This document shows, piece by piece, positions 1 through 64,000 of a stretch of DNA of 64,000 nucleotides. The translations under genes and the position numbers were made by a program. The stretch comes from Cenococcum geophilum (lineage: Eukaryota). Location of the stretch: NCBI GenBank assembly GCA_050273025.1, contig CP158635.1, positions 1,054,001 to 1,118,000 of the forward strand, in the 5' to 3' direction. Position 1 is the stretch's first letter. The number at the start of each line of letters is the position of its first letter. The notes below the pieces were generated by a model. That model was not told the DNA's origin and searched no databases. It saw only the letters and a program-made list of their open reading frames with translations.

Positions 1-1449
1 TCTTGCTATAGAGTCCGCCTAAATGTCTTCTGCTATTAAGATCCCTAATTTAGCCTTTACTCCTTAGACCTTTAATTACTTAATCCTTATCCTCTAGGTT
101 TTTATAGTTTACTCTATCTTTTATAGGCTTCTTTAGTACCACTTAGGTCTATTAGCTCTGCGCCATACTATAGTTTCTAACTTAGCTTTTATTATTATAT
201 ATTCTGCGCCTTATATAACTATAGAACTCTATCCTAGCCTCTCTTAGCCTATTCCCTTTAGTAGATCTAATTATTAATCTTAATTACCTAATCTATTAGT
301 TCCCTTAGGGTGTCCGCATCTTCCATTAGAATAATTACGTCCTAGACTTTAGCCTTAAGTCCCTATTTATACTGTGCCATAAGCGCCCTATTATTCCACT
401 CTACTTATATTGCTAGCGTCTGGAACTATATTATATACTTAATTACTAAAGTTCGTTATACGAGGTTCTAGAGTTTTCTTTCCGCTATAGTTATTTCTTC
501 TAGGTCTCTAAATATCTACGTAAGTCGTTCTACAAATCCTTCCCAACTTAAGAATATAAATCGCATATCTTAATTAGTAGTCGTTATTCCGTTTACCTAT
601 ATCTCCATAAGGTAAGATTTAAACCACTTAAGTGCTTTTCCTAATAAGAATAGTCCTGTATAGGCTATCCAATCCACAGGTATAGGTAACTTTACTCCCT
701 CCTATAAGACCTTAAAGTACATTTATATAAGAAATCCTTTAAGCTTTAACCTCTCTCCTATAAATCTCTTAATTAATAGTAGCTTAATCTTTACTGCTCC
801 TATCCTATTAAGTCTTTCTTCCAACACTATATTATTAGCTATTAGCTAGTTAACTATTTCCTATAGCTATCCGATCGTCATAGGTTGCTATAAGTTAGTA
901 TCTGCTATACTAGTATCACCTCCTGTCCTTAAAGTAGTTGCTGCTGTTAATAGCGTTATAGTAGCTGCTTTTAGTGGCATGTTATTTAACTTCTTATATT
1001 AATACTATAACTAGGTAGTAATTATATAACGGAACCTTATAGCAAGAACTATAATAGGCTCGTTATTAGGCTAGGTATATAGGAAATGCAAGTATAAAAG
1101 TTAAGAACGTAATAATAACTAGTAGAGTGGTTGCCTAATAGATTAACTCCAATTATATTCTAAGAATCACTATAAAGAAGGAACTATCTAGGTAGAGACT
1201 AAGGGTCCTTAAATACATAACCGTACTCCTATGAAATCCTTCTTATACGTGATGTACGTCTTATATATAAGGTATATAAGTTCCTCTCGTTCCTCTCGTT
1301 TAATACGTAGCACATTATATGACCTTAGTTACCATTCCTCGTCACATGGTTCTATCGGCTCTATCCTAGACCGTGCCTAAATTAACCAACTAGCTTCTTC
1401 CGTCTCTTCTCCAAGTAGTCGTAACATCGTACTTAAAGCGTCCGTAATA
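1..1449 (-). mobile_element. Gypsy-type LTR retrotransposon family A: 5' LTR (1025-1449) plus RIPed gag, running off the window
   Basis: Reverse complement of 45434-47300. gag starts ATG at 980 and includes a de-RIPed FxGERSKLKGFL-type motif. It interrupts the Gypsy element that continues at 1450. Confidence 0.85.
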
Positions 1450-4400
1450 ATTATACCACCCGCACTAGAGACTTAAAAAGTCGGTAATAGCCTAGATAAG
1501 TCCCTAATAGAGAACTTAGGCCCCATACAGCCATAAAGAAAGGCTAGGAATATTAGATAATATACTAAACTAATAGACTAAAAGGACAATTTATAGAAAA
1601 TAGAACGTGAGCTAAGGAAGACTATAAACCCTATACCGTAAAATACGGCCTAATAAATATCCGTAAAGAAACCCAAAAACCTCCCACTAGTTAATATCTA
1701 CTATATTAGCGCTATAGGATTCTACTAGAACCTAGTTTAGCCTAATACCGTTATCTTTATAACTTGCTTATACAAAATTAATTAAATAATTAAAGAGAAA
1801 GAAGCCCTAGCCTAAGAGAAAGGTAAGCTTATAAATAAGGAGCTAGTAAAACAGAAACTGCCCCGTTAATACTAGGAATTTAAAAATACCTTTTTTAAAG
1901 TAGTATCTAATATACTTTCGCCTCACCAACCGTATAATTATAAAATTAAAATTAAGCCGGATAAGGTGGTTACCCTTAGCTATAGCCCCCTCCGATAGCA
2001 ATCTATTGCTAAATTATAGGCTATAAAGTAGTATCTTATTAATAACCTAAATAAGGGCTTTATTAAGCCTAGTTAAGCCCTTTTTAACTTATCTATTCTC
2101 TTTACTAAAAAGCTAAATAGAGGACTTTATTTCTGTATTAACTACTATAAGCTTAATAATTTAACCCTTAAAGACTACTACCCACCACCTTTACTTAATA
2201 AGACTTTGGCCCGAATAAGTAGAGCTAAGATCTTTATAAAGCTTAATATCTGCTAGGCTTTTTACTAAATTAGGATAAACCCTAAATTAGAAAACCTTAC
2301 TATGTTTTAGACCTATTACAGAACATATAAATATAAAGTACTACCTTTTAGACTAACTAACGGACCGGCTATATACTAACAATACATAAATAATATACTA
2401 TTTAACTACCTTAATAACTTCTATACAGTATACCTAGATAATATTATAATCTACTCTAAAAATAAACTGGAATATAAAGAGCATATCTATAAAGTCCTAT
2501 AACGGCTTTAGGAAGATAGCCTCTAAGCCAATATTAAGAAGTTAGAATTTAGTATTAAGCATATAAAGTACCTAGGGTTTATTATTAGTATAAGCGGAAT
2601 TAAGGCAGACCTAAAAAAGACGGCTATAATTAACTAATAGGTACCCCCAAGGGCCGTAAAGGGGGTGTAGTTATTCTTAGGGTTCTATAACTTCTACTAA
2701 CGCTTTATTAAAAACTATAGTAGGATTACCTGGCTACTAAGCCTACTTACTTATAAAAACCGGCCCTTTTACTTTAATACCATATATAGGCAGGCCTTTA
2801 ACGAGCTTAAGAAACGACTGGTCTCTACTCCCTTACTCGCCCTCTTTAATCTAAAACGGCCCTTAATGCTAAAAACCGATGCCTTAGATAGCGTTATAGC
2901 TAGCGTTTACTCCTAAAAGCAGATTAACGGAGAATAGTACCTTATTACTTACTATTTAAAGACTATAGTAGATGCTAAGCTAAACTACCTAATTCACGAT
3001 AAAGAAATACTAGCTATTATCTTTAGCTTTTAGCACTAGCGAGCCTAACTAGAGGGCACCCTTAAGTCTATCTAGGTAGTTTCCAATTATAAGGCCTTAG
3101 AATATTTTATAATAATAAAGGCCTTTATAGCCTAATAGGCGCGCTAGGCAGATACCTTATCTTAGTTTAACTTCCTAATTATATATAGGCTTAGCGCCAC
3201 TAACCGTATGGACGCTCTTATAAGGCGTAAACAGAATATAAATAACCAGACAGCTGTAAAGATCTTATTATAAATCTAGGCGCTACTATAACTAAAGCAC
3301 CTTAACCCTTAGATATAGGCAGAACTAAATATAGACTCTTTAGATGCTAAGATATGCCCTATTAACTCTATAGAACTGGACCTTATTAATAAACTACTAC
3401 AGGTAAACTATACGGCCCCTTCTCTATAAGAGTACCGTAAAAAGGTAAAGAATGTTTCTAGCCTATAGTCCCTTAAAAGTAGACTACTTAAGTACCATAA
3501 ATAGCTAGTGGTAGTAGAGAAATAAAACTTATAGACTTAGCTTATTGCCGAAGCATATACCTAGGTCTCTACGGCCTACCCTAAAAAAAATAAAACCCGT
3601 AGGATTATTAGCGACCGCTACTACTAGCCCGGAATAATTATAGATATTAACCGCTATATACAAAACTGCAATAACTGCTATAGGTCTATAATTCCACAAG
3701 ATAAGACCCTAAGACTATTAAAACCCCTCCTAATACCTAACCGCCCCTAGTAATATATCTCTATAGACTTTTATAAGCTACCTCTAAACCGTAATAGATA
3801 TAATATAGTTATAATTCTAGTTAATCGCTTTAGCAAGCGCCCGTTCTTAATTCCCTATTACAAAAATATTAATACTAAAGAGGCGGCCTAATTATATATC
3901 TACTACGTCTACTAAATTTACGAACTACTAGATACTATTATATCTAATTATAAGCCGTAGTTTATATTAGCCTTTTAGAATAAGTTTACCTAGATCCTAG
4001 GTATTAAGCTAAAGCTTTTTATAGTATATTACCCCTAAATAGATAGTTAAACGGAGATTATAAATTAATACTTGGACTAAAGACTCTGGGCTTTTATTAA
4101 CTACTTCTAAGATAACTAGGCTAAACTATTACCCTTAATAGACTACACCTAAGTAACCCTACCCCACGACTCTACCGGATTTGCCCCTATTTAACTAGAA
4201 ATGGGTTACCTACCCTATATAAGCTTTAACTGGGAAAGACTAGAAGGGCCCTAGACTATACGCGAAAAACTATCTTATAAGGAAGCCTAGCAGTACGCTA
4301 AGCGCTTAGAGGAAGCCTAGAAAGTAGCCCATATAAACCTAAAAAAGGCCTAAAAATTAATAAAATAGTAGGCGAATAAGTATAGGCGCGAGCCTAACTT

Positions 4401-5430
4401 TACGGTAGGTGTAAGCTTTACAGTGTGTGGGATTAAACAAGCAACTTGATTGTAAATCTATGGAAATCAAGAGGTATATATACATGAAATGGTAGCTGAA
4501 ATAGGAACAGTAATCTGCAAGCAATATTGATCTGCGATCAATATATAGGGTGGCGTTAAGGCTGTTTGGGCAGCACCCGTAGTCGGTTACAGTAGGTAAT
4601 ATAGTCTAGGTTATAACAAAGAACTGAAAGATAGAACGGCCTAGCTATAAGCTAGACTATAAAATGGTAGGACTATATAAGATTCTTAATAAAGTAGGCA
4701 ACTTATACAAGGTTAAGCTCCCAGACTCAATTAAAGTTCACCCTATTTTTTTACTAGATAAGCTACAGAAAGCTATAAATAACCTACTGCCTGGATAAAA
4801 GAATAAACCTCCCCTACCAATTTAAGTTAATAGCAATAATAAATAGGAAATTAAAGAAATACTGGCCTATAAACTCGTAAAGGGAACGTTAAAGTATTGT
4901 ATTAATTAGAAAGGATATAACCTAAACCCCATTTAGTACCCTATATAGAACTTTATAGGTAGTCCCTATAAGCTTTAAGAGTTTTATAGCTATTACCCTA
5001 ATAAACCTAGACTGCTAAAGTACCTAGATAAGTAGATAGAATGCTAGTATAATAAAGATAATAAGCTACCAGAAGAACATAAGGACAAAAATACCCCGGA
5101 AATTTCTTAGTTATATAAGGTCTTAAGATATCCAGGAACTTTAACTAGCGGTTAAAGTTGTCTAATTAGTCAGGTTCTCTTACTAAGACTTTTAGCGATA
5201 AAGCCTGAGGGCAGGCTTTTTGGAGGGGGGGGGTAATGTTATAGTATTGGCAGAACTTTGCGGTTACGTAACTAGAGATATCTGCATAAAAGAACCCTTC
5301 TTTAACTAGCGTTACTCTCCTTCTCCTTTCCTTTCTCTAGCTTTAGATTCTCGTTTATAGACAATCCAATTATATAGGCTTGCGCGTCCCTTTTACCGTG
5401 CCTATGCCTCGATTAACTAAGTCGCTAATA
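1450..5430 (+). mobile_element. RIPed Ty3/Gypsy chromovirus, 3' part (RT-RNaseH-IN-chromodomain, PPT, 3' LTR 5237-5430)
   Basis: De-RIPed YLDDIMIY at ~2431-2454, integrase HHCC region ~3555-3680, chromodomain WEIEEILA ~4843, G-rich PPT 5222-5233 followed by TGTT. Confidence 0.9.
4410..4591. mobile_element. Solo LTR (182 bp), little RIP
   Basis: TGTAAG...GTTACA termini with exact 5-bp TSD GTAGG (4405-4409, 4592-4596). Related to 20644-20857. Confidence 0.9.
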
Positions 5431-7095
5431 AAAGTAAGGTTATATTCTTTAACACCTTAGCATATACTAATAACTTAATTACATAGGCTGAAATCCTCTT
5501 AATATAATTTGAATAAACCGCGTTAAATTATCTAAAGTTAATTAAAGAGCTTTTAAAGATAATTAAGCCGAGGGATACCTGGGCTTATAGCAATAATCCT
5601 TAAAAAGGTAGTCTCTCTCCATTCTAATATATACTATTACTTATTCTCTTCTATTTTAAAATAGTATCTTAACTTATATATTATACGGTCAAAATTATAT
5701 TCTTTTCTTGCTAAATAATTATAATTGAAGGTACTAGCTTAGCCCTTAAGCATAACAGAATAGGCGTTATAGTATTAATTAGACTCTATTCCTACCTTCT
5801 AGTAATAGTTATAAAAGATACATAGTTTAGAATTAAGAATATTATATAATTCCTCGCTAAACTTCTTCTCCTAATCTAAATAGAGCTTCGTAAGCTCTAT
5901 AAGCAATTTTAAACTACCTCTAATTTAAGATTAAGATAGAGGAGGTAGGGGTTATATTATAGGCTATAGTGGGGACGTAGGTCTAGTTAATAGAGTCTAA
6001 AGGTTATTAGATTACAAAGTAATAGAATTCTATACCTATTCTTATTAGGGTATAATATCCAAAGTTAAAGTTACGGGTTAAATTGGATATAAAGGAGTTA
6101 AAGGGGGAGGTAGTTTTATCTCTAGAGGTATATTGCTTAGATTCTATTGTAAGTTAAGCTTCCTTATAGTATGAAGTTAATGCTTAATCTCTTATAGAGT
6201 CTATTTATGCTGTTCTTTTACGTTAATAACCTACTCCTAAATATTGTTTCTAATAGTACCCCTATTTATAGGTATAAAGACTCTATACTCCTATAAGAAG
6301 TTACGGAAGTTTTATATAATATCCTTTTTTATAGGAGTTTATATTCCCTTTATCTATCTAATAAAGTCCTCCCTTATACAGTACTATAGTATAGTGTCAT
6401 TGTATTCGCTGTCTTTGTAGTATACTATATAGTGTAATAAGAATCCGTTTAAGTCTTGCTAATTAACATCTTTAAGGTTAGTTATATCGGTGTTCTATAT
6501 CTCTAGGTTAATATCATCCTCATACTTCTTTAGGTAAGTTAACGCCATAATAGCTATTATTAAAGGTTGTTTAACGTGTAATTAGGTAGTAATCGTAATT
6601 TTATAGTCTGCGAAGGTACATAGAGGGTATTAAGGTAGTTGTTTAACGCGTTTTAGACGTTAACTTAGGACCTTAGGTTTAGTAATACTTCTAACCTAAA
6701 GTACTTAACTAAATCTTTATAAACGCGGTTATTCTATATAATAGACGTAACTTAGTATCTCCTAGTACTTAGTAACACTTCTATTACTAGTTTTCCGTAA
6801 GTTTAAAGTAGTATAGTATCGCTAGGATCCATTCCATATAAGCGTATATAGCACCCCTATATAAGACTATCTCTTCTATTTAAAAACCTAACTACTCTAT
6901 AGTTAACTGTATATTTAACCACTAATTAGTATTAGTTATATAGAGTAACTTACTAATAACGACTACTCGAGTAGGTTATAGTGATGTTAGTTAATAAAGC
7001 TTATTAATTAGAATGAGGAAGGGCGAGGAGCTTAAGACTCCTCGCTATACTAGTGCCGCGGTGTTACGTGATAACCGCTTGCCTTATTTATAATA
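5431..7095 (-). mobile_element. RIPed Copia element, 5' part (LTR 6930-7095 plus gag), related to 24697-30957
   Basis: Reverse complement aligns by eye with 24697-26575, including the CTAATTAGT junction after the LTR. Interrupted at 5430 by the Gypsy element. Confidence 0.85.
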
Positions 7096-8225
7096 ATAAC
7101 TACTCTAGCCCTAGCGTTAATTATTTATAAGCTTTTTAAGCAGAGCAGTTTATATAGAAGTAGTCGATTAAATTTTTTCTAATATTTAAAAGAAGTTAAC
7201 CTTTTCTATAGAGGTAAAGTAGTTAAACTTGTTAAAATATAGCTGCCTAAGTAGTGCATTAAGTTCTTAGATAAGTTTTGTTAAGAAAATATCCCCTACT
7301 AATATATAACTAGTTAATTAAAGGGCTGTATAAACCTCTGCTTATTCTAAAGTAGAATATAATAATAAGATCTACTAACTAATATAGAGGCTACCTAATC
7401 TACTATTAACATTCTCTGTAATCTATGCTTTAAGGAATTTCCTAATATTAAAGTTATTCTACTGCTATAGTATATATATCGCCTATAGCTTTTAGAGCTA
7501 AAAAAAAGAGCTCCTCTGTTATCTAATTCGCCTTTAGTAATTAGTAGGGGGTATAATTACTTGCCTTTAAGACGACTAAGATATAGAGGACGGTATTAAG
7601 GGGGAAAGAGAGTTAATATTAGAGAGTAGGGAGGATAAAAACGCGTTAGTATTTACCTAAATACTAAAAGCGCGTAACTTGTAAGGAAGTAGTATTCCTA
7701 TTATAAAAAAGTAATTAATTATAGAGGAGACTGGTCTAACTCGACTTATTAGCTTATTAGGTTAAATAGGTATTATTAGGGAGTTAAATATATAGGTAAA
7801 AGTGTCTCTTATATAAAATTGCGGAAATTAAAGTTAAGCGCCATAGAGTTCCGCACTTAGACAGCAGGGCAAACTTAAGGTTAGTAGATAGCTAATTAGT
7901 TAAAAAAAAGTGACGTTTTCCTAGGCGGAGACTAGTGACATTATAGTATTAGTGAGTACGCCTTAAGTTCTACCCTTGCCGTTTAAGTCGCTTACTAAGA
8001 TAAAGAAGGCGCTAAAACCGATCGCCCTATAAAACGGGGACTAGGCGAGTTACGTAGGGGCTACGTGCTTACGTACTTAACGTACTAAATATACTTATGT
8101 ACTATACTGCCTCGGGGCATCCGGTTAAAAGCGCGTGTTAATTACGCTAACTAAAATGTGTACATTTGTACCCAAAAGTAGGTAAAAATACGTTAAAATG
8201 GCCGTGCTTATTACTTCAAAAGGTA

Positions 8226-8660
8226 ACGTGTTTCACCACTCAGTGGCCCACCCCACTTAGTGGCCCACTCTGTTTTCTTACCAAAAATCACAAAAACCAT
8301 AGCATAATATCTTAATAACTACTTAATAATAAATTATAAAAATTTATATTTAAGCTTATATATATACTCTACCTCTTTTCTTTTAATTTTAGACAAATTT
8401 ATTAGGTAGTTATAAAGATATATAGTTATAGACTGTAAATTCTACTCTAATCTTTATATATCTATAATTACTAAACAAATTACTCTAAAATTCTTTAATA
8501 TTAAAAGGGAAGAGGTAATATACGTATAAGTGCCTAAATATAAAATTTTAGAAGTTATTATTAAGTAGCTGTTAAGATATTATACTATGATTTTTATGAT
8601 TTTTGGTGAGAAATAAAGTGGGCCACTAAGTGGGGTGGGCTACTAAATGGTAGAACACGT
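8226..8660. mobile_element. MITE of Tc1/mariner (pogo/Fot1-like) type, 435 bp
   Basis: TIRs ACGTGTTTCACCACTCAGTGGCCCACCCCACTTAGTGGCCCAC / GTGGGCCACTAAGTGGGGTGGGCTACTAAATGGTAGAACACGT, TA flanks at 8224-8225 and 8661-8662, imperfect inverted symmetry over most of its length, no ORF. Confidence 0.9.
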
Positions 8661-8989
8661 TATAAATTCTGCCGATTGATTACTAAGATCGATACGCGCT
8701 TTCAATTGGAGTTAATAAGGTGGTATATATACCGAACGTACTTAATATACTAACGTACTGGTATGAGGTAAGTATATAGATAGGGAGTCCAATTAATAGA
8801 ATAATAGGGTATATTGTATAAACAGACGAATCCTTAAGGGAAAGGAGGAGTCTATATACGAGCCTATAGGATAGTTAAAAATAAAATCTTATTAGATAAG
8901 ATCCGATAAATAATCGTTATTTGTTGTTATCTTATTTATTCGCTTAATTTAAATAATCTCTTAGCGTCCCCTACCAAAATCTCTAACCC

Positions 8990-11140
8990 TAGGATAACTA
9001 TACTATAATTCTCTATTTTAAATTAGGTATTATATAAGTAATAGCTATAAAAGCGAACTCTTCTCTTATTATAAGCACTGTCGGCTTAATTAATACTAAA
9101 ACTACTAACCGTAGTAAGAAAACAGCATCAATCTATAAGTATACCCGTGAACCGTATGCTGGAGAAGTAATATATAATAAAAATGGCAGCTTACTTATCT
9201 ACTATCTATAATACTTATACGCTAAAACGTTAATTACTAATATACGCTATTACTTAATGTTGTGTTATGGAATTATTAATATTCTATAAGAAAGTTATAT
9301 AAAAGTAGTAGCAAATGCGAAGCTATAGGAACTATATAGTAAAGCATTAGCTTAAATAGGGACAGACGATATTAATTCTTATATACTTAAGAAGGTTTTT
9401 AATAAGGAAGTTATTAATAAAGCCTTTATAGACTTAATTATTATACAAAATCTTCCTTTTTGCCCTGTTAAGTAGAGAGAATTCTATGTTTTTTTAAGGC
9501 TCTTAACCCACATTTAGGGAGCGTTATTACTTTAAGTTATACGGTTATTGCAAAAACAATTAATAATTTATTCTAATTAAAAATGGACATTATACAAAAG
9601 AAACTCCAGTCTATATTAATAAGAATTTATCTCTTTGTTAATATCTAAACCTCTCTAAAAAACTACTTCCTTCTCGCAGTCTACGCTTACTTTGTTAATA
9701 GTAAGGAGAGGCTATAAAAGGCTCTTTTTAGTCTTTATACGGTTTTAAGTTATAGCGGAGAAGATTAATAGGACGTAGTACTTTTAGTACTGTAGGAATA
9801 TAGGATTACGTAAAAAATTGGAACTCTTATTGCTAATAACTCTAGCATAAATAATACGCTTTATTGTATAATAAGTTAATATCTTTTAGAGAAAGAGGAC
9901 ATTAGATAGAATCCTATATACTAGCGAGTCCGTTATTTAGGTTACATTATTAATCTTAGTATTTAGGCTTTTTTCTTTTAGGGTGTAATTAACGTCTAGC
10001 AAATTAAGTTATATAAAGATTAAGAAGAAAATGAAAAAGAGCTAAGTAAAAAGGAGAAGGAGGAGGAGGAGCGGTTTTAGGGAATAGGCGTCCTTAGGAA
10101 GCTTTATAATATAGTTATATACACCTACTTCTTAGCTAGTTATATAAAGTAGTTTGTGGATCTTATAGGATAAAGGATTCCACTTAATAATCGTACGAGA
10201 TAGAATAGCCGGTATTGGATATTAACTATTATAATTAATAAGCAGATGGAGGTTAATTTGTATATAGACGCAAACATAAATATACTTAAGAAGGACTCTC
10301 TTACTCTATAAGACTGGCAACTCCTTTATATAATAAAGAAATTTCTCTACCTATTTTACTAGGCAATTTTAGAAACGTAAGAAAATAAAGTAATACTTAA
10401 CCGCGTACTTTGTATAATAGACATATTAATTAAGTATATAGATTTATCTCTTATACGTCTTTTTCCCTTCTTTCTTTATATTAAAACTAATACCATATAA
10501 TAGCAGCAGTATAGGTTAGGTAATAAAGTTCTTAAAACTTAAATTTAGCGTTACTAAGCTAAGTTTAATAAGTATTATTAGTAAACTAATAGTTCACCTT
10601 TATACGCCGCTATACTTATTCTCTACCTATTTCGCTGTATAGTATATATTAGAAAAGTTGAAAAGAAGGAGTAGTAGAAAGCTGTGCTATTAAAGGTAAA
10701 GGAGCTCTAGATAAGGTACTAAGACAAGAACTCTTCTATTCCTTCATTATATAAGTAAGAGTCTACGGCTAAGTTTAAGGAAGATCTTAATAAGTTTAAT
10801 AAAATTATAAAGGAGTTTAATAAGAAGATTACTTAACTAGTAAGCCAGGATAAGTATAAGAGTTACTATACTAAAGCATTATACAATATAGGAGTTTCTC
10901 CACTTAAATAGTAGATATAGGTATAGCAATAAAAGCACTAGCCGTGGCTTTTAAAGTTTGCAATTAAAATTCTATTAATATTAGCAATAAGCAACAAACT
11001 AAAAAGAGTCTTTTTAAAAGGGCGTTATATAATATTATAGAAGAGAATAAATCTTAGAATAAAGAGCGTTAAGTAAATAAAATGCTTAAAGAGCTGGAAT
11101 AAGACTAGGGTCTTAAAGGAAGAGGTTTCTAAAGAGGAAT
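8990..11140 (+). pseudogene. RIPed hAT-superfamily transposase
   Basis: De-RIPed BED-finger CKHC ~9072, IHLSVDIWTS ~9625, RVRCLGHIINL ~9925, TRWNS ~10195, dimerisation motif PAMSDEPERVF ~10981. Boundaries approximate; the element probably resumes at 20611-20950. Confidence 0.85.
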
Positions 11141-14100
11141 AGGAAAGGTTTAGGGGTGTAATTCTATTAGTGATGTAATGGGACTAGCCCAGTTATAGTA
11201 GGAATGTCTTAGTAAAACATTCGACAGATAAATTCCGACGCTTTGACCGAATTCTGCCAGATTAATTAAATTCTACTAAAGTCCGTCGAAGACCGCGTGC
11301 GTATATACGCACGCATCGACCACTAAGCCCCTAACTATTTAATTATATAATTCTCTTGTTATTCCCTTGTCTTCTTTATATAACATCTTATTCTTAGCAA
11401 GAGCTATATACCCTTAAATTTAGATAGAATTAATATTATTCCTTTAAATCTTCCCTAAAGTCTCTCCGTGCCCTTATATTACGTTATATTAATATTAATA
11501 TCCTTAAAATAGTAAATAAACTCAAATCCGCCACGTTAACTATTATAGCCCTAGTTAGAGAATAAATGACTATAATATAACAGTCCTTTATAGATGCCTT
11601 AGCCTAGTAATAAACTCTACAAAGAGCTTAGTATTAGTAATTAATTAAAGCAATACACAAAGAACTCTATAACGCTAAAGTACTCGCATTAGAGACCCTA
11701 ATAGTAACACCTATAAATAAAATTAAAATAATTATATGCAAACCTAACCTATTAAATATAAACCCCAAACTAGTAATAGTAGCTTAACTTATACCTATAA
11801 CAAACCTAGTACCTACTATAAAATTTAAAAAGCTCCCTAATTCTCTAATATTTAATAGAAATTAAAATAACCTATATCTCTTTATAACTAAGCTCCATTT
11901 TAAACTTTTAATAAACTATAACTAATACCCTATTAAAGCTAGCAAGATTAGCTATAGAATATCTTATTTAAGTAAAAACGCTATATAAACTATAGACCCA
12001 TTCTTCTATAATAATACCTTTATTAATTTTAAAATCTTTATCTCTCTACTAGAATAAATATATAATAACGCTAGCTATAAACTTAAAAACCTATAATAAC
12101 GGAACTGAGACTTTACTAGCTTCTTTTTAAAGTTTTTAGGCCTTATTAGTAAACTAGATTAGAATAAAGCCGCTAGAGTTACTACTCTCTATTAAGCTAT
12201 TTTAGATAAAATTAGAGTATAGTTAGTAGGCAGAGAACTGCTAAAGGACTTACCTAAATTTACTATAATATATTAATAAATTAATAAGGACCTTTAATAT
12301 AATAAATAGACTTATTTCTTAAAACTAACTATACCTTATATTTAAAACTCTATAAAACTAATATATACCTTAAAGCGCGACCCATTTCTAAGACCTAAAA
12401 GCCCTATATATAACCCTATAGACCTTAACACTACTTAATCCTATACACCCTTAGGAACTAATAAATAAAGAATATAAGCTATAAATAGAGAATGTTTTAG
12501 ATATAGAAAAAAGGGATATATTTAAAGGGATTATCAAACTTACCCTTTTAAAAAGGTCCGCTATAGCTCCTTTTAATCCTTAAGTTGCACTCGTTCTATA
12601 AATTATATTTAGTTACTGTAAAGCATCTTACCTTTAGTTAATTTAGAAAACAAATTATTTTAGGGCTAAGTTACACCTTAAAATAAAAATTAAAAGAGCA
12701 TAAGTGTTTAGGCTTTTTTAGCGCTAATATATAATATAACTCCCTTAATATACCCAGCAAAATTTAAATACTTAAAAAATGGAAGAAAGTATAAATCCTT
12801 ATAGATAGCGGAGCTATTAGTATAGGCTTTATTAATATAAACTACGCGAAAACTTAATACTTAAATTTAAAGAAACTTAATAAGCCCTAAGGCCTATAAG
12901 GCTTTAATAGTAAGCCTTTAATATATAGCGAACTAATATACTACGCTCTTATAAAGATGCGGATAGGTAAATACCTTAAATATATTTCCCTATTTATAAT
13001 ACCCTTAAAGTATTATAAAGTAATACTTAGATATAGATAGCTAAAATAACATAACCCTTTAATTAGCTAGGTTAAAGAAACACTAAAATTCCGTATAACC
13101 TACTACCAAAGTTATTACTTAAAATACTACTTACTCTATAAATATATATATAACTATTTAAATTTAATATAATATAAATTGCCCTTACTATAAACCTTAA
13201 ACTAATATAATAAAGTTATAACTACTAATCGCGGTAAAGAATGTAAAGATAATATATTTAAACTGCTTAAAATTTATATAGTATAAGCTGCACCCTTTTA
13301 CTTATTAGTAAGAAAATAAGATTATAAGATCTTTACTATAATACTAAAAGATATTAAGAAAGTATTAGAACTAAAGTAATATATTAACCCCTAACCTCTT
13401 ATACCTAAAGAATATTACAATCTAATTAATACGTTTAAGAAATAATTTATAAACTAACTACCTCCGCATTAAGATAAGTATAATTTTAAAATAAAACTTA
13501 AACCTAGTATAACGCTAAAGTCCGGCCCGTTATACGGTATATTATAAGAAGAGCTACTTATAATATAATAATACCTTAAAGAGCACCTAAAAAAAGGATT
13601 TATTCGCCTTAGTTAATTACTATTTGCCTTATTTATATTATTTATTAAAAAACCTAGAGGAGGCTTAAGGTTCTATATTAATTATTAAGCCCTAAATATA
13701 ATTATAATTTAAAACCAATATCTAATTCCTCTACTTTAAGAAACGCTGAACTATTTAGTAAAAGTATAATACTTTATAAAGCTTAATATAGTCACTGCCT
13801 TTAATTAAATCCGTATTTATAAAGGACATAAGAAGTATACGGATTTCCGTATATAATAGGGACTTTTTAAATACCTAGTAATACTATTTAGTGTAAAAAA
13901 TAGTCCTAATACGTTTTAGTAATATATTAATAATAAGCTTCGCGAATTCCTTAATACATTTATTACTATATATATTAATAATATCTTAATCTACTTATCT
14001 TTACTTTTTAAGCATTAGAAGTACGTCTAAATAGTCCTTAAACACTTATAAGACGCGGGCTTATAATGCAATATTAAGAAATATAAGTTCTATATATCTA

Positions 14101-14341
14101 AAGTTATATACTTAGGCCTAATTATATCCCGTAACGGAATTAAAATAAACTCTAAGAAAATTGCTATAATTATAAACTAGGAAAGTCCTAGTAGTATATA
14201 AGATATCTAAGGAATTTTAGGATTTATAAATTTCTACTATTAATTTATTAATTACTTTTTAAAAATTGTTTAGCTATTAGTAAACTTAATAAGGAAGAAT
14301 ATAAGATTTAAATAAACTACTAAATATAAATAAGCTTTTAA

Positions 14342-17300
14342 TATTAGGTGAAACCTAAGTAGATAGCTATATAGCTGCGAGGTATAGGCGACCCGCAGGC
14401 GACTCGCCTATAAGGCACGTGCGCTGCACATACCTATAGAAACCCCTTACCTCGCACCTCAGACTCCTCCTTCTCCCTTAAGGATTCGTCTCTGTCTATA
14501 CAATATACCTATTGTTCTATCATTGAACTCCCTATCCACATCTTTACCTTATATTCAAATCCTTACCAATCCCTTTAGGAGGATAGCCGGTTTAATTTTC
14601 TATAATCCACAATACCTCCAAAGACAAGATCGACGCCTACACTTAACGGCGACACGCTAGCGACATAACTGCAGAACGCCTCAGGATCTAATACTAGAAG
14701 CACATTAGTAGAATCTACGCGACCTTCCAAATCTCAAGACAATTAGACATTTATAAACGCTAAAGACTAGTTCGACTTATATACCTAGGCTTAATAGGAG
14801 CTTAGTAAGGTTACCAGTGTCCTACCGAATACTACTAACCTAAAGGAGCTAGATAAGCTAGCTAAGAAAATAGCCAACTTACGAAGCATCATCGATTTAA
14901 CCTCCCGTTACCCCTTTAGTAAAGAGTATAAGTTACGCAGCGAACGCATACAACGAACAAATCTCGACGCCCTAGTTAAGAAGTCACTGCCTAACATTAG
15001 TGGCACTACTCAATAGAAGTTTAACTAATGAATTGCCGCAATTAAGAATCGATTTAAGATTAACAACGCTAACTATAACTGCGAGTGATATACGCGCTAG
15101 GCCATTAAAGATCTTATAAAAGAGAAGACAGTCGCCTAACTAGTATATTACCGCCTAGGCGCCAAAGATAAGGGTCCTCTACTATAGGACGAACTTAAGA
15201 CTATAGTCCAAGACCAGATCAAGAACCCTACAGTAAGACGCTTTAAAAATGCTACTGCGTACTATACAACTATAATAAAGGAGAACCAAAAGTTTAACAC
15301 CTTCTTAGCCCGTATGCGTAGCTTAGAGGACCTCTTCTTATACACCCCTTTTATTAACCCTAATCAGCAGGTAGACTTTTAGTTCTTACGTTTCCCAACC
15401 TACCTATAGGCAGAGCTCTTCCGCCAGAACTTCGCTATACGGGTGAAAACCGCTAAGGACCTCTTCGTAGAAATCCACCATGTAGAGCAACTGCTCAACA
15501 CCACAAAGCTCGCGGAAGACCGCGCAGCTAGTAACAGCAGATCCTCGCGCCCGAAGCGCGGTCGTAGCATAGGCTCTATAGGGTCAGGTTTAGAGAACAG
15601 AACCCTAAAAAGGCGACGCTTTCCTAACCAAGCTCCAGGGGAGACTACTTAACAGCTAGATAGCTCAGAGGACCCCCCAAACGCTGGCGATACGCCTGCG
15701 CATCGCAAGAAGAACATAGGCAGTAATTGCAAAGAACACTAGCGGCAAACCGCTATAAATAATGCCTAACTATTAGGTAGCAGGTCCGTCCGTAACCAGG
15801 GTCCTTTAACTAGGGTCCTTTAACCCGCTAGCAACCTACTAGTAGTAACCTATACCGACGACTTATACTAAATAGGTCCGTCTATAACCGGGGTCCTTTA
15901 ACTAGAGTCCTTTAACCCACTAGTAACCTACTAGTAGTAACCTATACCAATAACATATATCGGCAGATAAGTCCGTCCGTAACCAGGGTCCTTTAACTAG
16001 GGTCTATAACCCGCTAGTAACCCGCTAGTAGTAATCTACACTAATAACCTATATATAAGCCTAAAGATTCGGATACCGCATACCCCTAAACACATACCTT
16101 ACGTAGGCGCATCGCGACCTAACGCCAAATAGGGAGAAAGGGAACGCATTATGGTACATATTGCGATAGATACGCCCTAGGGTAAAGTCCGCCTATATGC
16201 TTAATACAACAATAGGTGCCAAATCAACCCTTAATACTATATAAAAGTTGCGGGTTATAGACCTTATAGGCGGTCCTAGTACTACTATACTAACAACCTA
16301 GCGCCGGCGGACTAGAGTATCCTACTATTCTTACTAAGACTTCGACTAACCTATAGCGCTAGACCCTTAGCCCAGGCGACGGTCCCCCGCAACAACCCTA
16401 TAAGTAACCTACGTATTACACGTTACCTCACTAGCACTAGCTTTACGCAGAGCCTCATGCTATAGTAAGTAGTAGTAGTAGCTACCTTAGCCGAAACAGC
16501 CTTTACGGAACACCCCTAAGTCACTAATCCATCCGTAGAGTATAAGGGACGCCTTTACACGCTCCACACGCGACTATCTAGGGGCGAGTTCCTACTAGCA
16601 ACACTTAAGGACTCCTAAGGCATAATAAGGTCTGGCCTTACTAAGGACCTCCGTAAATACCTAGGTACTGCAATACCTGCTAACGCTTAAATCGCACTAC
16701 TATACACCTTATAGTCCGTCCGAGACCGGGGTCCTTTAACCAGGGTCTACGACCCACTAGTAACCTACTAGTAGTAACCTATACCAACGACTTATACTAA
16801 ATAGGTCCGTTTGTAACCAAGGTCCTTTAACTAGGGTCTTTAACCCACTAGTAACCTACTAGTAGTAACCTATACTAACGACTTATATATTATTCTACAC
16901 CTGTCCGTAACTAGGGTCCTTTAACTAGGGTTTATAACCTACTGGTAACCTACTGGTAGTAACCTATATAGACAACTTATACACTATTCTACGCATACGC
17001 TACGCAGATAACGCGTAAGGCTAAAGTATAGGTTAGCGGCGGATTTAACGGGCATATAGCCTTACCGTCCTAAATCTGGCCGTATATAAGTAACCTATAA
17101 CCTACCCACAAAGTATATACGGCGCTACGCCAGTATAGCGTAAGGCTAAAGTAGGGTTAGCGGCGGATCTAACGGGTATATAGCCTTACCGTCCTAAATC
17201 TGGCTGTATACAAATAACCTATAACCTACCCACGAGGTACTAGCGACCTACCCATATAAGCAAACCTTTAGAATATATCTACTAAATTTAGGCAACAGTA

Positions 17301-17822
17301 TTAAGCTACTAGCTCTACCTATTAAATAGACTAATTAGGAATTTCCATACCGGGTACATAAAATCGCTATTAACTCGGTAAAATATAGGGAAGTCTTAGC
17401 AAGCCAAATCTAACCAATTAGACAACTTTGACCGGCGGTTAAAGTTCCTTAACATCTTTACGCCGCGCAAGTGTACTACCTGTCTCTCTATACGCAAAAT
17501 TAGAACGCTCTTTCCCTTCCAATTTTTTCCTTCTAAAGGTTTTTATAGGGTTTTATTAAGGCCTAAGCATATAAAGGATCAGGGACGACCCTTTTTAAAG
17601 GGGGGGGCATTATTAGGTAAAACCTAAGTAGATAGCTATATAGCTGCGAGGTACAGGCGACCCGTAGGCGACTCGCCTATAAGGCACGTGCGCTGCACGT
17701 GCCTATAGAAACCCCTTACCTCGCACCTTAGACTCCTCCTTCTCCCTTAAGGATTCGTCTCTGTCTATACAATATACCTATTATTCTATTATTAGACTCC
17801 CTATCCACATCCTTACCTTATA
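14342..17822 (+). mobile_element. Non-autonomous gag-only LTR element (3481 bp; LTRs 14342-14553, 17611-17822)
   Basis: Paired 212-bp LTRs, TSD TTTAA (14337-14341, 17823-17827), PPT AAAGGGGGGGG. Decayed gag-like frame ~14600-15700 includes ORF 15443-15652. No RT, RNaseH or IN motif seen. Confidence 0.85.
15782..17232 (+). repeat. Internal tandem arrays of the gag-only element
   Basis: ~95-bp unit (GTCCGTAACCAGGGTCCTTTAACTAGGGTC...) x3 at 15782-16055 and x3 at 16713-16985; ~122-bp unit x2 at 17014-17232. Confidence 0.85.
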
Positions 17823-20643
17823 TTTAATAACCTAAAATATTATTTTATAACTACTTAATTTTTATTTACTTTAATCTAGACCTTAAATATATTATTAAAA
17901 TAAACTTATCTAATTATATACTAGGAGGAGTATTATTATAATATAATAAGAACGGTAAGCTACGCCTAGTAACCTTTCTCTTCTAAAAACTTACCCCTAC
18001 TAAATTAAACTATAAGATATATAATAAGGAACTACTTATAATTATTAAATGCTTTAAATAATAGCGCTTAGAACTTAAAGGATTGCTATTCCTAATATAC
18101 ATATTAATAAACTATAAAAACCTATAGTACTTTATAACTATAAAGTAATTAATAGAGCACTAAATTTGTTAGGCTGAATACCTTTTTTAATTTAATTTTA
18201 AGATTATATACTAACCTAGCAAACTTAATTAGAAGCCTGACTTATTAATATAATAATTATAGGACTTACCTATAAATGCCTCTAATAAACAGATTATAAA
18301 TTAATTGCGAATTCTACTACCCCCTAAACGCTTTAAGAAACTATGCCCTATATTTTTAAATATAAAGCTTAATAAAAATTAATTAGAAATTAATAAGTGG
18401 GATATAAAAATTAATAAATTAATAAATTAATAAAGTATAAATATAGGAATAACCTTTAAATAGTAGATATAATAAAAGCGATTTAAATAAAGAAACGGCA
18501 ATATAAGGATATTACACTCGCTAAATGCAAAATCCGCAATAATTAGTTATACTATTAATAAAAGATAGTAATCCCAAATTTTAAACCCTTATAATTTAAG
18601 ATATTTAAATTTATATACAATTCCCCTATAGTAGGGCATCCTAGCTATATAAAAACCTATAAGATTATTTAATAAGTATATTACTAGCCTATAATGTATA
18701 ACTATATATAAAAATACGTTTAAGTATATAGAATGTGCGTATATAGGAAAACCTCTTATATAAAGAAGTAAGGAGTACTTTAACCATTACTAATTCTAAT
18801 ATAAAAATAGCAAGATATCTTAATTAACTTTATAGTTAACCTGCCTAACAGTAATAGGTTTATAAATATTATAGTAGTTATTAACCATTTTATAAAAATA
18901 TAACATATAATTCCTATAGACTTAATTAATATAATATTAGTAGCTAAATATTTTATTAAGTATATCTTTAAGCTATATAGACTTCCTAATTTAATAATAT
19001 CTAACCGTAGAAGCTAGTTCATTTTAGACTTCTAGTAAGCCCTATATAAATAATTAAGTATATAAATATAACTCTTAACTGCATTTTTTCTAGAGATAGA
19101 CGGTTAAACTAAAATTGTAAACGTAATTATAGAATAATACCTATAAATATACTACTCCTATCTATAAGATAACTAGAAAAAGTAGCTACCTTTAGCTAAG
19201 ATTACTGTAAATAATATAAGAAATAAATTAATAGGCGTAACGCTGTTCTACGTAACCTATAAACAAAACCCTTAACTTAGATTTAAACTATAATCTAAAA
19301 TTAATATAATAGGACCTATAATTAAGAGGATTTAACTAATTAACGCGTATAACTTTACTAATTAAATAAAGTAGTTAACGGAACTATTATAAAGTAAATT
19401 AGCGTACGTTTAAATAGTATAAAAATAGTATATAAATAAAGAACAAGCTTCTATATAGGACTTTAAGGAAGGTAATATAGTTTACCTAAATATACGAAAC
19501 CTAAAGACCTAATAACCCTTAAAGAAATTAAACTAAAAGTTTACGGGCCTATATTAAATTAATAAGAAACTAAGCCTATACGCTTATAAGCTTAAACTAT
19601 TAACTAAGATAAAAATATATCTAATATTTTATATAAACTTGCTATAACCGTTAAAAGGTAAACCTTTAACTTATAAAGTGCTGCCGCTACCCCCTATAAT
19701 TGTTAATAACGGTAATAGTTTTTACTTTATTAACTTAATTAATAATATATAATAGAAAATATAATCTAAATAATTTAAACTTTTTATTAAGTAAAAATGA
19801 TATAAAATATAAACCTAGGAAACCTATAACTAGATTAAGGCCAACACGTCTTCCTTAGTAAAAGAATTCTATAAGGATTATTCTTTACGGCCTACTTTAG
19901 CTAGATGGATATAATATAAAAGTAAATAACTGCTACTTAATATAAATATATAAAATACAATAGTAGGAAGCTTAGAATTAAAAAGAATTTAAAATACGTT
20001 ATAATATTTAAAATACGATTATATAATATATAAGATATTAAAGAACTTTAACCGCTAGTTAAAGTTATCTAATTAGTTAGATCTGCCTTGCTAAGACCTA
20101 CTATAAAGATATTAGTTCTACTTACTGCCCTAATTAAGCTAATAGCGATTTTCTATACTGGGTATAGAAAATCCTAATTAGTCTATTTATAATTAGAACC
20201 GGTAAAACTCTATACCGCCACTTAACGCGAAAACATAATACGTAATAAGTTATAAGTCTTAACTAAAATTAAATTATTTAGACCTTTGGCTAAAAGGGGG
20301 GGGTACTATAATAGGACTAGCCTAGTTATAGTAGGAATGTCTTAGTAAAATAGTTGATAGATAAATTTTAACGCTTTAACTAAATTCTGCTAGATTAATT
20401 AAATTTTACTAAAGTTTATTAAAGACCGCGTGCGTATATACGCACGCATTAACCATTAAGCCCCTAACTATTTAATTATATAATTCTCTTGTTATTCCCT
20501 TCTCTTCTTTACGCAACGTCTTGTTCTTAGCGAGAGCTATATACCCTTAGATTTAGATAGAATTAATATTATTTCTTTAATCTTCCTTAAAGTCTCTCCG
20601 CGCCCTTATAGGGGAGGTTTTTTTTTAAATCTAGAAGGCTTTA

Positions 20644-20857
20644 TGTAAGCTTTGCAGTGTATGGGATTAAACGAGCAACTTTATTGTAAATCTATGGACA
20701 TCAAGTAGTATAAATACATGAAAAAGGTGTAGGTAATAAGATGAAAGGGGGTACTAATGCGTAGCTAAAACAGGGTGATACGCAGTCGAGACGGGGTGGT
20801 ACGCTGGTGAGACAGCGTACTGTTTTGGCAGGGTACTGATACCGGTAGTCGGTTACA
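20644..20857. mobile_element. Solo LTR (214 bp), little RIP
   Basis: TGTAAG...GTTACA termini, exact TSD CTTTA (20639-20643, 20858-20862). Both ends are homologous to 4410-4591. Confidence 0.9.
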
Positions 20858-20956
20858 CTTTATTTATTGAAACCAATAAATAAAATAAAATTAGATAAGA
20901 TAATATATTATTTATTTATTCCTTAGTTACTTATTTCTTGCTACCCTAGTATAAAG

Positions 20957-21064
20957 TAAGGGTTTTCCCTAGGTATATACCTTACAGGTAAGTCACCCCT
21001 AGGTTACCACTAGGTCGCCTATATATTGCGGCTATATAGCTATCTACTTAGGTTTTACCTAGTA
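20957..21064 (-). mobile_element. Partial LTR related to the gag-only element LTR
   Basis: Reverse complement TACTAGGTAAAACCTAAGTAGATAGCTATATAGC matches the start of LTR 14342/17611. Confidence 0.7.
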
Positions 21065-21274
21065 ACTAAATATATTCCTTAGGAGTTGGGTCATGTATTT
21101 AAAGGACTATAGTTCCTACTTTAGTTAGTTCTTTCTTTATAGTAAATCTTAGAATATAATTAGAGTTAATTTATTAGGCACTTACTCTACTAGTTAGATC
21201 TTGTTATTACCTTTATCTATATACTTAGCATATTAATAAGTCTACCGTAATATCTACTATAAGGCTTTATTACA
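21065..21274 (+). mobile_element. Partial LTR of Gypsy family A
   Basis: Matches 46075-46283 (...TCTTAGAATATAATTAGAGTTAAT.TATTAGGCA...) and ends in ATTACA. Confidence 0.7.
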
Positions 21275-21941
21275 ATATAGCGGGTTTTCTATAAAGCTTT
21301 ATTTAAATTCTATACTATCTTAGTAAGTAATTAGCAAGTAAGTAGGCGTAATTTTAAGAGCAATAAGTAAGTAATTAGAGGGCTTCTAAATTAGGCAATT
21401 AAGTAAGTAGAGGGATGTTTTACTTACTAGTAAGTCTAGTTCGCGCTAGTAGAGGATACTAAGTCTTATTCTTTTTATAATAAAACTATTAGGTAATTGC
21501 TACCCAAGTATATACTAGAGTAGTAGTTTATATTTATAATAGCGCTAAATAAGCTACCCTTTTTAACTAAATCTATAATGCCTAAAGTCTGCCAATAGGC
21601 GCAGCTAGTATTGTATAGAAATACCTAAAACTAAAACTAAAACGCGGTTTTAGTTTAGTAGCCCCTTATATTAGTTTAATATTAAATGTTTTAATACGTT
21701 TTAGGTCTATATATAAGAATAAAAGGGTAGCTAGGAGTAACTAGTGCTAGGGTGCATTACCTGCTAAATTCTACCAACCCTAACTTCTACCAACTAATTA
21801 GGATTTTCCATTCCCGGGATAGAAAATCGCTATTAGCTCGCTGATTACTAGCGCCTTAGCGACCCTTTATATTTGCGTTAACCCCTAGCGGCCTTCCTCT
21901 TCTTTTTCTCTTTAGCTTAGTATCTTTATATAGTAGCAATC

Positions 21942-22290
21942 TATTACGGGATATCCCTGTAACACCTTATACACGTCTACTTATTTCTACTAACTTAGTA
22001 ACTAAAGACTAACTATAAGACGGCAATCTAATGGCAATCTACTACATTCTGCTATATTCCGCCAGGTTCTACTAAATCCTACTAAGTTCTACTAGGACTA
22101 CTACCTAAACCCTATTCTGCTCTATATATATATTAACTAAGTAACTAAGTAAATAATATATACCCTTTCTTCCTGTTTTCCTACCTTCTTTCCTTATATA
22201 ACGTCTTAATCTTATTATATAGTTTATATATATAGCTTAATAATATCTACCTTACTATATATTATCGCCGCTTATACTTACTTTGTAATA
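21942..22290 (+). mobile_element. Solo LTR (349 bp), RIPed
   Basis: TATTAC...GTAATA termini (RIPed TGTTAC...GTAACA), TSD CAATC/TAATC, TATA-like run followed by a pyrimidine tract. Confidence 0.7.
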
Positions 22291-22352
22291 TAATCTATAA
22301 GCTTTATCTTAAAGGCATTTATATAAGCCCGTTATAGGTTTCTAGGGTAATA

Positions 22353-22576
22353 TATTAGTAATTTAGTTAATTAAGGCATGGATATATTAAGAGAGACGCG
22401 TAAGCCTATATAATTAGATTATTTATAAATGAAGATCTAAAGCTAGAGAAAGGAAAGGAGAAGAATAGTAGCGCTGCTTAAAGTTATATGCGGTCCTTAA
22501 GTTACGTAAGCTTACGTAACCCTACGTCTACTATAGCATCTACTATAATCTACCGTTTTCTACTAGCGCTGTAACA
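22353..22576 (-). mobile_element. Solo LTR related to LTR 5237-5430
   Basis: Reverse complement aligns with 5237-5430; TSD TAATA/CAATA. Confidence 0.8.
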
Positions 22577-24696
22577 CAATAGGTTTAAACCGTGATAATT
22601 AACTTATTACTATTGCCTTACCCTCCTAATACCTTTAATGCCTTATCTATAAAGTAACTATTTGCGAATACGCCATTTAATAGTGCCCTATTTATTGCCT
22701 TTATAATTCAGACCTAGCCCCCTAATAACTCTACTATCTTTAATATCTTTACTTTAAGCCTTACTCTCTCTAGTATAATTATATATTTGGCTCCTGAGAA
22801 CACTTATTCTAGGCTAGCCAATATTAGGGGTATATTAAAGATAGCAATAGCTATTTAGGTAAGGTTAGGGTAAATTAATTATTATATAGGTTCTAACTAC
22901 TAGTTAAGAGGTAATTACACACTAATAGGGATTTGTGCGCCCTATAGATATTAGCTAGAGTAATAAGCGATTATTAGAGATATACCTTAATAAAGTTATT
23001 AAATTTATTAATAGTTGCTGTTAAAATAGTTATCTTAGCAAGAAAGCATGCGGCTGGATTTTTAATTAAGTTAAGATCTACTAATTATACGCTCTCTAGC
23101 TTAAAATAGTCCTTCTATAGGTTTTGGACCTTAGTAATGGTAGGCTTAATCCACTTCTGCTACTCCTTTATTAACTATACCTTCTTAAGACAGGCTTTAC
23201 GTAGTTAAGGGAAGAAGAGCTACTACTGCGTAAACGGGTATATTATTATTAAGCTTGTAGTACTTCTTAAACTTATACTAAGCTACTATTAACCTTACAG
23301 TTATTTAAGCGTTACCCCTAAATTTCTCCTATATTTAGGTAAAGTGGCGGATAAGGAATTCTATATTATTAAAGGTCGTATAAAGTATAGCAGTATACCC
23401 TTCCGTATTCTTTATACAGGCCTTAAAGGCTAAAGAACTTCTCTAATATCTTTAAGCTCTTGCTAATTGTCTCTTATAAGAGTATTATTACTAAGCTCCT
23501 ATTAGTAATCTTCTATCTAAAATATAATATCACAGTGCTGCAATAAAGTAGATTAAATAACTACGTTATAGTATAAAGAGGGGAAGAAGGTGGAAAGGGG
23601 GTATTATATATAAATAGTAGGGCCAGCCGCTAAGTCGCTAGTAGTAGGCTAGCTAATAGTAGGAAATAGTATAAGACAGTATAAAACAGTATACGTTAGG
23701 TTAGTGCCGTAATAGTACTCCTCTTCCCTAAATATTTTAGTCCCTAAATTAAATAAATAACTTAAAAATAGGCAGTATATAGGGTTGCCTATTTTTTACT
23801 ACAAAGATATTAGTTCTGCTTACCGCCCTTAATTAAGCTAATAGCGATTTTCTATGCCGGGCATAGAAAATTCTAATTAGTTAGTTTAGTAAGTAAGGTT
23901 AGTAGAACTTTATACCACTACCTAAATTAATCCACGTAGTATTTCTTAGTAAGAATTTAGCTAATTAGATAACTTTAACCGCCGGTTAAAGTTCTATAAT
24001 ATCTTAACCACCACAAATTTTAATATGGTGGTTAACCGCGACCTTAGCGTAACTTTTCCTTATCTTATACCTAGTCTAAAAGTCTTAGCTTCTTAGGGTA
24101 TTGCTTATAAAAGCACTATATAGCTTATTTATAACCCTTTAGGTCTTCCTCTAGCTGCTAGGTTATATCCTTATAATATTTTTATTTAATCTTATAAGTT
24201 AGGCCCTAGGGGTCTTTATTATATACATTAAGGATTTTTTTAAAACTCCTATTTGTCTCCTATATTGCCGTTATTATCTCTCTTTACTACTTATCCTTAT
24301 ATATTATAACACTCTATAGTATTAATATTTACTTAGCTAGAGATCTCTTTAGCAGCCTAGAGGCGGACCTTAAATATATAAAAGGATTTATTTACTTAAA
24401 TATGGTTTAGGAGGTTTATAATAACTACCCCTTAGTATACTATAAGTACGGGGTACAAGCCGTCCTATTTATTGTCCCATTTCTTCTTAGGTCTATTTAT
24501 CTTTATATTTTCTAAGCTAACTATAACTATATCACCTTTATAGAATAACGCGCTCTTATCCTTATAGGTATTAGTATTATCTTTATAGCGTTACTATAAA
24601 ATCCAGGCTAGGGCCTTAAGCTATATTAATATCCGCTTAAAGCGGTTGGCCATAAAGTCTACGCGGAAGAACTTTTTTTTTTACTTATACTAATAG

Positions 24697-27600
24697 TGTC
24701 GGGAATGAGGCAAGTTGCCGTCGCATGAAGCATATTGCCGTCACGTGTTGACGTGGCCCTAGCGTGGTGAGGAACCTTAAGTTCCTCACCCCTTTCCTTA
24801 TTCCTATTAAAAAGAATTAACCAACATCACTGTAACCCTACTCGAGTAGTCGTTATTGGTAAGTCACCCTATGTTTCCAACACTAATTAGTGGTTAAATA
24901 CATAGTTAACTACAGAGCAGCTAGGTTTTTAAATAGAAGAGACAGTCTCGTGCAGGGGTGCCATATGCGCTCATATGGAATGGATCCTGGCAATACTATA
25001 CTACCTTAAACTTGCGGAAAACTAGTAATAGAAGTGTCACTAAGTACTAGGAGATACTAAGTTGCGTCTATTATATAGAATAACCACGTTTACGAAGATT
25101 TGGTCGAGTACTTTAGGTTAGAAGTATTACTAAACCTACGGTCCCAAAATCAACGTCTAAAACGCGTTAAACAACTACGCATACAAAGATTTGGTCGAGT
25201 ACTTTAGGTTAGAAGTGTTACTAAACCTATAGTTCTAAAGTTAACGTCTAAAACGCGTTAACAACATCTTAATTGCCTACCTTTTGACAGCAAACCTACG
25301 AGATTCTATAAAGCCAAAAACCCTACCTACCTTTGATGTACGACACCCCGTCAATTTTATACCTACTATGGCATTAACCTACCTAAAGAAGTACGAGAAA
25401 AGCATTAACCCGGAGACGTGGGATATAGATATTAACCCTATAAACGCCGAGGAACAGGACCTAAACGGATTCTTAGTATACCGTATAGTATACTATATAG
25501 ATAGCGAATATAACGATACTAAGCTATGGTGTTGTATAAAGGAGGACTTTATTAGATAGATAAAGGAAATATAGGCTCTCGCGAAGAAGGACGTTATATA
25601 AAACTTCTATAACTTCCTTTAGGAGAATAGAGTATTTGTCCCTATAGATGGGGGTGCTATTAGAAATAATATCTAGGAGTAAGTTATTAACGTAAAAGAA
25701 GAGCACGAATGGACTCTATAAGAGGTTAAGCACCAACTATATACTAAGAGGAAGCTTAACTTATAATAGAATCCAAATAATATACTAATAGAGACGCGCT
25801 CTAATTCTATTGCTCCAGGTATAAGTTCTTATATTCCGTATTTATTACTTCTACCTCTATCTCTAGCTCCCTAGGATCCACTAATTTAACTAGTAACGTT
25901 AACTACTACCCCTTAAGAGCAAGCGCAAGATCCCCTTGCTTCGCGATTTAATAACCTTTAAACTCTACTATAGGAAGATTAGGTACTACGCCGTGTTCCA
26001 CTAAGCCCTATATCTCCACTGCAGCCTATAAAGTAATCCCTACTTTAATCTCTAATGCAATTTTAACGTGGTTTAACACTACTTAGAGGCACCTTAAAAA
26101 TGCTTATAGAGCTTACGAAGCTCTATATGGACTAGGAGAAGAAGTTTAGCAGGAAACTATATAATATCCTTAATTCGAAGCTGTGTATCTTCTACGACTG
26201 TTGTTAGAAGGTTAGACTAGAACCTAACTAATATTATAATGCCTATTCCGTTATGCTTAAGGGCCGCGCTAGTACCTTCTATTATAATTATTTGGCAGAA
26301 AAAGGATATAATTTTAACCGAATAATATATAAGATAAGATACCACTTTAAAATAAAAGAGAATAAGTAGCAATATATGTTAGAGTAGAGAGAGACTACCT
26401 TTCTAAAAATCATTGCTACGAACCCAGGTGTCTCTTAGCTTAATTATCTTTAAAAGCTCTTTAATTAACTTTAGATAATTTAGCGTGGTTTATCTAAATT
26501 ATATTAAGAGGACCTTAGCCTATGTGATTAAGTTATTAGCGTATACTGAGGTATTAAAGAATATAATCTTGCTCTCTTTAACCCTATAAGTACTTATAAA
26601 GGAGTATATACTTAATTAAGATCCTCTATTAGCACCGCTCTACGCTCTTAAGAAGTATAGCAATTTAACGCCCAACTCTAACCTACCTTAATCAACCCGG
26701 TTAACCAATATAATTATAACTGGACTAATTAAACATATAGTGGATGTGGTAGGGGATACGGTAAAGGGTATAATTAACGTTAACTATAAGGCAATTATAG
26801 AGGTCCTTATGGAGGTTCACTTTGGAGCGATTATTAGAAGAAGTGCTACGTTTATAAGAAGCCAAATTACTAGTTAACTAGACACCCTTTTAATAGACAA
26901 AAGGAGGCATATAATAGGTTTCGCCAGAGTATACAAAATATCGGAAACTAAGAGGTTACTATAGCCTACTTTTAAAACTTCCTGGTTTAATATAAAGGCG
27001 AAGAAGATCTTAAGGGTGAGGTTAACGAGGCTAAACAGCTCCTTATGGATATAGAAATTAAGGACTACTCTCCCAACTAATACTTCACCAAGTATAGTGA
27101 GGTAAATGGTATATAAACCGTCGCTATCCTTAATAACTAATCTACGCTCCATTCTATTATAAAGTTAGATATCTTTAATAAGCTAAAGGAAAGTTCCGCG
27201 TTCTCCTTTAACGATAGATACTCGGCAAACGTCTTCTATAGCATTATGCCAGATACTAGAGCCGCAGGAGTATCTATAGCAGGAGAGCCTTAAGTTTGAG
27301 CTCTTTAGTAGCTTAATAGCTCTATTTAGATTAACTAATTAACAGTAAGCTAATATACAATTCGCTTTAGCAAGGGTACTATAATCTCTCTTAGCATAAT
27401 TAAGGTCCAAACCCCGTTAGGATATATTACTTTCCATATTATCCCTATAAATACCCCGTTTCTATTCTACATCTAAGATATAGATAAATTAGGTATTAAG
27501 CTTAACAACCTTAAGAATATACTTGTCCAGGGAGATAATTAGGTGCCCGTTATACGCAAGTAGGGTCACCCTTAGTTACTCCTTTAATAGCCAGAAAGGA

Positions 27601-30600
27601 GCGTTGCTTAAAGCCACCTAACCGAGTTAGAGTTACGTTAACTACACCGTCGTTTTAGCTACCTATCTATTTACCAATTGCTTAGGGTCCTTTAGCAAGT
27701 AGGTTATAAAGTCGAGGTTAAGGTAATTAAATATCTTATAAAGTACTGCCACTACTACCAAATAAACTAGAAGTCCCCTAGCCGATTTAAGTTTACTCTT
27801 AAAGACGACTACAACTTTAACTTCTGTATTATTATAGATGTTATATATCTTAGCGGCAAGCTAGTACTCTAAGTTGTTGACTTCTTAACCTCCTTTTAAG
27901 CCGCACGCTTTTTAAAAGATATGTTAGCTAGGAACGCATAGGATACTCTTTAATTATGCTAGATTAATATCTACCTAGGACCCCCTAATTAAATCGTTTA
28001 TAATATAGAAAAGAACTTCTTATCTACGGAGTTTTGATAATAGGTAAAGGCAATAACAATTAAGGTTAAGGAAGTCCCCGTTAAGGTATATAATAGTATT
28101 AGAAAAGTAGAACAATATTATACGCTATTACGCCACGCATATAAGATTATTTCTTCGGAACTAGAGGGTGCTAGTAAAGAGCTTATCCTATAGATGGCTG
28201 TTAAGGCTATTAACGATACCGCTGGCCTAGATGGGCTCGTACCTACGTTACTAGTCTTTAGCGCCTACCCTTAAATAACTAACAATTCTCCACTATCTCC
28301 CTCTATTGCGTAATAAGCTGAGGCTATTCGCAAGGCAATAAAGGAGGTATAACATCTCTACGCCACGCGCTAGGTTAATAACGTACTAGGAATAAGAAAT
28401 AGCCTAAACACCTTAACTACGCTTAATCTACCACTCTAATCAGAGGTACGCGTATAGCGTAAAAAGGGAGGATAGTTAGGCCTATATAAACTTATTGTAA
28501 TTAATGGTTAAACTTATACTCTTTAGATGCCCTATAGACCTACTTAATTCCGCTTAACCGTTATTAAGCCCTACTATAGGGATAATAGCTCTAAGCCTTT
28601 ATAGGATACCCCAGAGGATACCCTAGAGGAGAACTATAATTAACGTGCTCTAGAAGGCGAAGGCGATTCTAATATAATTATAGTAGATATACCGCAACTA
28701 TAACGCGGTAGAGGTCGCCCAAAGGGATTACAAAATTGCCAACATTTTGTTAATTTCAAAGAGCAATTTATTACCGCTATTAAGAATAGAGATAAACTAT
28801 TAATGGCCTTTATAACAGCTAAAGAGAAGGCTAACTTCGAACTCGTAAAATAGCTCTAAAAGGAAGGCCGCATTATAACTTTAGGAGCTCCTTTCCAAGC
28901 ATCTAATAAGCAGGAGATTAACGGTCTCATTACAAAAGGAGTCTTTAAATTTAAGAAATACAACCCTACTAAGTTCAATGGAATCCGTATATTTAAGTTA
29001 AGAATAGTTAATAAGATTAAAGGCAAAGCTACTAATACCCCATTTAAGAAGTTAAGGCTAGTTATTTAAGGTTATAATAATAACGGTAAGGAAGTAATCC
29101 TTATATAATCCCCTATAATTTAATAAGCTAGTCAATGAGTTATTATTACGCTAGCTCCCTCCTTAATAAAGAATGGGATGGCGGTTTACCTATAAGATAT
29201 TACTTAGGCCTACACCTAATTAGAGACGCGCCTTTAGCGCTTAATACTAGTATACCTTCTAGAGCAAATTCGCTACTAATATCCCAAGGATACGATTATA
29301 GTCGTACTTAAGCCATTATATAGAATCGCAGAGGTAGGAACTTATTGGTGGGCTACCTACAGCAAGCACCATAAGGAGAAGCTTTTGATGACTACTTCCA
29401 CATTTAATCCCTGCTTCCTTATTACAACTACGGGAACTCTATTTAGAATCGTCGGTATATAAACAGATAATATAATTATCTTAGAAGACGACCAATTCTT
29501 AGCTCTTAAAGAAGATAAGCTAGTAAAGGCAAACCTTATAGCAAAGCTAAAGGAAAGACTTAACTTAGCAACACTATTACTCTTTAATGGATATATCCTC
29601 TCCCTAAATAAGGGCTCTATTGCTCTACGCCAAAAGGGTCAAGGTAAGAAGATTAACGTTATTAACGTTAATTCTTTAAAGCAAGGATATGTGGAGCAAC
29701 GCGCTCGCGAAGCTTATATGGCTTCTATTTGTTAACCTAAGGCTTCCTTTAATCTCTCTATTGCCGCTTAATACTAGAAACCAACTAAAAATAACATTCT
29801 TGCCCTAAATAAGCGTCTTTTCTAGCAAATAAACCATCTTAATAGGGGACTACTTTACGTACCTATTAACCTTCCTACCGCTAAGCTCTTTATATTTATT
29901 AATAGATCGTTTATAAATAATAAAGATTTTAGCTCCTAGCTAGAATATAAGATTATTATCGCGAATAAATCTACCGGAGAGAATAACTTTATAATTTACG
30001 GCAACCTTATCTATTAGAGCTTAACTAAGAGTAAGCGCGTTACTTAAAGCGTTCTAGCGTCAGAGATATATAAAATAGTCGGCGGAGTTAATATAGCAAT
30101 TACAATTAGAACTACCCTTAAGATAATTACAGACCGGCTTAAACTTCCCACTATCCCTATAATTATATACACCAACTTATATTCCCTCTATAAGTATTTA
30201 GTTAAGCTTAGTACTATAAAGGAGAAGCGTCTTATAATTAATATTATAGTACTTTAGCAGTCCTATAAGCGTTAAGAACTCTTTAAGATCTAATGGATTA
30301 ATGGCTAAGATAACCTAGTAGATGCGATAACGAAGGTAAACCTAAATAAGGCACTAGAGACGTTTATTAATATAAATACTCTATATATATAAGTTAAAGG
30401 TTGGGTTAAAAGGGAAATTTAGAGAAGTTAAAATCTTATAAAACTTTAACCGCCGGTTAAAGTTGTTTAATTGGTCAGATCCTTGCCAAGAGCGCCACGC
30501 CTAATTAATTTAGGTGGTGGTGTAGACTTCTGCCAACCAATTAGGATTTTCCATGCCCGGCATGGAAAATCGCCATTAGCTTGCTTACTACTAGCGTCTT

Positions 30601-30957
30601 AGCGGCCCACCCATCTTTGCGTTATCCACTAAATTCTACCAACTGCCGCATTATTATATATCGTCTGGTTTTGTTATATATTATCTAGTTTTATTATATA
30701 TTATCTGGTATTATTATATACTGTCTGTTTATATATATATATATAGCAACTATAAAAAGAAGAGTTGCTAGTGTCGGGAATAAGGCAAGTTGCCGTTATA
30801 TAAAGCATATTGCCGTCACGTGTCGACGTGGCCCTAGCGTGGTGAGGAACCTTAAGTTCCTCACCCCTTTCCTCATTCCTATCAAAAAGAATTAACCAAC
30901 ATTACTGTAACCCTACTCGAGTAGTCGTTATTAGTAAGTCACCCTATGTTTCCAACA
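24697..30957 (+). mobile_element. Full-length RIPed Ty1/Copia element, probably GalEa-like (6261 bp; LTRs 24697-24882, 30772-30957)
   Basis: Paired 186-bp TG...CA LTRs, TSD AATAG. Domain order gag, protease (DTGAAGVS ~27252), IN (HRRFGH ~27645), RT (YGIAEAGTHWWATY ~29319; QTDD ~29460), RNaseH (CTDSYSLY ~30167). Junction motif CTAATTAGT replaces a tRNA PBS. Confidence 0.93.
30442..30582. promoter_or_regulatory. Best-preserved copy of a double-palindrome/CCAAT module shared by several TE families
   Basis: AACTTTAACCG-C-CGGTTAAAGTT (30442-30464) and GATTTTCCATGCC-C-GGCATGGAAAATC (30545-30571), each next to CCAAT/ATTGG. A regulatory role is inferred only. Confidence 0.5.
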
Positions 30958-33900
30958 AATAGTATTAATAAGTAAAGACTAGTAGGCTTAATTCTAAGGT
31001 AAGGGTTAAAGCTATAGTTTATAAAAAACGGGAAGATACCTATACTTTTATTAACTTAGTTATTTATAGCAAACTTAGTAAGCGGTAGGTAGTTAACCTA
31101 GTTGTCCTATATAAAGCTAACAAAAGTATAAAGGTATTTATTTACGGCAGTGTTAATAATTTAGCCGTCTATTTCTAGGTACTAAGCTAAGCTTAGTTAT
31201 AAGGTTATCTTAAAGCGTTTACTTAGTTATTACTAAAAGTCGCTAATAAATTATATACTGCGATTAGAGATAATTATGCTTGGTATACTATAGAGCTTAT
31301 ATATATTATTAATAAAGCTATTAACTAGCTCCTTTGTTAAGAGTTCTATTACTAAAATAAGGTATTATATTTTAGTTAGGCGGTCTATAATAATAAGGAT
31401 ATATTTATATACCTTACTATAGCGTTAGTATACCAGCAGCATTATAATATAGTTAATTAAGATATTAGTCCACGGGTAGGCGGGTAATTTTAATAGCTTT
31501 AAAAAACCAGGCGGGGTAAAATAGGGGGTCTTAGTATAAAAGTATAGGGTATAGTCTTTAACAAAGGTAGCTATAAACTAGGAGATTCCTAGCTACCAGT
31601 ATATTTAGTTTAAGAGGTTAAGGGTTTTAACCTAGCTAGGGTAACTAGCAGGGCCGCTACTATAAAAGTAATAGGTAACTTCTAGGCGGAGGTCTAGGGC
31701 GTTAGGGATAAAAAGATATTAGCAAAAGTAGATCTATTTATTAATAATACTGCATTCTAACTTATTATAATAAAGTAATTTCCTAATCTTCTTTAGCTAA
31801 CGGCGAGCTTTCTAATTATATAGGGCTGCCACTATATCTCTTACGAGTTTGCTCTTCTAGTATCCTAGCTAAATTAACTTATCTAGTAACTTTTTAGCTA
31901 TTTTAGGGTCTAAAGTAGCTATAAACTTTACGTTATTAGAGTTACGGGACTTATATAGTAATTCTTTTAAAATTATAGGGTTAACTTTCTAGGGCGGTAT
32001 AATAACTTAGGCTTAATAGCGAAGGCGTTTATTATTAGCGTCCTTAGGCCTTATTCCTAGTAGCCAGCTTAGGGCGTTAGGGAGTATAGCTTTACTACTA
32101 GGTCTATATATAATTATAAAGTTAAACTATAAAAGGAACTCTGCCTACCAGACTTAGTACTAGTTTAGCTGCTTAGTAGTTATAAATGTCTATAGATTTT
32201 TATAGTTGGTAATAATTTTAAACGGCTCCTTAGTCCCTTATAGCTTAGGACGCTATTCCTTTAAAACCTTAATAATAGCTAAGAGTTCTTTATTATAGAT
32301 CTTATAGTTATATTTTAGTATAGAGTGCTTTATAAAGAAGAATATAACTAGTTTTAATTTTCCGTTATTATTATACTGGGAAAGGACTCCGCTAAAAGCC
32401 TAATTTAATATATCTATCTCGACTACTATTTTCTTTATATAGTTATAATATACTAATACTAGTGCTAAAGTAAAGGCTCCCTTAAGGGCCTTAAACAATT
32501 TAGCTTATTTTAGTCCCTATAGCCATCTAATATCCTTCTTTAGGAGTTTTGTTATAGGTATAGCAATAGTAAAGTAGCCTTAGATAAATTATTAGTAGAA
32601 GTTCGCAAAGCCAAGAAATTATTATAGTTCTTTAATTAATGTTAGGTCCTTTTATTTTTATAAGGCCTATACCTTCTTAGGGTTTATAGTTATACTATTA
32701 GTTAAAATAATTAAGCTAAGGTATTTTATTTTAGTAGAGTAGAACTTAGACTTATTAATATTAATCTAAAGTCTAGTATTACCAAGTCTTTAGATGACTT
32801 TATTTATATACTTAGTGTACTTAGCACATGTTTTAGAAAAGATAAGGATATTATTAAGGTAGGCAGTATAGTAGTTGTTAAGGGCGTTATATAGAATATA
32901 GTTAATATAGTTTTAGAATATAGCGGGTACGTTATAGAGGCTAAATAATATAACTAGTATTTTATAGAGTCTAAACCAGGTAATAAATGCTATAAGCTAC
33001 TTATAGCCCTCCGCAATCTAAATCTAGTTAAACACAGTAATTATATTAAGTTTAGTAAAGTACTTAGTACTATAGAGTGCGTTAAGTATCTTACGGATTA
33101 GTAGCAGTGGGTATCAATTCTTAATAGTAACTATGTTTAGGCCTTAGTAGTTATAGTAGATTTATATACCGCTACTAGGCTTAGTAGCGAGGAGGAGTAA
33201 TATAGCAGCTAGTAAGGTCGATTTGCGGATAAAACCCTTATCCAGCATCTTATTAATCCACTTCTTTACACACCTAAGTTTAGTAGGTAAGAGTAGTCTA
33301 TTTTTATAGTATAGGGCCTAGTTTCTAGGGGTAATCTTAATTTTATAGTCTTATAGTTAGTAAGGGGGCAGCTTATCTATATTTTTAGGGAGGAAGTGCT
33401 TAATATATTTACTAAACTCCTTTAGTAGGCGTTATAGAATATTTTTACGGGTTAATCCTGGTTTACCTTTTAGGAATTTTTTAATATTAGTGTTGACTAT
33501 CTTCTAATATAAAGGCTTAGGTTTAGTTTTTAAATTTATTTTAAGGTAGTTATAGAAATAGGGGGAGAGTACTTTATAGGCTTCCTTTATTATATAGTCG
33601 CCTTCTACTAGCTAGTAGAAAGACCTTTCTAATAGGTTTAGTACTTCTATTAGGCCTATAGGTAGCTCTTTAAGCAGCTATCGGTACTTATCTTATTTAA
33701 CTAGTTCTACTAGCTCCGCTATATAGATCCTTATTACCTTTATATCTTTTTATTTATAGAACTAGGTAAAATTAATAGTATAAGTATATTTAATATTATC
33801 TAGGTTAAGGCGTATCTGGTTCTCCGGTGCTATAGCTAAGCTAGTATAACTTAGTTAGCCTAGGGGGGCAGAAATAAGGCAGTAGCCCTATATAGTACGC

Positions 33901-36900
33901 GTGGGAGATAGATATAAAGTTAGGCGTTACGGTAGCGCGGTTTCTATTATCTATGTCTTAGTAGTTTTATAGCCAGTCCTTACTATAACGCGAGCTATAG
34001 TATATATATATAGTATATAGCTTAATTCCAGGTATTGGGCTAGGCGGCTAGGGTTTAAATAGTACTTAGGTTAAGGTTAGATTCTTAATAGTAGCGGCGT
34101 AAAGCGGACTTTCTTTCTTAGTCTTGGCAGGGCTAGCTAGCCTATTATTTTAGTCTTAAGTGCTAGGGTAGTCTAGTCTTCTACTATCTTGTTTCTTTAC
34201 AGCTATATAGGCTCTCCTTTATTAGGAACGTTTTTTACTATTAGGCTTTATATATAGTTTTAGGCACTAGGCTTAGTAGTGCTAAGTATTTATATAGGGC
34301 GTCTCTATTAATATTGGTTATCCCCTACAAGAGGTAGTGCCTAGAGTAGTAGTCTAAGTTAAAGCGGATTTTAAGTTTCCTAAAGCTAGGATAGGGCTTA
34401 TGCTTTTAAAGCTAGGGTATACCTAGAATAATTAGGGTAATAGGTAAGAGTTTAGTAATAAAAAAGAGTATAGCTTTAGTATGGAGGCCGATTAATATTT
34501 AGGCGGTAAAGTAGTCCGTAATAAGCGAAGTTAGAATGCTATCTATAAGGCATAGTAGCCTAGATACTAACAGCTTCTTAGTTATAATATTATACTTTCT
34601 TATAATAAACTCTATATTAATAAATGCTATTATAGTACTACCGGAGTCTACTAGGCTTACTATATTAATATAAACTTAGGGGTATAGGTTATATAGTAAG
34701 GAGAGTTAGGTTTAAATAAGGATTAATTTCTTATTACTATTTGCTAATTTAAGATTAAGTGGTAGTTTACTAATAGAAAGGACTAATTAATTTAGTAATA
34801 AGGACCTAATCTTCTTATCTTTCTCCTTATATAGTTTAAATCCTTAGACGTAACTTAGTCTAAGGGTTTACTTTTTAATAACTAAGGTATAAGGCTATCT
34901 TAGTAGGGCGGTCCAGTGTCCGTCTAGCTAGCGGTATTAGTTTTAGTTTTAGTTAGGGTATAGGAAGATAATACCTTACTAATAACGTGGCCGTGTTTAT
35001 ATTCGCTAGCGCGAGGTTACTAATACTAGGCGTTATTAATAGGTTAGGCTCCTATATAGGGTATAGTTTAGAATAACTAAGCCGTAGGGTTAAAGGAAAA
35101 GGGTTATTTACTACAGCTATAATAGGCTTCGCGGTCGCCGCGTCTATAATAAACTCTATAATTGCCACGTTTGCGGTTATTAGTTCGCGTTATTTAACGG
35201 AGTAGTATTAGGACTAGGTTTACTATCTTAGCGGGGTTATAGATATCCTTTTAGTGGCTAGGTAGGCTATAGGTAAGATATAGTCTATTATTAATATAGC
35301 GCTTATACTTTATATCTAAGATTTTATTAAGGTCTATAGGTTCTCTAGTTACTACTAGGGTTAGGATTAATATAGGGGTAGGGGCTTAGGTAGGTAGGCG
35401 GTAGTTAGCGTTTTTTTAAGGTTGGCTTAGTATATATAGTTTATAAGGTTTTTAGCAAATATATCTATCTACTTACTCTAACCTATATAGTTACTGTTAT
35501 TAATTTTATAAGTAAGTCTAAGTACTAGCTCTTCCATCTTTAGAGAGATAAACTTTTAGAGTAGGTCTACCTTCTATTTATCTATCTTCTTAGCGCGGAC
35601 TATTAGCTTATTAAGCTCTCCCTTTTAGGACTAGTAATTATACTCGCCTTAAGGGAAATAGTTAAGCTTATTCTTTATAACCTGGGTTATATTAAGGACC
35701 TTATAGTAGGTAGTAAGGTCTTTAAGCATATCTTCCTTAGTAGGCCATTTCTATATAGATGTGTTGTTTAGGTTCTTATATATAAGCTTTAAGCCCTACT
35801 TAATAAACTTATAGGCCTCGTCCTTTAGTATATTTAAGATATAAAGGATTTAGGACTAAACTATATTAAAGTAATTCTAGTCCTAGTTAAAGACTCCCTT
35901 AATCTTAATATACTAGGTCTTAAAATTAGCTTATTATTTTAGTAGGGTGCCTTTTCCGCTAAATATTAGCGGGTCTTTAGATCTCTATTTTTTCTGCTAG
36001 GTTACTACTATTATTATAGGGGTTAATTATTTTAGGACGGTAATAGTCTTTACCTAAGAGTTAATAGTTCCTATCTAAAAAGCGATAAGGGCACTAAGGT
36101 TTTCATTAGCTTTCTTATTAGCGGTGTTTATATTATATATATACTATAATCCTACTTTAATATTATTAAGAAACTCGTTAGTATAGTTAATAAGGGTAAG
36201 GTAAGCTTTGCTAGGCTTAAAGGTCTTAGGGTATAGTAGGGAGCGGCGGATTATCTATACAATATTAGGGTATATCTCTATAAAGAGATCTACAAAAATA
36301 TTGCAGGGGTTTTAGGTTTCGGCTATTTTGGCGTTATTAGTATCGCCTATTTAGGCGCTAGGTAAAAACTAAGGATTATTTTAGGACTGTGCTAGGGACG
36401 TATTAGTTTTAGTAGAGGCGCGCGTAGGTCGCGATTACTCTAGGGCAGAGGTTAATTAGCTAGGGTATAAGGAATTAATAATCGCGATAGGGCGTAAATT
36501 AAAGATACTATAAACTGTTACAGTGCTATAATAAAGTAGACTAAATAACTACGTTATAGTATAAAGAGGGGAAGAAGGTAGAAAGGGGGTATTGTATATA
36601 AATAGTAGGGCCGGCTGCTAAGTCGCTAGTAGTAGGCTAGCTAACAGTATAAAACAGTATAAGACAGTATAAAACAGTATATATTAGGTCAGTGCCGTAA
36701 TATATAAATTCCTTACGCTTCTATAAAGTAATAGTAACCTTATCTAACTAGGAGTTCTACTACGCATTACTATCTATAGGAATTACTTAGCTAACTGCTA
36801 TAAGGAAGGCTTAAAATCGATAGGAAGAAGAGTAAAAAAAGATTTTATAGTTATAGAGTTTACTAAGGCTTCCATAGTTATAAAACTCTTTAGTAATATC

Positions 36901-39133
36901 TTCTTTACTTTGTAATCCTTAATATTAAAGCTTATCTTAGAGTTAAGCAATATCCTAAATAGCCCTCTTAATTACCTTATCCTTATCTTTTTGTCCTTCT
37001 CCTTACTTTACTATAGATCTAAAAAGGAAGGCTTAGGCGATATAATTAAGATTATAGCTAAAGTAACGTACTTAATAAAAGACTGGGTTAATGTTCTTAA
37101 TCTCCTCTATAATATAGCGTAGCATAAGGTTGTTTAAGCCATAATTATCTAATAGAAAGAAGCCGAGTTTATCTTATAAACTAGCCTCTTTTATAACCTA
37201 AAGAAAGGCCTTTACCTATTCCTTACCACCATAAGCTCCCTTAAATTCTTTAAGTAATAATAAGGCAGTCTCTATATAGCGAGTCTCTGTATCTACCTAA
37301 TATACTACAATTACCTAGAATCTTGTCTTTGCTAGTAATATCCATATATTAATTAAAAAGTGTACTAGGAAGAGGGAGTTTTTAAGCCTTTTAATAAGCT
37401 CTTCGCGGTAGAGGATATAGGTTAATTTAATAAGCTTTAGGACGTCTTATCGCGCGAATTTAAGAGTCTCTTTAGCCCTATAGTTGACTAATAGAATAAC
37501 AACCCAAAATTTAGGCTAATTAAGTAGTAAGTAAGGAAGGTTTTAGACGGTAATAAGTTGTACATAAGCTTCTTTAAATTTGGGTACTTTAATAGCTACT
37601 TAAAGGGTCTTTTCTTTAATTAGGTTCCGCTTCTCTTGTAAAGTTATTTACTTGCTAAAGACGTCTATAATTATATTATTAAAATCTCTCTTTATTAGAC
37701 CTAGAGGCGTAAAACTAATGCGTGTACTATAGGATTTAAGAAGGTATATACAGAATCTTTTAGCATTTAGAGAGCCCTTATAGCTAGTGCAATACTTACA
37801 ATAATATATCTGCTGGTAATGCTTATTCCTTACCTTTTTAGAACCCTTTACTTTACGAGTATAAGACCATAGCTCCTTATTTACCTTTAGCTTATTTTAG
37901 CAGGGGATTTCGTTGCTATTAGTAGTACTAGCTTAGGATACTAGGTAGGAGCTATCATCTTTATCTTATGTATACTCCGTAAAGTCTAAAACTGTAGAGG
38001 TATTGTCTTAAGAAGCTATATAGAGGTAGAAGGTTAGTATAACGGTGCTAGGGTATGCCTCCTGCCAAATTCTGCCAAATTCTGCCATACCCTACTATTG
38101 GCTCGCTTACCACTAGCGCCTTAGCGTTCCTCTTGGGATATTTATATACACTAGAACCCCCTTTCTTCTTCTTTTTCTCCTTAGCTTAGTATTTTCGTAA
38201 TATAGCAGTTAGAGAAGGGAAAACCTTAAACGTATAAAACGGTTTAAAACATCTTAAACTAAACAAGGTTTAGTTTTATATAAACCCGTATAGCTGAAGC
38301 GTTTTAAATATACTAAAACCGGTACGTTTCTATACATCCCTAGGCGCAGCCGCCTGTAGTAGCTGTTTGTCGACCTAAATCGGAGTTCCTTACTACTATT
38401 ATAATACTGTCTGACGACCTAGATCGTCTATATAAACTTTATCTTAGTTGTCTCTTAACTTATAACTAAATGTCTTATTAAATATCTTATTACCTAGTTT
38501 CTATTACCTATTTTAACTTAGTTGTCTAGACCTACCTAATATATATAAAGAGCTTCTAGAGCCCTCTTTAATAGACAGAGTTCTTATTCCTAATCGTCCG
38601 TTTAACACTGTTGCTTTAACTAAACTAGATATAATAGTAAACCTAAATAGGTATATTAAGGGTACGGAGTGGAGCAGGGTTAGGCTAATATAAGCAATAG
38701 TTTTATTTAATTTTCTTGCAATTAGTTAGTCTTCCTGCTTTAAATTACTCCACTTTATATATAGGTTATTATTATTTAGCAAGGAAACAAGTTTATTACT
38801 AAAGAATGCTATAAGAAGGGAACAGCGGTTAAATACTAGAGGATAGTGGTAAATAAATTGGGGCATTAATAAATAGGGTTGTTAAAAGCTTGGGTAAGAT
38901 GGATAAAACAATCCTTTTTGGTCGAACTCGGCCCAGAGGCCGATCAACCCATAATTTATAGCATCCTAGGTCGCTGAGCCCTGAAACAGGAGAAATTCCG
39001 ACTGATGTCGCACGTAGTCAAGCCATTGAGTCAAACGATAGTCAATATATTAGGCTGAAAAGCGCTCGAAAATATTAAAAGCCCAGATTCAGTCCACAGT
39101 TCCTCACTAAAACTCAATCTTGTTACGTCCCCA

Positions 39134-40801
39134 TTACCCAGCATGTGGCCATACATTCGACCAAGTATTAAGCGTGTAGGATCCTAGAGGAAGCCTACGA
39201 ATTGAAGCAAATGACTCTACTAGCAGATACACTCTAACTAACAAAACCGGGAATATTCCAAGACCAAGGAGAATGCCACACGCTTTACTAAAAAACCTAC
39301 CATCTCTCCTTCGCTGAACAAACACACTTAGCCATAGCGACAATACGAAACCGGACCAAGCTGTTGCCGTGATTGTAGAGGATATCTGCCAGAGAACCCG
39401 CTCGGCATAGCTCGGGAAGCTGCTGTTCCAAGCTGCAAGATGGACACCCCCAAAGACTAGGCCGACGAAAGAGATAGCCAGGGATTGTTTCCGGAATACT
39501 CTTTTGCCTCGCCAAAGACGGATATAGGCGTCGCTCATGGCCGAGAAAAACTCCGTCCGAATGTCTCTGTGCCCGACGAGGCGCTGGTACATGAGCTTCC
39601 CGATGCCCGAGCGGGACGTTAGAAACACTCTAGAGGTATCTCCGGTGGATAGTTCGGGGGACGAAGAAGTTTTCTCCTCATCTCCTGTCTCGCTCCAAGG
39701 ATCAGTTGGGTCTTTTGGGTTTGGCTCCCCTTCTATCAAGGTGATAATTCGATCGCGGCTGAGATGGACCGTCGTTGGCAACTCGATATCGACTGGTTTG
39801 TCCCACCATGTAATATACATGGCGAAGGCGCAGAATGAGTGTAGGCAAGTGTGAAGCTCGAGCAGAGTAACGGGTATTCCTGGGGCCTCAGCACGTCGCC
39901 CGATGATTTGGACAATCATCCAGAGGGCTTGCCAAGCTACGAGAACCTTAGCGAGGGAGTTTGCGTTGCCTTTGTCTTGCACCTGGGCAGATGTGATTGT
40001 AATCAAGTCGGGTTTGCTGCTGGGAGAGGCGCTTTCTGATTCCCGTTGCCACTTGGCTAATTGTAGGACACCGTATGGAGTCAAGGTGAGAGGCTTATTC
40101 TCTAGACTAACCTTTGGCACTTTAGTCTCGATGGCACCACCTTCTCGCTTCGAGGTAGGTTCGGGCGACTGCACAGCTATCTCTGCCTTTTTGTCTTCAC
40201 TGGTTATTTCCGAATTTTTACCTGATGCCGTTCTCGCCTCCCCTTCACTACCCACTTTGCCGTTGTGCTGCTTAGTTGCGTCCTCATAATCGGCCCTCGG
40301 AATTACGAAGCCCCCCATGATGGCGTAATAGCCCAGGGGCATATCCCACTTGTCGCGGCCTATGATTTCGTTGACTTCGTCGCGGAGGAGGCTGGCAATT
40401 TTCCTCTCATAAGCGGCAATGGCCATAACCCCCTCAGGGACAATAAGAGTGACGCAGCCCCAGCCTAGCTTGCGAATCGATCGCTTGGCTAAAAACTTCA
40501 AGAGTTTATTGTTCGTCTTCAGTGCCTTAATCGGAATGAAGCGGGCCAAGGTTGGGTTAAACTCGCTTTCTGGTGGTTCAATGTTGACGTGAACTGTAGT
40601 CCAGACACAGAGGAACAAGGTGATGACACAAGAGAAAACCAGGCTCAAGGTTCCTCGAGTTTTGGGCCCCGCTACCCATCTTGGCTCATATAGTTGTGTA
40701 TGGTTACTGCTTGTGTCTCTCGCACGTAAACTCTCTGTTGGTATCGCGTTCCCTTGCTGGATGACCCAGAAGAGTAACGCTTGAAATGGTGCTCGGGACA
40801 T
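39134..40801 (-). CDS. Uncharacterised fungal multi-pass membrane protein (555 aa, single exon)
   Basis: Only long intact ORF, in GC-balanced un-RIPed DNA. It has several hydrophobic segments and motifs I recognise from a widespread unannotated Pezizomycotina family: WVAGPKTRGTLSLVFSCVITLFLCVWTTVHVNI, YYAIMGGFVI, QDKGNANSLAKVLVAWQALW, LELHTCLH, WWDKPVD, FPSYAERVLW, ESFASIRRLP...WSNVWPH. Confidence 0.9.
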   Translation of the reverse strand: MSRAPFQALLFWVIQQGNAIPTESLRARDTSSNHTQLYEPRWVAGPKTRGTLSLVFSCVITLFLCVWTTVHVNIEPPESEFNPTLARFIPIKALKTNNKLLKFLAKRSIRKLGWGCVTLIVPEGVMAIAAYERKIASLLRDEVNEIIGRDKWDMPLGYYAIMGGFVIPRADYEDATKQHNGKVGSEGEARTASGKNSEITSEDKKAEIAVQSPEPTSKREGGAIETKVPKVSLENKPLTLTPYGVLQLAKWQRESESASPSSKPDLITITSAQVQDKGNANSLAKVLVAWQALWMIVQIIGRRAEAPGIPVTLLELHTCLHSFCAFAMYITWWDKPVDIELPTTVHLSRDRIITLIEGEPNPKDPTDPWSETGDEEKTSSSPELSTGDTSRVFLTSRSGIGKLMYQRLVGHRDIRTEFFSAMSDAYIRLWRGKRVFRKQSLAISFVGLVFGGVHLAAWNSSFPSYAERVLWQISSTITATAWSGFVLSLWLSVFVQRRRDGRFFSKACGILLGLGIFPVLLVRVYLLVESFASIRRLPLGSYTLNTWSNVWPHAG

Positions 40802-42999
40802 GTAGAAGAAAGAAATCTACTCCACCAGTTAATGAACGAGCAAGGGTTTGTCTCTGAATTTGTTTTCGTGTGCTCATTAAGAATGTTCTTGACAAACCTT
40901 TAGCAGTGTTTATTAATTGAGATGAGGAACAAAATTTCAAAAGCGGGGATCTGGAATCGGAGATCGCGCGAGTACACAAATCGGCGAAATAATCCAAGGC
41001 TCTGAGCTTATCATTCTTGGCCACTTATTATAGTAGTAAAGGCTTTGGCAGAGAGAGCCTCACAGAGAGCGCTAAGTTTCGGTGACAAATGAGGGGCCGA
41101 GCACATTGTGGTCCTAGCGACACAGCACGTCCAGTTCTGGCGGAAGATGAGGCATGACGCAGCCGGCAAAACGCCATTACTAGAGGATATCATACGATAA
41201 TGCCATAAAGGAATGTGTATGGCTCAGAATTATCAGATTGAAGCGGCTTCAGCGCCTCAAGCTTTTCCCCTCGTTTTCCGGTGAGTAACTCGTTGGCTCC
41301 TGAAGTGATCAGGCCCGCCTTTCGTTACCGAAACGAGAGCATATGCATGTGGCGGGAACTAGACAGCAGCCGGCATGCCTGCACCCTAGGCTTTTCTAGC
41401 CGTCGCTGTATGTGGCGTGCGTGGCTGACTGAAACACTGCACGCTACACAAGAAACAGAACTCACGGTTTGTCGACCAATCCACCACAATGAATGCTCAT
41501 TGCTCGGAGGTGCCGGGAAATTCTGCCTTGCCAGCACGAACTTAGCAAGCTTCGACATGAGTGGCCATATGTGGTAAATAGCTCTCGTTACTAAGGCTGG
41601 CCACTACTGCGCTGTGCACATGCCTTACAATGGCACGTGGCAGGACTCCAATCCACAGGTTCCTGAAGCATTAGTAGTTCATAATTAGAGATTTCTAAAC
41701 TAATAGTAGATTATAGTTGCTATATCTCAAATCTTCATTGTTTACTTGCGTATCTACTAAATTTCTCCTAACTATGTTTAGTCTTCGATCTTGGCTCTAG
41801 TGGGCTGGACTGAGCTCAAATCCTCCGGATGCTGCATGCGGGGTATCTGCTCTCCCCTCCCTGTCCTAAATAGCTTTATTTGACTTTTGTCGTCAGTTCA
41901 CCTCGCCGACGACCACCGACCACGTCAACCCAGCACCCTAGGCTTGGAGGCGTTCTCAACAGAATAGTCGGCGATTACTTTGACCCCGGTCATTGATACC
42001 GCTGGCAGGGTTAAGTATTAGGTGTTCGGGACGAGGCGTCCTGTCGGGGTCAGTATGAGGCTGAAAAAGTGGGGGCGGGAAGCCTTCAAGGCCTGATTCG
42101 TAGACCACGTCAGAACGTGACCGGAAATGGCCAAACTACGCGAGTCATCAGCACTCCGGGGGCGGGGCACACCAAGATGTAGTTTGTGAGATGCGTCATC
42201 GGCCAATTGCGGGGGAGGGATCAATAAACATGCTGCGACTCGATATCAAGCGCTTAACAGATTGAAATGCCCTGAGCTTAGCCTCTCTTCCTCAGAGGCT
42301 CATTCGGAAATTGATCATTCTCTTTCTGGCTGTCACCTTGCAATCATCCGATCCGAATGATTCAGCCTTGTAGATTATGAACTTACGAACCGGAACTGAT
42401 AGGCCTCTCTGCAATTTCCCATCTCCCGAGGTGAGATTCAGAGGCTTCTCGTTTCATTTCTGTCATCAAATAAGGCATTCTTTCTTTACCCGCTTACTGA
42501 GTGGCGTTGTGGATGCAGCTGCAGTCGCGGGGCCTTTCCATGGGGCGGCTTTGAATGTGATAGGTATCGCTGTGCTTCTTTCGTAGGGTAACCGTTTAGG
42601 CGCGGACGGTTGAGGCGCTAAGCCCAGAACAGCCCAGCATACGTGAGACCTTGGCGCCTTAGGATACCCTAGCGTAGCCCGCGGAGGAGTTGATATCCTG
42701 TTCTGAGACTCTCTGTATGATTATATAATATAAACTCTCGTTTATAGAATGCCAAGATCTAAAAGTGTCTTAATGGCCGTAAGACGTAAAGTCATAGCTT
42801 TTTCGTAACGAATTTCACAGTGATTATCTACGAGGATGTACTTCTGGACGCCTCTCTGTTTACCTAAAATAACTATTTAGGGAGAAAAGGCTGTTGCGGT
42901 TAATGCCCCCGCGCTATAGTGTTTTTAGAAAGTGCTTACTATCTACCTATTCTAGGAAGGCACGTCTTAGGCGGCATAACCATCTTAACTATACACTCT

Positions 43000-45130
43000 A
43001 TTTTAATAGAAATATATATCTACATTCTCTTACGACCTAGTATTAGGTTAAAGTAGAATATATCCTTACCTTTTAAACCTTTTATAACTAGAAGCATGCT
43101 AGAGGTTTATTTAGCGTTAATTTTTAATTAAAATATAATTAATATAAGACTAATTATAGAGCTAAGAAGAATAGCTTTCTAAATAAAATATTTAAGTATA
43201 ATAAAACTCCGCATAGCTGTAGCAAATGGTCTAGGAAAAAAAATTAATATAGTATACTTTTAGGTTCTATAGAATATTTTTAGACTTTATAATTATACTA
43301 AAAATATATACTCTATAGTTGGTTTATTAGTAGATTATATCTAATAGACTTTTAAAAGTACCTTATATGGCAAAAGTATTATAAACGGTACTTAAGATAA
43401 AATAATTTCTAAAGTAAAAGAGGGTTCTTAAAAAATCTTAGTATACCTTTTATCTTAGTAATGCTAGACTTACCTAGGATACCTATAAGTTAGGATCTGC
43501 TATATAACTTCTTCTATAGAGAAGAAGATTTAAATTAACTTACTAGTAGTGTTTATACCTAGGAAACCTTCAAAGGAGTTATTTCTAGGTAGTAGAATTA
43601 TGCTAGTAGGCCTAACTTAAGCTCCTAAATACATGCCCTAGTGAAATTAAATGCTGTAAATAGTAGCCTATATATAATCTATATTTTATATAGTGCGCTA
43701 ATACCTAGGGATAAGAACTTATATAAACCGAAATAAACATAGAGTTCTATGCCATTTGTAAAAATATACCCCGGCAGATAAAACCTAAATCCGTCTAAAA
43801 ACAAAACCTATAATATATTTATTTGCCCGATCTAAGTATAAGGTATATAGCGTTAAATATAATATAGTAAAGAGTAGGCTAGTAAATATAAAGCAAAAGA
43901 AGCAGATTAGCCTTAAGAAGCTAAAGCTTAATCCGGTAATAGCTTATTAAGAAAGAAGAGGTAATTATAATCTTTATCCGGTGCGATATAAATTATCTTT
44001 TTCCACTTTACGCTGTCCCTAAGTTTCCGCTTAAAATAGAAATGCTAAGGCTTAACGTCGTTATATATATCTAAAAGAGCAATAATATTTACAAACCTTA
44101 GCAGGCTGGCGTAGCTTACTAGAGCATTTCGCTAAGCGGTAGTATCATTTTCCTAATTAACCGTTTGCTTTGCTCTTACGTATAGGTTTATATAAATGCC
44201 TAGAGTATATTAGTTACAATGCTTTAAACCTTAGATATATAATAAAAACCTATACTTAGTATACTAGACACTAAGCTTATAACTCTTCTCTAAGTCTATA
44301 TAGTCCGTAATAAAGTAAAATACCTCTAATATATTAGAGATGTTGGCCTTTACTTAAAAGTACTTTAGTAAGCCCTTAATATCGGTAATATACTATAGGG
44401 TTGGATTAACTTCCATTAATAAGCGTATATAATCCTATATAAAACTAGTAAGCATTATAACTAGGTCTACTAGGCATAGGGAGAAATGCCTAACCTTAGT
44501 AATATAAATAACTCTAGACTTCTAATTATTCCTATTTATCTTTTACCTTTTTCTTACTAGTGCCTAGGTCTCTACGGGGATGTCCTCCCACGGTATTCCA
44601 AATACACTTTTAATAAGCTCTTTAGTATTATGCTTACGGAAGTAAATAAAGTATTATACGCGCTACTATAGTTCTAACTCTTTAAAGGTGGCAATAATTT
44701 AATACTAGCTGGCATTTGCGTTCTTAGCAGCCTTACTATCTAATAGTTTAGATACTAAGGGATTAGGGATATTTAGCTTAATGTTTTACTTCCGCTTTTT
44801 TCTCTGCTTCTCTTAGGTAATAAGCTTACTTCGCTTTTCAGCTTATAGGTAATAGTGGTTATAATTACGGCGGCGCTTGTTATCTAAAGACTGGTTTTCC
44901 TTATTATTATTCTCCAGTTCGGGTGTCTCGTTATTATAAAAATTGGCGCCGCGATTAGCTTAAGCTTAAGGCTAGATTTATAGGTGGCGTTAGTTTCTAT
45001 TAAATAGATTACAAGTTTGGGATTACTGCTATTTAGAGTTAATACCTAAGTAGCTTTACTTTACTTATATTCTAAACCATAGCGCTTACCTTAGCTATCT
45101 TTAGGCTAGTTTTATTACTACTATACGCCA
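43000..45130 (-). pseudogene. RIPed gene-like relic, product not recognised
   Basis: ATG at ~45130 followed by a GTAAG donor-like site and codon-like degenerate sequence. No motif identified; extent is approximate. Confidence 0.3.
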
Positions 45131-45433
45131 TTATTAATAACCGAGATCATTAATCAGAGGAGATTTGTTTATTAAAGATAGTAATTAAAGTATAACGAGA
45201 GTATATACTATATAGGTAGAAAATAAGTAATAGGTTAGGTGTGGAATTAGAGAGTAAAGCGTTGTATAAAAATAAGGAGCAAAGTTAAATCCGGCGAAAG
45301 ATTAGGTTAGGAATCTTAAATAAGGTAAATTACTAAGGAATTAGTTTAGAGGGATTAATTAGTCTTATTATTATATTTTATTTTAGCTAGGTTTAAAATA
45401 CAGCTATATTATTATAAAAATCCAAAACACTAA

Positions 45434-48320
45434 TATTACGGACGCTTTAAGTACGATATTATGACTATTAGGAGAGGAGTTGGAAGAAGCTAGTTGGTTA
45501 ATTTAGGCACGGTCCAGAATAGAGCCAATAGAGCCATGTAACGAGGAATAGTAACTAAGGTCATATAACGTGATCTATATAATCTATACGATTTGCGTAA
45601 TCTGTAACAGAGTGTAAGAGTATATATATTAGATCCTGCCGCGCTTGCGAACAAGTTCGCAAGCACTCCGTGTCTTTTTGGCCGAATGGCGACGTTGGGG
45701 CGGGAAACGTTACAATTGTGCTTGCGAACTTACTGGGGCCAGGTATTGTGGGTTCGATCCCCACCGGTCACTTCGCTCTGGTATAGTCTAACGCGCATCC
45801 GTGCGATAAGGCGTCGGTGAAGATTCCGATCGCTTACGTTACTGGGGACTCCTAATATATGGTGCGACTCTTCGTGTGCGGACCCCCTGCGGCTTGGCGT
45901 TCGAGGACGAACGCGCAGAGGGGAGGGCAATTGTAAGAGTACATATATTAGATCCCGCCGCGCTTGCGAACAAGTTCGCAAGCACTCCGTGTCTTTTTGG
46001 CCGAATGGCGACGTTGGGGCGGGAAACGTTACACAGAGTAGATAGAGCACACGTATATTACGTATAAGAAGGATTTTATAGGAGTACGGTTGTGTATTTA
46101 AGGACCCTTAGTCCCTACCTAGATAGTTCCTTCCTTATAGTGATTCTTAGAATATAATTAGAGTTAATCTATTAGGCAACCACTCCACTAGTTATTATTA
46201 CGTTGTTAACTTTAATTTATATTACCTATATACCTAGCCTAATAACGAGCCTATTGTAGTTCCTACTATAAGGTTCCGTTATATAATTACTACCTAGTTA
46301 TAGTATTAAATATAAAAAGTTAAACAACATACCACTAAAAGCAGCCACTATAACGCCATTAACGGCGGCAACTACTTTAAGGTTAGGTAATACCAGTATA
46401 GCAAATACTAACTTATAGTAACCTGTAACGGTTAGGCAATTATAAGAGATAGTTAACTAGTTAACGGAGAATAATATAGTACTTAAAACTAGGATCAACG
46501 GGATAGGCGTAGTAAAGGTTAAGTTACTATCAATTAAAAGATTTTTAGAAGAGAGATTAAAGCTTAAGGGATTCCTTATATAAATGCACTTTAAGGTTAT
46601 GTAGGAAGGAGCTAAGCTGGTAACACCTATAGATTAAATAGCGTACGTAGGATTGTTTCTAATAGGAAGGGCACTTAAATAGTTTAAACCTTACCTTATG
46701 GAAATCTAGGTAAGTGGGATAACTACTACAAACTAAGAAGTACGGTTTATGTTCTTAAGCTAGAATGGATTTATAGAATAACTTATGTAAATGTTTGGAG
46801 ACCTAGAGGTAGTAATTATAGCGGAATAAAAACTCCAAGACATTATATAGCGAACCTTAGCAATTAAGTATATAATGTAGTTTTAGACGCTAGCAATATA
46901 AGTAAAGTAAAATAATAGGGCGCTTATAGCACAGTATAAGTAAGGACTTAAGGCTAAAGTCTAGGACGTAATTATCCTAATAGAAGATACGGAAACCCTA
47001 AGGGATTTAATAGATTAGGCGATTAAGATTAATAATTAGATCTACTAAAGGGAATAGGCTAAGAAAGGTTAGGATAGAGTTTTATAGTTATATAAGGCGT
47101 AGAGTATATAACGACTAAAGCTAAGTTAAAAACTATGGTATAGCGTAGAGCTAATAGACCTAAGTAGTACTAAAGAAGCCTATAAGAGATAGAGTAGGAA
47201 ACTATAAAAACCTAAAGGTTAAGGATCTAGTAATTATAGGACTAAAGAGCAGAGGCTAAACCAGGGATCTTAGTAGTAGAAGATATTTAGGCGGACTTTA
47301 TAATAAAGTTAATAGTTTAAAGACGGAGCTTATATAAATTATAGGAAATAAGGTTATTTTGTAAGGGATTATAAAGATAGTTAGAGCTACTATATAATAA
47401 AGGGAACCCGATTAGTAGACAATATATACATATAGAGGGATAATAGTATACTATGAGGAACAAAGGAATATTTAATTAGAAGTTTTATATTTTATTATAA
47501 TAATATATACCAAATTTATAAAGACGCTAAGTATAGCGTAAGCTATTAGCTATAGGAGCTAAAATCTATAGAGTATAGAGGAACTAACGAACTAGTTTAT
47601 AAACCAGATATTAAGAACGATGAATTTAATATAGATAAAACATTTTATAATAATAAGGTAATAAGGGCGGTTTACTAGAAATATATAGACCTTAAAGATA
47701 TTATATAAGAGGCAGAGGATAATTCCACTACAAAATAGGGAATATTAGTAGGGATTAAGACCCCGCTAAATACGATGTCTATCGCTTTATAAGACGTAAG
47801 AGAAGTAGAATAGCGAACTACTTTGGCACTTAATAAAGGCAAAAGGCTAAAGGCTTAAGACTCTTAAGACGAGATAAGAGACGACTAAGATTCTTAAGAC
47901 GAGATAAGGTAAGCTTAAGGACCTATAACGGACAGAACCCGATAGAGTAGAGCAGTAGCTTAGTTTAAAGATATATAAATAAGCTCGGAACAGAGTTTCT
48001 TATAGGTATAAGACTCTTAAGATAAGATAAATCAGATTTAAGACTCTTAAGACGAGATAAGAATACTAAGTAAGCCTAATTAGACTAAGGTAGGAGCTAA
48101 GCTTAAGCTAGAAGCGAGCTTAGGATTGAGAATCCTATAGAACTAAGACTTTAAGATATAAATAAGGACTATTAACGAGATTAGAGAATCTGCGGCATAA
48201 ATAGTAACTAGATTAAAAGACCGGTATATAGACCTAGAGGACGTACTAATAAAACATAGTGTTTAACCTAAAGATTAAAAAGCTAATATATTGGCAAAAT
48301 ATGGTACCCTACCAATAGCC
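45434..48320 (+). mobile_element. Gypsy family A element: 5' LTR 45434-46283 (containing a TRIM), gag, 3'-truncated
   Basis: LTR matches 1025-1449 once the 421-bp insert and its TSD are removed. gag from ~46329 with zinc knuckle (de-RIPed CxNCGKQGHFARDC ~47330-47372). No pol or 3' LTR seen. Confidence 0.85.
45613..46033 (+). mobile_element. TRIM (terminal-repeat retrotransposon in miniature), 421 bp
   Basis: 102-bp LTRs 45613-45714 and 45932-46033 (TGTAAG...GTTACA, 2 C/T differences), TSD CAGAG, PPT GAGGGGAGGG 45918-45927, 217-bp non-coding interior. Confidence 0.95.
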
Positions 48321-48404
48321 TCAATGGTTGGTGGTTAACGCAATTAGCGCGCAGTTGAGGGCATTTGGCAACTTGACCGACTAGCCTATATCGTGTTTTT
48401 TTAA

Positions 48405-48472
48405 TACGCAGCCTACGCGCAGCCTACGCGCAACCTGCGCGTAACCTACGCGCAACCTATATATAACCTGCA
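48405..48472 (+). repeat. 11-bp tandem repeat
   Basis: CCTACGCGCAG/A unit repeated about 5-6 times. Confidence 0.8.
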
Positions 48473-49199
48473 ACTATAATTATATTTAGAGCCATCTACC
48501 TCTTTTATACTAATAGTATATTTTAAATAATAAATAAAGGCTACTTTAAAGCTATTTATAAGGCTAGCAAGGCAAATTATATACACTTCTTTATACAATC
48601 CATTATATTATTTTAGACAATTTAATATAATATCCTAATTGTTTTATAATATATTCTAAAAGCATAAAACCTTTTCTACTCTCCCTGCGACAATAATATA
48701 CTATAAGTATTTAGCTTTGCTAGCATAGCACATATATATAGCCAAAAAGTAGCTACTAAGAGTAGTAGATATAGGCCGAAAGAAAGGTAGATTAAGAGCT
48801 AGTATATATAATAAAGAAGCCGCAGTTATCCTATAGGAGAGTATAGAAAGTCCTATACCTAATCTCCTACTAAAAACTCTACTGGCTCCTCTATACTAGA
48901 GTCTAGAGCATATATTATAAACTTTATATACTGCTCCTCATTCTTAATTAAATTTAATATTACTTTTCCGTTACTATACTAGCCATAACTATCCTCTACA
49001 AGGCTATAGTACTGCTTAAATTATGCAAATAACTTATTAGATTTAAACCTTTCCGGCCTAGGCTTACTGGTTCCTATATTTAGGACAAAGTGGTATACTA
49101 GGGCGGAGAATATATATTTTGCTAAATCTAACGAACTTAGCTAGTTCCAAAAGTTAAATTAGTAAATATTATAGTAGTAGTAGGGCCCTAGATTTTCTA

Positions 49200-49338
49200 G
49201 CTTACTCTAGGGCTCTCCCTTTAAGACGGACTTAGTGGATTAGTCTGGCTTACTTTAGAGCTCTCCATTTAGAACAAACTTGGTAAATTAGTCTGGCCTA
49301 CTCTAGAGCTCTCCCTTTAAGACAGACTTGGTAGATTA
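49200..49338. repeat. 48-bp tandem repeat (~3 copies) in a RIPed gene-like relic
   Basis: CTTACTCTAGGGCTCTCCCTTTAAGACGGACTTAGTGGATTAGTCTGG unit; length is a multiple of 3. Confidence 0.75.
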
Positions 49339-50639
49339 AATAGTATAGCCCGGCTCACCAATAAATAGCCTAAGTTAATAATCGCGTCAGTTTTGTTATC
49401 ACTAAGGCTTGCAAGAAACCTCTCTCTTGCGTTATCGCTTAGATCCGCTATAAGGTCGTTAAGGTCATCTTTATACGGGTCCTTAATAATTTCTATAGTC
49501 GATTAATCCGGCATTGGGCCTATAGCATATTTAATAACTATAGGCTAAAGCCGCAGCTAGATTCTAAATTGCTATTTTTTAGATATCTGGTTCTAGCTGC
49601 TTAAGAGGTTAGCGTAGGCTTCTATAACGGGTTAGAGAATAATAATAGGTAGTAAAACACTGGATATGCACTAACCGCTAATAACAGTGCCATAAAAGTT
49701 GTCCGTTCCCTTAGACCTAGTTCTATACTCCCTAATTATATAATATATTACTATTAAAACAAAAGCAATAGTGTTACTAGTAAGCTTTTTAAACATATTA
49801 TAAGAGTAGGGTAATTAGGTAAGGCCGTTTCTTCCTCTACCGTGAAATATACTAGCTATACTAGCAACTATCGCGTCAAAACAGAAGCGGTTATTACTTA
49901 GCTATTAACTCTTATTAGTATTTTACTAAATAGCATAGGTAAAATACCTTTATGTAATCCAGCGCAATAAAATTGTAATTAGTTAGTAGTTCCACGATCA
50001 GTTTAGGCGCGTCGTTAAACCCTAGCCTATATACCTCCCTTATAACTATATGAGCCTTCGTAATTATATAGTTTCTAAAGTTCCCTATTATATTAAATAG
50101 CTGTATATAATATTAAGATTGTTAGTGGACAATTTAATATAATATTTCTAGTATATAGATACCTTATAAGCGGACACCAGGTTAGGAATATAATTAGCTT
50201 TTTTTTGCACTGCTTTCGGCTGCTTTAAAATAGCTTCTAACTATGCCTTTTTTATTATATCCTTAATAAGGCCTAGAAAGCGGTCGAACTATAGGTTAAT
50301 AAGATGCCCGTCATAAGTCCTAAAGTTAGTTACTAGCCTTATTAGTAAAATAGACCTATAAAGCGCAAATATAGGCTTATATCTCTTAGGTAGGTTTTCT
50401 TTTATGCGTCGCCGTTATAATATCTAGAGGTACTCTTCTCTTACCTGTATCGCGGTAGTTAGGTCAAAATTGTTATAGTCTAACTTGTCCTTACTTTTCC
50501 TAGTGCTATCTAGGTCCCCTTTAGATTGAACACTAGATTAGTATACTCTATATTAGAGGGAGGTCACTTGTTTCATGGACGAAGCTATATTAGGGTTTAG
50601 GCAAATATAGCTTACTAGGGAGAATATAAAGCCAAATAT

Positions 50640-50767
50640 TAGTTATTTACGCGATAAGGTTTAAATTAGGCGCGCGGGAGAGTATTTTAAACTAGCACGC
50701 AATTATTTACGCGGTAAGGTACGGATTAGGCGTATAAGAGAGTATTTTAAACTAATACGCAATTATT
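50640..50767. repeat. 60-bp tandem repeat x2
   Basis: TTATTTACGCG.TAAGGT...GAGAGTATTTTAAACTA..ACGCAA occurs twice. Confidence 0.8.
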
Positions 50768-51057
50768 AAGAGCCGGAGGTATATTACAAAGATGCTGCTT
50801 TTTATAGCGGTGGGCGGTTAGATAGTAAAGAGAGTATTCTATTTACTAGGGCTCGCTAAGTGCCAAATAGTAAAGGAGACTATTAAGTATTGCAGTTAGA
50901 CTCTAGTTATATATAAAGGTATAACCTACCTTAACCAAAAGATTGGGACTTTATATCTGTAACTAAGCTAGTTCTACTGCCAGATTATTAACAGATTTAG
51001 TAGATTTATTAATATTTAGTCGCTGTCGTTTTGTAGAAGAAGCAGGTGTAAACTTGC

Positions 51058-51368
51058 AGTCACTATCCTTATTATCGGAGATTACCCTTTTTAGCCGGAG
51101 GCGGCTATATACATTCTATATATTATTAGCCAGCTTAATATATTATATACAACATTAATAGGGTTTATTACATGCCTGCTCCTCTTTATACCCAGATATA
51201 ACTAGACCAGAGTCGCTATTCTTATTATTAAATATTACCCTTTTAAGCCGGAGGCGGCTATATACATTCTATACATTATTAGCCAGCTTAATATATTATA
51301 TTTAACGTTAACGGGGTCTATTACGTACCTGCTCCTCTTTACGCCCAAATATAACTAGACCAGAGTCA
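51058..51368. repeat. ~153-bp tandem repeat x2
   Basis: GCCGGAGGCGGCTATATACATTCTATA at 51094 and 51247. Confidence 0.85.
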
Positions 51369-54119
51369 CAATATTGCTCGTTCTAGCTGGGTTCTACATA
51401 CTCGTTCTCCGTTAGCGCGTTCTTCCTTCTATTAGCTAGGACGTAGGCAACTCTTAGTAGTAGGCTAGGTAGAGACATAAGGTTAATTGTACCAGTTATC
51501 CTCGTTTCCTTATCCTATATTAACTTAAAGTAGGGTTCTTATTACTAGTTTAAGTATTTAATAACGCGTTTTTACGTTTACCTGCTATAGTAACACTTCT
51601 ATATTTGCCTAGTTAGCAGAAGGTATAGCTTATAGCTAGAATAGGTTACCTTATAGCTATTTCTATAATATCTAGGGCGTATATAGATTAACAACTTAAA
51701 AGAATGTATACTGGTATAGTATATATTAAACTAATAGCAGTATTAGTAGGAGTATTATTGCTATAGTGCTTATAAATAACTTAAATAGGGGTGCATTTAT
51801 TATAATTAGCTGCTAGTTCTAACCGGTTGCGGTTAAGCTATAACCGCGACCTATTAACTCGCGTTAAGTTAGTAGTTAAGAAAATATTATTATATAGTTA
51901 AAGATTATCTAATACTATTTGCTATTATACACGAAACTGTTTTATTCTATTAGTATATCCCTTAGTAGATACGGTATGCGTATATAAAAGGTTAAATATT
52001 AATCCCGGCAATAAAAGCAGCAGGCTAGTAAGGCTTGTGTCTAAATTTAATAGGGAGGTATCTTATTAAACCACTTTACCTACCTAGGGCGCTGGCTTTT
52101 AGATCCTATACCTTATTCCGGTCCACCTATACTAGGTTTAATACCCGTCTTGCGCTTAAAGTAAAGCTTATCTACCTTATCCGTGCAGCTCGCTAGTATA
52201 GATAATACTAGGGTAGGTATAGGCGGTATATAGGACAGTAATTACACTTCTATATAGTTATATCGCCATATTTTATACCCTTATATAATACCTAGTATTT
52301 CTACCGCAAACATCTAACGTTATTTTTCCGCGTCATTAACCCCGCTAGCCTATAGTAAGCCTAACCTATCCCCTATATATATATCGCAACAGTAATTAAA
52401 TTTAGCAGAATGGCAAGGAAAGCGCAAGCATAAATATAAGGATTGGGTGTTAGATACTAAGAGTAAGCCGGGGACGGTGTTAATATATATTACCCTAATA
52501 AGTTTACTAAAAAAAATAGGTATAAACCTTAGGCTTTATCGTCTAATCCCCTTAGGCGTTTTAAGAATGCTGGATAAGTTATAAGAATATCTCGGGTTAT
52601 ATTATTCTAAAACTCCCTTGCCTAATAGTATACTAAGGGGCTCTATTAAGCCGTCTACCTTTATATATAGTAATCTATTAAACCAGTAAACATTCTAGAT
52701 AAAGTAGTGGCTTTAAGGCGTATAATCTATGCTATAGTTATAGTTGCCTTTGCCTTTTCTGTTACGGGTTAAGGCGTAGAGTAAGGGCTCTTTTTTAACT
52801 AGGAGAGGTTTTTTAGAACAGCTATAGGTCAAGTATCGCCTTAGTATTGACCCGTTTACCAGTTCTACCTATTTTTGTATATATAGAGTACAAGTTATCT
52901 AGTGAAGGCAAGGATACGGAAATAGAGGGTAAGTAATTATATCGTTCTTGGCTGGTAGCGTAGACTGTAAATACAAGTTAGTGACGCTGGCTTAACTTTA
53001 AGCAGTAACCTACTTATTTTTCTTTATTCTATTATAAATAAAAACCTATCCATTTCTTATAGAAATATATCCTTAACTATACTGCGCCATTTCTCTTTAT
53101 TTATAAGCTAAATTCGTCCTCTAGCTATCTTATTGCCAATATAGTAGTAAAGCGTTTCGCTCTTAGGGTTAAAGTTAATATCCTAGCCTAGTATATCTAT
53201 AAATGTATTAAAGCTTAGATTATTAACGTATATATCTAGAGTATCATTTTTGCTAGTCGCTAGCTTTTAGGTTAGGATAATTATTGGCTCTTTATTAGCT
53301 GCCTGCTAAATTAATATTGTTATTATTCTATATAACCTTAGTATTCCCTCCTGCCTTATTGCCTTTAGTATACCGGCTGGTGGATAATATGTAATGGCGG
53401 AGTGTGGGAGTACTAGGTTACCTGTTATAATTTACCTAGTAAAAGCCGTTTTGTTTATTTAACGCGTTATATTATAGCTGCAGCGCTAGGTAAGCTATTT
53501 AACATATTTAGTATATAGGTTCTTAGGTAAACCTAAAAACACAAATAGAAATTCGTTAGAGATTTCGTTTAATATTTACCGTATTTATGCCTTACTTATA
53601 AGGGAGCGTAGTGGCTATCTAAAGAGCCCACGCATTAATATTTTAATTTTAACATCATAGTAGATTGTATTATATTATTCATTTATAAGCCCTAAATCTC
53701 GCTTAAGAGTGTCTTTGGTATTATAGCTTAGGTCTGTTGTTAGTGCCATAATTCTAAAAGCGTTAAGGGAGGTACGGTAGAAAAGACGTCTTAATTACGC
53801 GCCAAGACTAATATACAGAATTGTGTAGATAGGTATATTATTTAGTTATTATATAAAATAATTAGTTAAATGTCTTATAAGAAATAAATAAGCGTATTAG
53901 CGAACGCTTCTTCACCCGCTATACTACCTAGACTTACGACCTCCTATCCCTTTTACGTCTCCGTCTATAAGCTTGATTTAGCACCTAAATTTATTAATAC
54001 TTTTTTTTTATATATTTTTTATATATTTATTATATTATACTATGTATAATAATACACATACAGCCTCTAGGCTATAGTACTATAGTTCTATATATATAAA
54101 TCCTTTCTAGGCAGCTTAA

Positions 54120-55400
54120 TATATACTAGTAACTATATTTGCCAATACTTTAAGACGCCCAGTCAGCCTATAACTGGTAGAGCCTAGTTAACACAATTAG
54201 AGGTCCTAACCTCTACTAAAATACTTAATATCCCTAATAAGGGCTAGAATATCATTAGCGAAAACGGAGATATTCCACTATAAGTTAACAAGATCTTAGG
54301 TCTGTATAGCTTAACAGAGGAGTATCTAAGCTCTTAATATAATCTTTTAAGAGAAGATATAATTAAACTGTTAAGAAAGGCAGTAGGTTAAATTAAAGTA
54401 GACTCTTTTTAGTTTACCGGAATCTAGATATAGTAATAGAGTCGGTATATATAAATAGGTAAGTATACTACAATTCTAAAGTAGTTATCCCCTAATATCT
54501 GCAAGGTCCATACCAGCTTAGTAATATTTTCACCTTAAGGGCTAGTAATCTATATAGCGTTCTTACTTAGAAGAGTAGGGAAGATAATCCGTTAGGATTA
54601 GTTAAAAAGACTAGTTGCCAGGTCTCTAGTTACTTTAACTTCTAAGATTAACAATTTTTAAACAAAATATATACTTGTGACAGTGGCGGTAAGACTATTA
54701 GCTATATTAGAATAGAATCCCCTAAAGGTTAACTTATTCTTTAAGACCTAAAGATATTAAGATTAACTTATCCGTATTATAGACGATGGTTAAGAAATAA
54801 ACTAGATTTTATAAAGTTAGTTACTATACTATATTAGCATTACAAAAGCTAATGAGAGAGCTATAAGTGTGTAATGTTTTTTAAATAAGAAGATATCTAA
54901 CCACTAATAGATTCCCGTTATTAGAATACCTTATTTAAGTTTAATAAAATATTAAAGCACTATAATATGTTATAAATAAGCCTTATACGGATCTTAGTTT
55001 AATTATAGCTATTAAGGATACTTTCTTATTTAAAAATATTTATATTCTTAAAGACTAGTCAAATATAACTACTATAGGGCTTAATAAATCTTAAGCCACT
55101 ATACTAAAACGAGTTCTTATAAAGCGTCTTATAATAATCTAAAGACCTTTAAACACTAGAAAAACGTAGCTTTAAAGGCGTTACTCAGCAATATAATAAT
55201 GGGAGATCCCCCTGTTATTATTATATGTTATATAAACTATACGCTAAACTAGTTATTTAGGTATATTACTTAAAGTAATATATACTTTATAAAATTTCCT
55301 AATACTTCTAACCGTCTTAATACTATCGCTTATACGGATAGACGATATTATACTATATTAGGCGCTAGGGCCATAAAAGTAGAAAGAAGAGGAAGCGTTA
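54120..55400 (+). pseudogene. RIPed, 3'-truncated Hrr1/SAD-3/ZNFX1-like SF1 RNA helicase fragment with introns
   Basis: De-RIPed translation: EEYLSSQYNLLRED (~54318), FSPQGL...FSLRRVGKMIRWDQSKRLVAGSLVAL (~54527-54638), QNPPKVDLFF, HTMLALQKLMRE, Walker A MIQGPPGTGKT (~55134-55166), GDPPVIITCHTNHALDQ (~55202). Introns at ~54459-54505 and ~54863-54910. Confidence 0.8.
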
Positions 55401-55440
55401 GGGCTCCCTCTTTTTATATCTTATATTTTATTTTTTTATA

Positions 55441-55805
55441 TTGTCTTATATTGTCCTGCCATTATCCTACCATTATATTATATTGTCCCATATTGTCCCA
55501 TATTATCCTACCATTATATTATATTATCCTGCCATTATATCATATTATCCTACTATTATGTCACATTGTCCTGCCATTATATTATATTGTCCTGCTATTA
55601 TATCACATTATCCTACCATTATATTATATTGTCCTATTATCGCCCTACTATTGTGTTATATTATCCTAACATTGTCCTATTATTGTCCTGCTATTGTATT
55701 ATATTGTCCTGTTATTGTCCTGCCATTATATTATATTGTCCTATTATTATCCTACTATTATATTATATTGTCCTATTATTATCTTATATTGTCCTGCTAT
55801 TATCT
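55441..55805. repeat. Degenerate minisatellite (ATTGTCCTGCCATTAT-type units)
   Basis: Many 10-21-bp related units; source of the spurious Y/I/L/C-rich ORFs. Confidence 0.9.
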
Positions 55806-56884
55806 TAGTACTGCTATATACTTTTTACTATTTACTAAGATTATAGTTATAGGTATTTATCGGCCAGGATCTAGGCAGTAACTCTTAGCAGTAATTTTAC
55901 TGCCTAAATCTCTTGTAGATCAATCAATTAGCGTAGAGCCGTTGCATTGTAGTAAAGCTATATCTAAGCAATCTATATTATAATCCTTGGCATAGTATTA
56001 CACGTAGAAATATTTAATTGTTAGATTTAGGAAGGTGTTTATATTTTAATTAAATTTATAAGACTATAACTAAGGGCCTTTACGGCGCAGTAGCATGGTA
56101 AGTTCTATAATCGCTTTGGTTTAAGGTTGCTTAGTCACTATAGGAAAGTTATAATACTTGGCGTAGTGTTAAACTTAAGGTACCTCGCCACTACAGTGGC
56201 AGAGATATAGTAGATTAACTGCTTACTAAAATATAGCGCCCCCGTTGCTATAGTAGCCACTACAGTAATAGAGATACCCTATATTTATAAATTTAGATTC
56301 TATATACGGTATAGCTTGCGAATTTAACGCGCTTGCTAATCTAGAGGAGCTTTTGGATTAAAAAGTCGCTAGATTAACCGAACGATCGCGTTAGAATTAG
56401 ATTTAAGCTTTAGCTTAGATATATTTTACGGCCTTTAGATTTAATCTAAAGTTATAACCAAACGTTCCCTAAGATTTAATATAGGGATCTCTCCCTAAGG
56501 ATCTGGTTTGATTGTGAGGTTTAGAAAGGGGTTATAATTTAGTTAAATTTATAAGATTATATTCCAAAGTCCTTATAGCGTAGTAGTATAGTGCGTTCTA
56601 CCTCTTACTATGATTTAGAGCTAGCCTAATATGATTAAAACTTGATATAAAAGAGCCGATATGCTTAGTATATAGTGCTAAGATTTCGTTAAATATATAA
56701 CTTTAGGCGTTATGGGATACGTATAAAAATACGAGCTTAATTTAGAGCCTTACTAACGCCTGATTTAATAGGAAACGACCTTCTTTTTTAATATTTTTGA
56801 TATTTTTAATGCGTAATAAGTGGGAATCGAATCCGCCACGCCTGGGAGTTAAATGCGCGACGTCCAATTGCTTAATCTGGCTAG

Positions 56885-57125
56885 GAGGCTCGGCGGCGAT
56901 GCAATAGGGCTTAATAACGTGATAAGGCTCGACGGCAATGCAATAAGACTTAGCAATGTAATGAGACTTAATGATGTAATAAGGCTCGGCGACGTAATAA
57001 GGCTTAGCGATGTAATGAGACTTAACGATGTAATAAGGCTCGGCAACGTAATAAGGCTTAGCGGTAATGTAATAAAACTTAATGATATAATAAGTCTTAG
57101 CGATATGATAAGGCTTAGGGCCGGG
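56885..57125. repeat. 18-bp minisatellite
   Basis: GTAATAAGGCTCGGCGAC-like unit, about 12 copies. Confidence 0.9.
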
Positions 57126-58329
57126 CAATAAGGGGAAGATTTAAGGTTACTTGGTTATTAATACCTAATAGCAAAATCTAATAGTATAGTACTGCTATTA
57201 AGGTGTTCTAATGCGGGTAGGTTATATAAAGGTTTTGTCCGTAACATATCTAATATATCCTAAAAGTCTGCCTTTTGCTTATCTTTAAGGTTAAATTTCT
57301 GGCCTATAATGAATTAAATGTTATAGTTGGTAAGAGTATAACAAATAATAGTATATTTTGCCCTGTCGTTCTTAAAACCATTAAATATAAAGTAGTAGGT
57401 AGTCTATTAACTTATATCTGTTAGTACCGGCTAATAAAGTGCCTTTAAAACGTACCAATATTAATAATAGCCCTTTTATTTTGTAGTATAATAAGCTTAA
57501 TAGCAACGGGGTTTCGGTCCTTATAATTAAGTACATTTATCTAGCGGAGCTAGGTTTGCTAATTATTCCAGTTAGCATTATATTATAGGTTAATTCGATA
57601 TCTTATACTAATAGAAAAAAGTAGGAGGCAGATTAAATAGAATAATTAGGGTACGCTTTTCTTTGCTATTAGGGATTTTGTATAGACGTTATATAGCGTA
57701 CGGGTAGGAGCTGGTGGTCGTTAAGACGTTATAGGTAGTAGTGAAAGTTTTACACGAGATAGTGAGATCTTAAAAACCACTACTAACGGTTCCCCCTTAT
57801 AGCAGACAACTACGTATATGCGCTGCAACTATGCAATCGGTAGACGAAAGCGGTAGTTATAAACGTTAGTTTGTCTATTCTAATGCCGTCTTACTTTTTA
57901 TAACAATTTAAGATATAAAGGGAGCTTTAGTTATAGAATAATCCTCTTACGTACCAATTAGGCTTTTAGAATAATAAAGATGGCATATATATATAGTCTG
58001 TCAATAAAGAGGATACACCTTAATAGGAATTATTAATGTATATTAGGAATGAGAGTTAGTAGGGTTATAGGCTAGATTACTTAATAGGTATTAAGGTAGT
58101 TAGTAGCCGGAGTAATATTAATCTAAATAAAATTTAAACTTTTTAAGGTTTAGTTAGTTATAAGGTGGTTAATACTAAGATAATATATTACAAAATATTA
58201 AATAGTTGCATATTGTCTATATATATATACATTATGCTAAGACATACTCTTATTATAGGGGGTCGCTGCTCTAATTACACCAGCTACGCTATTTCTATTA
58301 TATTATTATCAGCCTACTAAGTAGGTTAG

Positions 58330-61300
58330 GCTTTAAACACTTTATAAAACTTATTAATCGTTATCCTTTTAGTTATTATACGCCTTGCTAATATAACCAT
58401 ATTAATCGGGTTCTACTTATCCGTACTATACGTTATTAACATAGTAACTACTAGCGCTGGCTGTCTAGATCTAGCAGCTCGGCCGAACACTTGCACCTCT
58501 ATATCTACTATTATTGCTAGTTTAAGCAGATAGACTTTATACGTAGAGACTAAATTTAGACCCTCTCCTTTAACTCTTCGGTTAATAATAAGAAACTAGA
58601 CCATATTATTCTAGTAAGGACCGCCTATTAGAATACAAAACGCTTTATAGATATCCTCCCGGTCTTTTAGGGATATCCTAAACTCTATTTAGTAAATAGT
58701 TAAATATTTAAACTGGCCGAGCCTTTTATAGAAATACTATATTATATTATTAGTAACAGTTTACCACTAGTTTAATGGCTAACTTATAAGGCGTAATAGC
58801 GTATATACCGCTAGTTCGTAACTGCTAAACAGTAGTCTCTTATTAGGATTCCTTTTAAGTACTTTATTAACGTATTTTATAATTCTATTTAGTTTCCTAG
58901 AGTTAGCAATCGTGCTCTAATTCTTCTAAAGTGGATTCTCGTCTAAAGGTTTATCCTATTTTTCACTACGGAACTTATTAACTATCTACCTTAGCTTTAT
59001 TTTAACTTTTGTCTTATCCTTTTACTACACATTCTGCCACTTATCTCCTACCTTAGCTAGGCCTAGAAAGATAGCAAAAATTTTCAATAAGCAACCGGCT
59101 CCCTCTAGAAATTAATCTATATTAAAGACGGGTTCTTCTCCTTTTCTTCCTTTAGCTTTCCAGTATCTAAAAGCTTTATTTAGCTATTTGAAAGCTTTTA
59201 GGGATACTCCACGCTAGAGCTTCTTAATATACAGTTTAAATATTAAATCGTTCATTATATAGCAGTCTTAGTAGACGACCAGTAGTAGCTTATTAATCAC
59301 CCTCCTATCAAACCATTAGTCTTCCCCTATCCTACGCATAATTAAGACCTTTGCAATTAAAGAGGAGTATTCTTTAAAGCCCGTAATAACCTTATTTAAA
59401 AGAGAAGAGTAATTAGCTACTCCTAGCTTTTTATATTTAATTAACGCTTTAACATTACAATTATTAATTAATTTTACATTTAGGGAATCCGTCCAATTAG
59501 GGGCCCTAAAAATTTCTAAGGCGGAAATTAGACTCGTAAAACCTTTACTAGTTAGTATACCAGAAGTAAACACTACTAAAGGTTAAGAGGTGTAGTAGGT
59601 TATTTTACTATTACCGTCCTTATAAGACCGGCCTAGGCGTTAGAAGCGAGGAAATACTGCTTAATTATTATACACTTATTTGGCGATTTTTATCAAATAA
59701 CCTATCTCTAACCTGTCTATATAGAACTTATCGGTAAAAATCCTATTAATAATACAATAAGGACCACCGTCTCTATAGAGATTAAAAATAGTTTTATACT
59801 GTTCCTAAGCGGTCTAGGTTATTACCTAAGTTTATAAGGTCGTAATTATAAGATATAAAGCCGATCTTGGGTCCATTTTCCACCAAACCACTTTACCTTC
59901 TCCTTCGTATTTTATAGGTTTAAGAATATCCCTATCTTTATCTATAAAATTATACTTCTTTATACTAGACCTAATAAAAGCCGTATAACGCACGCGGACT
60001 TATAGTTTGCCTCTAGGAATAAAATTATTTAGTTTTAAGGTCTTAAACTATAATTTAACGTCTTTAACTGCTTAGGGCAGTAGATTCTGTCTAGTAATAT
60101 ATATGGTTAGTCCTACTAGCCAGTTAAGAAATTTTCTGGCGATACTTCCCTTAATATAACAGCACTGTAGCATGCTATCTATTTAACTCGGGCATTGGGC
60201 ATTAGGCAGCTGCGGGTGTTTATCTATACTAGGGGCAAGGTAGAGACTTTTATCTCTACCTTTTTAATTTTTCCAATTAAGCTAGTTAAGGTTAATCTTA
60301 GTTATTAACACGCCGGTATACTAGATTAAAAGCATTTAAAGTATCTTACCTAAACCCATTATATCCGCGAGAAAGGTCCCACCTAGGGTTATATAATTAA
60401 GAAGAGCATAGGTAACACTAAGCAGCTAATATATCTATATAGCTTTACCCTTTTTTATACCGTGTAAGTAAAAGGTTATATCTTAAAGAGTGTTACGAAT
60501 AGTTAACGGAAATAAGAGGAACTATAGCGCCTTTACCCATAATATTAGGTTAATATATACTTCTTGTACGTCCTTTAGGTGATTAACTTCCTAATCAACC
60601 TCTTTAATTTCATCCTTATGCTTATCTTCCAGTTCCTTATTAGTCGAAATAGGGTTAATTAAGGCGTTAAAGTGGCGGCGCTCCCATATGCGGTTAAGAT
60701 TAATTTCCCCAATACAAATTAGGTTAGGGTTATTATTTATATCCTTAAATAATATATTAATAAACATTTCGCGATTAGACTTTGGCCATTTATTACACCA
60801 TCCTTTTATTTTATCCTATGGCATTGTCTTAAATATTTGCACTTTGTCTAGATCTACGCCTTTTAAGAGCTCTAATTTATCTAGTAGGGGCTAGTCTTTA
60901 CTACTATAGGTTTAGCTATAAGCAGTTTTAATTATAGCCAGCCATACGGCTAATAATGCATTAGTAGGTATAGGTAGCGTAGACTTTAGGGTTAACGTAG
61001 GCTTTAGATTTAACTGCTTAGGTATAGGTGGCGTGGACTCTAGGGTTAACTGCTTATAACTACTTTAACCTAGAGCAGGTATATCTATTCTTCTCCTAGT
61101 TAGCACCGGTCGTATAATATTAGGGTTAGAGTTAGACTTAGAATCACCCTTATTAAATCTTATGCCTATAAATATATGTTAGATAACTCTATATAATATT
61201 ATACAATCTTATAAATTATAAAGTCTCTTATGCTTTATAATCCGATTAGGATCTTTAACTCTAATTATAATTGTATTAAGTCCGGCCTTCTTTATAAAAA

Positions 61301-62085
61301 GCACCGTAAATACTAGGTTTATATAGTTGAGAATTAGTATACCAGTAGTTAGATCTACTATAGTCTAGCCATCCCTGTATTTATCTGCTAAGAAGTTTTT
61401 ACTTATTACGGCCTGCAGCTTATTATATCTACAGTAATATATATTAATTTTCTCTAGAGAATCGGATAATAGATGCTTATGCTTAGTTTTTAATGCAAAT
61501 CCGTATAGAATGGGGGCCCTAGTAAATAGCGTTTTGTCTAGGTAACTGTATATAGCAAAGCTCATTTTATAGAATGGTGTAGGTGTAGTATTTAGCTATT
61601 ATAGGGCTTTAATAAACAGATTACTGAGCACCTAGGCAGTCTTAGAGGTTGCCCTTAATCTAAATAAGTTGATAGACTGCTCTCTGGAAGATAAGGCGCT
61701 ACGCTTTTAAATAGTATTAGTTATTATAACCTCTACGCCTTTACGTCTGTTAGTCGTTATATATCGCCATATAGATTTTTTAGCGGCGATAGTAAAAGCT
61801 TTAAACTCTAATGGTAGATCGGATCTCTTAAACACGTGCCTATACTTAATATTAAGAAGGTTAAAAACTATACGCTTAACTCCATTTTATATAAGTTTAG
61901 ACGTTAGCAACCTACCACTAAACGCTTTATTGATTTTGCTAGCATAGTATTAGAGGATTTTACTATATATTTTTTCGTTAATTATAAGTCCTTACTACAG
62001 CTTTAGACCACTTATTTGCGATAAGTTCTTATTAGTTACAGTAGTTAAGTACTAACTAGATTTTAAATGTGGCGCCGCTATTATA
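58330..62085 (-). pseudogene. RIPed SNF2-family helicase/ATPase
   Basis: Motif I reads GGTFLADIMGLGK (de-RIPed ...ADMMGLGKTLQ) at ~60333-60383. Motifs V-VI read EGLNLVS..KVYLL...EVQVFGRAARS(G)Q at ~58455-58565. Ends approximate. Confidence 0.8.
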
Positions 62086-62531
62086 GTTAGGGACCCTATA
62101 TATTTATAAGCGGGTAAAAGCTTAATATAGAATAGTATAGAGTAACTTATAAAGACAGTAGAGCGGATAATATATTAGACAATTAGTAATAATACAATAA
62201 GACAATCCTAACAGTTATGATAAGAAGGTATGCTAATAGTATTAACTTAAGATAATAGCAGATGCTAACGAGAGCGATTTAAAAGCGATATAAGAAATAA
62301 AACGGAATATAAGTCTTAATATAAGAAGTAGGATAAGATGCAAGCTTTAATATAGGTAGTAGAATAAAATATAAGACTTAGAGTAAGAAACGGAACAAAA
62401 GGTATATAGCGAGACGAGATATAAGATTTGCGCTGCTAACTAAGTAAATAACAATAAGAGAGCTGATAATTTTATTCTTCGTGTTATAACTAGTCAGTAA
62501 AGCAGCTCTAAAGAGGTAGGGAAATAAGTTT

Positions 62532-62855
62532 AGGACAATCTAAGACATTAAAAAATGTCCAAGATTGTATGAAAAAGTAAAATATAATATAGCATTTTAT
62601 TCCGCAAGTATAAGGTAAGGCAAAATACATAGTAGAGAGAGGTAGGGGGATAATCCAAGACATTATAAAAGGTCTAAGATTGTATAAAAAAAAGTGAAAT
62701 ATAATATGGTATTTTATCCCATAAGCGTAAGATAAGGTAAAGTACATAGTAGAGAGAGGTAGGGGGATAATCTAAGACATTATAAAAAGTCTAAGATTGT
62801 ATAAAACAAAGTAAAATATAATATAGTATTTTATCCTACAAGCGCAAGATAAGGC
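62532..62855. repeat. ~117-bp tandem repeat x3
   Basis: GATAATCCAAGACATTATAAAAGGTCTAAGATTGTAT...GATAAGG unit occurs three times. Confidence 0.9.
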
Positions 62856-64000
62856 TTTGGGATACCCTTTCACCCAAAGTATAACCTATTTTTAAGCTAT
62901 ATCACTAATAAAGCAACTTTTTTTTAGGTAAGCTGTTACGTCTACTATATAGGCAACCTAAAACTAGTATCCTAGATCCCACTTATGGCTACTACGCCTT
63001 ATATTAAAGATATTCGCTAGACTTATTTATATATAGGTCCCATAGTCCAAATTGTATATTAAGCTATCTATAACACAGCTATTATTACTCTAGCCCTATA
63101 ACACCGTACTCTTATTTATACGCCTTTTTCTTCTATTTCCTGCTATTATCCGCTTAATCTTTTAAACTTCTATAGCCGCCTAAACTAATACTATAGCCTC
63201 TTTGTCTTTAAAAATATAACTACATTAAGCTTAGCTTAGCCTTAATTTCTCTTTAAAAATATAGCTACGTTAAGCTTACCTCGGCCTCAATTTCTCTAAA
63301 CGTATACTACCTAGAAATATATCCCGCCTTATATAACTATTATAAACTCTACCTATAATATAGCGTCTAGTGCCCTAGCGTAGAGCGGGCTCTTTTAAAA
63401 GCCGCATTATAATGCCTTCCAAAGACTAGACACCTAAAGCTTCTTTAGCCGCTATGAATAAGGGAGATGCCAATATACAGATTAACAGTAGCATACTAGG
63501 TAGAGATGGCCCTAATCTTCACAAGCTAGGGTAGGATATTAAGGTTAAGCTGGCTGATCTATAGACTAACCCAAATAACCCGTTCTTTTCTGCTAAATTA
63601 TTTAAAGAGCTCTAACTATATTTTAGCTCTCCGTACCCTAGTAATATATAGGCTCGTGCTAATATATCTGTTTAATAGGAAACCGGAGGTGTTAAAAGGA
63701 ATTCTAGAAATAAACTTTTAAAAGCCGTTAAAGATAAGCAGTTAGCCTATAAGATATAGGCTTTCTATTTAGTTACTTTACGGGCTTTAAATCATCTATA
63801 TTATTGCTAATACCTATTATCCAGCCTAACCCTTTAGCGTTACTCTAATAATAAATATAAGACTTCCGGGCAGCAGCTTAAGTTAGATATTGGTTAGAAC
63901 TCTATATACCTAAAACCAGATATTATAGTTCTAAGTACTAACTTATTCAGTTATCTCAACTTAACTAGCACTACCCTTAATCCTCCCTTTTTTCTTATTA

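Follow-up and report, generated by a model that had tools for sequence, protein, structure and literature searches.

Two palindromic sequence blocks recur at the 3' ends of LTR retrotransposons in the window, which is the whole 64,000-nucleotide stretch of Cenococcum geophilum DNA analysed here. They occur in four diverged Tf2-like Ty3/Gypsy families, in one family of Ty1/Copia, and in a non-autonomous LTR element, and most likely represent a control cassette that belongs to one Gypsy group and was copied by recombination into other elements. Block 1 comprises about 68 bp, consists of the 23-bp palindrome motif 1 and an inverted CCAAT box, and has the same boundaries across families. Block 2 consists of the 27-bp palindrome motif 2 between two inverted CCAAT boxes and lies in the middle of a ~120-bp imperfect inverted repeat. 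The palindrome centres read CCG-N-CGG and CC-N-GG, respectively, with the triplets everted and not in the order CGG...CCG. Each motif is present once per element. Our statements on the genome cover the window, 128 metagenome loci, and the read mapping of one sequencing run; the loci were collected with the motif-1 search pattern, so that this sample is biased towards motif-1 neighbourhoods.

A RIP-degenerate 23-mer served as search pattern for motif 1. It recovered all five sites that an earlier note on this DNA had named (window matches at 5137, 17424, 20044, 23971, and 30442), with no match in 100 shuffles. For motif 2, four of the five copies claimed in that note were found with up to two mismatches (20147, 21802, 23846, and 30545; none in the shuffles), while the fifth at 17339-17365 is more degenerate and needs three substitutions. 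The window and the metagenome loci together contain at least 137 distinct copies of motif 1 and at least 96 distinct instances of motif 2, every one of them RIP-mutated. Among the matches listed, motif 2 lies 70-131 bp downstream of motif 1 in 82 of the 137 motif-1 copies. The palindromes do have CCAAT boxes beside them, and the proposed de-RIPed form CCAATCAG or its complement can be read directly in the less mutated copies L062, L071, and L109, where the CCAAT pentamer has the preferred 3' neighbours of the consensus. We take CCAATCAG to fit the consensus of the CCAAT-binding complex, i.e. to be a candidate HapB/C/E site. A TTGACC form of motif 1 occurs in a few copies only (17424 in the window, L054, L062, and L116). 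The viral contigs scanned gave no match to motif 1; their five motif-2 matches were rejected as AT-rich chance palindromes lacking CCAAT flanks or the CCNGG core. Read depth in RNA run X21 (~12% of the run) was near zero over both modules, which says little about active copies, because all copies here are RIP-mutated.

Host elements and the conserved block 1

Three window elements had been assigned to Gypsy and one to Copia, in agreement with the domains and homologs that we found. The Gypsy assignment follows the domain order RT-RH-IN-SH3_Tf2-1; between Gypsy families, RT-RH identity amounts to only 33-53%, as measured on RIPed read-throughs. Gypsy1 (plus strand) contains RVT_1, RNase H, Integrase_H2C2, and SH3_Tf2-1 and ends with a PPT at 5222-5233 and an LTR starting at ~5234; its block 1 lies at 5123..5191 (plus strand), and motif 2 is absent. 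Gypsy2 (plus strand; LTRs 11176-11478 and 20309-20610, PPT 20292-20303) shows RNase H, Integrase_H2C2, and SH3_Tf2-1, with block 1 at 20031..20103 on the same strand. Gypsy3 (LTRs 23532-23714 and 36520-36702, PPT 23729-23718) has its RVT_1 and RNase H domains on the minus strand, where its block 1 is also found (23937..24008). The blocks of these three elements were recognised by motif match and pairwise homology.

The Copia element (plus strand; LTRs 24694-24882 and 30769-30957, PPT 30754-30764) is nested within Gypsy3. Because a Pfam search of its RIPed pol gave no match, its Ty1/Copia class was settled by homolog search: homologs of the 1017-aa pol read-through carry PF07727, PF00665, and PF13976, and RVT_2-bearing homologs confirm the class. 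Block 1 occupies 30427..30491 of its 3'UTR (plus strand), with motif 1 at 30442-30464 and the inverted CCAAT box. The remaining host is a non-autonomous LTR element, recognised by its LTRs (14342-14558 and 17611-17827, plus strand) and PPT. Neither a Pfam match nor a pol domain was found in it, and its former label 'gag-only' could therefore not be confirmed. Its block 1 (17391..17461, minus strand) is inverted relative to the element; the inversion of the whole module had already been noticed and is borne out by the PPT at 17597-17607 and the 3' LTR on the plus strand. Sorted by upstream flank, the motif-1 hosts among the matches listed are Gypsy2 (35), C1 (31), Gypsy3 (24), the non-autonomous element (17), Copia (10), Gypsy1/5b (9), and singletons (11).

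As the earlier note had stated, the five retroelements of the window all carry motif 1 after the end of pol (or of the internal region) and before the PPT. Motif 1 precedes the PPT by 85-312 bp in every case, and block 1 is absent from every LTR seen. Pairwise homologies start ~13-16 bp before motif 1 and end ~50 bp after its first position; conservation reaches ~29 nt beyond the hairpin of motif 1 and only ~16 nt upstream of it. Identity to the consensus is 72-93% for block 1, whereas the 60-bp flanks reach 13-53% (mostly ~25%) and are at chance level. Likewise, transversions plus gaps amount to 0.018 and 0.035 in block 1 outside the search pattern, compared to 0.058-0.217 in the flanks. Block 1 was also counted in 3' ends that had been found independently of the motif. 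Among the matches listed, it is kept in 119 of 127 such ends (Gypsy2 29/31, C1 31/31, Gypsy3 22/22, the non-autonomous element 17/17, Copia 11/15, and Gypsy1 9/11), and its orientation is the same in five of the six families.

The optional motif-2 cassette and its transfer

The cassette with motif 2 at its core is optional: within single families, it can be present, absent, inverted, or placed elsewhere. In the Copia 3'UTR, the motif-2 unit spans 30526..30631 (plus strand) and is 83% identical to 21783-21887; its palindrome (30545-30571) is enclosed by two inverted CCAAT boxes. The motif-2 segment of Gypsy3 lies at 23797..23925 (minus strand; palindrome 23846-23872) and that of Gypsy2 at 20095..20225 (plus strand; palindrome 20147-20173), while the non-autonomous element contains a Gypsy2-type segment at 17323..17390 (minus strand) with the degenerate palindrome at 17339-17365. 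The segments of Gypsy2 and the non-autonomous element are inverted relative to those of Gypsy3 and Copia; the earlier note had described motif 2 as inverted relative to motif 1 in two copies. The collinearity of the Copia and Gypsy3 copies was recovered as well, at 71% over 175 bp (23835-24008 vs. 30582-30427) instead of the ~140 bp first given. The Gypsy2 segment is a discrete indel of ~121-125 bp: 19 of the 35 copies listed are filled, 14 are empty, and two are centrally deleted. The same skips of 121 bp (joint 20094->20216) and 289 bp were also seen within single contigs from an independent run. Among the C1 copies listed, 18 lack motif 2 and 10 carry it at one site; three further copies have an inverted Gypsy2-type segment at a second site, together with Gypsy2 flank bases.

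In one LTR type, motif 2 is located in U3 upstream of a TATA-like box; elsewhere it lies in the 3'UTR. An LTR-like fragment of the window (21741..21945, plus strand; motif 2 at 21802-21828) is homologous over ~200 bp to the post-PPT LTR starts of family 5b and to the Gypsy1 LTR. Its relatives L024, L025, L059, and L062 start like the 5b post-PPT LTRs, and in all of them motif 2 is found ~60 bp from the start and upstream of a TATATAG stretch. A second LTR-like fragment at 38045..38215 (plus strand) is a direct repeat of 21741-21945 with a left-arm-like stretch and one ATTGG box only; together with L098, it represents a sister LTR type without the palindrome. The U3 regions of Gypsy1, 5b, and Gypsy2 contain TTCTGCC repeats and other dyads, and the motif-2 arm resembles the TTCTGCCA repeats typical of these U3 regions.

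Comparison of the individual copies shows that the blocks evidently reached the Copia family and the non-autonomous element secondarily and that recombination reshuffles them within the Gypsy families. Most Copia copies among the matches listed contain a tract identical to the Gypsy1 3'UTR end, which is followed by a Gypsy-type PPT plus LTR-start-like sequence and then by the motif-2 unit; the junctions are located at GGGAG purine runs. The Copia copy in the window has a Gypsy3-type block 1 instead of this tract, and four Copia copies among the matches listed are without block 1. In the non-autonomous element, ~160 bp of Gypsy2 3'UTR are present in inverted orientation. These observations fit the exchanged non-coding module of the earlier note: it is discrete, has a strong positional bias, is common to superfamilies of LTR retrotransposons, and is exchanged in part between elements. 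The transfer could have occurred by nested insertion plus deletion, by gene conversion, or by template switching of reverse transcriptase.

Possible functions of the blocks

We tentatively favour the view that each palindrome forms the core of a conserved non-coding block at the 3' end (3'UTR-PPT-U3) of a Tf2-like Gypsy clade and that these blocks would act on DNA as a U3-type cassette. In the genome of this RIP-active ascomycete, block 1 is the part kept constant across four diverged Gypsy families with fixed boundaries and orientation, and block 2 is an optional cassette able to sit on either side of the PPT, its arm apparently being a copy of the U3 TTCTGCCA repeats. Working as a U3-type enhancer or UAS cassette, the blocks would be bound by host factors, presumably as dimers on the dyads and beside the CCAAT-binding complex, and a recipient element gaining the cassette might proliferate better. 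If so, the blocks would identify regulators that control a large share of the genome's repeats. A regulatory role at the DNA level had already been put forward in the earlier note and is still the leading reading, with the U3 position of motif 2 upstream of a TATA-like box and its TTCTGCCA-like arm pointing to such a putative function. The note had further reasoned that DNA dyads account for the free orientation better than RNA hairpins do; this was not supported, because the RNA of a perfect palindrome has the same hairpin either way, and a strong RNA fold is predicted as well. Furthermore, block 1 is badly placed as an upstream enhancer of the element's own promoter, because 3'UTR sequence does not end up in the 5' LTR.

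Alternatively, the palindromes may form hairpins at the genomic RNA's 3' end, or in the single-stranded cDNA made from it, and serve as signals for packaging, dimerisation, or reverse transcription, which we regard as possible but rather unlikely. Shared palindromes would then let the RNAs of different families pair, be co-packaged, and switch templates beside the hairpins, and the non-autonomous and Copia elements could use Gypsy particles. The blocks always lie in the part that is transcribed only at the 3' end, and both positions of block 2 are contained in the RNA; that block 2 occurs both before and after the PPT is easiest to explain if the relevant feature is the 3' end of the genomic RNA. 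The inversions are likewise accounted for by a hairpin that is the same from either orientation of a perfect palindrome, and recombination junctions are concentrated directly beside the blocks. For the module stretch, an RNA fold of -58.1 kcal/mol (z -5.26) is predicted, in which the CCAAT flanks pair with each other and so close off three hairpins. Position 11, the sole variable position of the motif-2 arm, covaries: of the 96 instances listed, 58 are of the C:G type, 37 of the G:C type, and one is different, with neither CC nor GG among them (RIP derivatives counted). This paired change would speak for base pairing over protein contact, but the compensatory support comes from one position, and hairpin-templated repair could give the same pattern. 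Moreover, the sequence of motif 1 is identical across families that are otherwise diverged beyond recognition, whereas a structure-only signal could vary, and functional RNA hairpins do not usually combine stems of 11-13 bp with loops as small as 1-3 nt. An Rfam search with the window and four less mutated loci gave no match to a curated family.

According to the cited part of PMC11381356, Ty3 PAL6, Ty1 PAL1/PAL2, and the HIV-1 DIS are palindromes in genomic RNA as well, palindromes drive dimerisation, and Ty3 needs part of its 3'UTR in cis. The same part describes the dimerisation palindromes of Ty3, Ty1, and retroviruses as short (6 nt) and located in hairpin loops at the 5' end, whereas the palindromes studied here comprise the whole 23-27 nt and lie in the 3'UTR or U3. 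In place of a palindrome within a 5'-leader hairpin loop, we found hairpins that are palindromic as a whole, with a 3-nt loop. If the blocks do act as RNA signals, they would reveal a way in which unrelated elements come to share particles and to recombine. It seems improbable that they are a 'common-currency' signal by which the RNAs of the Gypsy, Copia, and non-autonomous families pair, share particles, and switch templates; if this were true, a selfish cis-element would be moving horizontally between transposon superfamilies within one genome.

We also give a rather low probability to blocks without any function. The 3'UTR and U3 would then tolerate foreign 3'-end fragments that spread with successful masters, the palindromes would stem from snap-back copying and be recombination hot spots, and the similarity would reflect recent exchange. 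Structural variation is high just downstream of block 1, with values of 0.18-0.22 for transversions plus gaps, numerous indels, and palindromes deleted in their centre. The Gypsy PPT and LTR start in the Copia 3'UTR are what a truncated nested insertion predicts, and the left-arm-like stretch alone in the sister LTR 38045-38215 is consistent with motif 2 having arisen through an inverted duplication. Block-less variants exist in Gypsy1, Gypsy2, and Copia, and the 3'UTRs of plant LTR retrotransposons are reported to be hypervariable in the part of the literature drawn on here. But recent pairwise exchange predicts variable tracts, whereas an identical 68-bp tract with identical boundaries is found in four Gypsy families. 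Loss of block 1 from only eight of the 127 independently found 3' ends listed, its single orientation in all families but one, and the block-bearing majority of every family among the matches listed argue in the same direction. Nevertheless, the conservation of block 1 could partly mirror recent exchange and not selection.

Mobile-element readings and comparison with known systems

Transposition of the blocks on their own is not indicated, and a hAT element as their carrier is not supported, as judged from the copies compared. We consider it very improbable that motif 2 or the module is a tiny MITE- or foldback-type element preferring transposon tails. Such elements are likewise small, built from inverted repeats, and polymorphic for presence and absence; the ~121-125 bp unit is present or absent in Gypsy2 (19 filled vs. 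14 clean empty sites among the copies listed), is found at two different sites and in either orientation in C1, and is itself an imperfect inverted repeat. However, the flanking repeats vary (ACC in Gypsy2, TAAG in C1 V70, none in C1 V125), no terminal inverted repeat common to the events was recognised, and the ends of the segment differ between them. No stand-alone copy was seen among the 137 motif-1 and 96 motif-2 contexts listed, a sample biased towards motif 1. The C1 insert includes Gypsy2 flank bases, with boundaries varying by event. Such donor-flank bases in inserted tracts argue for recombination rather than for a targeting element, and no consistent TSD or TIR was found, which leaves the tiny TE-targeting element considered in the earlier note without support. 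In MITEs and foldback elements, by comparison, termini and TSDs are uniform, stand-alone copies occur, and donor flanks are not co-transferred. CACTA-type ends were rejected for the motif-2 segment, as its right end does not mirror the left, and so was a Helitron 3' end (hairpin 10-12 nt before CTRR), since conservation continues ~29 nt past the hairpin and the block is internal to LTR elements.

The earlier note had also placed motif 2 in the subterminal region of a hAT element (21793-21860) and suggested that class I and class II elements might exchange the cassette; this version is now highly doubtful. A hAT-family transposase remnant does adjoin both LTR-like fragments (22977..38019, minus strand; split by the nest of Gypsy3 and Copia into 38019->36688 and 23513->22977), and 38045-38215 ends 26 bp upstream of the hAT start codon. 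A RIP-tolerant search of 20611-22700 against 38020-39140 found no pair of TIRs with 8-bp TSDs; with the termini of the remnant not located, 21741-21945 could still belong to this hAT element. However, the two fragments repeat directly, whereas hAT subterminal repeats would lie inside short TIRs with the ends inverted. The fragments are homologous to 5b post-PPT LTR starts and the Gypsy1 LTR, and the motif-2 unit also occurs in the 3'UTRs of Copia and C1 and beside Gypsy2 pieces without a hAT nearby. The supposed hAT copy therefore lies within an LTR-like fragment, and the exchange between classes lost its support. For nested RIP-mutated repeats, this is a caution: a motif 'in a hAT' was actually in an LTR fragment. 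PF27041 is listed with the evidence for the hAT remnant under a name taken from Atlas, and a PDB search with the hAT-region homolog P0121 gave no match. A solo LTR at 38045-38215, around which the 5-bp repeat GTTAG is found, was rejected, as the fragment stops before the point where related LTRs go on. In L059, the LTR-like unit forms a 234-bp inverted pair; a DNA transposon was rejected here, because the pair flanks pieces of Gypsy2 and a search for a transposase gave none.

In the LTR retrotransposons of fungi, conserved non-coding signals have hardly been studied, and the present case supplies a sharply bounded 68-bp block that is intact in four diverged Gypsy families and a palindromic cassette that was repeatedly copied, the Copia family included. 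Our full-text literature search found no fungal description of such blocks among the papers listed, and only to this extent the statement of the earlier note that none was known can be upheld; the palindromic boxes of plant Sireviruses appear to be the closest precedent. As far as the cited part of Bousios et al. (2010; PMC2829016) goes, these plant Ty1/Copia elements have palindromic repeated motifs (RM boxes) with a CGG-CCG core, which are situated in the LTRs ahead of the TATA box as well as in the linker that precedes the 3' LTR and are accompanied by multiple PPT copies. Both systems share dyad motifs with a CGG/CCG-type core that are conserved between otherwise diverged elements, their location both in U3, ahead of a TATA box, and in the linker that joins pol to the 3' LTR, additional PPT-like tracts upstream of the 3' LTR, and a proposed regulatory role that is putative in both. 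By the same part of that paper (PMC2829016), Sireviruses have 8-32 short boxes clustered in LTRs of plant Copia hosts, whereas here one copy each of the 23- and 27-bp palindromes is found in fungal Gypsy families, one fungal Copia family, and a non-autonomous element. Furthermore, the palindromes described here are flanked by CCAAT, and the same sequence is found across superfamilies, shuffled as a cassette.

Recombinant LTR retrotransposons arising by template switching or inter-element recombination have been described (Sabot & Schulman 2007, PMC1950507; Sharma & Presting 2014, PMC4079200). In the cited parts of these papers, LTRs and UTRs are likewise mosaics of families, and non-autonomous elements share non-coding parts with autonomous partners. 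Compared to the cases given there, the tract described here differs in that a Gypsy 3'UTR-PPT-LTR start lies inside the 3'UTR of a Copia element that keeps its own PPT and LTRs, and in that the palindromes are at the centre of the exchanged tracts.

Recurrence of the two palindromes in a transposon nest

The window is an AT-rich transposon nest (GC ~0.23-0.36 except for one gene island) with a transition bias of repeat-induced point mutation (RIP) across it; contigs of independent runs carry G/C at A/T positions of the window roughly twice as frequently as A/T at its G/C positions. Its elements were delimited by self-comparison. Gypsy1 is represented by its 3' part alone, ending at ~5430. Gypsy2 (LTRs 11176-11478 and 20309-20610) contains a nested 3.5-kb non-autonomous LTR element (LTRs 14342-14558 and 17611-17827), and Gypsy3, on the minus strand (LTRs 23532-23714 and 36520-36702), hosts a nested Copia element (LTRs 24694-24882 and 30769-30957). 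Tandem repeats were found in the Copia 3'UTR (~30-bp units, 30650-30745) and inside the non-autonomous element (~90-bp units, 15782-17239), as likewise described for 3'UTRs of plant LTR retrotransposons. A 439-bp stretch at 8224-8662 forms a large palindrome, matching its own reverse complement at 77% over 455 columns. An intact 560-aa ORF of membrane-protein look (39134-40816, minus strand) occupies a GC-richer island (GC 0.43-0.49); it is free of RIP mutation, with mutated transposons on either side.

The earlier note had reported two recurring palindromes, and this observation is real: the 23-bp motif 1 occurs five times and the 27-bp motif 2 four times in the window, compared to none in 100 shuffles. 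The orientations and collinearities it described were borne out by the window self-comparison. A fifth, more degenerate motif 2 is located at 17339 in the non-autonomous element. It is so degenerate because of private changes at 17341, 17357, and 17373, where almost every contig from two independent runs has another base. We subsequently scanned metagenome contigs with motif 1 and its right flank, which yielded at least 128 loci, sampled through motif 1. These contain the TE families of the window at 80-89% identity to it and are RIP-mutated too (GC 0.27-0.47), as is every copy seen in window and loci. Together, they provide at least 137 distinct copies of motif 1 and, overall, at least 96 distinct instances of motif 2; among the matches listed, motif 2 follows 70-131 bp downstream of motif 1 in 82 of the 137 copies.

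Clustering of the motif-1 copies by upstream flank resulted in six host families and 11 singletons among the matches listed. Gypsy1, Gypsy2, Gypsy3, and a further family, C1, have the domain order RT - RNase H - integrase - SH3_Tf2-1 and are therefore Ty3/Gypsy elements; their RT-RH read-throughs are just 33-53% identical. The previous Copia call was right, the best homologs of the 1017-aa pol read-through carrying RVT_2, rve, and gag_pre-integrase domains. The element previously termed gag-only indeed lacks a detectable pol, but its gag identity has no backing, without any Pfam match, and we refer to it as non-autonomous. Taken as a whole, the module is real, sharply defined, recurrent, and non-coding. 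Conserved dyad motifs in non-coding regions of LTR retrotransposons are already known as a kind; what is unusual here is a module shared and shuffled among families and superfamilies. We found no fungal description of such a module in the portions of the literature searched.

A constant block 1 and a movable block 2

Motif 1 is the core of block 1 (~68 bp). In every pairwise comparison of families, homology sets in 13-16 bp before motif 1 and stops ~50 bp after its start, and within these limits the sequence is constant across families save for RIP-type transitions and the central base. The right part of the block contains an inverted CCAAT box, CTGATTGG in less mutated copies. Consensus identity amounts to 72-93% in block 1 versus ~25% in the adjoining 60 bp. 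Since the search pattern bars transversions at 33 of the 68 positions, scoring was limited to the remaining positions of the block, where the frequency of transversions and gaps was 0.018 and 0.035; it was 0.058-0.217 in the flanks. When 3' ends were located by their coding-side flank instead of the motif, block 1 was present in 119 of 127 (29/31, 31/31, 22/22, 17/17, 11/15, and 9/11 per family). In the window, it is positioned 85-312 bp upstream of the polypurine tract (PPT). Its orientation is sense in five families and inverted in the non-autonomous element only. In the consensuses of Gypsy2, C1, and Gypsy1/Copia, block 1 is preceded at 20-40 bp by additional perfect dyads, short and with ACGT at their core; such dyads were also seen in the Gypsy1 U3. 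Runs of three to five TTCTGCC repeats mark the U3 starts (LTR starts of Gypsy1, Gypsy2, and 5b, a family grouped with Gypsy1).

Block 2 consists of motif 2 flanked by two inverted CCAAT boxes; an imperfect inverted repeat of ~120 bp is centred on motif 2. The block is optional and movable. Of 35 Gypsy2 copies, 19 contain it, 14 are clean empty sites, and two have central deletions. Single contigs of an independent run showed the same 121-bp skip in Gypsy2 and one of 289 bp spanning the entire module, with the limit that contig joints at this likeness may be spurious. Eighteen C1 copies are devoid of block 2, ten have an LTR-type unit at one site, and three carry an inverted Gypsy2-type segment at a different site. 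This inverted insert includes Gypsy2 flank bases and was therefore copied from a filled Gypsy2 3'UTR. In one LTR type (21741-21945 and metagenome loci L025 and L059), motif 2 lies ~60 bp into U3, and a TATATAG stretch follows downstream of it; in the sister type (38045-38215 and locus L098), all that is present is a stretch similar to the left arm, together with a single ATTGG box. The motif-2 arm is similar to the TTCTGCCA repeats filling these U3 regions. In locus L059, moreover, the LTR-like motif-2 unit is present as two 234-bp copies (3584-3817 and 6850-7083; 90%) inverted relative to each other. They abut the two halves of a Gypsy2 3' end, themselves oppositely oriented, and the arrangement resembles the outcome of an inversion between the two unit copies.

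Transfer between elements and the supposed hAT carrier

Most Copia copies contain, directly after the purine run ending pol, a tract identical to the end of the Gypsy1 3'UTR including block 1, followed by a Gypsy-type PPT, LTR-start-like sequence, a motif-2 unit, and the Copia PPT and LTR. In some copies this Gypsy1 tract is missing and GGGAG runs mark the junctions, and some have the motif-2 unit only; the window copy has a Gypsy3-type block 1 in place of the Gypsy1 type. The non-autonomous element carries ~160 bp of Gypsy2 3'UTR, reversed. These extended tracts are pair-specific, in contrast to the fixed 68 bp common to the four Gypsy families. From these sequence relationships, we interpret block 1 as ancient and under constraint in the Gypsy clade, and the remaining cases as recent copying. 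No uniform TSD or TIR was found at the insert junctions of the Gypsy2 and C1 copies, pointing to recombination as the mechanism, which could have proceeded by nested insertion plus deletion, gene conversion, or template switching of reverse transcriptase at purine runs.

A hAT element had also been proposed as a class II carrier. A hAT-family transposase is indeed encoded on the minus strand: the homolog P0121 maps from its residue 1 at 38019 to 36688 and again at 23513-23332, with the gene remnant reaching 22977. The hAT gene is therefore split by the Gypsy3 nest; with Copia inside Gypsy3, this makes three nesting levels. The family mark is PF27041 (ZBED1_RNase-like / hAT-like, name from Atlas), and Dimer_Tnp_hAT matches weakly at ~22740-22870. 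The motif 2 in question, at 21802, is part of 21741-21945, a direct repeat of 38045-38215. Both repeats start like the LTRs after the PPT in family 5b (L083, L098, L104, L110, and L120) and continue like the Gypsy1 LTR. The LTR-like motif-2 unit is also found without a neighbouring hAT, namely in the 3'UTRs of Copia and C1 and next to Gypsy2 pieces. On this evidence, a class II carrier is unsupported. Neither hAT termini around the remnant nor a second copy of this family among the sequences searched were found. A second, distant hAT-like remnant (9598-10626, plus strand) is ~24% identical to the homologs P0121 and P0128 and has a similar counterpart in locus L054 (6734-7549).

Possible function of the blocks

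We tentatively favour, with somewhat less than even confidence, that the blocks act on DNA as a regulatory cassette. Dyads combined with CCAAT boxes would fit such a role, as would the placement of motif 2 in the U3 of one LTR type, the match of its arm to the U3 repeat, and the extra ACGT-core dyads before block 1 in three families. The layout resembles that of plant Sireviruses, for which the part of the source consulted describes palindromic boxes in U3 and linker and several PPT copies (PMC2829016). Alternatively, the palindromes might provide a hairpin signal in RNA or cDNA, a rather unlikely reading. It is favoured by a strong predicted RNA fold and by the sole variable arm position of motif 2, which changes jointly on both arms; block 1 was never found in an LTR, block 2 occurs on either side of the PPT, and a palindrome is indifferent to orientation. 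The requirement of Ty3 for part of its 3'UTR in cis, according to the section seen of PMC11381356, also counts for a hairpin. That the blocks are functionless, neutral debris is unlikely; the structural instability of the region and the occurrence of block-free variants speak for it. A self-mobile element, the tiny mobile element of the earlier note, finds no support at junctions without uniform TSD or TIR and is highly improbable, and so is an exchange between class I and class II.

In a single RNA sequencing run (X21), almost no reads covered the modules, which has little bearing on active copies, as the copies here are RIP-mutated. The sole clear signal of the stretch examined in this run (depth 23.5/53) came from an 80-bp repeat, 90% identical between 20593-20723 and 4410-4489, which adjoins the Gypsy2 3' LTR on the outside. 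Thirty-four molecules start at 20662 within it, and their reads continue into unlike sequence, indicating an expressed relative elsewhere.
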